In this document: positions 1 to 59,945 of the stretch, in pieces | Numbering within the stretch: position 1 is the stretch's first letter | How the letters are laid out: each line of letters begins with the position of its first letter | Assembly (NCBI GenBank): GCA_001929475.1 | Contig: LXFE01000239.1 | Coordinates: 1-59,945, forward strand | From: Neolecta irregularis DAH-3 | Taxonomy: Eukaryota | Reading direction: 5' to 3' | Length of the DNA stretch: 59,945 bases | Made by a program: the position numbers and the translations under genes | Notes under the pieces: model-generated | Database searches by the model: none | Told to the model about the DNA's origin: nothing | What the model saw: the letters and a program-made list of their open reading frames with translations, nothing else

Positions 1-66
1 ATTAGATGTATTAGATGTATTAGATGTATTAGATGTATTAGATGTATTAGATGTATTAGATGTATT
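1..66. repeat. Perfect 9-bp tandem repeat (ATTAGATGT)x7+, encodes (SNT)n on the minus strand
   Basis: Directly visible and in frame with the GCIP-like ORF (...HTSGNTSNTSNT...). Confidence 0.95.
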
Positions 67-886
67 TCCAGAGGTATGTCTTTGATTGAATCGACGCGTT
101 CCGATAGCTGTATACAACAACTTTACCGTCTTGAGCTCTTTGACACATTCCCTAGCATACGTCTCTTCCTTGTCTGACAATTCAAATTTCTCAAATCCAA
201 ATCCTTCGTCATCCCAGTCCTCCAAAGACCCTTCAATCCAGCGTTCAAGCTCACCAATCCCATCATCCAAAATATCAATATAGTGTTGCAACTTGAGCAA
301 AGCATAGCCTACTACACCCATCTCAATCATTTCCTCGAGTCGATCACACGCATCCCAAATCACACCCGTAGACGATACCCGGTCCCTCCGTTCTAATCGA
401 TCCACAAGATACTTTGCTCCAGATCTAGGAGGTCGCCCGCCAATACCATCACAAACCAGCGTTTCCATACCGTCAAATACACAACAAATCAGATATCTGA
501 TCTCCTCGTAGTAAAATCGCCCTACCGTCATCGGACTCAGTGTCCGAAAGGCGGCAACCAGCCCTGGAAGCGTACTCGATACTTCAAACAGACATTTCGT
601 CGCCACACTTTGCGTTATCGGAGGACGAAGCGCGACAGATAGTTGGCTCGAGTGCGATCGTAACAGTCGGCATATATCTATAAATACCGACAAAATAGGC
701 TCGGTAGACTCTTGCTCGGATATTTTTGGTTCCAGACTGCCCCGGTGTAATTCAACTAGTCCAAGAAAAGAGTTGACCGAATCTTTTACAGGTTCTATGT
801 TAGTCTTGGTACTGTACGTCTATACCTGATTTCGGATTTATACTGTCATCGTCTGTGTTGCATTCTATACCGTTGCATTCAAACAT
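1..886 (-). CDS. GCIP/CCNDBP1 (Grap2 and cyclin-D-interacting) family protein, 3' end runs off the window
   Basis: Minus-strand frame is open from about 794 to base 1, so it is missing from the ORF track (no stop in the window). It reads ...SSTGVIWDACDRLEEMIEMGVVGYA...ILDDGIGELERWIEG..., resembling the GCIP 'TGxVWxACD' motif. Putative ATG at 886, with a ~31-nt GT..CTAAC..AG intron at about 795-825; the start is uncertain. Confidence 0.6.
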
Positions 887-908
887 TGGTGGTAACCAAA
901 CCTCCACC

Positions 909-3082
909 ATGACTCTATCCGATGATCCCAAACCAGATATGGTTATATCTCTACGATATTCAAATGACCACCTCTCAGAACTAAAATCACAATTGGAGAA
1001 ACTCGTTTTAGCTATTCAAAGCGCAGGATTACTTGTTCAGTGTCGACAAGGAACTCGCACGTCGCTCCTTTTATTCATTAAATGTCCTGAAGCAAGGATT
1101 ACCCAAGAATCGCAAAAATCAAGGTACCCAAATTATCTATTAAATTGACGTCAAGACTGCAAGATTGGCTGCATGGCGTTCGAATCGCCAATCCTGACGA
1201 GAATTTATACCGTTCAATTAAATCGGATCCGCTCACACAAGCTGAAAGACTGAGATTAGTCTACAATCTCCTTACATCGCCGGACGGCGTTGGCTTGACT
1301 CCCAAGTTTGGAGCATGGACCATGGTCGAAAGTATATTTCCCTTGCACGACAGCGAGTTCGATCGGGTAAGCCGTTGCTGTACCAGCGTGTTCACACTAT
1401 AGGAATGGCTCCATCGAATTTCAGGTAAATGGGCCATCGACGATCACGAGCTCGATACTATACGAGCCCAATTTGGTGAGAAAATAGCTTATTATTTCGC
1501 ATTTCTGCAGTTTTATTTCCTCTGGCTGATAATTCCCTCTCTCGTTGGAATCTTTTCATACATTTTTCTCGCAAGCTATTCCATTGTTTTTTCCATTAGC
1601 ATAGGAATATGGTCAATGGTCTTTATAGAAGTTTGGCGAAGAAGAGAAATTGATTTGGCTGTGCGCTGGGGTGTAAACGGTTGTTCGGCACTGAACCATC
1701 AACGAGCTGCGTTCGTCGCGAAAAAAATACATGGAATCCAAGATCCTACCGATCAATATCTCTTTTTCAAACAGGTTTTACGTCGATTGGCTGCTGTGCC
1801 CGTTGCTTTGATCGCCGGGCTAGTGTTGACTGTTATCCTATCTGTCATCTTTTCCATTGAAGTCTTCCTAAACGAACAATTCCTATTAGGAAAGCAAAAG
1901 CTTTATCTCAGGATTTTGGTATCAATATACTTGCACCTTGCTGATTTACAGACATATCTTCCAACGGTGCTATTTGCCGCAATCGTTCCGATATTTTCCA
2001 AGCTATATACAAGTATTTCTCAAAGGCTTACTATCGCCGAAGACCACGAAACGGACGCATCCTTTGAAACCGCATGGACTCACAAGGTCTTTCTATTAAA
2101 TTTTCTCACAGCATACATGAGTTTGTTTTTGACGGCATATATTTATGGTACAACGTACTTTAAATAATTGTTGACGCTCAAGTACCTTTTGGTCAGCAAG
2201 TTGTTCCCAAATTGGATTTTCTAGGTCTCTCAGATGCGCGTGCAACTCGCTTTGAAATTAACCCTAATCGACTACGGCATCAACTCATTTACTACCTCGT
2301 CACCGCGCAAGCCCTCAATGCCGTACAGCAGCTCGTCGTTCCATATCTCATGGGTCGAGCAACAACGCACGCAAAAAACCTTCAGACTAAAATCACCAAA
2401 AAATCTCAATCAAACCAAGACCGAAAAAGTGAAGCCTCGTTCTTGGAACGTGCGCGGAATGAAGCAAATCTTCCAGACTACAAGATTTACACAGATTTCT
2501 CCGAGATGGTCATTCAGGTTTGCCTCTTGATGATTGATTCTGATTATTCTGTTTGGATATATCGTCTTATTCGGCACCATCTGGCCTATCACACCATTAT
2601 GTGCATTGGCCAACAATCTATTTGAATCTCGAACGGATGCAGCTAAACTATGCATCAACGTTCGAAGACCCGTACCTCGTCGAACAGATTCCATTGGTCC
2701 GTGGTTGGACATCCTCAGCTTCCTCTGTTTCGTAGGGTCAATTGTCTCACCGAGTATCGTTCACCTCTTTCGAGGTGGTGAACCCTCAAACAAATCGCTC
2801 CTCAGCATGATGATTGTAATCTTCTTTTCAGAAAACATTTTCTTCATGGCGCAAAACTTTACCCGGTCGATTTCAAAAGCCGTTCCTACCTCTGGACAAC
2901 GCGCAATCAATAACACGGTATTCGCAAATCGAATGGTTTATTATGAACGACTTGAAAAGAAGATCTCGGCCGACGATCCCGTACCTAAAGAGCAACATTT
3001 CGGAAATTTTTGGGCAACGGACGGATCTCAAAATGTCATCGCACAATTAGAAATCTCAATGACCGAAAAGAAGAAACAGTAA
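909..3082 (+). CDS. IST2: Anoctamin/TMEM16 family scramblase-channel (Ist2-like), multi-exon
   Basis: RLQDWLHG, ERLRLVYNLLT, FPLHD, FGEKIAYYFAFL, DFSEMVIQFGY, NNLFESRTDAAKL, RRPVPRRTDSIGPWLDIL motifs across successive exons. Confidence 0.9.
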
Positions 3083-3191
3083 CCTGTTACATATCAGTTT
3101 AGAGCATTAGGCGTTATATAGCAGATCGGCATTTAGCAAATTGAATTGGTGACGCGTCCTCACCTCCGCCTCTCATCGCCATTTTTTAGAA

Positions 3192-4649
3192 ATGGCTCCC
3201 GACCTCAGTTCCTTCAATTTAGAATATAAAGGTTCATCGTCCAAGGATAAGAGCAAAAAAAGCGTTCTAGATCCACAGAAAGCTCTGACTTTGGCATTAA
3301 CTGCAGTTATTCGTCACTAATAGTAGTACTATATCCAAAAGATCGAACAAGCCTCTTTAAAAATAAATGAAAAAACACAAAATCTTCGTCGTTTAGAAGC
3401 CCAGAGGAATTCATTGAATGCAAAAGGCACGATATATAATGTACCAATTTTGACTATCTAGTTCGCTTACTTCGAGAAGAGTTGCAGTTGCTGCAAGAGC
3501 CTTGTTCTTGGGTTGGAGAAGTAGTCAAGCCAATGGGAAAAGACAAAGTTCTTGTCAAGGTATACATCGTAGCTTCTCTGCTTACCCGAGGTTCACCCAG
3601 AAGGCAAATACGTCGTTGAAATGAGTCCTGATATCGATGTCAAAGATCTCAAACCTTCAATTCGAGTTGCTCTTCGAAATGATTCATATGTGATTCATAA
3701 AATCCTACCGAATAAAGTCGATCCCCTTGTGTCTTTGATGATGGTTGAGAAAGTTCCCGATAGTACTTATGAAATGATTGGAGGTCTCGATAAACAAATC
3801 AAGGAAATCAAAGAAGTGATCGAATTACCTGTAAAACACCCAGAACTGTTTGAAAGTTTGGGTATTGCTCAGCCAAAAGGTGTATTATTATATGGTCCTC
3901 CCGGAACTGGAAAGACCTTACTCGCAAGAGCAGTTGCGCACCATACCGATTGTCGCTTCATCCGTGTTTCTGGCTCTGAATTGTATTCCGTATTTTAACA
4001 TGTCTAATGGATTCAGAGTACAAAAGTATATCGGAGAAGGCAGTCGAATGGTGCGAGAGTTGTTTGTGATGGCCCGTGAACATGCTCCCTCGATTATTTT
4101 CATGGACGAAATTGATTCAATCGGTTCAAGTCGAACGGAATCTGGAACCGGTGGTGGTGACTCTGAAGTTCAGCGAACAATGATGGAGTTGCTCAATCAG
4201 TTGGATGGGTTTGAGTCACACAAAAATATCAAGGCAAGTTTAAGGCTAGACTCTGCTGATAGCATTAGGTTATCATGGCCACGAATCGTATCGACATACT
4301 TGATCCCGCCCTGCTGCGTCCAGGTCGAATTGACCGCAAAATTGAATTCCCACCGCCAACAGTAGAGGCCCGTGCGGATATTTTGAAGATTCACTCGCGG
4401 TCTATGAATTTGACGCGAGGCATTGATTTACACAAGGTTGCAGAAAAGCTGAATGGAGCATCTGGGGCAGAAGTAAAAGGTGTTTGTACCGAGGCAGGAA
4501 TGTACGCACTTCGTGAGAGACGTGTTCACGTTACGGTAAGTTCATTTTTTTGCATGCTAACAGTATTATAGCAAGAGGATTTTGAAATGGCTGTTGGAAA
4601 GGTCATGGCAAAGAGTGGTGACGATTCTGCTATGAGATTCTTCAAATAG
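3192..4649 (+). CDS. RPT6: 26S proteasome AAA-ATPase subunit Rpt6
   Basis: [18 protein letters not shown], Walker [16 protein letters not shown], Walker [25 protein letters not shown]. Confidence 0.97.
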
Positions 4650-4903
4650 TCCGTATAATCAATAGTTTCGAATTGCTCCATGAACGATGGTCTAGTGCTT
4701 TGCCAACGTTTGCGATCTGATCTTCACTTTAATCACTTGCAGATTTTAGGGCCAATTGAGTGAGCAGCGGAATTTAAAACCCACCCGTTAGAGTCGCGCT
4801 ATAATTGTCTTCATGCCCAACTCCTTGTTAAAACAATTATCCGGCTGTACTCCTTGATCTTGCTCCTGAAAGCGCGAATCTTTTCCAATTAGCACTACAG
4901 GCC

Positions 4904-7900
4904 ATGCCCGTCAGTGTCAGCGCAGACGACGACTTTAACAGTAAGCCTTCCCTTCAACATTCTCGAAGCCGCTCTCGCAGTACATCTTCAGAGCCAAATA
5001 TCGGTTCGTCTCCATATGCCGGAAGCAGCGGGTCTGCAGCGACTATCCGGCGATTGATTCAAGCATCAGAAATGAAAGAAGCGACCAAGTCAACAGGAAC
5101 TGCAATTTACTCCGAATCGACATCAGCGCTTCCTTCTCCTTCTCTGCAGCGCTCGAATATACTCGAAAGTCAAATGTCTGGTTCTGATGTTTCAGTGCGG
5201 AGGCCGCAGGAAGAGTCCAAGAAACAGACGACTCGGCCCCGAAAGTCTCTCGCCAGATTAGCTTCCCATTCAGCGAATAGAGGTTATTTCAGCACAGATG
5301 ACCATGAGAGTGAAGTGGATGCAGACGTAGAAGCTGTAAAGGCTGAATTGGAGAGAGATTGGTGCCGCAGAAAACGAGATGTTTCAGATCACAAAAGACG
5401 AGACACTAATCGCACATTTGAATATCGCAATCACGAAGAAACAGATGAAAGTGATATAGATGAAGATATCCGTCTGGAATCTGGTGTTAATGGCGCTGAC
5501 CAGCGGGCAGAGAACTCAGATTCCAGAAGCCTGTCTTCAGACCACAGCTTTACTCTCAAGGTACGGTTGAATATATGCGAATTAATGGGTTAGGACCGCC
5601 AAGAAGCTATCAATATTACACATCCTTTTGGTTTAAGGCTGTGGAAACCGGCCATCTATAAGAAATTTCGCTCAGTGCAACGTACAGCAGAAGCAGACAT
5701 TCACTCTGCTCCAGGAAGCCGAATAGGAGAACATCACTTTACCATCGGTAATCTGTTTTATACTCTTGTCTTTGGATGGTGGCTTGCACTTGCTGCATTA
5801 TCCTTATCGGCTATCGTCTGTCTGTTTTACTGTGTTTCTCGCAGTGCGATAGACTACGCGCACGTTTTTCTCGGACTTTCACGCTACTTGTTTTTTCCTT
5901 TTGGAAAGTTTGTAGAACTTCGCCAAGAAGAAGAATATGCAGAAGAAGACGCGGGAGAAGGATTGAGCATTGCCGAATACCAAAATTACGGATCTAATGA
6001 CATTGAACGAGGAAGGAACCTTTCCAACTCAGCTCGACCCAGGAGTCTGATTGGTAACCGTCGATCAAGCATTGATAGCCATTCAGAGACTGAATCTCTC
6101 ATGGGCCAATATCGTGATCGGGATAGACAACATTACAAGTCTCGAGTTAGAAAACATCGATTATTCGGCCGTGGAGAATGGAACTTGGGTCGCATTATCT
6201 TCTTCATGTTATTCTATGGGCTCATGAGTATGTTTATTATTTCACAACGCGGCTAACACGTCAAGCACCGTTACTACTTCTCGTATCTGCAATCAATTGG
6301 CTTTTCATCTTCACTATCCCAATATCTCGTGTTATGTTTACTCTCTTCTCGCATATTCGTCGACACCCGCTTGCAATTACCTTCCATCCAGATATCAGTA
6401 CATCACGGGCATATAAAAGGCCAGACGGCGAGACTTCAACCGTTCTTCTTTGCATGTATAGGGCTGTGCGTTGGAAATACTACAAGTTCACTGTCGATGG
6501 AACAAATATCTTCTTTATTAACCTCATGTTTCTAGTTATATTTGTCATAGTGGACGAATTCGTGCTTGGGCCTGCCATTGGACACGATTCGATCATTTCT
6601 AATCCCGCACTCATATTTGTTTTAGCGTTATTTTCCATTATTCCACTGGCGTATTTTATTGGCATGGCGGTTGCGTCAATTTCTGCTCAGTCTTCAATAG
6701 GAATGGGTGCTGCAATCAACGCTTTTTTTGGTTCCGTTGTCGAAGTATTCTTATACTGCGTCGCTTTGACCCAAGGAAAAGGTCGCCTGGTAGAGGGAAG
6801 CATTATTGGAAGCGTTTTAGCGGGTATTCTGCTAATGCCAGGTTCATCCATGTGCGCTGGAGCCCTGAAGAGGAAAACTCAACGCTTTAATGCAAAGAGT
6901 GCAGGTGTGCTCAGCTTTGGATTATTCCCTAATACCAGGTGTTACTTCAACAATGCTTCTGTTTGCTATCCTTGGGGTCTTTGCCCCAACTCTCTTCTAT
7001 CAGATCTATGGAACGGTATTTTATGTTTTGGGCGTCGTCTAATGTCTAGTACGAGTTAAGATGTGCGAAATGTTCCAGCAAACACCAGGAAGATTGTCAA
7101 CGTTGCTACTTTGATCAAACGCCAGCAGTCAATGATCCTTTCTACCACACTTCAGTCAAACCTTTTTCGTACATTTGTTCAGCCTTCCTTCTCCTCTCAT
7201 ATCTCATCGGACTGTGGTTCACGCTGCGAACACATGCTGCTCAAATTTGGCAAACCAATACGCCTGCACAACCACCAGAACACTTTGATCATCGAGCTGA
7301 AGGATACAGATCATACACTGGCACTGGACATCCTCCCCTTCAATCTCCTACTATCCGGTTATCAGCCTTTCTTAACCGACTTATTCCATCTAATGTGTCC
7401 CGGCCTCCTTCCCACGCAGAATGGGTAGAAGGAGAACGGAGAAACGATATGCCTGGAAATAGGTCCGTACCCACGATCGCAGCTGGTCTGTCATCAGAGG
7501 AAAATCTCGCGCTCGCACATACTGTAGCTCGAGTCGCCGCTGAAGCTGCAACTTTGGCTGTGCGAGACCACCACACACGCCACAGATCATACTATGATCG
7601 TAAGAAGACAGCTCGGGGAACGGAAATTGAAGGTGTTGAAGAACACGAAGAAACTGGAGCACATGGTGGGCATAATGCGCCCAATTGGGGAAGAACCAAG
7701 AGCGCGGTTATTCTTCTGACTGCAACAGTCTTGTATGCAGTTATCGCAGGTGAGGCGTATTAACAAGAAACACTAATGATAGAAATCTTGGTTGATACCG
7801 TTGATGTCGTTCTCGAAAATGTCAAAATTGATGAAAAGTTTCTTGGATTTACCCTATTTGCATTGGTTCCAAATACCACCGAGTTTCTCAACGCCATATC

Positions 7901-8354
7901 TTTTGCGTTGAACGGAAACATCGCGTTAAGGTACACTGCTTTAAAAGACTTTGTTCATAGATAGCATGGAAATTGGTTCAGCATATGCTCTTCAAGTTTG
8001 TCTCTTGCAGATCCCAACTCTTGTTGCATTTAGCGCGTATATGCATTGGAATAACACGGAACTGGCGGCCTATACATTCAGGTTTCTTTTTCCTAGCTTC
8101 ACGACTAATTTCTTTAGTCTGATATTTCCTCGATGGGACTTGGTTACAGTTGTCATTTGTGTATTTCTTCTCTCGTATATGTATGGAGAAGGCAAGGGCA
8201 ACTATTTTAAAGGGTCTATCCTTGTCATGAGCTATTTTGTCGTCTTACTTGGATTTTATTATAGTCCCAACGAGGTACAATTACGCTTGTATTGTTGTAC
8301 TAATGAAAAAAGGCCGAGCACTCGTTTATTGGTAGTCTTACGCGATTTTCTTGA
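4904..8354 (+). CDS. VNX1: Vacuolar cation/H+ antiporter Vnx1 (CaCA family, DUF307 N-terminal part)
   Basis: TLKDRQEAINITHPFGLRLWKPAIYKK, GMAVASISAQSS, GSVVE, FALVPNTTEFLNAISFA motifs. Confidence 0.92.
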
Positions 8355-8491
8355 ATATTTGATTGCATGGTGTTTTGTGGGGGTATCTTGTTCTTGCTTA
8401 CATACTTGAAGAAACAGCTTTTAGTTGGTGATATACAAATAATTTTTCACATATTGAAATATGCATCCTATCCTGAACGCCAATGAATCTT

Positions 8492-8916
8492 TTAATGATC
8501 TTCTGCCTTTCTCAAGATATTATCTGATTCTCCTGGTAAACGTTCTACACGCTTTTGTTCCCAGTTGTCTAATTCCTCGTTGCTCATTTGCAGTCGCTGG
8601 GATAAGCCGAGTAGAGAATGAGTTGAATACCCAGTACTCCTCTTTGAAATCAAATTTCCTTCGATTCCGCGCAATACTAAGAGCTTCCTCCTCCGTGACC
8701 TGTAAAATAAACACGTAGCTAACAGGCCAAATCCACCTCTTTGACTTTTCGGTCATGCCGCTCGTACTTTAATGTAGTCGCGTTCTCTAACGCAAATGAT
8801 CCAGCAACCATAGTCGCCATAAACGGCATGCCGAAAAGCATAAAAGGATGTCTATTAAACATTTTCCGAGCTCTTTCATAGAATGAACTCGGCAGTCTCC
8901 ATGTGCGCCGCTGCAT
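8492..8916 (-). CDS. COX16: Cytochrome c oxidase assembly protein Cox16
   Basis: HPFMLFGMPFMATMVAGSFAL, KYERHDRKV, RRKFDFKEEYW, DNWEQKRVERLPGE; two introns. Confidence 0.9.
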
Positions 8917-9016
8917 CAATGACGCGATGTTGAAACGAATCCCGTGATAAAAAGTACCAACGTTGAAATCATGTACGTCGATTCATGATGGACAACGAGG
9001 ATATTAATCATTGGCG

Positions 9017-10103
9017 ATGGATTTGACTGTTTCTTTGTACAAGATTCATGCACATCAAGGGTTACCTTCGAATCTCCCGCCAGCCCCAATTCTCCTGATC
9101 AAACGAATCAATTTCATATCCGGGACCCAACCGCGAGCGAATTTACAGGGACTAGTACAATCTACACCGGATCGGTACAAGTATTCGTCTTTAATATTCT
9201 AGGGTAACATTTGTAGACTGATTCTCAGTGATGGAGAATATAATATGCGCGGTACAAATGGAATCGGGGCTTCGAGACACTAATCAAGGAAAGCATTATT
9301 GCATTCTAGTTTAAATTTTCTGGTTTCATCGGATCCGCCCTTGATTAAAGTATCTGGACGAATCAAGTTGGATGAATACAGTACTTTTACGACTACTCGG
9401 AAGAACGGCGCTGGATTTGTTCGGTATATTTTGATCACGTCTGTGGTTCCTGTTGAACATACGGCGGGTATGCGAGTGGGAGGGTATGGGACGCCTGATG
9501 CGTGTGGAACGGGGAGTGCCTCACAGACCGTCTCAGTCATAGACAAGCCATTTCCTACTGCAATCCCATTCGACCAAACAACATTGAGAAATATATGTTA
9601 TTTAAAAGAATTGGAGACGAAGAAACATCGGGATATTGTGGGTAAACATTGTCATCCCTTCTTTTGCTCAGAAAACAGATATCTTTGCTGTTGTAACGTT
9701 TGTCGACAAAATTGTAAACAGACAAGGCGTAAGCCATACTCTCACCAAACCGGCGCTCTAACCCCGAACAAGTCTCAAAAACGGGACATTGATTTAATGG
9801 ATCTAACGAATCCTACTCCAACGAGATTAAGCGGTATCTCTTCCCCATCAACGAGTATAACTTAGCTGACATTTCCTTTTTCCGGGGAGGGCAGTCTGGC
9901 AAGATGTTTCTGCAGTCACCTTTCAAATTGGAGATGTAGTATTTTATCAACATCTTACAGCATGGAATTATCGTAATACGATGACTTTAAATGCATTTAT
10001 CCAACGCAACCCGAGAAAAGAAAACCCGAGAATTTTTATAAATCCTCAGTGTCCAGAGACAAATCAATTGCGAGAATGGTATTACCTTTTTAAACCGAGT
10101 TGA
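9017..10103 (+). CDS. Short RPA1-like OB-fold protein A (RPA70N-like plus one DBD-B-like OB fold), about 288 aa
   Basis: Exons 9017-9180, 9217-9251, 9294-9641, 9679-9728, 9773-9833, 9895-10103 are all GT-AG and splice in frame (867 nt). Product: PILLIKRI..DRYKLILSDGEYNMRALLHSSLNFLV ... VDIFAVVTFVD..QKRDIDLMDLT..TRLSVWQD..FQIGDVVFY..IFINPQCPETNQLREWY. Confidence 0.7.
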
Positions 10104-10501
10104 CGATTCTTGGTGGCGGAGTCGAGAGACCAGTAATCACAATCATACTACGCCATGAGAATGGTATCGAATGAGATAGTATCGGGATTGACCCGACACT
10201 CTTTTAATATTCGAAGCAAAGCGAGTATAACGACCGACATTACCTCGAGAATGATAGAAGCTACATAAAAATCCAACTTGAAGGCCTTTAGGTGTCGACT
10301 TTATCACAAGATAAGAAACGTAAAGAGAAGAAACTAATAATACCTGATTTTCCCACCTTCCAACAAGAAAATCCACCGTGATACACGTAAACTAGCAATA
10401 CCTGATTTTCTCAAATTTCCACTTTCCCAACAAAAAGAATCATACTCGTTCCAAGAAAATATCAAGTCCAACTAGAACGAGTACATCTATACCGCCGAGA
10501 A

Positions 10502-11478
10502 ATGACAAGGAAAATCACGATAGGCGCACTAAATTTAATACACAATGAAATCCCCGTCTTTCAACCCCTCTTGATCATCAAAAAAATCAAAAAACAAGAG
10601 GACAGTGAAATTGAAAAAAGAGTAGGATTTCCATGCCCATCACGATTCCGGTACCTTCAAAAGAAAGACGTAATTAACGTAAAGATTAGTGTTAAGTGAT
10701 GGGAAATATAATATGAGAGGTAAATTCTGGTTGAAAGTAGAGTAACACCAGGCGAATTAGTAAATTCGTTGCATTGGATGATCGAAAACGGTGATGACAA
10801 AATGGAAAAATTGAGTGAGGGGAGTATTATCATTCTTTTGAAATTTCATTTATTTCAAGTTTTTCGAAAGAGGGATGGGGTGAGTGTCAATTATATCTAC
10901 ATTGAAGAAATAAAATTACTCTCCCAAAAAATAAAGTTGGTAAAAGAAAAAGCACCTCTTGGTATAGTTTAACCGTTAGAATAAGAGTATTTCGCCTTTT
11001 AGTGTGCGGGCGATGGAGAGTGTTGTTCCGCCTGGGATTATTGGAAGAGTACGGACGTTGGCGGAGGTATTCGAAGAGAAAACTACGCCGGTGAATACTA
11101 AAGTAGGTAAGGAAGTCCAAGGAGAGAAAGTGTGTGTTGAAGGGTAGTTATTCTTGTTGTTGTGAAGAAGGTATTTGGGACGCGAGTTGCTGGACCGTTG
11201 GGTATAACCAGAGATCTCGAGGTTCAAGATACTTCAAAGGATGAAAGTATCAAGATTTCGGGTAAAACAAAAGGCTGGGTATTCGACTGACAATAGTATT
11301 TCAAGATGTTTCGAGTCTTGAATTTTATATTGGAGATGTATTGTTGTATGAAAACGTTACCGTGAGACGAATTCGAAATGAGGGGTTGTTGAATGCATTT
11401 CGTGAAGAAGGGACACTTTCACCGCGGGTGATAATTAATCCGAATTGCAAAGAAGGTAAAATTTTGCGACGATGGTGA
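10502..11478 (+). CDS. Short RPA1-like OB-fold protein B, tandem paralog of A, about 264 aa
   Basis: Exons 10502-10650, 10685-10719, 10752-10939, 10980-11106, 11148-11261, 11297-11478 splice in frame; a further exon to the stop at 11546 is possible. Product: ITIGALNLIH..QPLLIIKKI..SRFRLVLSDGKYNMRGEL ... ITRDLEVQDTS..IKISVFQDVSSLEFYIGDVLLY..LLNAF..PRVIINPNCKEGKILRRW. Confidence 0.65.
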
Positions 11479-11598
11479 GTAAAATTCAGAGGCGAGTTTA
11501 TTTTTTTTGATGGTATAGGTTCCTATGTTCAACCAGTAAGCTGTAGCTGCCCAGCGCAGAATGTACATCCGTATATAACAGAATACACTTTTTTAAAA

Positions 11599-13074
11599 TT
11601 ACAATGTGGTGCGTTTTGCGCAGAGTTCGTTTGAAAGTTGATCCATGTTTTTCGTAGAAAAGATTCTTGCGGCTCTCATGAATTCTCCGCGGAGTTCATA
11701 GAGGGCTGACTGGGTTACTGTTCTGCCTACGTTGTGGGTTATTTCAAAGGGATCTTCGATGGCGAGGATGTAGCGGTCTTTGATGGTGTTGTCGTACAAG
11801 CCCTGGTGGTGGACCTAGAGTGAGTGGGAGGTAAAATGAAAGGATACGGCGTGAGTCCAGCCTTTGTCGGCTTTGGAGATGACGCCGCTGTGGAGACGGA
11901 TGGCGATGCACTGGTCGCGAAAGTTGAATGTATGGCCAAAGAAGCGGAAGAAGCCTGCGAGGAGTTCTGCGAGGGACTGGGAGTTTTTTGAGATAAAGTG
12001 GAGCGAGGGCCAGTCGCGGTAGAACCAGACATTGTGTCCTGGAGTTAGCGGGGGAGTGTTTCGAGCGTACCGTTGCAGGAAAGAGCGCTTTGGGGGATGG
12101 TAACACCGTCTGGGGGTGGTATTAATTGGAGGTTTGGAAGGAGGGGCGGCTGAGTGCAGTTTAACAAATAGAATAGGATGAGTAGCACAAAGCCGTAGCT
12201 GTTGTCAGTGTGCGAAGGGGGTGATGTGACCTGGAAAGGCCTTTTGAGCGGTAAGTGTCGTTGATGTCGCGGCAGCGGGCCCAGTGTTTGACTGGAGAAT
12301 GAGCGGAGGAGAAGGGAGGCGGTCACCGAAGAGCACCATGGGGCGAACACGGGGATCGAGGCAGGAGTAGGCGTGGAGCAGGTCTGTGTTGTGGAGAGCG
12401 AGTCTGTTTTCAAACAGGCCGAGATCCGCGGGGGGAAGAGGTGGCAGTGACAGGCGGAGAATGGGGATGCGGGTGCGGAGCAGCAGCAGGACACTGAAGC
12501 CGTGGCGGCGGAGTAGAGCAGCGAATTCTGGAGGGTCGATGGATGGATGCGGATGCGGATGTATGGGTGGCAGGGTTTTCGGTAGGCTCGATAGAGGCGA
12601 CACGGCCTTCGAATGAGACAGAGTATTCGAACTGGATAGGGCATCCGAATTGGAAAGAGTATTCGAACTGGATAGGGTATTCGAATTGGATAGAGTATTC
12701 GAACTGGGTAGGGTATTCGAATTAGACAGAGTAGTCGAGTTGGATAGACTATTCGGAGTATGCAAATTCGAGAGAGGAGGCAGAGCACTTTGAGCAACCA
12801 ACTCCGGGCTCCCCTTTGCCTCTCCCTTCCTGCCGGTCTCTGCCACCAGCCTGTCTGCAAAAACACACATATCAATGTCTGAAGAAGCGAGCGCAAGTCC
12901 CGACGCGAGACTGCCAAACAGCAGAATGCGCACCGGCTGCAGCTCCTGCGCTGCCGCCTGCACCTGCGCCCGCATCGCCTCGCCACGCGCAATCTGCTGC
13001 TGCCCCGCTGCGACTGCGACTGCCGCTGCGTCGATGTATGCGCTTGCACTCGCATAGAAACTACTGGGTGCCAT
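11599..13074 (-). CDS. cid1: Cid1-like terminal uridylyltransferase / non-canonical poly(A) polymerase
   Basis: LFGSLASGLALASSDIDMC (GS..DxD), ENRLALHNTDLL..Y..LDPRVRPMVLFVKHWA, and ILAIEDPFEITHNVGRTV, which keeps the His typical of the Cid1 UTP-recognition loop. Confidence 0.82.
12608..12760. repeat. Imperfect 18-bp coding minisatellite, about 8 copies (SNTLS[S/N] on the minus strand)
   Basis: Units like gtattcgaactggatagg and gtattcgaattggataga alternate. Confidence 0.9.
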
Positions 13075-13159
13075 CTCGGGGTGGGGTCACGTGATGGAGT
13101 AGTAGTCCATGCTTTAGTGCATGCTCTGCTTTCCTCTCCCTGTTCCTCTATACGGCTAT

Positions 13160-13340
13160 TCCTCTGCTCTACTCCTACTCCTACTCCGCTATTCTACTCC
13201 TCCTACTCCGCTACTCCTCGTCTACTCCTACTCCGCCACCGCTACTCGTCTCCTCCTACCATCGATACTACACCTTCCTACACAACACCTACCTCCTACC
13301 ACATCGACTACATTCTCTACACACAATACTATACACACCT
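13160..13340. repeat. C/T/A-rich low-complexity tract, (CTACTC)n-like, in the cid1/TFG1 divergent promoter
   Basis: Repeated ctactc/ctcct/ctacac words, very few G. Confidence 0.75.
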
Positions 13341-13424
13341 TGTAGCATTGCCCTTTATCGTATCATCTTGGCTTTGTTCTGCTTACACACCTAGACTATC
13401 CCTTAAATCACGCCCAGATCACCC

Positions 13425-15177
13425 ATGTCTACACTCAAATTAAAGTCTTGCTCTCCCGCAGAACTCGCTTACGCCCGCCACAATCTCCTCAAACTCGCTT
13501 CTCATGCTCCCGTTCCCTTCCCGCACGCCTTTGTTGCTCCTCTCAAACTGCACCGCAGAGACCTTTCCTCCCTCGCCCCTGGCCCAGATCCCTCCCTTCC
13601 CCTCTCTCCCCCTTCTCCCCCCGCTGATCTCACCGCAATCGCCCCCTTTGGCGGTGCTCTGCGCGCAAAACAAAATGCCTTCAAGAAGAAAACCCGCCAG
13701 GTCACCCATGTAGACCCAGAGGAACGCAAATTGCGCCAGGAAGAACGTCTTCCCTGGGTCCTCGAGGACTTTGATGGCTCAAACACCTGGGCCGGCTCCC
13801 TCGAAGGCGCCCACACAGACTGCTACGTCCTCTTTGTCGCTCAGGGCTCAGATCTCCGCGTTGTCCCGGTAAATCGCTCCTACAAGTTCAAACACCGCCC
13901 CAGAGCCAGTCGCGGATCAGCTACCTCCCTTGAAGAAGCAGAAGAAACCGTAATATCCTCTTTCTCCAATGCTGATCCTTTAGTTGAAAAAAATGAAGGA
14001 GCGAAAGGAAGGCGCCCGCTGGTACCAAAAGATCAGAGACCAAGAGGCCGCCATCGCCTCCCAGAGCACTTCTGCCAAACAAGAACACTCTCGCCTACGC
14101 ACAATCCCCCGCTCAAATCCCCACACTCGCGTATGCATTTTTCATATCTCTTCTAACTCTAGCATCGCGAAGCCGGCGATGTCGACGAGCTCGATTTCAC
14201 CCAAGACTTTGCCGATGACGAAGAAACACCAATCTACGAGGGCAACGAAGAGGAGAACAAGGAACTAGAGGTAACCCTTCCCATCTTTTATCCTTAAAAG
14301 TAGGAAAAAATCAAGAGGGAAATGCTCAGTGCAAATGCCCTCGGCGATCCACCGAAAGACGATGATTTAGATGAGTTGTTTCAAGATACAAAAATGACGA
14401 AAGAAGGAAGAAAGCTCCAGAAATCTCTAAGAGCATTGGAGAAGAACCTTGCTTATGATAGCGACGACGAACGCAATCCCTATGCGTCAGAGGTATTTGT
14501 ACTCTGGTTTTCGCTGCCAACCGCAGGACGAAGAGTCCTCAAGCGACAGAGAAAGCGACAAGAAATCGGATATTTCCACAAAAGACGACAAACCTCATCC
14601 AGCTACAAAGACAAACGTCTCCCCAAACATTTCCCCGTCTGACTATTCTCTCTCTGCAAAACCCCTTTCCCATCGCTATCCCCGCTCTTCATCTCGAATC
14701 TCCAAAGTCGTCATCTTCAAACTCCCGCCCTCCAAACTCGAAGAGTTTGCCCAGAGTTTTGCAGGCATGGCAGTCTACCAGTCCCCTCCTCACTCTCGCG
14801 CCGCATCTCCAACACCCCAGAAACGTCCTCACGGACACGTGGAGACAAGCGACATGTCTGATGGCGGAGAAAATAAGAAAATAAAGATCAAATTGTCCAC
14901 TCCCCCGTTACCCTCCGTCGCACCTCCTGTATCCTCACAAAATCTGCATCCAAACGGTGCCCCTCCTAATATATCTAATCTAATACAAGACGCCTGGCTT
15001 ATCACAAAAGACGAACTCGCCGCGGCCATCTCGGAAAAGCGGCTTAATACAAAAGATTTGCTCGCCATGTTTAAACCAAAACTTCGGAGCGATCCTCGTA
15101 ATAAAGCTCGAATCTCTGTCTTGCTTAAGGAAGTCGCTATCCTAGAAGGTGGCTTTCTAATCCCGAGGAGATTATAA
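13425..15177 (+). CDS. TFG1: TFIIF large (alpha) subunit
   Basis: PLKLHRRD, IAPFGGALRAKQNAFKKKTRQV, EERLPWVLEDFDGSNTWAGSLEG, ELDFTQDFADDEE, YDSDDERNPY. Confidence 0.9.
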
Positions 15178-15242
15178 ATATATTTCAATTGTGTATGTGT
15201 ATCCCACGATATTGAAATTTGTACATTTTCTCTATATTTATC

Positions 15243-16460
15243 TTATTCGACATGGGTGTTTTGGTCATCTTTAGTTTCTTGTGCTTCATCCCTCATGATT
15301 AGGTTTACAATTCTATCAACTCTTTCTTTAACAGACTGGTCTATTGAGGATGAATGTAATTCGCGGATAATAGGATAAACTTTACGTTTCCGCAAAATAT
15401 CTCGACCGAACACTGTCGATGTGAGCAACAGCAGACTATCCAGATGCAGTGTAATGATATGATCGTCTTGGTCTCGTTTCTTGTCCGGTGGTAGTAATTG
15501 GCATTCTTCAGGCATCCCGTCGGAGTCCTACAATCGTTAGACTACACGGAATCGTTTCATGCTTGCCTGTTCAGAGAATTCTTCCGGTCCCATTAGCGGG
15601 AGGAGTAAATACGGGAGAATATTTACTACTCTTTCATCTAGTAATATCTCATGTTCGTTTATATCGAAAAGGATATTTCTAATTTGTTAAATTCTTGTGT
15701 CCAGGCGGTATCGTACTTTATACAAGACGCGGTCCCCGTCCGTCTGATTACTCTTGAATGATCCGTAAACACCACAATCTTTGAAATAGGAAAAACGCCA
15801 TCATATTCCTGTTTCCGGCAAAAATATTCTCGTCCCTTTTCAAACCTCGTTAAATCTCCAAATAAATTCCCTAGAAAATCAAACGTGGCGAATGGATTCA
15901 ACGATTTATCATGGCCTTTCACATAACAATCCATCAATTGATCAATAACCCGATTCGAACTCGACATACTTGGTATATTCTCCCAAGTAATTTCCAAAAT
16001 CAATTCAATTTTCTCCGCTTTGGATAAATTGGCTAAAATCATACAAATTAAATCCGTCAATCCAGATTTAACATCCTAACCCATTTTTAAAAAAAGGAAA
16101 TTTTGGTATTGGGAGGTACCGTTATGATTTGAGTGAAGAGGAGGATATATTCTGGTTGTAATAATATTTCTCTGATTTCACAATCACTCGACAAATTAAT
16201 CAAAATACTAGCAGCATCACACGCAATTCGCTAAATAAATCAGAAGAAAAGAAATATCAAGGATGGGTAAACAATACCGGAATATCTCGCAACAAGACCA
16301 AAAGATCTCGAATAGGTCTCTTTTCATTTTTTTTGAAAAGTGGCATCTGGGGATGTGTAGTCTGTGAATACGAAAGTAAATGCCGCAAGGCGATCATTCG
16401 GACCTGGCGATTTTGATCATGTAGGAAATCTATCAATTCTGAAATTTCTTTGGCCGACAT
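15243..16460 (-). CDS. HGH1: Hgh1 (eEF2 chaperone, ARM repeats)
   Basis: ELIDFLHD..RQVRMIAL, MILANLSK, DQLMDCYVKG, RRTGTASCIKNILF, QLLPPDKKRD, LRKRKVYPIIRELH. Confidence 0.9.
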
Positions 16461-17118
16461 TTTATGTGATTGATCAAGAGGTGCGATAGACTAACCGGGC
16501 ACGCGCCTGTAAAATCGGACGATTTTTTTTTAATTTCGAGCGATCTAGGTTATGGTTATCCAGCAGATCAAATCTTTTTGTCGGGATAATAGAAAATGGG
16601 AAATTTAGTTCTTGTAGAGGTGCGAGCTGACCTGTGTAAAGATCAAGAAATTGAAATTTGGTTGATTTTATAAGTGGCTCCGGAGCGGCGGAGCCCCATA
16701 TTTATATGTCAAACAGTTTGAAATATAGAGCAAAGCAAATGAAAAGAGAGGTATATCGGAAAGAAGGCAAAGTGTCGGCACGCTACTCATTGTTTGCCAC
16801 TTTGACGAAGCAATCGTTGCAATTTCGTTCGTGTCCCATTTTATCCAGCAAGTAGGGTATCACAAGGTACTCAAGCCTGGGGTATTATGGTTTTGAGGAG
16901 GTTGCGTAATAACCTTAACCCGCAAACAATGATATTTCGGTGGTTTCCAAAGTTATCTAAACTATTATATATAATATACTGCTTATTCCTGGCAAATAAG
17001 GTGAAAAGTATCAAGGAGGAGAGCTATTTGCAAAGGGCCGGAATGTGTTGTACTATTGGTGTATTGTGTATTACTCTTTGCTCGACGACGCTACGACACA
17101 CCTCCCATCGTCTCGTCC

Positions 17119-18761
17119 CTACAAAGGCAATTCAAAAGACACATTGACGTCTTGCTCTCGAGCCATTTTAAGCAGATTGCTAAATTTGCATACTTTAGAA
17201 GCCGCTTCATCGAGATCTAAAAGTCAATATGCAATTATCAGACTTGGGGAGAAAAACCGTTGAAGGAAAAGATTCGTAGACCGGAATCGTTTAACAGTTT
17301 TTGGGCTTCCTCTTGCATGTTTCCTTGTAAACGGACGACTACAGGGACATGTAAATTCATTTCGCCGACCACCGATACGAGACCTTTGGCTATATTATCA
17401 CACCGAACGATACCACCTGTGTTTTTGGTAAGACGATATATTTTAGGTTGGGTATACCAAAGATGTTGACAAAGATTGCGGTTACTTTGGGATCCGAGGT
17501 GATTAACTTGAACGCTTCCTTGATGGCATTGGCGGTTGCTGAACCCCCGCAATCTTTCAAGTCAGATGTATGCATATATGAATCGAGTTACCCAAGAAAT
17601 TAGCTGGCTCGCCACCATTTAATTTGATGATGTCCATTGTAGCCATAGCGAGACCAGCGCCATTGACTAGGTTGTTAGTATGTAAATTTTCTAATCCAGA
17701 GGGGTGGGGTATTACCCAAGCAACCAATTGTTCCGTCTAATTTAATGAAATTCAACCCAAATTCAGCAGCTTTGACTTCCTCGGGATCTTCCTGACTTTT
17801 ATCCCTTAAATCGAAAATCTCCTTTTGCCGATATTCAGCATTATCGTCAAACCCAAATTTTGCATCCATGGCCAACACTTGATGATCGGAAGACTCGGCC
17901 AGAGGGTTGATTTCAATCTGTGTAGCATCTTTCTCTATAAATATCTGGTATAGCTTCTTTATAGTCTCAGAAGCTTCGTTGATACATTGTGGGGAAAATC
18001 CAAGTTTTTCAGCAAGGTCGTTTGCGATTTCATTGGTAACGCCAACTTTGATATCAATTGGGACTCGAATAATAGCTTCAGGAGTTTCCTTTGCGACCAT
18101 TTCGATATCCACACCACCTTGCGAAGATGCAACGATCACTGGACCCTGGGAAACTCGATCCATAAGAATGGCCAGGTAAAATTCACGCCGGACGAATTTT
18201 CGCTCACAGATATAGACTGCGTTACATTGTTTTCCCCCTGGTCCGGTTTGTTTTGTGATTAGATTGTGTCCGAGCATTTGTTCGGCAAACATCTTGGCTT
18301 CGGTAGCTCTGGGAGAGATAAGCTTCGAGTTTGAATACTGTTGATTGTTACGAATAAATGGTCCGCACTCCACCCTTTAAACCATTGTCAAATGTACCTT
18401 TTCCACGTCCTCCTGCAAGTATTTGAGCTTTGATGACCATATCGTCAATGCCTGATTGATTATCAGCAAACGATTAGAGCACAAAAGACTGACCAAGGTC
18501 TTTGGCAACTTGTTCCGCTTCTTCAGCGGTTCTCGCTACGGCACCTTTGGGAACTCCAACACCGTACTAAAATACTTAACAGGATCATTGAACCAGTTCA
18601 TACTATTTTGAGAAGATCTGCAGAAAGATATTCATGTATTGAAAGATGCCGTTTTTGTTGGCTTTGCTAGGGCTTGTTACAATTGGATAAGTGCGATTAA
18701 GACTCACTCGTATCAGCCGCAAGGGCGTTTGTAAACTTGCGGCTCTTGCTACTTTGAACAT
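17119..18761 (-). CDS. LSC2: Succinyl-CoA ligase beta subunit, mitochondrial
   Basis: [58 protein letters not shown]-terminus VSFELPL*. Confidence 0.95.
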
Positions 18762-18842
18762 TATCAACAGGTTGGTCGGGGTGAAAGAGAAACAAGGTCA
18801 AACTTGTTTCTGGGACTCGCCGACACAAATCAAAGACCATCC

Positions 18843-19416
18843 ATGGCTGAAAACACTTCGCCTTCAGATAGAAATAGGAAAAAGGCTCTCAAACAATCGA
18901 TTGCGAATGCAGCTGCTGTTCAGGCTCAGATTCAAGAATCACTACAACAAGTCCGGCAGTTGACCGCCTCTTGGCTTCCAGAATCGCCAAAAAATCAAAA
19001 TACACGACCTCTTAACCATCAACACTCTGAAGAGAAACCCCGCCCGCCTGGGTATTTTACCATTGCAAGAAATTCAGTCTGGTTGACGTGACAGTATTGG
19101 ATTAGGTTATGAAAATGGTCAAAACTATTTTCCCTCAGACACAACTGCAAACCCAGCCCTGAAACGCAAGATCAGTGCTATCAAAGATCGACAACGTAAC
19201 GAAAGCAAAGAAAAAACAAGAACAATTCCCTTGAACCAGAATCTAAGCGAAAGCGAGGAAGAAAGTCGCACGACAATATACAAAAAGTCAGCTATCAACG
19301 ACGCAACGGCGATCGTTAAGCGTTCGACATCCTATCTTGATAAACTCATGGAAGAGAAATCTCTGAAGAAAAAACGCAAACAGATTCGAAAGAAAGACAC
19401 AGAAAGCATACAATAA
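18843..19416 (+). CDS. Small basic fungal protein, DUF3245-like
   Basis: QLTASWLP and spliced PRPPG|IGLG motif, K-rich C-terminus; one intron at about 19053-19095. Confidence 0.5.
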
Positions 19417-19486
19417 AAGTCATCCGCAATTTTATGGACCTGTACACGAGCTTTGAAGTAATATATAAAAAAGAAAATATTTTGAA

Positions 19487-22400
19487 CTAATCACTCTCCG
19501 ACTCCTCAGCTGCATATTCTTCCTGGTACGAAAGTTTTGATTTAGGGAAACGAGCAGAACTCTCAGGAGAAGCAGATTCGCTTGCATTTGCGCTCAACGC
19601 AACAGGAGCTACAAACCCACCTGGCGCAAGTTCATCCAATTTTTGTTTGAGGAGTGCCTACGCATAAGCAACACGATGTATGGAACCCAAACCTCGAGAG
19701 CATTGGCATCATTGTACACAAAAGAGCCTTCTTCGTTATAAGTACGCGCGTTATTAAACATCAAATCAAAGTCTTGTCGAAACAGTTGTACATCCTTGTA
19801 GAAACCACTCTTGGCACGTTTCTTGATCTTATCCATAGCAATAGGTTCTCTGATAAAGTCGTAGTAATCTGCATAATGAGTTTTCGATGGCAATTTCTTG
19901 AAGAGATCTGAGCGATTGTGACCATCCCCGGGATCGATGCTGCTCTCCAAAACCTGAATGCAATTCTCGCAAAGAGAAATCATAGCAGCCTTCAATTTGG
20001 GATCGATGGCCGGTTGCCGACCACGTCTCTACAAAAGTAAGCTTCAAGTATCTGATATAAAATATGCCTTTACAGCGCTATCTCCTGTTCGTGCGCGCTT
20101 TCTCGTCGATTCGGTATTATCAATTGAGCCGCCTCTACTTGACCTGTCTCTTTTCTTGCGTCCGGAGATCTCGGACGCGTCAGGGCTCTCAGGCGAGTCT
20201 ATTGTCGCGGATGGAGACATGCCGTTGTGCTTGCGAGCAATTTTATTATCTGCACGTTTCTGTAATTTCTTGTGTTTCTCAGCCACGGCTCCTTCCAGAT
20301 CTTCATTATCAATGGCCTAACAGTCAGCAAACGACAGAGTGTTCTATATACATCGAGCCATTGTTCTTCAGTGAGTCCGTCATCATACTTGACTTGAGCG
20401 CGTTCACGAGCACCTCTACCAGCTGCAAATTCGATTTCATCAAATTGAATATGTTCCTCGTTCCGGTACAGGGCAGGGACTTCGTGGTCCATAAAAATTC
20501 TATCCAAGGCTTTCCCCTTGCCATATGGGCTTTCGCGTTCTCGCTGGATATCCATTTGCCGGAAAATATTCAGTTCATTCTCATTCCGAGATAAGATTTC
20601 GTTTAAATCCTCCTCATCGTACTCCTCGTCTTCATTTTCCTCGACATCGTTTTCTTGCTCAAGGAGTGACCGCAAAAACTCTTCTCGTTCTTCCGCAGTG
20701 GATTTATTGTCGAATTTTCCGGCTTGAATGACCTTACCGTCCAGGTCCAGTTTAAATTGTGCTCGTGCAAGAATATGCTCTTCGACAGACTTGGTAGTGA
20801 TCAACCGTAATATACGAACTTCTTTCGTCTGACCTATACGATGTGCGCGATCTTGGGCTTGAAGATCTTGATGAGGATTCTGAGAAGTTAGAGATCCGCT
20901 TACAGTAACAACTTACCCAATCAGAGTCGAAAATTATAACTGTATCGGCAGTTTGGAGATTCAAACCCAACCCTCCAGCTCGGGTGCTGAGCAAGAAAAT
21001 GAAGTATGGTGAATTTGGAGCATTGAAAACTTTTAGCATCTCCGACCGGTCGTCAGCTTTCGTAGAGCCATCTAGACGAAGATATGTATAGCCTCGATAA
21101 AGAAGAAAGTCTTCCATAATATGCATAATTTGGGTCATCTGAAAAAACATCAGGATCTATATAATAAGTTGATGGAAGAAAGAAGCGGGATATACGCGAT
21201 GACCAGTGACTTTAAATTTGGGTAGAATACGATCCAACAACTCAAATTTACCCGATACGCGCCAGAGCTTATCGTTATTCTGTTTCTCAGGATTGACAGT
21301 TTGTTCGACTTCCTCAAAAACAAACGGATGATTACAGACTTTCCGCAGCTGCATGATGGTGTTCTTGAGACCTTTGATGCCACTCTTCCCATGGCCACCC
21401 TCAACGAGGAGCATTTTACTGTTCTTCAGATGACCATACAAACGACTTTGTAATGCGGAAAACTTGCATTTGATAATTTTCTCCACTTTGTCGGGTAATT
21501 CAGATTCTACATCTTTCTTCAATCGTCGCAACAAGAAAGGTCGCAAAACCTTATGCAAACGCCTAATGACTAGCAAAGCTTCTTCTTCACTCAATTCCAT
21601 CTTATCTTGACCACCAGTATTCGCAAAAGGTGCATTGAACCATTCGTCAAAGCTCTTCACAGAGTTAAAGATTTTCGGAAGGACAAAGTTTAGAAGCGCC
21701 CACAATTCAGGAAGATTATTTTGAAGTGGAGTTCCGGTTAATATGAGCCTATAGCGCGTGGAATAGTAAGTGCAAAGCGTGCTCGTAAGTTTGGATTGCG
21801 TGTTCTTCATTCGATGACCTTCGTCTATGATCATATGGATCCATTTTATTTTAGAGAGGACAGGTCGGTCTTTGATGATATATTCATACGTAGTAAGCAG
21901 GACTTGGAAGTCATTTTTCCGCATATGTTGTTGCTGGATAGACCGGCGCGCCAATGGCGGACCTTTGTAGACAACTTTCCTCACAGCGGGAGCCCATTTC
22001 TCAAATTCAAGCTGCCAGTTTGTCATGGTACTGGAATGTAAGCATGTGTTTTACGGTTTGAAAACATACGACAACGGAACAATAACCAGAAAGGGTCCTG
22101 GTTGGCGTTTTTTCTCGATGAGAAATGCGATCAACGATATTGTTTGGATAGTTTTTCCAAGACCCATTTCATCTGCAAGAATACCATTAAGGTGATTGTT
22201 ATACAGCGAGACCATCCACTGCAATCCTTTGACTTGGTAATCCTTCAGTGTTCCGCCGACTAGCATTGCAGGCTGTTCGGTTACCTGTTCTTGAATCTTA
22301 TGCGCAACGTTGTAGTAATCAAGACTTTCATCTTCGCCAGCATCAGCTTCTTGGTCGCCCTCTTTTTCTTTCTTTTTGGGTATAGGGGCAACAGTTTCCA

Positions 22401-23846
22401 TTTCCTTTTGTTGAGCACGGACAGCCTGTGCAAGAGAGTCAAGGTAATGGTTGGTTTGTCCCAGAAGATGTGTAATACGGGTGTCTTTGGTTTGATCGAG
22501 AAGTTTCATATATGCCTCTTCATCATCAGCCTTGAGAGCTTGAAGACGTTGTTTTGCTGTTCGTTCCATTCTTCGCTGTTCTTCTTTTTCGATATACGAG
22601 TGATAACTAAGAACGGCTCGACCAATCTTCTGCTGCTTCGCCTGCACACCTTTACATCTTGCAATCATCTGCGTTCCGTGTTCACAGATCCTGTTCAAAC
22701 GATCTATTTCTTTTTGCTTCTCCCGGTGTTCACGCTCCATGCGTTGGCGGCGCTCAAGATCTTCAGTCAATCGAGCATCTTCTATTGTTGCCTTTTTCAT
22801 TCTTCGAAAAGCCGCACGATGAGCGGATGTTATGAGGCTATGGAACTGCGACATTGAACGGACCATATCCTGCCTCAAGGCACGTTGTCTTTTGAGCAAT
22901 CGTAGTGATTTTAATTCGATCAAGGCCTTCACTTTCAGATTGTTTTCTTCTTCGCCGTTGCCTTCATAGTCGTATTCCTGAATGTTTCCTGGGAGTCTTT
23001 CGAGCTCCGAAATGCGGTAGACGATGCGATTGTTCAGAGCTTTTTCGCGTTCTTCTAATGCGTTGGCAGGATTGAGGCCCTCGGGCATGATGCATGGAAC
23101 AATCACCCGGTTTTGTCGAATAGAATGCTCAAGATATCCTATTGGTCGCTTAATATCGTGGAACGGGGATGCCAAAAGCTCGTAATGAACCGGCTTGGTC
23201 GAAAACTCTTCGGCCTCAGCGGACGATTGATGACCCTCTTTGATATCGTCCAAAGTCCTTTCAATGACAGTAGATTTCGATTCAAGAAAAGGTGATTTAG
23301 GCATACTAGACGACCCTACGGCCAAAGCTTGTTGCATCGATTGCGGTAAAGGCATATTCTTAGATATATATTTAAAGGCAGAGATTTGTGTTCTAAGCAT
23401 ATTGAGCTGCTCCGTGGTGAAGGAAGAAGATAACGAAGGCATTTGAGCAGGTTGTTGGCCTTGGTTCAGTCTCATCTGTACTGGTTGCTGTTGTGGTTGA
23501 TTGAATTGGGCACCAATATTGCCTGGCATTATTTCATGATAGAAGACAGAAACTCATACCGTTCTGGGGGTTTTGCAATAAATGTTGCGGCATATTGCCG
23601 GCGGTATGTTGTTTGAGCATTTGTGATTGTTGCATTTGTTTGAACATAGCAGCTAGCTGCAAAGCCTCCTGTTGATGTGCATGATTTGGGGAACGTTTCA
23701 GTTCTTGGAATCTCTGTTTATCAAGAAGTCAGGCTGAGACACCTTAAAGCCGCGGAAAAATATACTTGGAAAAGTTGAGCATACTGCTCTTTTGTCATGG
23801 CGCTATTAAAGGGCGCAGACGGACGAGCAGCACTAACGGCATCCAT
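19487..23846 (-). CDS. snf21: SNF2-family chromatin remodelling ATPase (Snf21/Sth1/Snf2 type; QLQ, HSA, helicase, SnAC, bromodomain)
   Basis: [57 protein letters not shown], bromodomain [14 protein letters not shown]. The Sth1 versus Snf2 subfamily assignment is uncertain. Confidence 0.9.
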
Positions 23847-24052
23847 GAGTACTGTCGTTGCGTATAAACAGTGCTGGTGATTGGGGCAACCGTGGGGAAG
23901 GTGTCGTGTGAAGTCGGGTAAAGCGCGTTTCTTGCGACCGAAGTGGTGATTTCTTCTCAGGAGGTTGAGGCGGGTTTGGTGTTGAGTTTCGAGTCAAACC
24001 AGATCAATTCCGCTCAGCTTCATATCTATTGACTAAACCACTATCTATATAT

Positions 24053-25970
24053 TTATGCGCTCGAGGTCAGGTTTTTTGACATATACGGGCCTAGACTAGT
24101 TAAAAATGCATTCTTGAAGCCATATTTCACCATCAAGATAATAGCCCAGTTTACTATAATAACGGCGAACGCCAACACCGGAGATAACGCAAATTTTCTC
24201 ACTCCCGTGCTCTTCCACAGCTATACGCTCGGCTTCTTCCATGAGAAGAGTACCATAACCTTGGTGCTGGAATTTCTTGGGATCTCGATTATGAAGTGGT
24301 ACCGAACTTCCATAAACGTGCAGCTCACGCACCAACGATGTCGGTTGATGAGTAAGCTCCGGCCGATAAGCTGTCGCGGCACATTTGCGTAATCGGAGCA
24401 GTCCAATGAGAATATCCTGTACCGGATCTTCATAGCTCAAAAAAGTCTCCCACCCTCCGTTCGCCACATAATCTCTTCGAATAAATTCAATCTGATCTGG
24501 ACGGACTTTGTGATGAACTTCTTGTATCCCAACTTCGCGAGTACGAATATCTCGACAAGATGTACCGAATTCTTTCATACGGCTAAGTGCCAGTTCTCTT
24601 AGATTCCCATTCTCGACTCCAGATGACACCAATGGCATAGGAATATCTCTTTGGATTCGATATATCCGAGTCCAAGGGGGAACTAACGCAAGAATACGAG
24701 CTACAAGATCTACCAGAGCATTTGGCGTATAATTTTTGTATCGTCCAGTTCTCCATAATTCATATAAACCGGTCCCTCGGATGACCAATGTAGGATAAAT
24801 TTTCAATCCATCAGATCGAAATGCTGGATTCTCGAAATATTCTGCAAACTGAAAGATGTCCCTCTCCACGCCCACATTTGGGAGGTCAGGCATCATATGA
24901 GAAACAACTTTGAAGCCAGCATCTTTGGCAAGAGCAAAAGTATGCTGCACCGCTTTGACTGTATGACCTCGATTTGTATCTCGAGCGACATCCTCGTAAA
25001 CGCTTTGAACACCAATCTCAAGCCGGGTACATCCATAGCGTAGCATTGAACTCCCATTAGAATGATGCAGATGGACCGTATACCTCAGGTGGGTATCCAG
25101 ACAGTAATCAGGCCGTGTTTCGATCGTGATTCCCACACATTTCGTATTTGATTGCTCGGCGAAACTAGTATTAGCAAACGGTAACATATAACCTACGCTA
25201 CTGCTTCATCGACATCTTCCGTGGTGTGGCCAGAAAGGGCATTATGAAGGTTGGATATGAACCAATTTCGATACTGTTCGGATAATGACATAAAAGTACC
25301 TCCCATGACAATGTATTCAACCTACTCGTCAGTCGGGGTAATATATTCCAACCTAGCTTATCGACGTTATGACCGAGACCTCTCAGTTGATCTACTCGGC
25401 CTCTGGCTTGTTCATAGGGATCATAGCGGGCTCGAATAGCTCGCATGCTTGTCGGTTCATATCCGGTATACGACTGCGTCGAATATTCAAAATCAGAGTC
25501 CGGACCTCCAGGACAGTATCTGCGGTCATAAGTCAAACGAGATCGACTTCATCATACACGCAAACGTTTCCAGTCATAGCAATGTGAGGACATCGGTGGG
25601 GTTTGCACATAACAGCAACCACAGCAATCTCAACGTCAGATTGTAGATTCGAGCACATAAATTACCCCAGATGCAGTCCTTACGGGTTTTGCTTTCAGTT
25701 TTGGGAGCAGATATGGCTTATATTGCTCCGGCACGGCTTGGATAATATCGACGAGACGTGGTTGAGCAGCCATTTTATGCTTCTTTGAGAAGCGCGCTTT
25801 CAATCCATTCAGGTTACATTCCCTTCCAGCTTCGTGTAACTTAATCAGCTCATTCGCGATATCAGTACAACATTTGATCATGAGTTCTGCCTGATGCCAG
25901 TGTAAGCTCGCGAAAAGACACTCCAAAGACGAACCGCTGAAAGCGAAGGAGATAAAACTTGATCCTTCAT
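24053..25970 (-). CDS. ELP3: Elongator subunit Elp3 (radical SAM plus KAT)
   Basis: [58 protein letters not shown]. Confidence 0.97.
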
Positions 25971-26381
25971 AAGAACTATCTTCACGGTTGCAATAAGAAC
26001 CAAAAAATTTGTTTGGTATAGTCACGTATAAGTGAATCGAGTTTCAAGCTGATTCAAAAAGAGAAATATCCGCTCAGCCACACGACGCCAGAGTTGCAAC
26101 AGTTGCTGAGTTGATAGCCCTGATTGCAGTTCTTTCGTTTCAACTTATTTTACATACACCCTTTTCCTTATTGCTTCCTCTATTTAGGGCATGTATATGA
26201 TACTACAGTCTTTAAGGATGAATTTTGACCAGATACTCCGGAATCGATTCCGTGTTATCACAAGCTCCATCACATTAAAAATTAGCCACCGGAATTCTAG
26301 CCAGGAGGCTTGCCAGGTTACAAATTCTGCGAAAGTCTTTTCGCAAAGAATAGCCATAACGGCAATTTGCTTTATTTCAGA

Positions 26382-29300
26382 ATGAACGTCATTCAAAGCC
26401 CAAGTTTTCCATCTCCCATATCTCAGCGTCGAAGCACCGAGAAACATCGTGAGTCGCTCGATATCCCGGGATTCGCAGAAATGGCCCATGAAACAATTTT
26501 TGATGGTACCTGATCAGTTGTACACGAAACGTAATGGCAAGGTCCGATTTCCGAAAGTGTACCGAGTAGCATTTCGAGTTTCGCGCATAGACGGCATTCT
26601 CAAGCCGAGTCAGAAGCTGAAAGCGCATTGCATATCAGAATTTTCGGAGCGACAAATACGAGAGACACTGAGGATGATGAAGATGCTAAGACAAGTGTAT
26701 CAGAACTCTCCCGAATGGATGAAATTGAGCAGCACTTTGATGACGATCAAAGTTTTCTCGAGCAACATGGTTTCAGTTCAAGGCCATTATCCCTTACCGC
26801 CCCATTATTAAAAGACTTCGTTCCTGCTGGGGTGCGATGGGCTCAGGTAATTTATCTTGAAGAGGAAGCTATGTTTATCAAACTTCATGGTTATCGCACT
26901 ACGTGGTTTCGAAAGTTCATATATATTCTCATTTGCATTGGTACATTTGGTCTGGGCTACCTTGCCTTGCGATGGATTAAGAAATGGGAAATTAGAATTT
27001 TGGGATGTCCAACAGCCTTGGCTGACTGCGATTGGATTGCCATTCAAGTATGTTCTATATCACCACTGCCTCATTGTATAGAATAAATGGGATGAAGTTG
27101 ATATTATTCCAGTACAGAAGCGTCTCTTCAACCAAAATATTTCTGTACTCTTTGGAATCCGAAATCCAAATATCAGTACTGAAGATATAATGGAAGACTC
27201 TAACCTATCCTTCTTTCGATTCATTGACTATCGTTATACACGCCTCTATTTCAACCCACAATCACATTTGTTCATCTTGAACAATTCATGGAAAGACTCT
27301 AAGTGGCGATCCATCAAGGCCATGCGAAGTGGAATCGAACATGACATGAAAGATACAAGACTTTCGATCTTTGGTGAGAACGTCGTCGATATTGAAGAAA
27401 AGTCATTCTCACAATTACTTATTGAAGAAGTATTCACCTTCTAGAGATCCACTAACTTGAGCAAGTCGCTACACCCATTCTACATGTTTCAGATATTCTC
27501 GATTATACTCTGGTCCCTCGATGAGTACTATTATTATGCTGTAATTTCTGCAGCTTTCTTAACCTGATGGAAAGGCTTGCATATTTGTGATATCAGTCGG
27601 CAGTGTCGTCAGTAGTGTCGTTGATATACGTAATGTAAGTGACCTACTTTTGAGTGAAAGCTGAGTACAGACCATGATTCGCCTTCGAGAAATCTCTCGA
27701 TTTGTGTGTGATGTTAGAGTCCTCAGAAATGGATATTGTTAGAGAACAGTTTTGTTGTTTGCTGACTTTGTAGGGAGTACAGTTTCATCCTGCGATCTCG
27801 TTCCTGGAGATGTTTATGAAATATCAGCTCCAAATCTGAAAATATTTCCATGCGATTCACTCCTTTTGAGTGGAAGTTGCATTTCAAATGAAAGCATGTT
27901 GACTGGAGAATCAGTCCCCATCGCAAAGACAACGGCCACGAACAAGACAGTCAGAAAACTTAATATTTCAACATCCACAATCCCAGCTGACGTTGCTAAA
28001 CATTTTCTTTTTGCTGGCACAAAAGTCATCCGTGTTACCAGGCCTATTGCAAAAGGCGATGAGGAACCTGCAACATTGGCTATGGTAGTTCGAACTGGAT
28101 TCAATACAACAAAGGGTGCCTTGGTCAGAAGTATGCTCTTTCCAAAGCCTATAGGCTTCAAATTTTACCGTGATTCGTTTCGATACATTGGAGTACTAGC
28201 CATAATCGCCGTTCTTGGTTTCATCGTTTCTACCATCAATTTTATAGATTTGGGGGTTTCATATCTTTGCTCAGTTCGTACTAATTCAGTAGGTTCATTG
28301 GCGTCTCATAGTTTTCCGTGCTTTAGATCTAATCACCATTGTCGTTCCACCTGCGCTCCCAACAACTTTGACAATCGGTACAAAGTTTGCTATCTTTAGA
28401 TTGAAGCAAAAGAAAATTTTCTGTACAAGTCCCAATCGGTATTAATAAATCCCACCCAATGGCTCTGAATGTCCAGAATTATAGTAGCTGGGAAAGTAGA
28501 CATCGTTTGTTTCGATAAAACTGGTACTTTGACAGAAGAGGGCCTTGATATACTCGGTGTTCATCCAATCGAAAACACTTGGTACCTCTTACTATTTCAA
28601 TTAGGCTCAATACTATAGCTTTGGAGAGATATATACAACTTCTCAATCCCTTGTACCGACTCTGCAAAATTCAGAGCTCCTGGAAAACCGGAAGTCGCTT
28701 CTTCATGCAATGACGACTTGTCATGCAATCAAAATCATCGGCGGTGAACTTGCGGGTGATTCTTTAGATGTTAAGATGTTTGAATTTACTGGCTGGGATT
28801 ACGACGAAGAGGGGAATCTGGATTTGCAGCAAGAAGGGGAGGATCCTGCATCATCGACCCCAAAGGAAAACAACACATCTTCTGCATTGTCTTTTCCCGT
28901 GGTTCGTCCACCCATGACGTGCTCGAGTGATGATGAAACTACGAGCTCACAATCTGTATATCATTTCTTGAAATTTGCTCACTGTTAGATAAACCCCCAT
29001 GAACTGGGAATTGTTCGGGTCTTTGATTTCGCTTCTGATCTTCGCCGAATGAGTGTCTTGGTAAAACATTTTAATTCTACAAGCATGGAAGCATATGTTA
29101 AAGGTGCCCCGGAGATAATGAGAGACATATGCAATCCAAAATCAAGTAAAGATCTTTGACAATCGGTCTTACACTGTAGTTCCCAGAGACTATGAACAAC
29201 TACTCAGTACATATACGAAGCACGGCTATCGAGTTATCGCATGTGCTAATCGAGTGTTCCCAAAGATGTCTTGGATTCGATCACAGAGAATCAAGAGAAT

Positions 29301-30937
29301 TGACATTGAACAAGATCTAGCCTTCCTGGGATTCATCGTATTTGAAAACAAATTGAAATCAAGCTCCGAGTCCGTTATCAAAGAGCTTCAAGTAGCGTCC
29401 ATTCGCAACGTCATGTGTACCGGCGACAATCTCTTGACAGCAATTTCTGTTGGTCGCGAGTGTGGTCTTATCAGCAAGTCCGAACAATGTTTCGTGCCTT
29501 ACTTTATTGATGGTATTCAACGCTATCCCTCACTCTCTACTCACTTAATTAGCTCATGAATCTGATGAGCGAAAGGAATTAGTATGGGAAAGTATTGATG
29601 ATCCATCTCTAAAGCTCGACGGTCAATCGATGTGCCTTTTAAGTGCGTCGTCCTCGTCAAATAATTTTTCGGAGACCTATGAGAGCAACCAATATTCTTT
29701 AGCGGTTACTGGGGAGATCTTTCGATGGATTATCGATTTCTCAACGCTCCAAACTCTAAATCGAATGCTGCTGAGAGGTCAAATCTATGCCCGAATGTCT
29801 CCAGATGAAAAAAATGAACTGGTAAGCAAAATACAATCTCTCGACTACTGTGTTTGTTTCTGTGGCGATGGAGCGAACGATTGCGGGGCTCTCAAAGCTG
29901 CTGATGTTGGAATTTCATTGTCCGAAGCTGAAGCATCGGTTGCAGCACCCTTCACCAGCGGAGTTTACGAAATCACATGTGTTCCCGAAATCATTCGGTA
30001 TTCATTTGATATTTTGGTATAGCAACTGATCGTTAGACAAGGCCGAGCAGCACTTGTTACCAGTTTCAGTTGTTTTAAATATATGGCGCTTTATTCGGCT
30101 ATACAGTTCGCTACTGTCAGCTTCATGTACAAATCGGGATCTAATCTTGGTGATTTTCAGGTTACTTCCTACTGATTGTCAATCTTACCTTCCAGTTTCT
30201 CTTCATTGACTTATTCCTCATTTTACCAATTGCGGTGTCCAGTACGTCTTCGTTGGAGTTGCGATTAATATGCAGTGGCCAACACCGATCCTCAAGACAA
30301 GCTGTGTAGCCGGCGGCCTACTGCAAGTTTGGTTTCAAAGAAAATTTTGACACCTTTACTTGGTCAAATTTTCCTTGCCACAATACTGCAATTTATTGTC
30401 TATCATCTTGTGAAAATAATGCCCTGGTCCGCCCATTTTCTCCTCGATTGCTAACTGAAGGTATGTTCCACCATTCGTGGATCCAGATAAATCTTCTATT
30501 GAAAATTCGGAGAACACTAGTTTATTTTTACTGACGTGTTATCAATACGTTACTGTAGCCATCATCTGTAGCATTGGGCCTCCATATCGGCAGCCGATGT
30601 ATACGAACTGTGAGACCTGCTTATCGCCTACCACTGAAATTTAGACTATTTTGTCCTAGCCACTGCTAGCGCAATTTTATTCACAACATTCTTGCTTTTT
30701 CAAATTCCACCCTTCAGTGGCTTCCTTGTACGTTTATTTCAACTCACCTACATGGATTCTGCTTTCTGCACCGTAATCCTCCTCCTGGGTGTGACGCACT
30801 ATATTTTGGCCTATATTGGCGAAGGCTGCCTCTTTGTGCGACTTGCAGACATATTCTCCTACGCAAGATACCTAGTAACTGGAGAAAGAAAGAAGACGCG
30901 AAAGAAATACAAAGCATATCGTGAGTTGGGGGTGTAA
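26382..30937 (+). CDS. YPK9: P5B-type ATPase (Ypk9/ATP13A2-like polyamine transporter)
   Basis: [48 protein letters not shown]. Confidence 0.93.
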
Positions 30938-31111
30938 CGGCCTATTGAAAATATGTTTTATTGTTTTTGATATTTAGAACTGCATGAAGTGATATTTCTG
31001 CGTGACTATGAGGTAGAGATTTTGTCTCGTCACTGTTCAGTTGCTGTGTCCATATACAAGTCATGTGAATAATAAGGGGATCGCTTTTTTGTGGAAACGG
31101 GTCTTCTATTA

Positions 31112-31407
31112 GGGTGCGTTTGGTTCTAAATTTCATAAAATGTGGCTTTTAACAAATTGGAATTTCAGGCGCGGGTTTGGTGCGCGCCACAAAGTACCAG
31201 AACTAGAAGGGGTCATAGATCATTGACTACTTTCAAAGGAAGTCCTTTCGGTCATGGAGATGTCGCCTAGCTTGAAACATCGTCCTCCCCTTCAATCAGT
31301 CCGAGCAGTGAGATTTGGATATATAAATGCGGAGCGCACCAAACGCGCGCCTGAAATTCCAATTTGTTAAAAGCCACATTTTATGAAATTTAGAACCAAA
31401 CGCACCC
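31112..31407. mobile_element. Tourist-like (PIF/Harbinger) MITE, 296 bp
   Basis: TIRs begin GGGTGCGTTTGG, perfect for 62 bp and about 74 bp with one mismatch. TTA flanks both ends (31109-31111 and 31408-31410). No coding capacity. Confidence 0.88.
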
Positions 31408-31718
31408 TTAGTGAACTTTGTAAAATTCTCACTTCACAACTCTCCAAATCCTCAAAGGCTAACGTAACATGCCTTTCGGTGGAGGAATAATAAAAATAAA
31501 CTGGGAAGATTATATCCGGGCACGGAGCAGAATTAATTATGTCTAAAACCCATTAAAACACCCCAAAATAAGTAAATCTACAATACATGAACTAGCCACA
31601 TAAAAACGGGTTAGAAAAATATGATGCCTTGATCAAAATATGGCGTCTCTAAATTCCACATGCCTTTCACTTCTGTGGTCAATATCACTATAATCAATAT
31701 GCCATTGGACCGGAATGA

Positions 31719-33914
31719 CTATAAACCATGGTCATCTAACTTGCTACGTCGAACAGATGAACCATGAGGAGAAGGTGAATTTGAACGTCTCGGAGGTGCC
31801 ATAGGAAACGCTTGGTATATGATGCCCGAACTATTTGATTGTTGAGGTGAGGAAGAAGAGTCTTTTGTAGTAGGTGATGGGGAATCGAATCGAACTCCAG
31901 ATTTACCAGCTTTACGACTACGACCAGAGAATGATCTTCTCAGGCCAAGACGAGTATTAGATGACTTCTTACTGACACTGTCCGGGGAAGTCGTGTCGAT
32001 TTGAGCAATAATCTATTTGTTAGCTAAAAAGTTGAGTTGACGTTTATTATACCTCGCTCCAGGCACTCTTATGACAAACACAAACCAAAGGAAATGCTTT
32101 GATTTCCGAAACAAATGTCTCTTCCTCGCCGTGCAGGAGTGGAGTTGCTGAATGCATCGTGCTGGCACTCTCTCGAACCTCTCTGTCGACGACATCCTGA
32201 TGCCAGATTTTCCGTGACGTTTTTATGCCCGCTACACCGTCAGCTTTCTGCGCATGGTAAGACGTACTAGCCCAGCCATCATTCCATACAGCGACTATTT
32301 TAACAAGATCGCCTCGTTCGAGAGCCATTTCATCTGCCATTTTGGGTTCATATGTCCAGAGAGCTGCTGCGAAGCTACCTGGAGTGATGATTTTAGAAGA
32401 ATAATGGTCACTATACTCGTTCATCGACTCTGCCATGTCACCCTCTGAATTGGATATCGTTTCGGTATACGATGGATGTTGACTTACAGGGGGCCCCGAA
32501 TTTGGTGATGAAGAAGTAAGAACTGTCATCGGCACTAACCCTGATGAACCACTTGACCGTTTTTCGTTTGCACGTAGAGGAGGTTTCAAGGATTTGGAGA
32601 TAGATGTAGGAGTCATTGAAGATGTACTAATCGATCCTTCGGGTCCAGAAATTTCACGGGTTCGCATTTGTTCCTGCTTGGAAGGAAGTGGGGGCTGAGT
32701 ACTTCTAAGGGCAAATTCTTCCTCGTCATCATCAGGTTGTCGCAAAGCCGACAAACGAGCGACACCGCCGGGAGGAGTCGCATACAGTTGGGATGGAGGT
32801 ATATTCTGTTTCATTTTCTGTCGACGGGAGGAGGGAGGATAGTTCTGGTTGAATGCGTTTCCAGTTACATTTAATCGACGACGAAAGATGGCGAAGATCA
32901 ATGCAAATGCGACTAGAAACAGAACAATGGCAGCGCCTATCGAGATACCGGCAATTCGTGCGGGTGAAAGACCAGTGTCCCCATGAATAGTACTATCAAT
33001 GTCAGAAATACGAGTTATGATTACTAGAGAACCTGGAAGCCATTGGTGCTACAGAACCTGGGGTTGGTAAGAGGGAAGCTGGAATCGTTGGCGAGACAGG
33101 CAAATTGATGTGTTTGCATGTCGACAAATCAGAGTTGGAGCAACAGATCGAGGATGCGTTTGATGGAGAATTGCAAAACTCGCACAACTGCACCAGGTTT
33201 GTGCCATATCCACAATTATTGCGTTCGTTGGCTAGTCCTTCGACGCAAAGGTTTGGATCAAGAGACCCAGAAGGGTTTGAACAGATAGTAAAATCGCTCC
33301 GCAGTAGATCAGCTCGATTGTTGTACGTCCCGTTGCATAGCTGAGGAGTGAACAAAATTGAATATTCAGATTGTGCAAACTCGCCACAAGTCTCTGCACA
33401 GACAACTGGCCTGGATAGTTCAATAACCATTACTACTCCCTGGACTCTTACGGTTCTCCAGATGAACAAGTACCGCGAGATTCGGCGACAATTGCTGAGC
33501 AAAGAACAGTTGTAGTAAACCGGGCGTATAACTCTGTAGTATTCACAAGATCGATGTTTTCGCAGTGCATCACGTCGATGTATTTTGTTCTATTTGTCTC
33601 ACAAGTTGCACAAACGAAGAAAAGCATACCGCACATAATCCTGCTTGATGTATTCCTGTAAACCCATGTCAAAATCTTTCACACTGGAGATATAATTCAT
33701 GAAAGGACTGAGATGGTTAGAAAGAGTTCGTGATATGAACGTACAAAACCGAAGAAGCCGAAGTAGATATATAAAAATTATTAAAGGACGGACATAATTT
33801 TGAGTCAAGAAGTTGAATGCAACCAGTAGCCCCAGCTAGTTCAATATTCGATAATGAGAGGAGAGAAAGGACAAAAAGATGGCCGGTGATCGAATTGTCA
33901 TTGTATCCTTGCAT
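31719..33914 (-). CDS. Single-pass membrane protein: Cys-rich ectodomain, TM helix, cytosolic SH3 domain
   Basis: Hydrophobic N-terminus; CIQLLDSKLCPSF, YARFTTTVLC, ERNNCGYG..LCEFC; TM (IAGISIGAAIVLFLVAFALIFAIF)RRR; SH3 ALWTYEPKMADEMALERGDLVKIVAVWNDGWA..AFPLVCVC. Confidence 0.75.
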
Positions 33915-34532
33915 GCCCACAACGGATTGAACGAAGCCAATGCGATAGGGGCAAAACAGATCGGCCGAAAGAGATTCAGACCGCAAATTTATCGAATAAG
34001 GAGTGTAATGGCGACTTTAAAATGGAAGTTTAGTGAGATCTGGAAGGTGGAGCCGACGGAGAGGAAACAAGGCGAAGAACTCAGGGACAGGAGCGAATTG
34101 TGCTTAACTCAAACGGTTTAGTGCGTTTCGGTGTTATGTTTTTATTTGCATTTGACTCTTTGAGTTACTACCTTGAGTAGCGATACAGAAACCGAGAGCC
34201 CATTCAAACGAGACGCAAGAACAGATTTTGATGTCAAATATGGTGGTAGATGATCAGAGTGGAACCGAAAACCAAAATATCCTCACTCCCATATACTTGG
34301 TCAAGGGTATTTTCACAAATAATTGATATTGTTACCACTCTGAATCTTATAGTCCTTGTTACTTTAATTCTATTGAAGGGTATCTCCGGTCTTGAGAGTT
34401 TAAATATCAAGCCTCTTTCCCCGGTGCGTTTTAATACTTTTCCCCACATCCCACCCAGTATATCTCCATTTAAAAAATCTGCAATTAGCACCAAGAAAAC
34501 AAATTTTGAGAAACAAAGTTTCTGAAGACAGT

Positions 34533-36315
34533 ATGATGAAGTCCACCGACATGAAAGTCAAGGAACGACTGGGCCGATTGAGCCCTATTCGACTTGAAGC
34601 AGACATGTCAATTCTTACCAGCGGTGAAAGAGCGGCTCTTATTCACTTGTATAATGCCGCAACAGAATTTGATAAATTGTATCTTCGGCAATTGTATAAA
34701 GGGAGTTTACAAGTCCTTGAGAAATTGGACAGTCAAGAACGATTTACCGAAGGTACGTCATCGCGATTTTCAACATCCATATTAAATTTTAAGCTACGTT
34801 TTATCGTGCGGTGATGGGGTACTTAATCTTCCTATTGTGCTGAACGGCAGGCCATGGGATGTTCTTGATGCACATCAACCCTTTATGTCGGAGTTGATGA
34901 TCAAAAGGCCCGAAGGTGTTGAATTTTATCCTCAAGATATGACTGAATCCGAATTCAATGAATGGGTTGAAAGTATCTCCACCGAAGAACAAGCGGGAGC
35001 CCGATCTTATGTTACCAACATTCGGCGCAACCACGAGGGTCATCTTGAAGCCGTGGATTTCTCTAAAGATTATCATGAAAACCTCTACAAAATCTCCAAT
35101 TCGTTCAGAGCAGCTGCGGAGAGCATTGAAGATGGGGATCTGAAAAAGTTGCTGAGACAGCGGGCTGATGCATTCCTTAGCAATGATTATCTCGAGAGTG
35201 AAATCACTTGGCTTACAATGGGAAACAGCAGCAACCTTGAAGTCAATGCAGGACCCTATGAGGCACTTCATTTATATTTGAAAAACGGCTGACAATTGAG
35301 GTATACGAAGACAAACACCTTGGAATCAAGGCAGCTTTTGAATTATTCGTTCACGTCCGGGATGTTGACAGTACAAGGATCCTCGGAAAATTTGCCCAAG
35401 CGTTACCTAGAGTTGAAGCAAACCTTCCAGAACCAGAGGAAGCCAAGCAAAAAACTTTAAAAATACCGCCTATTGTTGTTGTTAATCAGATTTTGGCAGG
35501 CGGGCGAGGACGACAAGTTCCATTGACTGCGGCTTATAATCTTCCCAACGATCAAAAGGCTATCGATAGCGCTGGAAGTAAACTCATCATCATAAAGAAT
35601 GTCCAAGAAGCGAAATTCAACAACATCCTTGCAGAAATTTCGAAAATTGCGCTTGTTCAAGACCAACTGGACTCTGTCACGTACTCGACATTTGCGAAAA
35701 CGTGGCTGATTCTTGAGGTTTGATGCTTTTCATTACCATATTCTTGCCCATGAGATATCTCATTCGGTTGGCCCTCATGTCGTTACAGGTACCAAAAAGA
35801 CTGTCAGTCAAGCACTCGAGAATCTGCATAGCGGTCTCGAAGAGTTGAAGGCAGATATTGTCGGTCTCCTTGCATGCGAGCAATTCATTCAGGATGGACT
35901 GTTTGATATGGACCGTCCTCCTAAAATGAACGACTTTATTACAACGTTTGTTGCAAGTTCCCTCAGAGAACTGCGATTTGGTTTAGATTCTGCCCACGGT
36001 CTTGCACAAGCTATATTTCTTTCTTTTGTTTTTGAGCACGGAGGTGTCGCCAAGACCTCGGATGGAAAGATTGCCGTAGTGCTCGACAGTGTTATGGTCG
36101 TTATCAAAGAACTAGCCTCGGTGATCTTAGCAATCCAAGCTAGTGGCAAAAAAGACAAGGCGCAACAATTCATTGAGAGGTATGGGAAACTGCCAGAGGA
36201 AGTAGTCGATTTGATCAGCAAGATCAACGAGACGGGTGTTTACGTAGACTGTCGGACTGACTATAAACGAGATGATTTCTGTTTTGAAGAGGAAGGAAAC
36301 CAAGAAAAGATATAA
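34533..36315 (+). CDS. Peptidase M49 (dipeptidyl peptidase III-like), atypical HEXXH type
   Basis: FYPQDMTESEF, LRQRADAFLSNDYLESE, GPYEVYEDK..GIKAAFE, AAYNLPND, KNVQEAKF, ILAHEISHSVGP, LEELKADIVG, RELRFG..AHG; four short introns. Confidence 0.82.
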
Positions 36316-36432
36316 TATAGTTAAAATAGCTGAATGAATGGATTCGACTCCCCAACTCACTAATCTCCCAAGCTATACTCTGAAAGAAAAAGAAAAAGTA
36401 AAAGAACGAGATGAGAGTATGTCAAGCCATTC

Positions 36433-37396
36433 CTAGTCACTTGCGTTCATCAAGGCTGTTTTTTCATCCGCAGCTTCCGCAGCTTGGCATTCGGCATTGT
36501 ATGCAGGTGGTTTTCCCTCACCGAGGGATTCTTCGGTATCGAGTTCTTCGTATTGTTGGTCACGACGAGCAAGGAGACCAAACGCCCTAGCAAGGGCGAG
36601 CATGCCAAGCCACCCAATACCGAATCCGATCAAAGGCGCGATAACGAAACAAAAGACGAATCCTCGTACGATCCAGTCGATAGTCTTGCAAGACAAGGAC
36701 ACAAACCGATTAGTAGAAGTAGCGCAAGTAAAGTAGTCGGCATCAGTATATTTTTGTTGTTCGTTGTCCTCGAGCGGTTGGCCCCATGCTGAAAGGGTAG
36801 ACGCGGGAATAACAATGACGCTTTGAACAGACTCGGATGCGATGAGTTCACAGCCTTCGAGTTCGAGGATGTCTGTGACAAGCGTAACCAGCAACGAACC
36901 ATCGTCCGACAGATCAGCGTGGATGTTGACATCCGCCGTAACAAGACCCGTCGGCAGCTCGGCAAGTTCATCGCCGAGCTCCTCCGCAGACACGGCCAAA
37001 GGAACAATCACCGCCAGAGTTTCAATTCTCTGCGGCCCGGCCTTGTAGATATCGAGAACCGCATTGTTCATGCAGAGAGACTTTTTGCTCTCGTCAAGAA
37101 GAAAGTCAAAGATCTGGATGTCAAAAGCGCTCTCGCACGCAGAATACAATAGACGAGCTACGCTCTGCAACCAGCTCTCCATCATCGACAAGGTCGTCGA
37201 TTCTGCATGTTAGACAGATAGAAACAAGAACGCACCTGTTGACGGTTACCTCAATGATCTGCTGCGTTGGATTCAGATCAACGGTATCGACGAACACATC
37301 GACCGACTCTATATCGATGAGTTCTGGCGTCGCTGCTGGGTTTGCTAGTGCTGTAGCTGCATAAAGGGCAAGGCAGAGTAATCGCGAGTGGAGCAT
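36433..37396 (-). CDS. Type I membrane protein (signal peptide, acidic luminal domain, C-terminal TM, PPAY motif)
   Basis: MLHSRLLCLALYAATALA signal peptide, one intron, TM FVFCFVIAPLIGFGIGWLGMLAL, tail GKPPAY. Confidence 0.6.
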
Positions 37397-37576
37397 GATG
37401 GAGTTGTGTTATTGGCGGTGTCAGGGCGCAGAGCGGTGGCTTTATAAGCAGGCTGTTTTGCCGGCCCGGGAAAGGCGGCGGTGTCCAGTTGGGCTCACCT
37501 CCAAAAAAACCAGCACCACGCCGCCGTTTGACCATCCAGAAATATTATCCAGTAGGGCGCAATATATCTAGGGCTA

Positions 37577-38110
37577 ATGGTTTGCATATCATGGAATTGC
37601 TGTTAACGCCAGCTTCCGTTCTCGCTGCTTTCAACGGCCCAGGGCCATCCAATGGTGCTGCATTTCGCATTTCCTTCGTCTGATAGCCCAGCTCGTAGAA
37701 CTGAAAAGTGGAGAAACTTACAATGGCCATCTGGTTGCGTGCGACGTCTATATGAATCTGTCTTTGAAAGAGGTCATCCAGACCAACCCCGTATCCAAAA
37801 CAGCCCTCCCCTTCTGACTTAAGGACGGTTCACGGTACTTCAGCCTGAAAGAGTGTTACATCAGGGGCAACAACGTGTGTTTTGTGTATAAACATCACCC
37901 TAATGGGCTAGATCAAGTACATTCGCGTTGCTGATGATGCATATCCCGTCTCTGCAAAAATACTTGTTGACCGCCTAGATCCTGGATCTGGTCAAGGATA
38001 ACCAGGTACAGCACCAGAACCGAGGCGCACGAGGCGGATCCCAGCGCGGTTACCGGGGAAATCGCGGTGTTCGTGGATCCCGCGGCGGCCGTGGACGAGG
38101 ATCATCATGA
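37577..38110 (+). CDS. LSM4: U6 snRNA-associated Sm-like protein Lsm4
   Basis: Spliced [64 protein letters not shown]-rich tail; five introns. Absent from the ORF track because the exons are short. Confidence 0.92.
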
Positions 38111-38245
38111 TCACCACATATCTACCTAAAAGCAACGATTATGGATGGACGAATGGATGGATGGATGGGATATTGGTGGTGTCAGATATATAGATACTCG
38201 AATTTCCCAACCCTTTTTTTCCCAATTTATCCTCCTCCGTCAAAA

Positions 38246-39283
38246 ATGTCACCAGAAATTGCCCAAGTCGTAGATTCAGCAGCAAACGGAGAGAATATTA
38301 CCAAAGATATCCCATCAGACTTTCTAGTGAAAAACGACACAGAAACACCCCTTCTGGAAGAAAAAGTCGATGCCCCCAAACCTTGTCCCGCAAAACAAGA
38401 AAACAAAAGCCTCTTTGATCCTTCCGTGCTCCCTCAGAGTTCAGATCCACATGAAATACTAGCTCAAGTCGAATTTTACTTCTCAGATTCCAATTTGCCA
38501 AACGACAAATTTCTTTGGAGTCTTACCCAGGAAAACGATGGTTGGGTTCCTATTGCAACTATAGCCAGTTTTAAGCGAATGCGAAGGTTTCAACCGGTCG
38601 ATGCAATCTCAGAAGCGTTAAGACAGAGTCTGAATCTCCTAGAGGTCAATCAAGATGGCACCAAAGTTCGACGAAAAACACCTCTCGTAAAACAAGCCGG
38701 AAGCGCAGCCTTTGATCGAAGTATCTATGTAGTATGCACCTCCAATAATAACATGCAAACCTGACTTTTCAGAAAGGATTCGGCGAGGAAACAACTACGA
38801 TGCAAATCGATCTTGAAATTTTCTTCAAAGAGCTAGGGCCTGTCAACCAAATTCGAATGCGACGAGACGATGATAAAAAGTTCAAAGGCTCGATTTTTGT
38901 TGAATTTGGAGATATTGAAACTGCAAAGAAGGTTTTGGCAATGGAAGATAAACCCAAATGGAATGATTGCGAACTAGTTTTTATGAGCAAGAATGTTTTA
39001 AAATGCCTACGTGAACTAACTATTTAGAAAGGCGTATGTCGATATGAAGTCAGCTGAATACGGAGGCAAATTTCCCGAACGAAAAAAGAAATTCAATGCG
39101 TTTAAGGAAATGAACAAGTCAAACGGTAAACGACGCAATCATCAAGAAAAAAAAGACGACGAAGCTCAAGTTAAGGGTGAAGATGGCGAGACTAAAAAGC
39201 GAAAACATGAAGATTCTGATGCTCCACGAAAGCGAGGCCGTGGACGCGGACGTGGACGTGGAAAAGGAAGAAATAACGAGTAA
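38246..39283 (+). CDS. LHP1: La protein (La motif plus RRM)
   Basis: [52 protein letters not shown]. Confidence 0.92.
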
Positions 39284-39385
39284 AAGAGTACAATTGTATG
39301 ATATTTCGTCTGTATTGATAGAACCCTGCGTATGTTTAACGTGATGGAGGTTTTATCTTCAACCAAGACTTCGCCATAAATCTTG

Positions 39386-40200
39386 ATGAGTGCTACCTTG
39401 TACAATCAAGCTTTGAAACAACGAAATGCCCTAAGAAAAGATCTGGACCAGCTTTCAGAAGCACTGTCTTCGTCGCATTCAATTCCGCAATCAAAAACCG
39501 CGCTGCAGGGTCAGGTTCATGCTTCTCTGGCTTCGTTTGTGAGAATTTTGGAAGATTATGAAGCGATGGCAAAACGAGAGATTATCCCTGTCAAACGAGA
39601 AGCAGCTTTAGTGTAAGTTTGAAGTGTTTATTGTCTACTGATAAGATATCAGGAAACTAAAGGACTTTCGAAAGGATCTCACAGAAATACGCACACAACT
39701 AGACAACATTAAAAAACAGAGCGAGGACTCTGTTCGTCTATACTCTAATCTTTCATATGCTTATTAAAAGGAATTAAATTCTCACAGATCAGAATTATTC
39801 GGAAGGCGGGCGTTTTCGAATAGTACCCCTGAGAACCCTTACGCACATACCAGAACACCCGTCCGTACATCAACAAGCAGAGAAGACGCTGAATTTCGGG
39901 AAAGTGATTTCCTAGGGAAAACAGACTCTCAACTCGACGATTTTATCTCTCATGGTAAAGCTGTTTTGGATAACTTGCTCGAACAAAAGGCGTTTGTTAA
40001 AGTATACATCATTTCGATAGTGCTATGTTAACTTGTAGAATACGCAACGTAGAGTATTTGATGTTGCGAATACGTTGGGATTGTCGAGAGATACAATACG
40101 GTTTGTTGAGCGACGTACGACACAAGATAAATGGATATTCTGGGGCGGAGCAATCTTTACGCTTGTTTGTTTCATATATATACTCAAATGGTTCAGGTAA
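39386..40200 (+). CDS. BOS1: ER-Golgi Qb-SNARE Bos1
   Basis: LYNQALKQ, RSELFGRR..STPENPY, QLDDFISHG.AVLDNL.EQ, VANTLGLSRDTIRFVERRTTQDKWIF plus C-terminal TM. Confidence 0.88.
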
Positions 40201-40274
40201 ATCAAATTGGGTCTTATAGGTAGTATTACAACCTCCTTCATCATCAAAGTTTTAGCGCCATTTCAATCACGTTA

Positions 40275-40887
40275 CTACTTACAATTCCGGCTATATCGAT
40301 AGTGGTCAACAAGTCTAAAAGATGAGAAATTGAAAGGAGGGAATGGTATACATTTTCACACCGGGGAGAGCAGATAGGCCTGCAAAAATGGCAAATCCGC
40401 CACCGATGAACTAGTCATGGTTAGAATTTAATTTAATTTTTGCACAAATACCTGCCAAGTGAAAGCGCGACCTGCTCGGAACCTTTGGATACCCTTAACA
40501 CCAATAATGATAATTCCAATAACTACAGGTAGACTCGATAGCATTGTTGAGTTGATTTTTGCAACGTGTTTGCAATGTCTCTTCTTGGCCTTTGCGTCTC
40601 CTTCAGCTTGCTCGGCTTCTTCGTTGATCGTAAATTGTAGAGTTTGCGTCTCAGCTTGGTTTTCTCGAAAGTCTGAGGGGACAACATGAATATGGCCCCC
40701 TTCTCCGGGCTCGACATTAATCATCGATTCGGTTTCCGGGACAGAAGAAGAAAATTCCGATGGTGCGGATGGAACAGGTCCGGCACTCGCCTCTTTAGCA
40801 GACTGGTGGGCATCCATTGCAGCGACTACGAGCGTAAGAACCATTTGAAAAGGCAAATTTTTAAATACCTTGAGCGTAAGTAGCCAT
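40275..40887 (-). CDS. Om14-like mitochondrial outer membrane protein
   Basis: MATYAQVVAA...HIHVVPSDFRENQAETQT, then hydrophobic C-terminal segments. The 3' end is uncertain. Confidence 0.5.
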
Positions 40888-41944
40888 GATGACGGTATTT
40901 GAAAAATGGCTAAATGTGTGGTTAGGTTTTGATATTTTCGAGCAACATCAACATACCTGTTGACCCTAAACGGCTTTGCGCCTTGGAAAATATATCGATC
41001 GCATCAGGAGACGAATTTATCCCGCTCTCGAATTATACGCATCGGAGGTTAACTGCAAAGAGTATATTTCAGACATGGATTATACACAACCAAAATAAAA
41101 GCAAGACCCTGACTTTTCGTAATCTTTCTACGATTCATCCAAATAGAATGGGACTAGAGATTCATTACTTTAGGTAATCATGGGATCAGCAATGAAACAA
41201 ATATCCGGGATTGCAGATGGAATGGTATTGGAGTCGCACAACTATTCAAAATTGATAAGTTTCTGCTTCACTTAAATGATAGTGTAAGAAATGGATATTG
41301 AGAACGCTAGCCCTTGTGGCCGCTAGCACACTACTTAGCATCCTCACTTCCATGATTGTCATTTCCAATATCCGGCGTTGAACATGTGAGAAATAAAGCT
41401 AAGAAAAAGTTTACAAGAGCAGAATGATATTAGACTATGCTGAGTTGTCAGACTGATTCCAAAGACGAGGGTTCGGAGGGACTCGTATCTCTTTTATTGA
41501 TTTTGTGAAATTCTGACTAACCAGCTCCATCCTATTTGCGGAGGGCCAAAGAAAGAACACCAGCTCTATGCCATCTACAGAAGACCAAAGAAAGAACTAG
41601 AAATATATTTACAATATATCAGCTTGACGACATTGTGCATAACGTGTCAGTACTAGCTTGGGTCACATTATTCTCAAGTACCATTCACGGAATTGAAAGT
41701 TATTCCTAGGAAAGACTCTAATCGCGTCTCGAGGAAAATTGTTTTCAAATAACACAATCTTTCATAACCATAATCCTCTTTGTGATTGGATAAAAACAGG
41801 TCCTAGGTCATGGTATATATGTTGTGAATCGTATAATTGCTCTGTATTATCTAGATAGGATAAATATTCAATGCTGCCTGAACCAACAGTAAAAAGGGGT
41901 TAACCCTGGAATGAATTTCGCGGTAAGAGGTAAAACCCTGGGTA

Positions 41945-43273
41945 CTATACTCTCTGTATTCCATGCATTGCTTTTTGCGCAAACCTTCGACGAAATTGAT
42001 CGCGAAACTGCCAATTAGCAATCTCGAGTGACTGGTCGCACCTTTCTCTTATACCACGCGCCAACAAGGATTATTGCTGTAAAGGCAAACCAGTATGCAT
42101 TGAAGAGATAAAAGCTAATGGGAACAATTCCAAACGTCCTTCCGGGGAGAACAAATTTTGCCGGAGATGGGGAGGCTACCACTGCCAAATTTTCATGAGC
42201 TGGAATGAAGATAGGAAGAGTCTCATTTTTTGGGCACGGTGGAGTCTTGGCTGCAGCAGGAGGATCCGTTGCTTTAGGTGTAGCAATGGCAGTTTTTATT
42301 GTTTGCTGAATGACAGGAATCCGAGTCTTCGCTGCAGTAGTAGGAGAATTCGCTAATTCGGGTGTAGCAAAGGCAGTTTTGTTCGTCTGTTTAATATCAG
42401 GAGTCTTGGGGGTTTTGGCTGCAACAGGAGGACTGGTTGATTTGGGGGTAGCAATAGCAGTCTTTTTATTTGTATCCTGAATTACAGGGGTATTGGGAAT
42501 CTTTGCTGCAAGAGGGGCATTCGTTGATTTGGGTGTGGCAATGACAGATTTGTTTGTTCGTTCATGAGCCGCGTTGAAAGAAGGATCTCGACTTGTTTGC
42601 GCAGCAGTTGGATTCGAAAAAACACCTGCAATGAATTGGATTGTCGAAGAATTAAGATCAAACGAGGTTTGTTTTTGATTCAGGTCCACAATTATACTGA
42701 GGCGTGGTGTCACAAGGTGCTGGTTGTCTATTGATAGGCTAACAATATCAATATTAATTAAGCCGAGGTGTTATACCTTGTCTCATCATTATTAACGAGG
42801 GCCTCAAATGTGTAAATTTGTATCAATTTAAAATCGAGCTTCTGCGTGACGGTCAAAAGCTGTCTTTTTCTCAGGAAAGCTAGGTTCCTCTTCGTTATTG
42901 ATGTGTTTATACCAGATTCAGTCAGAGTGGAATGATCAAATTGGATTGATAACCATTTCTGGCGGCCTTCGACATCTACACCGATAAATTCCCGAGCCTG
43001 GTATAATCGAAGTTCTGCTGTAAACCTACCACTGTAGAGATTCATCGAAATTACGTTGTAACACGCCAGGATCCCGACAGGATTATGCGGTATAGATGTC
43101 ATTGCGGATAAGCAGGCAGCATCGGTCTGCTTCTCCCAATATTCTGGTGTTTGAGGGCTACCTAGCTGTTGATTTACCGGAAGTGGTGAAATGGGTTGGA
43201 TCCATAAAGATAGAGAGGAAAAGAACAGGGTAAAGAAAACAGGGGCCGATAAAAACCGAGGCATGGCCAGCAT
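41945..43273 (-). CDS. Uncharacterised fungal type I membrane protein with a Thr/Pro/Lys-rich repeat stalk
   Basis: Signal peptide; NPVGILACYN..FTAELRLY; FVLPGRTFGIVPI followed by a TM and spliced tail WYKRK|FRDQFRRR. Introns at about 42739-42776 and 42007-42040. Confidence 0.65.
42235..42545 (-). repeat. About four imperfect 84-87 bp coding repeats (ATPK.T..P.AAKTP..P.I.QT.KTA)
   Basis: Seen in the translation of ORF 42015..42713. Confidence 0.8.
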
Positions 43274-44251
43274 GTAATTAGGAAACAACGATAAGAATGA
43301 ATAAAAAGACAGACGAGGACAGAGTAGTAGTGGAGATGACATAAAACACGCCAAGAGGAGGACCGCAGGTTCAGTATCAGACATATCTTTGACACCGTTG
43401 CATGTTTCTACGCCAGGAAAATAGGATAGCATACACAGAGCTGTTTCATTGAATCGCAACTATACAAGGGACTCAGTCGTGTACATAGACTCTCGAGAAT
43501 AGCCGGAGTAGATAACTGCATCACTGGCGTCGAATGTTCTAGAGGTTACTAACCAAATATTGGGCATGAATTCAGTTTGACTGGGTTTAGCTCGTGAACA
43601 AAGAAAATTTCACCAACCATCACGCCCCCAATAGGATCGACGTCTCTCTTTGTTGGGCGGACATAGAAGACAAAGATAGAATTCTTGGGTAGTCGGCGGA
43701 GAAGACCAAAGCGAAAGAATAAGTAGGGATTAAATGCCTGAAAAGGCATACGCTGCGGCCCTTTTCTCATGCAGACTAGACCCAGATCGGATTAAGATCT
43801 CTTTTTGTAGCATCGACTGGTGGTTTCAGCTTGTGTTTGGGAATGATCGCCGGGCCTGGGTCCATCACAGACCAGCTGGTATATTGTGGTTACGAGAACA
43901 GATTATACCTGTGTCTATGCTGCACAAACCACCAGGAATGCTCTTGCTCCGCCCATCGATTCCCGCAGACCAACGCTGCATTTCCGTGAGACACCATGCT
44001 TTGACTGGAAATTCCAGCGGTGAATGGGATGTCTGTGAGTGTCCAATACTTGTCAACTAAAACGACTGGAATATCACAAAGAAGGACGTTGCTTTCAGCC
44101 TGCCCCTGCCGATGTTTTGAGTGAGCAGTGGCAGCTCCCGATGTATATCTGCCCGTAACCGCTGCTCTCCTCTCCGCTACGTCAACGACCCAGTTTCCAT
44201 CCCCGCCGCCATAATTCGGCTACACGCACAAAACGGCTGTAGTATTGCAAG

Positions 44252-45148
44252 ATGAGTCCGCGCCCGTCGTCTGCTGCGACATCCATTCACTACACCTCCA
44301 ATTCACCCATGGCAGGACAATCCCACTCCTTTGCAAACTCGCCCCCCCGCGCTCTCTTCGCGTTCGAGAAAGAAAACATGCCCTCATACGGACTCGGTCT
44401 TTCCAAAAGCTCAGGCTTATCCATGCATACATCCCATCCGCGGCCTGGCGACGACAGCTACTATCCGGTGTCTACTCCTCCAACATTGTCCTACGCACCC
44501 TCCCCGACATCCACAAGCACAATCCGCACCGCGCCAGTCGTGCCTTCGTCCTACTGTCTCCCCCAGCAAATACAAAAATCGGCCCCATATTCAGACATCT
44601 CCTTTTCTGAACAGCTCATTAACCTGCTTACCCCGGAATGCCAGGTCATAGATATGTTCTATGCGCTACCTGAATGGCCCGTCACACAGGAAATATCGAT
44701 TCCTATGTCTTATATACGCGCGCAGATCCCCAATCTCGGCCCTCATATGTACATGGACCACGCTTCTGCTTCCCATTACATCAAGGTTTCAAATGTGTGT
44801 ACGCCTCATTTCGACAGGCTTCTATATCCTGTTCATGATGTCGTGCTACTTGCGCAATGCGCAAGGTTACCCTTTGTGGCAATACCGCACAATCAGAAGG
44901 GCTCAAAATCAACTCTGGTCATCTCGAATTTGCCGCACCTTTCCTCTTTCAGCCATCTGCTGAGATGGTTGTATACGAACGACGAGCATGATCTTTACAA
45001 TGATTTGGCCGAAGCAACTGAAGAGGAAGGAAGCGAGTTTCTGCGAGGATTTGCGGAGAACGTATCGTTTCTGGGAATTGTTAGTTCGGAACTGATTGGG
45101 GTTGTGCGTGCGGTATTAGAGGGAAACGATTCAAGCGATTCTGAATAA
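44252..45148 (+). CDS. Clampless1 (Clp1)-like protein, intronless, 298 aa
   Basis: Ordered motifs IPMSYIRAQIPNLGPHM, SHYIKVS, LLYPVHDVVLLAQCARLP, LPHLSSFSHLLRWLYT, GFAENVSFLGI match my recollection of basidiomycete Clp1-like proteins (VPxEYIR, PTHILAV, LFPVHxxVLAAHCAxLP, LPSPxxFxxLHxxxYT, LWxNxVALG). Ser/Pro-rich N-terminus. Confidence 0.58.
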   Translation: MSPRPSSAATSIHYTSNSPMAGQSHSFANSPPRALFAFEKENMPSYGLGLSKSSGLSMHTSHPRPGDDSYYPVSTPPTLSYAPSPTSTSTIRTAPVVPSSYCLPQQIQKSAPYSDISFSEQLINLLTPECQVIDMFYALPEWPVTQEISIPMSYIRAQIPNLGPHMYMDHASASHYIKVSNVCTPHFDRLLYPVHDVVLLAQCARLPFVAIPHNQKGSKSTLVISNLPHLSSFSHLLRWLYTNDEHDLYNDLAEATEEEGSEFLRGFAENVSFLGIVSSELIGVVRAVLEGNDSSDSE

Positions 45149-45525
45149 ACAAGGGATGCAATGATATGTTTTGTCCATAATCAGTTTGTACATTAGCGTG
45201 ATATTTCTTGGAAGCCGGTGGGTTCGAACGAAGGAGCATTGGAGTTTCTGGTATTGGTGCTGTCCATTTTGTAGACCAAACGTTTGACCCAAAGCTGATA
45301 TCTGTAGCTCTTGCTTCAAAAGATATTCAAAAGTTATGTGCTATCCATTCGAACGGGCTCCTTGCTAAAAAGAAAAAGCGTCGCAAATCGCCTAATTGCT
45401 GTTGCACTTGGTGGCTTGTATTTTCAAAACTAGTCTAATCCGCCCACCACTCGCAACTTTTGTCTCACTTTGAATCACATACAGTGATAATGCAGTGAAA
45501 TCTTTTCTTTTACAATGGAGTTACC

Positions 45526-45615
45526 GAGTAGTTCTCGACTTGGGTCGAATAACGACAATTGCTCAGTTTTTCGCAAGGCATATTGTCGTTATTCGATCCC
45601 AGTCGAGAACTACTC
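45526..45615. other. Long intergenic inverted repeat (hairpin), arms of about 34-37 bp
   Basis: GAGTAGTTCTCGACT-TGGGTCGAATAACGACAAT pairs with ATTGTCGTTATTCGATCCC-AGTCGAGAACTACTC, with one mismatch and one G-U; loop about 15 nt. Confidence 0.9.
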
Positions 45616-46141
45616 CTCACCACCTGCTCTCAGGTACCTTAATGTGTTGTCTTTGACAAATTAGCTGAAGCCACAGTAAAATAATATCTCACCAGATTAA
45701 CCGGAATTCTGCTTTTGCAGCGACGGTACATTTTGCGAGACATACCACTTGCCGCTTCCGTCAAACGCCTTCACTATTACACCAATGGCCTCCGACAGGT
45801 CTCACCCAGAACGGGAAGAAGGATTTCTTCTAAAAGCTACCGTTCCTACTTCTGCTTTCATCTCTTGTTTCTGCCCAAACCGTTCTGTCTCTCACCGGTC
45901 TCTGCACTCAAATATTCCATTTCCTTGTCTCGGTTTTCGCGACATAGCTTCTGTAGGTTCGTATATCGTTTTTCATATTGCCTGCTAATGCTACAGCTCA
46001 TCAGTTTTAATAAAAAAGCCAGCCTGGATCTTGCGTGTAATCCCCAAGGTCAACCTCGTCTTCCAATACCTCCTTCATTGGTACGTATTTGACCATAACA
46101 GACACCAGCTTACCTTCTCGGAGCCTAATAACCCGCGTGGT

Positions 46142-48178
46142 ATGTCGGTTTACGAAAATCCTCCCGAGCATTGTATGCAGCTCTACGGAAAACATTTTTT
46201 GCTGACTTGCAGCTTTTGCGCAGCACGGTAATCAAAGTTATAATTTCAGCACTTCCATGCCCGCCCAAGTTGTTCCAGCTGGATACCCCAGTCACAGCCA
46301 TGTCTCTCTTCCGGACGACTTGCCTGCAGTTCTCGGATCACAGCCCCCATCCGGCACTGAAGGCACTCCCTTTTCTGTATTCTTATCACAAACGCAGTAT
46401 GACTCCCAACCTCGTACACTGAAGATTGTTTTCGGCTCTAAGCGTTGCGAAACAACCGTTTTGCACAAACATGGCCCTACAGGTGGCAATGTTCTCCACA
46501 CTCTTGTCCCACTATTCGCCGAAACACGATCTTATAATAATCAAGTCAACGTCTATGTTGTCGCTCAGGATGATCATGGGAACGAAATCGGAACTGTGAA
46601 GGTCTCTCAGTTTTCTTATTTGCAGGGTAAAATCTATGATTGGACTATACACTGAATGGAAGGCGGCGCAAGACCTCCCCAGAAGCGGAGAGGATCGTTC
46701 GATGACAGTGCTATTCCACGACTGGGAAGTCCCCCCCGAAGACCTTTGAGTCAACCATCTTTCGGATCAAGACGTAAATCTTTCTAAAATTCAAAACTAA
46801 TCTTCAGCCGATGATGATTATGCTCATGGTGGACCTCATCCTCCTGTGCATCATCACAGCTTTCCAGCTTATACCACTAATTCGGAGAGTCATGGGAATC
46901 CCTATGTTTATGGTAATTATGGTATTATTTAGCACTTTGGAAGAATCTAATGTGCAGCTCATGAAGCTGGTCATCCAGGATTCTACGGACCCGGTGGCCA
47001 TCGAAATCCAGCATTTTATCATCCTAGTTTTATGCCACAAAATCATAACAACTGGTCCGACTACGGGGAGAACAATACCGCCGGCCTGCCAGCGCCTTCG
47101 CCATTTGGACATACCACTGCGCCTCGTCCGGACGAGCAAACTGTATTTTATCGAACTCCACCAAAACAAAGCAATTCTGCAGTTGGAAGTGCTGGAGTTT
47201 CTGTATTTGATCCCCAAAGTCTCTTCCCGAACAAAGCTTCGCTTAAGCTTGTCGGTGATCTCGACGAAATGGCGCGCAATTGGCTTCCGGAAGAATGGGC
47301 TACACGCCGACGATTAGTTCAGTTTTGGCGTCAACAGCAAGGAAATACTATTCAGTGCACCTTTGGACCTGTTCTTCCAGCTGAAAGGTCTCCAAACAGT
47401 ATCTGTGTCAGTTGTATATGGTGGGAAGAAAAGGGGGAATGTTATGTCACATCAGTTGATACTCTTTATTTACTAGAGAGTCTTGTTGGGAATCGTTTTA
47501 CAGTCGAAGAGAAAAATCGAATTCGACGGAATTTGGAGGGATTCCGACCCCTTACAGTTTCAAAAGCTAAACCCGAATCTGAAGAGTTCTTCAAGCTGAT
47601 CATGGGATTTCCTACACCAAAACCTCGAAACATCGAAAAGGATGTCAAAGTATTCCCGTGGAGGATTTTTAGTAACGCCTTGAAAAAGATTATTGGCAAA
47701 TACGTATGCCCACGATAGTTATGATTCAATGCTGACGTTTGTATAGTCTTCCGGTCCTTTAAGTTCTGTTCCACATGTTGACTCGCCTGCAATGTCGAAT
47801 GCATCGACTTCTCCTTACCAAGACCATATGACGCCTCCAGGGTATCCTGATCATCCGGTCAATCAGCAGTATCCCTCTCCTGCCCCAAGCGGATCTCTCA
47901 AACAGTTACAACCGTTGGGACCTCCTCTGAAACCACCTGTTTTAGTCACGCAAGGGCTTCCAACAAGCGTATATCGCGGTCAGCAAAGAAGTTTTGCCTC
48001 GCACAGGCCATCTTTCGATGGCCGTCGACTGACTAGAAAATCCTTTGACTTTAACGAGTATTTTCAACCAAGTCCTGCAAGCGCTGAATCCAATGGCACA
48101 AAGCCGAAAGCTCCGGAACTTCCACTGGTAGCTGAAGAAACTGCCCCTGTTACTTCAACAGGTGAAGGGAAGGGATAG
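46142..48178 (+). CDS. medA: Medusa (MedA)-type developmental transcriptional regulator
   Basis: NKASLKLVGDLDEMARNW..EEWATRRRLVQFWR, ICVSCIWW, YVTSVDTLYLLESLVGNRFTVEEKNRIRRNLEG, FFKLIMGFPTPKPRNIEKDVKVFPW. The start codon is inferred. Confidence 0.9.
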
Positions 48179-48660
48179 GAAATGGTGATACGGTTTGATT
48201 TGTGATACAAAATTACTGCTCTTTACTTTTGTTTCTAGACGTAATTATATACTTTTTGGACACTTTTCTATCCATGCTTCATATGCACATGAATCTTTTA
48301 AGGCGTACTATTCCAAATCATAACCTAGAGATCCTAACTGAAGCCTTGTTTTATTTTGGCCGAATCAGAGAATGTCTGCTGAATCCGTCGATCTACGGTT
48401 TACCACGGATACAGATGACCAGATCTGTAGTGTTACGTAGCGCAACAACAGGCCAACCGGATCCGTCGAATACAGATTACGAGGCCCAGGCGCAGTCCGG
48501 AATTGTATTAGCCACGCAAATTTTGAATACTCGAACTGTAGATGGTTTGAGTCATAGAGCATATCATGCACATAATGGAATTTAGCTGTATTTATTAAAA
48601 TGTGCGGGATTCGCTCAACCATATTCTTCTGCTCCATCAATATTTTGAAATGACCCGATA

Positions 48661-49316
48661 ATGACTACGCCTAAACCTGTTTACAAGGTAATTGTTATCG
48701 GCGATAACGGAGTCGGAAAGACAAGTTTACGAACTCGGTTTCTATATGGAAAATTTACCTCGAGTTATAGAGCCACTATTGGCGCTGATTTTCTGACAAA
48801 GAATATCAATGGAATGACCCTTTCAATTTGGGATACAGCCGGTAAACTTGTAATATACAATTCACACTGTTGCTGATTGTTAAAGGGCAAGAGCGATTCA
48901 ATTCATTAGGGTCATCGAATCCCATCTTCCGGGGCACGGACGCTGCTATTTTCGTCTTCGATAGTACCAATGCCTCCTCGTTTGCCAGTTTAGAGAAATG
49001 GTTGACTCAATTCTTGTCATCTTCTGGATCCCCTTCCCCAACCATTGTCCTTGTGGGGAATAAGATAGATATTCCTGAGCGGACTATCACATCGAAGCAA
49101 GCCCAGAATTTTGCACAAAGCAAATGGAAAGCCAAGGCTGAAGATGTATTCTTTTGTTCGGCAAAGACAGATCATCAAGTCAAAGAAGTTTTTAATAGAG
49201 TAGCTTATCTACTGCAAAACAAGATCGACGGTAATCAATTCCAGATGGAAACAGCGACAGACACTGTCAATTTGGGCCGTCGATCGACTAGTTTAACCAG
49301 CAAATGCTGCTTCTAA
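48661..49316 (+). CDS. Rab-family small GTPase, Rab7/Ypt7-related but divergent
   Basis: GDNGVGKTS, YRATIGADF, WDTAG|QERF, VGNKID, CSAK, C-terminal CC. Confidence 0.8.
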
Positions 49317-49365
49317 CAAGTATGTAAAATCTATCGTATACAATTTCTCATCCAACCAGTCCCTC

Positions 49366-50438
49366 TTACTCACGACCTTTCTTTTCTGAGCGGCGTTTCT
49401 TAATGTTTATATTGATAGAAGAAGAAAAGGGCGAGTTGGGGTTTCCTTTAGGCTTCTTCCAAAAGTACTGAGATCAGCAAGTAATAATAAATGAAGCACA
49501 CTTGTTTATGCTTCTTTCTACATGAGCGTAATGATGCACGCGATCCCTCGACAGTGGCATATTGTTCTCGTCTATCCTCGTTATTGTCGTCTATGTGTGA
49601 GAAATCAAAAAACATAAAATGCCATACTTTCAATCTCATAATAATACTCGTCAGGCAAAGGCTTGCCTTCTGCATCCTTGCCTATTCGTTCGATTCGCCC
49701 GATAAATGGAATGGTATGGAGAAATTCCCGAAAGTGATCTAGATCGATCGGGGTAGCTTGTGAAGGGAGCATTCCAACTGCAATTGCATAAAAGTCATGC
49801 AACGAACACGACGATTTTCGCAAGAAGACGAGTGCTGAGACAAGAAGATCCTCGGTGAGAAGACCAGATTGATTAGGCAAAGTGTTACATTCCTCAACTG
49901 GAGCAAGATTTGTGATTGAATTGTTTTGAGTAAGCGGAGAAGCATCCAAAGGCGTCTGCGCTACGCGAAAGACTTCTCCGGCAATTTCAACCGATACAAA
50001 GGCATCTGACTGAGAAGCGCGACGAAACAAAACACAACATTGTCCTTTCTCCAGAAAAGTCGGCCGAAACACGGTCGGCCAGCGGACAAATAGACCGTTT
50101 GATCCTAAACACTGCAGTTGGACCTCTCCCGAGTCGAGCTTGAAGTGGAGTTTAGCATGAACACGGCTGGCTAGCTGATTGTTCCGGGACAAGACAAAAT
50201 CGGACTGAAGTTTTGACCGGCCAATGTAAACAGGCATGCCATCTTTAGGTACAGTGATTGATCTCGAGCCAGCTCCATCGTCAACTCGTGGGAGTATGTT
50301 GGTATGACTTGAAGTTGGTTCTGGAGAAGGATAATTATCTAGCGCAATGAGAAGCGGTATAGAAAGGAGCATACCGACTGGAGACTGGTGTTTGACACTG
50401 TGCAATGGTATAAAGTCAGAGGAGAATTCAGAGAACAT
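49366..50438 (-). CDS. tos4: FHA-domain transcription factor Tos4/Plm2-like
   Basis: FHA IGRS..ASRVHA..LGSNG; IERIGKDAEGKPLPDEYYY; RSCRKKHKQ|YFWKKP. Confidence 0.82.
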
Positions 50439-50487
50439 GATGGTTAAAGGAAGCCACGATTAAACGGCGAAAGGCTGGAAGAACTGA

Positions 50488-50531
50488 ACGCGTTATGCCC
50501 GCTTCACGTGATGACTCGCGAAGTTGTCGCG
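50488..50531. promoter_or_regulatory. MCB-like elements upstream of tos4 (ACGCGT at 50488, two more CGCG cores)
   Basis: ACGCGT, TCGCGAA and TCGCGCC lie within about 95 bp upstream of the ATG. Tos4 is an established G1/S (MBF) target in yeasts. Confidence 0.5.
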
Positions 50532-50618
50532 CCAAGTTTTAAAACCAGGATGAAAAGAACGATGAGCGAAACAACAGTAGAGTAGTCGAGCAAGATAAAT
50601 GGCAATACTCGCATGTAG

Positions 50619-52851
50619 TTATGACTCGAACAACTCAAAGATTGCGTCGCCTTCTTCAGGACTGACTGTCAACTCGAGAAGATCGCGTGCGAGATCAGAA
50701 ATATCCGTTAGACGATCAGTGGCATCTCCGCCAAACGATAATCTAGTCATAGCTTCAATATGCGCATGCACAGCGCCCAGCGTCGAAGCCAGTTTTGCGG
50801 CGAGATGTTCTGGATTGTGTATTGTTACAATTGCATGAAGAGTACGCACAGACTTTTTGATAAGACGTAAACTTGGATAAGTTGGTTAATATATCTTCAT
50901 AGATCAAGGTACCTGTCGTCTAAAATTTCTATTTGATCGTATATTGAATTCAGTTCTGCTGAAATTCGTTTGACGAGACGGGGAATAACTTGATTGGAAT
51001 TGAATAAATATGTGATTCCCGGTTGTCCACTGAAAGCGATCGAATGGAGAAAGTCGATGATATCCAATCGCACTTGTTGCTATAACCTTAGAAAAAGAAA
51101 AAGAAACTGTTCTTACCTTCTTGGATGCAGCTAGAGTTCGAGACGACTCTGTGAGTAATCTTGTACTAGCGTCGAGCAATAAATTTGAATGACGAGGCCG
51201 TATATCAGCACTACAAGGTGGTCCAAAATCATCTTCTCGCACACTAGACATGAGGAGTTTAATCGTCCCATGAACAATCTCAATATCCTGTCTAGCATTA
51301 AGCAACATCAAAATGAAATCGATTCGCAAGACTTGCCAGAATCTAAGTTAATCAAACAGTGTATACTGAAAAGATACCGTAAAAGATGTGATTTGTGTAA
51401 TGGACAATCAACTGCGGACAAAACGCATTCAAAAAGGACTTTAACTTGATCGAGTCTTAACGCATGCGTGTTTTCCTTCATTCTTGCCAAGGCATACGGT
51501 TCAAGTGTAGTTTGAAAGGAATCTGCCAACATTGTATAAATTCCATCTGCGTCAAGTAAATTATCGTAAATATTGAGAAATGCAAATGACAACAGTTTGA
51601 ATATATACTCCACGGGATCAAACTATTAATTAGAGATTGCATGATGTAAAGAAAACGTACATGTTGTTGTTGTATACATGTAGACCAAAGTTGAATTAAA
51701 TTTGATATAATGCAGGATGAAGGAGAGTGACCAATGTCAATGGACGTCAATATATCTTGCCAAAAGACATTTGCCAACGACTGTGTATTTTGTGATGGAA
51801 AAAAGTATGTTTGCAGGGCTTCAAGGCATGTCCGATCTGATCCAGATACCTTGACATGCATAATGCCATCTAGTAACTACTTTAAGCTGAATAAAGAAAG
51901 GGAGAAATACAATGCGCAATTCTTGAGCGGAATATAAATCTTTTGCAGTCAAGATTTGATCGACAAGATGACTATAATCAATGAAAGTTTGCTCGGTTTT
52001 GGCGGTGGAAATCAAGTCATTGGCACCATCCTCTTCTGATTTCATTCTTCTTCGTTTCTTGACGGGATGTACTGCTTCTTTCAATTCGAAAGCAGCTCTA
52101 CTCGGGAATTCCCCTTTTCTAACAGGAAATGATTTTTCGGCAGATAGGGTCGTTGATTTAGTTGAGCCTGCCCTCGATCGTGCACCGCGCAATTCTCCTA
52201 GTTGGAATTTTGTTTCTGTCTGAAGACGATCGAGTTCGGCTTTTAACATGGATATTTTTTCTGCTGCAGTTTTCTCTGCTTGTTCGAGTTGCTGTTTAGT
52301 TTCTTGTAGGGTATGGTTGAATTGATCTTTAGTCTATAATCAGAAAAGAAAATGGAAAAGCGTACTTTGAGGGCATTACTTCTAATGATTGATATTTCTC
52401 CTTGCTTGCTGCGTAATTCTCGCTCGAATCGATCTCGTTCCGTCTTGAGTCGTGCAGATTCGTCCATGAGCTGCAGGTTAACACAATATTAACTGTAATT
52501 TACCTGTGCAAGCTGGACACGTAAGAGTTCTACTTGCTGATGAGCGTCGTCTTGTATTGCTCGTTGTATTGACTGATCATTGTGTGGGTCGTGATATGAA
52601 TACGACTCTTTGGGTTGATGAATTTGACTGACATCGTAATGCGTATCGATTGGCTGGATTGTTTTATGATACTCGGGATGAATTGTACTGTGATACTCAG
52701 GATGGACATTTGTGTAGTCTGGCTGATAGTCGCGTTCATTGTAATGAACTACAGCCTGAGTAGATGCAATAGCCGCGTTCTCCAAAGCCTGTAATTCTGA
52801 AGCATCAGCAAGTTCTAGATCGTCATCGTCAAAGCAATCATCACTGGCCAT
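50619..52851 (-). CDS. rad26: ATR-interacting checkpoint protein Rad26/ATRIP (UvsD-like)
   Basis: DDDLELADASELQALENAAIASTQ, coiled coil SKQGEISIIRSN, C-terminal LARDLLELTVSPEEGDAI. Confidence 0.72.
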
Positions 52852-53142
52852 GATCAAGATTTAACAACTGACGACGGTCAAGTCGAGGTACAAAAAGGTT
52901 TAATTATTGCACAGAATAAAGACTGATACATGAGGAGATATTCCACAATATCCGAATTATTATACAAATTATATAAACTATAAAACGAAAGAAAATAGAC
53001 TGCACAAAAACTATCAAGAAAACCAATCCCAGGCGTGAAACTCCCCCGCAAACATCCGAATTCCCATACATACCAAAAAGACCAGAGATTTGTATGGATA
53101 AATGGAGACTCTCAATTTTCTTTAGAGTCTGAGTATGTACCG

Positions 53143-54456
53143 TTACAGGATTCCGGAATCTTTCAAGGCGTTTTGTAAAAGAGTTTCTTTGACAGCTGCA
53201 AAGACGAGCCGTATATTAGACGTGTCTGTAGCACATGTTAAACTAAGGTCAGCTAGAGCGCAATGGAACATGTATACTGAGGATAAATAACTAGATTTGA
53301 GCGGTTGACAGCGTTGAATCTCCATAAAACGTACTTTGTAGCTTTCTTCTCGTCGGCACCGCCTAGAAAGTGAGGGATGAGAAGATTGGAGGGGTACCAG
53401 TGTAGTCATCGAAGTAATTTCCCAGAGGGACTTTGGGAAGTTTGATTCTAAACAAATCGATTTTGTTGAGGAAGAGGATGATGGAAGTTCTGATGAACCA
53501 GCGACTGTTGATTACGGACTCGAAGAGAACGAGACTTTCTTCCATTCGGTTCTAGTTATTAGAGAGGCTTTGGGATTAAGCACCTGTCCGGACTCTTCGA
53601 GAAGGACTTGATCGTACTCGCTTAGGGCCACGCAAAAGATGATTGAGGTGACTGCCTCGAAACAGTGGATCCATTTCTTGCGCTCTGAACGTTGGCCGCC
53701 GACGTCAAACATGCTGATATGGTTAGATAGAGGGACAGATTGACGTACTGGATGCTCAGCTGGCCTGTTGTGAAGCGCGTTTCGTAGATACCGGTAGTTT
53801 TTGTACGGGCGTAGAGCACGTCTGCCTCAGTGGGGATGTAGTTGGGCTGGCCTATCCGCTTGAGGTTTTCAAAGAAGCTTGCAGTTAGAAGAGATAGGGA
53901 TGCAAGAGCACTATGGGGCCGAGTCGAGGAAGTAGAATTCGTTCTGGCGGTCCAATACTGCGGCGGTGCTGGGATCGTGCCACAAGATATCCAAGGCTTC
54001 TGCGATGTCTGGGTCGAGGGAGACTGTGGGATTTGGGTCGAGGCGAAAGTCGAGGATCAGGTCTGTGTTTTCCTGGGAGATGAGCAGGGGCAAAACAGAT
54101 ACATACGTTGTTGCTGACGTTTTGTGGCTCGATGCCAAATTTGCGCATGGCGATGACGATAGACTTTGCGCCGTCGATGAGATTGCGGTAGATGGTCGAG
54201 CGGTAGAGGGCGAGTTCCTCGAGGGAATAGCCGTTCTGATGGATGATCTTCATCTGCTTGACGACTGTGGACTTGCCCGACTCGCCCGAGCCTGGCAAGA
54301 GTCAGCAGGAGGATGGGGATGTGACAGAAACGCACCGAGGAGGAGTATTTTGCATTCGCGGCGCAGGCGCTTTGCGTCTTCGTCGATCTCGCGGTCGATG
54401 GCGGAGCTGTGTGTTTTTGAGGCGGCGTGCTCTTCTGTGGAGAGACAGTTGCCCAT
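53143..54456 (-). CDS. gpa2: Heterotrimeric G-protein alpha subunit, group III (cAMP pathway)
   Basis: MGNCLS (myristoyl/palmitoyl), [51 protein letters not shown]. Confidence 0.92.
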
Positions 54457-54627
54457 CTGGGGCAGACTTGGCGGGGGAGGAGAAGACGAGTGTTTTTTGG
54501 GAGGGAAGGGGCGCGAGGGCGGAAGAAGGGAGGCGGGTCGCGGAAGAGCGGGGAGCAGCCGGAAGCGGCAGTGCGGGGCAACCAGGGCTGGATTGGACCA
54601 GGGGCTCGCGGGATGGGAAGGAAGCGG

Positions 54628-54698
54628 GATCAAGGTATTGGGAGGGATCAGCAGAGAGGGATCAGGGATCAGAGATCAGAGATCAGATCAGGGATCAG
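54628..54698. repeat. Cluster of 7 GATCAG (+1 GATCAA) motifs in the gpa2/hog1 divergent promoter
   Basis: GATCAG at 54646, 54660, 54667, 54674, 54681, 54686 and 54693. Confidence 0.8.
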
Positions 54699-54760
54699 CA
54701 GCAGTACTCGGCCGTGCCCGCTGCTATTCACCACACCCACCACCGGTTCTCTCCTGGGCG

Positions 54761-56193
<1,433 letters not shown>

Positions 56194-56317
56194 ACCCACT
56201 AGTAAGTGGTATAGTACAGATTCTTATATAGTAGTACATTGCGATACATGGACTTATAGAAATAATCTTGTTAATACCTCGTTTAGCATTCGTGTATTTA
56301 GTGACTTGACTTCATCC

Positions 56318-57637
56318 ATGCCCGTAATCCGCAAACGCGACCCTGTTCATTTGAGGTACCTGCATTTATTAAATACCCATATCTCTCTTGTTGCAAATGC
56401 GGATTCCCCTTTACATGAACATGCTTCGCTTGGTTCATCAGAGATGGCTGGCATCTACTGGACTTGTTTTGAAAAAGATCTCTTTTTCAAACTTTTAGCT
56501 CGATATGGAAAACATCAAATTTTAAAAATCTCAAGAGGAATGAAAACTAAAGGTCCACTTGCCTGTCAATGTTATCTCCTTGCTCTACAAAACGGTATAA
56601 ATGACTTTGGAGTCAGTCATTCGAAAGCTGCAAAGCGGGTTTCGATGGCAAATATACCTAGCGCAAGAGAGATGAGTGACTCTTGGATCCATATGGAAGA
56701 AAAGAAATCCGCGAGGATTATAAACTGTTCTTTGGAATTGTTGAGTGATGAGAACAAGAACCGCGAGGTGACACTTGATCCAGAGGATAAATTCTTTCGT
56801 ACATGTAGAATGATTAGACTTTCCCAACGGTATAATAACCCCATTCATTCTCCTATTAATTCTAGTATCTTTATGAATCGCCCGGATAGAAGTCCACCTC
56901 TTCGATATGGTTTACCTCCAAAATCCGACATCCTCATCGATTCTCTCGACGATATGAAATCGCTTATCGAATCCATTACCTACAAAATCCTTCAACAAGT
57001 AATGTCAGTAGTCACATTGAGATTAAAAGCCGAAAATCCTCTTTCATTTTCTTCTAAAATGCTGGTTAGAGGTAGAGACGTGCTGATCGCCGTGAAAACT
57101 CTAACTTTGCAAGAAAATTCAAGAGAGTTTTGGAGTAATATATCGAATCGTCTTGGTGTTTCTGTTGTTGATCGATTTGGACGTGTGCTGGATTCAAATG
57201 AGACTAGAGATACACTTGAGCAGTCCTTTCGACCTTCACGATGGAAACATGCAAAAGATCCCATGCAAGATTCTTTGTTATCGAGGGAAGAGACTCTATC
57301 TCAGGACAAATCACCCGTCGCTGAATCAGAAGCAGACGCAGATATTTCTGATGCCGAGACATTCGACTCTAAAGAAAACGAGACTGATAACATTTCAGAG
57401 GACGAGGACAAATTAGCGGATTCGATTGATCAAGCTAATGATGATGTACATGAAAAGTTCCTACGGTACAAAATTCGAGAAAATCAACTTAAACCTCGGA
57501 ATACCAAAGCCCCTTGTTCCGAAGGATTTATATCGCAAAAACCTTTTATTCCCATAAAGCAAGTCGGGCCGAAATATTCTCCTTGGGAGAGCCTCCCGCG
57601 TCAACAGTTGTCCAGCGACAACTCGAATACTTTATAG
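56318..57637 (+). CDS. RRN5: RNA polymerase I upstream activation factor Rrn5 (SANT/Myb)
   Basis: YLHLLN, WTCFEKDLFFKLLARYG...TK, IPSAREMSDSWIHMEE. A probable in-frame 36-nt intron lies near 56830. Confidence 0.75.
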   Translation: MPVIRKRDPVHLRYLHLLNTHISLVANADSPLHEHASLGSSEMAGIYWTCFEKDLFFKLLARYGKHQILKISRGMKTKGPLACQCYLLALQNGINDFGVSHSKAAKRVSMANIPSAREMSDSWIHMEEKKSARIINCSLELLSDENKNREVTLDPEDKFFRTCRMIRLSQRYNNPIHSPINSSIFMNRPDRSPPLRYGLPPKSDILIDSLDDMKSLIESITYKILQQVMSVVTLRLKAENPLSFSSKMLVRGRDVLIAVKTLTLQENSREFWSNISNRLGVSVVDRFGRVLDSNETRDTLEQSFRPSRWKHAKDPMQDSLLSREETLSQDKSPVAESEADADISDAETFDSKENETDNISEDEDKLADSIDQANDDVHEKFLRYKIRENQLKPRNTKAPCSEGFISQKPFIPIKQVGPKYSPWESLPRQQLSSDNSNTL

Positions 57638-57702
57638 GAATTTATTGTTGCGCAGATTTCAGTTAATTGGAGATTGGTTTATATTATAATTTCATCCCAT
57701 TT

Positions 57703-58467
57703 TTAGCTTTTTAAAGACTTTTCATTGATTTGTTTCAGCGCTTGTTGTAATCCCATGATCAACTTGAATCAGCCCTAATCAAATTACTCAAAATTTATAC
57801 CCCTGGAGCTTCAAATTGACGCGCAAGGTCATTCATTTGATGATGATTAAGTTGCCAATTAGAAGGCCGTTGATTCTCCGGGCCATAAATTCGATCAAGT
57901 TCCACTGATTTCTCGTGTACAAGTTTATGCTGCTCTTGCAGAAATTTAAGAGTTTTGAGACCGTCTATTGCTGGAACCGGGTTAAAATTGAATATGATGA
58001 AAATAAATTTAAAAACCTTTGTAATGGGACCATGCTCGATACGTTGCATAAAATCCTGGTAAATTAGGAATAACAGGGACAAGGGCCAAGGGTAAAGTAA
58101 GCGGCATAGCCGCCAGCCAAATGCATAGCCATTTAATATGAAGCGGCCTCCTCGAATCTAAAGCCAGAAAAATCGGGGTTGGCTCCGAGAACGATGGGTG
58201 AAGAAGAGGAATTGGATCTTTGACTTTTAATAAACTCGAGGGAATTGCTTTTAACGAATATTCCTCAAAATCAATCCGGTCCAAAAGATTTTGACCGGTC
58301 CGAGTTACTTTCTTCTTCCATGCAACCTCTGAAGTTGACCATGAATCCCAAAAACGAGCGGCCTTTGCGCTAGCGCGATCGAGTAGAGAGCTCTGAGTCT
58401 CTAGTTTTTGAATTTGACAGTATAGAAAGGACCGCGATGCATTTAAAGGTATTAGTATCAAGCGCAT
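57703..58467 (-). CDS. Mitochondrial K+/H+ exchange-related protein (YDL183C/Mrx19-like)
   Basis: MRLILIPL, W...WKKKV..G..LLDRIDFEEYSLKAIP, PLTLPLALVPVIPNLPGFY..YRAWSHYKA. Confidence 0.75.
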
Positions 58468-58733
58468 TGTAACTTTTTGGATACAAAAATAACCGAGTTT
58501 GTCAGGCGGTTTCAAGTCAAGACAATATTTACATTCAATGACGTCGGAATTCATCACATCCTTTTCATTGCGAGAAATATTTCCACGCTGCAATAGTGGT
58601 AAATGTTGTTTCACCTATAATTACATTGTATGATTTCTATCTAGCTATATTTTCGTGGACGTAACAAGCGCGCACACAAAAAACATTCCACTTCGATGTC
58701 ACGTGGCGTCGACATTCTTTGTGCTTTTCGCTT

Positions 58734-59748
58734 ATGCCAAATGCTGCAGGTCCAGTGATGAACACAATTCCACCAGGCCTCCGGGATGACGATGATACTT
58801 TGGAAAAAGGTGGAAACAGCAAGATCCGGGATGGTTATTCAAGGGTGCAGATCTATACTTTGCCAACTCTAAATGCTTAGTGGGTTGAATTTATTCAACC
58901 ACAGAGAACGCAGAAACCTCTAAATTCCAAGGCTCTGATAAACTCCACGCTGGTCAATTACGAAGATGCGGACATTGTCTTTGCGTTTTCTTCTAGCGGC
59001 TGCCATGACGAGTCAAAAAATGCTGCCGGTGGTCGTTTCTCGTCGAAAATGAGGACACATCTCTTCAATGACCCACTTGTACCCCTCGTGTTACGATCAA
59101 TAAACTGGGTATTCATCGAAGTCATTAGAATGCTCAACGCAGATTCTTTCTCTTTCCGCCCTGATTGTTGCTGCGAGCATCGTTAAAAGTGACAACATAC
59201 TCGGGTACTCTCAACGCCCGAGCACACTGCTGGCCGTTGTTGTTTGTGCTGTTACTCTTGTGTACATTATTTACATCACATGGGTCATTTCTTATAATCT
59301 CCTCATATTGATTATTAGGATGAGTACACCGGTAAACCTCTCGGACTTCGCTCACCCAGTTCCAAAATGCGTCTAATCTTTTTGGACCTCTTGTTTATCA
59401 TATTTAGCTCTGCCAATCTCTCGTTGGCTTATGCTCAGCTCTTTGACTCTGAATTTGGTTGTCATACAAGTTTGGCCTCGCACTCAGATGTATTAGTACG
59501 CTCCTTGCTCCACAATTTCCACTAATATAGCAGCGGAGAACATGGGATTGCGAGAAACAAGGAGTGCTCGCTGCTCTGCTGACGATTTTACTTTCTGTTC
59601 GGGTTCTGAACTTTGTTGTTTCTGTTCTTCGGGTTGTGGAGCGTATTCATTAACGGTGGTGCTTGGTTTACTGTTTTTCAAAACCTTGGCAAGCAATGAT
59701 ATTTCAGAATTTGCGTTAGATACATATTGTCCAGGAGGTCCTTTCTAG
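58734..59748 (+). CDS. SRF1: Regulator of phospholipase D, Srf1-like
   Basis: TIPP near the N-terminus, DPLVPLVLR, DEYTGKPLGLRSPSSKMRLIFLDLLFIIFSSANLSLA. Confidence 0.72.
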
Positions 59749-59854
59749 ACTCTAGCCTCCCACCTCTCGCTCCTCCTCCCCCGCCTCGCCCACCTCACTC
59801 GCCTCGCCTGCCCATCCCGCCCGTCCCGTCCCGCGGTCCTGGTCCACAGAGTGA

Positions 59855-59945
59855 TCAAAGAGCAAAGATGCGCGTGGCATTGCGGGTCAAGTGGAACGAG
59901 CACAGCATGAAGAACAGGTATGGAAACGCAGAGGTCATGGCAAAT
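59855..59945 (-). other. Possible fragment of an MFS transporter first helix, ending at a stop codon
   Basis: Minus frame reads FAMTSAFPYLFFMLCSFHLTRNATRIFAL*, reminiscent of the S.FPY.YFM..F motif of YCR023C/ZIFL-type MFS proteins. Too short to be sure. Confidence 0.25.

Follow-up and report, generated by a model that had tools for sequence, protein, structure and literature searches.

Two adjacent genes on the plus strand of contig LXFE01000239.1 of Neolecta irregularis DAH-3, here designated g1 and g2, probably represent an old tandem duplicate of an RPA1/RPA70-derived gene, with products predicted from their sequences to combine a 70N-like OB fold, a linker of about 40 aa and a DBD-B-like OB fold and to act outside the RPA trimer as ssDNA-associated adaptors. 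The exon models of both genes were built by script from the DNA of the window, i.e. the whole stretch analysed (59,945 nt), and are as follows:

9017–10103, plus strand: g1, RPA1-like, six exons, 288 aa (script model)
9017–9180, 9217–9251 (35 nt), 9294–9641, 9679–9728, 9773–9833 and 9895–10103 (stop included), plus strand: exons of g1
10502–11546, plus strand: g2, paralog of g1, seven exons, 269 aa (script model)
10502–10650, 10685–10719 (35 nt), 10761–10939 and 10980–11106, plus strand: exons 1–4 of g2
11148–11261, 11297–11474 and 11519–11546 (stop included), plus strand: exons 5–7 of g2
11475–11518, plus strand: intron 6 of g2 (44 nt, GTGAGT..AG, phase 2), overlooked in the earlier note

The start codon of g1 is preceded by an in-frame stop 9 nt upstream (frame 9008..9202), and all eleven introns of the two genes possess GT..AG ends with lengths of 34–61 nt. 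Intron-free contig and protein sequences of a related organism (L001, P0001, P0005 and P0008) confirmed every intron of g1 along with introns 1 and 3–6 of g2, with g1 introns 3–5 and g2 introns 1, 3, 5 and 6 being exactly absent from L001. In the case of g2 intron 6, P0008 also has the longer C-terminus expected from splicing. Retention of this intron leads to a stop at 11478 and a protein of 261 aa. The tandem pair of approximately 288 and 264 aa described in the earlier note therefore holds for g1 at 288 aa, while g2 encodes 269 aa (261 if the last intron is kept), close to the length given there without equalling it; the g2 end at 11478 is the stop of the intron-retaining form, and the spliced gene ends at 11546.

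A number of other splice choices were considered. Among 13 frame-preserving GT..AG pairs for g2 intron 3, L001 and P0008 favour 10940–10979. A GTGAGT donor at 10880 of g2 was rejected because the stretch removed would align with coding sequence of g1. The differing C-terminus of P0005 raised the question of a g1 intron following L-R-E-W. In the window this intron was discarded, since the 37-nt gap lacks GT..AG ends and has a TGGT repeat on its flanks, and P0001 reads through it. Given the splice evidence from the related organism, g1 and g2 are real genes, spliced as modelled.

The paralogy of g1 and g2, as judged from alignment of their predicted products, is far beyond chance. BLASTP of one against the other gave 72 identities over 262 positions (27%, E 9e-23), and a global alignment contained 79 identities in 296 columns. 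No third copy was found in the window by TBLASTN. Introns lie at identical aligned codons in phase 2 before the 35-nt exon, in phase 1 after it and in phase 1 before the exon carrying WQDVS (g1) or FQDVS (g2), whereas g1 intron 3 and g2 intron 4, both phase 1, are one aligned residue apart; of the four shared positions and phases that had been claimed, three are thus exact and the fourth agrees in phase but is displaced by a residue. Intron 4 of g1 and introns 3 and 6 of g2 are unshared. The 35-nt exon reported as common to both genes was recovered in each (9217–9251 in g1, 10685–10719 in g2), as were the alignable end motifs quoted with it, 28 columns being invariant in a 68-column alignment of the last-but-one/last exons. 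Between P0005 and P0008, the DBD-B-like half shows 39% identity over 80 aa, while the N-terminal half gave no significant match.

Both genes have a counterpart in the related organism. P0005 (285 aa), the ortholog of g1, follows the g1 model collinearly, with no internal gap, and is identical at 232 of 285 residues, and P0008 (200 aa, g2 type) is collinear with g2 residues 68–269, with 164 of 200 residues identical and two 1-aa indels, neither of them at an exon junction. The order within L001 is that of the window, namely the 3′ part of g1, a spacer and g2, and the two genes have been retained adjacent in this organism. Purifying selection acts on both, with an omega of 0.34 for g1 (dS 0.38, 176 codons) and of 0.19 for g2 (dS 0.51, 262 codons). 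It is scarcely credible that g1 and g2 are decaying duplicates or mis-modelled ORFs without function. Two frame-breaking splice variants of g2 are present in L001 and no further relatives were found in very large protein sets, both of which would suit decay, but two organisms have intact ORFs, with omega at 0.19–0.34, the productive splice form of g2 is seen in P0008 and the paralogs share intron positions.

Upstream of g2, a candidate regulatory element was detected in two exact copies:

10339–10352, plus strand: AATACCTGATTTTC, 163 nt before the start codon of g2
10397–10410, plus strand: AATACCTGATTTTC, 105 nt before the start codon of g2

These are the two matches to this sequence in the window, against 0.09 expected, and at least two matches occurred in 0 of 100 shuffles. 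The equivalent stretch of L001 contains three copies with 1–2 mismatches (three copies in 0 of 200 shuffles). MCB-like promoter motifs were also considered; g1 is preceded by a single ACGCG core and g2 by none, which is not meaningful given that the window contains 59 of them. Nothing was returned when the window was scanned for Rfam families and tRNAs.

A full HMMER search for relatives, with g1 exon 3 against 1,835,955,588 representatives, gave four matches at E ≤ 0.001, three of which were long repeat proteins with 8–12 matched stretches and were set aside as compositional. Searched against longer proteins, the same exon gave 140 candidates, none of which scored. A word-index search with P0001 and P0005 returned P0001 itself and nothing else, and a metagenome scan produced 91 pattern matches with one confirmed locus. 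Taken together, billions of proteins searched by full HMMER and by word index yielded just three fragments, all from one relative, and no further relatives beyond this one organism were found in 1.84 billion proteins. No fungal or other protein consisting of 70N and DBD-B alone was found in the mainly open-access literature covered.

The likeness to RPA1 comes from two domains, given here for g1:

9017–9445, plus strand: RPA70N-like (Rep-A_N-like) domain, approximately aa 1–117, exons 1–3 (estimated limits)
9566–10085, plus strand: DBD-B-like OB domain, approximately aa 158–283, end of exon 3 to exon 6 (estimated limits)

The 35-nt exon of g1 lies inside the first of these and codes for LILSDGEYNMR. 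Residues 48–97 of P0005 matched positions 34–81 of the 101 in Rep-A_N (PF04057) with an E value of 3.2e-5 and 24.3 bits (cut-off 26.7), and residues 170–223 matched positions 1–59 of the 98 in REPA_OB_2 (PF16900), the Pfam model of DBD-B, with an E value of 2.7e-4. P0001 matched the same positions of REPA_OB_2 at 1.2e-4, the scores of the two sequences against this model being 21.3–22.4 bits, below its 27-bit cut-off. At E ≤ 10, Rep-A_N and REPA_OB_2 were the sole Pfam families for P0005 and they occurred in RPA1 order, which supports the earlier assignment of an RPA70N-like N-terminal part and a DBD-B-like C-terminal part, with both matches below the Pfam cut-offs. For g2, the N-terminal piece of the ortholog gave a weak match to Rep-A_N (E 0.045), and P0008 matched no Pfam family.

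Profiles of the family compared with the PDB point to the same protein. The best match of profile A4 was full-length human RPA70 (8rk2_A, E 0.0027), with collinear stretches at 16–71, 297–354 and 396–416, i.e. within 70N and DBD-B, and 15 of the 22 matches listed were named RPA70. Profile A6 had the same best match (8rk2_A, E 0.03), with RPA70 named in 13 of the 19 listed. In these profiles the end motif of the DBD-B-like domain aligns to RPA70 396–416. A profile limited to the second OB domain (A5) best matched the RPA70 DBD-A/B constructs 1jmc and 1fgu, with both stretches falling within DBD-B. As a lead only, the ten matches listed by the ESM Atlas for P0005 were OB-fold, ssDNA-binding or unnamed clusters, among them a 292-aa Ascomycota cluster with REPA_OB_2 in 56% of its members; scores near 0.9 in this resource are also reached by 4–10 of 100 shuffled proteins.

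It is improbable that the likeness to RPA1 is spurious and that g1 and g2, although real genes, form a lineage-specific family of another fold. Such a reading could draw on the RPA matches all being sub-threshold or marginal, and on searches with exons and single sequences which did not return RPA. Pfam searches with eight exon translations gave no RPA family and a weak DUF7422 match only (E 0.055), the PDB yielded 20 weak matches to a profile of the two C-terminal exons and eight weak ones to P0005 (phmmer), none of either being RPA, and phmmer of g1 exon 3 against the PDB gave one weak match to colicin D and no RPA, with no usable match for this exon in the ESM Atlas. AlphaFold2 likewise gave no confident fold, either for P0005 (mean pLDDT 35.5, seven-row alignment) or for its OB2 part (38.3, five-row alignment), and since these models are unusable the OB folds of both domains are proposed on sequence profiles only. 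Against a spurious likeness, in a search of the whole of Pfam two independent RPA1-specific models, in native order, both reached E < 1e-3, three collinear stretches fall on one RPA70 chain, and RPA70 accounts for 13–15 of the 19–22 PDB matches listed.

Both predicted proteins lack DBD-A and DBD-C. DBD-A, the first high-affinity OB fold of RPA1, is of the tRNA_anti-codon type and carries F238 and F269, and the zinc ribbon of DBD-C (Rep_fac-A_C) ties RPA1 to RPA2 and RPA3 and is required for trimerisation. The linker between the two matched domains, of approximately 40 aa, leaves no room for DBD-A; no DBD-A-type Pfam match was found for P0005 at E ≤ 10, and the stretches aligned to the PDB were confined to 70N and DBD-B. 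The absence of DBD-C follows from the ORFs ending right after the DBD-B-like domain, with the stop 7–8 aa past its L-R-x-W end in the window, P0001, P0005 and P0008. No match of P0005 to Rep_fac-A_C was found in Pfam at E ≤ 10, and in L001 no exon is spliced on from the 398-nt spacer before g2. The short linker and the early stops, seen both in the window and in the intron-free contigs of the relative, thus agree with the lack of both domains suggested in the earlier note.

In comparison with RPA1/RPA70 (Rfa1, Ssb1), g1 and g2 share a Rep-A_N-like domain with R-Y-(K/R)-L-x-L-S-D-G, the same domain order, and a DBD-B-like OB fold ending in I-N-P-x-C/I-P/K-E...L-R-x-W. They differ in being a tandem paralog pair, in being under half as long (288 and 269 aa versus 616 aa for the human chain), and in having neither DBD-A nor DBD-C with its zinc ribbon, so that the known route into the RPA1–RPA2–RPA3 trimer is gone. 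To our knowledge, textbook accounts have RPA1 function only within the RPA trimer.

The residues at the predicted binding sites were compared with those of human RPA70. The HMMER alignment sets R41-Y42-R43 opposite R-Y-K in g1-type sequence, with g2 having R-F-R there; the counterpart of R41 is consequently R in both proteins, and that of R43 is K (g1) or R (g2). The R31 equivalent, placed by eye, is not basic in g1, the equivalents of R31 and R91 being without reliable placement. R43 is described as a key contact of the 70N basic cleft (R31, R43, R91; PMC5457501). In the second domain, the W of WQDVS (F in g2) was placed by eye at W361 of DBD-B, HMMER having left 355–395 unaligned, and by eye an aromatic equivalent to F386 is present in g1 only, within a nearby W-N-Y, with none in g2. 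W361 and F386 are given as conserved DNA-stacking residues of DBD-B (PMC4937323). Both proteins are basic, with a pI of 9.4 and 9.6.

As the most probable mechanism, it is proposed that the two products serve as small ssDNA-associated adaptors outside the RPA trimer. The DBD-B-like domain would touch ssDNA weakly, and the 70N-like domain would bind repair factors, checkpoint factors or helicases by their acidic-helix motifs, in a cleft where the counterpart of human R43 is still basic. 70N is the main docking site of RPA for checkpoint and repair proteins. DBD-B alone is a weak DNA binder, and for this reason binding of DNA by these proteins could be poor. A further proposal, rather unlikely as it stands, is a lineage-restricted g1–g2 pair joined through its OB folds, with two clefts for client docking and two weakly DNA-binding domains. 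Such a pair would sense one particular class of ssDNA independently of the trimer, for example at stalled forks, in tracts of meiotic resection or at telomeric overhangs, and would recruit checkpoint and repair factors there or hold them back.

Another role, to which only a small chance is given, is that of a decoy or regulator, the 70N-like domain competing with RPA for checkpoint, helicase or nuclease clients and the second OB fold serving dimerisation or stability instead of DNA binding. The basic residue at the R43 position in both paralogs is in keeping with such a role, as is the missing aromatic at the F386 equivalent of g2 (by eye), and in the absence of DBD-C neither protein would be able to enter the RPA trimer. 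However, conservation between the paralogs is higher in the DBD-B-like half, W/F is retained where W361 lies, each protein is basic as a whole and no partner is known.

The preferred reading of g1 and g2 as adaptors may be set beside other RPA1-derived proteins. RADX is a vertebrate OB-fold ssDNA-binding protein, derived from RPA1 and acting outside the RPA trimer, and is much longer than the g1 and g2 proteins, with more OB folds. A RADX cluster was among the Atlas matches listed for P0005 (0.89, a lead only), and no Pfam match to RADX (PF17659) was found for P0005 or P0008 at E ≤ 10. MEIOB, a meiotic paralog of RPA1 with SPATA22 as its partner, resembles the pair in its REPA_OB_2-type domain and in having a paralogous partner; it is without 70N and retains folds like DBD-A and DBD-C. 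A MEIOB cluster was also among the Atlas matches listed (0.88, a lead only), and at E ≤ 10 neither P0005 nor P0008 matched OB_MEIOB_N (PF24903).

RPA1 paralogs serve telomerase in ciliates, and a POT1- or CST-like role of RPA1-derived OB folds, with g1 and g2 binding telomere ends or specific ssDNA sequences, was also weighed. The top Atlas match was a POT1-domain family of approximately 309 aa (0.91), with more POT1 entries after it (leads only). Such scores near 0.9 occur for 4–10 of 100 shuffled proteins, and P0005 had no Pfam match to POT1 (PF02765), Stn1, Ten1, Est3/TPP1 or CDC13 at E ≤ 10, which leaves a telomeric role very improbable.

Short RPA1 forms of protists and the multiple RPA1 paralogs of plants indicate that domain sets vary by lineage and that paralogs can subfunctionalise (PMC4731521; PMC5161316; PMC4269926). 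In the forms covered there, 70N is lost with DBD-A, -B and -C kept, or all are kept, whereas in g1 and g2 70N is kept, with DBD-A and DBD-C lost.

It should also be noted that genes with short exons such as g1 and g2 can be missing from protein databases. A conserved pair under selective constraint, with 70N and one DNA-binding OB fold but without the high-affinity DBD-A or the trimerisation domain, would represent a natural separation-of-function RPA1. It could reveal what 70N and DBD-B do alone, and could expose a lineage-specific layer of ssDNA signalling.

The exons of the two tandem RPA1-like genes were modelled by script after the region had been read and its stop-to-stop frames listed:

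9017-9180, 9217-9251, 9294-9641, 9679-9728, 9773-9833, 9895-10103 (stop included), plus strand: exons of g1, script model, 288 aa
10502-10650, 10685-10719, 10761-10939, 10980-11106, 11148-11261, 11297-11474, 11519-11546 (stop included), plus strand: exons of g2, script model, 269 aa
11475-11518, plus strand: intron 6 of g2, 44 nt, GTGAGT..AG, without counterpart in L001, an intron-free metagenome contig of a related organism

All introns are 34-61 nt long with GT..AG ends. The splicing of g1 into 288 aa proposed in the earlier note agrees with this model, to which P0005, a g1-type protein of the related organism, is collinear throughout. For g2, its end at 11478 is the stop reached when the last intron is retained (261 aa); intron 11475-11518 had been overlooked, and the spliced model ends at 11546 (269 aa).

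A full HMMER search of 1.84 billion representatives with g1 exon 3 returned one true relative, P0001, and the family looks narrow on this sequence sampling; three other matches, all long repeat proteins, were set aside. P0005 (285 aa), a member of the 90% cluster of P0001, shares its starting methionine with g1 and matches the entire model at 232 of 285 residues with no internal gaps. Its C-terminus differs from those of P0001 and g1 (window 10079-10120) by a 37-nt gap directly after the L-R-E-W codons, which lacks GT..AG ends, is flanked by a TGGT direct repeat, shares codon and phase with g2 intron 6, and could be artefactual or result from non-canonical splicing.

A metagenome scan yielded L001, whose blocks aligned to the window omit g1 introns 3, 4 and 5 exactly and which runs on via the spacer into a g2 ortholog without introns 1, 3 and 5 and without the 44-nt segment 11475-11518. 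In L001 two splice variants break the g2 frame: intron 2 uses an acceptor lying further upstream, and intron 4 a donor shifted upstream by 4 nt. P0008, a g2-type protein identified by exact look-up of an L001 ORF, reflects productive splicing at introns 3-6, ends in the extended C-terminus and is identical to the g2 model at 164/200 residues. Being intron-free with alternative junctions, L001 is most simply read as RNA-derived; whatever its origin, the segments missing from it coincide with predicted introns. As one intron-free contig (L001 1-1837, window 9430-11612) spans g1 exon 3, the spacer of ~400 nt and g2, read-through or overlapping transcripts from g1 to g2 are suggested in the relative. 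The gene order g1-g2 is conserved there, and omega between window and L001 is 0.34 over 176 codons of g1 and 0.19 over 262 codons of g2, so that both genes are under purifying selection.

Paralogy of the predicted g1 and g2 proteins is clear, with 72/262 identities at E 9e-23, and no third copy was found within the window. Four common intron positions had been claimed; three are identical in aligned codon and phase and the 35-nt second exon is present in both genes, while the fourth pair is equal in phase and offset by one residue.

Profile searches with single exons, which are too short, gave no RPA match. At E <= 10, P0005 matched exactly two Pfam families, Rep-A_N (residues 48-97, E 3.2e-5, 24.3 bits, under the cut-off of 26.7) and REPA_OB_2, the Pfam model of DBD-B (residues 170-223, E 2.7e-4, 21.3 bits, under the cut-off of 27). 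P0001 also matches REPA_OB_2, and an N-terminal piece of the g2 ortholog matches Rep-A_N at E 0.045; P0008 alone matched no Pfam family. The top PDB match of profile A4, built from sequences of both the g1 and the g2 type, was full-length human RPA70 (E 0.0027) in three collinear stretches, namely 70N (16-71), the DBD-B start (297-354) and the DBD-B end (396-416), with RPA70 named in 15 of the 22 sequences listed. Searches with two further profiles (A5, second OB domain only, and A6) gave the same, weaker picture, and phmmer with P0005 alone found no RPA chain in the PDB. Among the ESM Atlas matches listed for P0005, a lead only, were POT1, CDC24 OB, REPA_OB_2, RADX, MEIOB and Rep-A_N besides unnamed clusters; these families are OB-fold and ssDNA-binding. 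AlphaFold2 on shallow alignments gave no usable fold (pLDDT 35.5 and 38.3), and the RPA70N-like and DBD-B-like OB folds put forward earlier are thus predicted from sequence profiles, namely the Pfam matches below cut-off and the RPA70 match. The proposed lack of DBD-A and DBD-C held: DBD-A is absent from the predicted proteins because the stretch between the two matched domains is only ~40 aa long, and DBD-C because, both in the window and in each of the three intron-free relatives, the ORFs end 7-8 aa past L-R-x-W.

The HMMER alignment of profile A4 sets R-Y-K of the g1 type against human R41-Y42-R43, a place where g2 has R-F-R; R43, with R31 and R91, makes basic-cleft contacts to acidic partner helices, according to PMC5457501. 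Placed by eye, the WQDVS tryptophan (F in g2) falls at W361 of DBD-B and an aromatic lies near the F386 position in g1 only, W361 and F386 being described as conserved stacking residues of DBD-B in PMC4937323. With pI values of 9.4 and 9.6, the two proteins are basic.

Around the pair, the following features were recorded:

8719-8982, minus strand: COX16 (cytochrome c oxidase assembly) exon, Pfam E 3e-11
11599-13193 (12205-13086 also given), minus strand: nucleotidyltransferase/poly(A)-polymerase-like gene, MTPAP-like_central E 8e-11, NTP_transf_2
10339-10352 and 10397-10410: two exact copies of AATACCTGATTT(T/C), 0.09 expected in the window
L001 786-799, 831-844 and 859-872: three near copies of the same element
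1403-2167, 17675-18376, 20199-23553, 24096-25205, 27743-28399, 38111-38764, 46951-47718, 58009-58614: ordinary eukaryotic genes (Pfam), listed as anoctamin, ATP-grasp_2, Snf2/Brg1-type remodeller (QLQ, HSA, SNF2, SnAC), Elp3 (radical SAM and GNAT), P-type ATPase, La domain, DUF7082 and Mit_KHE1

COX16 and g1 are divergent, their likely start codons only ~100 nt apart, and the poly(A)-polymerase-like gene converges on g2, with its 3' end within ~100 nt of the g2 stop. Conserved in the relative, the repeated element occupies a stretch 90-165 nt ahead of the g2 start codon and may be a transcription-factor site for g2. Outside these surroundings the window carries ordinary eukaryotic genes; GC is ~0.55 at 12001-14000 and 54001-56000 against 0.40-0.46 elsewhere, and in each of these segments several long open frames overlap, with both strands represented.

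Compared with canonical RPA1, two defining features (DBD-A and DBD-C) are missing, and the remaining two (70N and DBD-B) are reached by sub-threshold matches only. Short RPA1 forms differ in dropping 70N, and the proteins also differ from MEIOB and RADX, to whose families neither P0005 nor P0008 had a Pfam match. The predicted 70N plus DBD-B architecture is unusual; a literature search of incomplete coverage found nothing on a protein with these two domains only. From the sequence comparisons, g1 and g2 are clearly functional genes. They would encode RPA1-derived two-OB proteins working outside the RPA trimer and, with a pure decoy role, a telomere-type role and a spurious RPA1 similarity as the rival readings, their likeliest role would be weak ssDNA binding while bringing or holding 70N-type clients.
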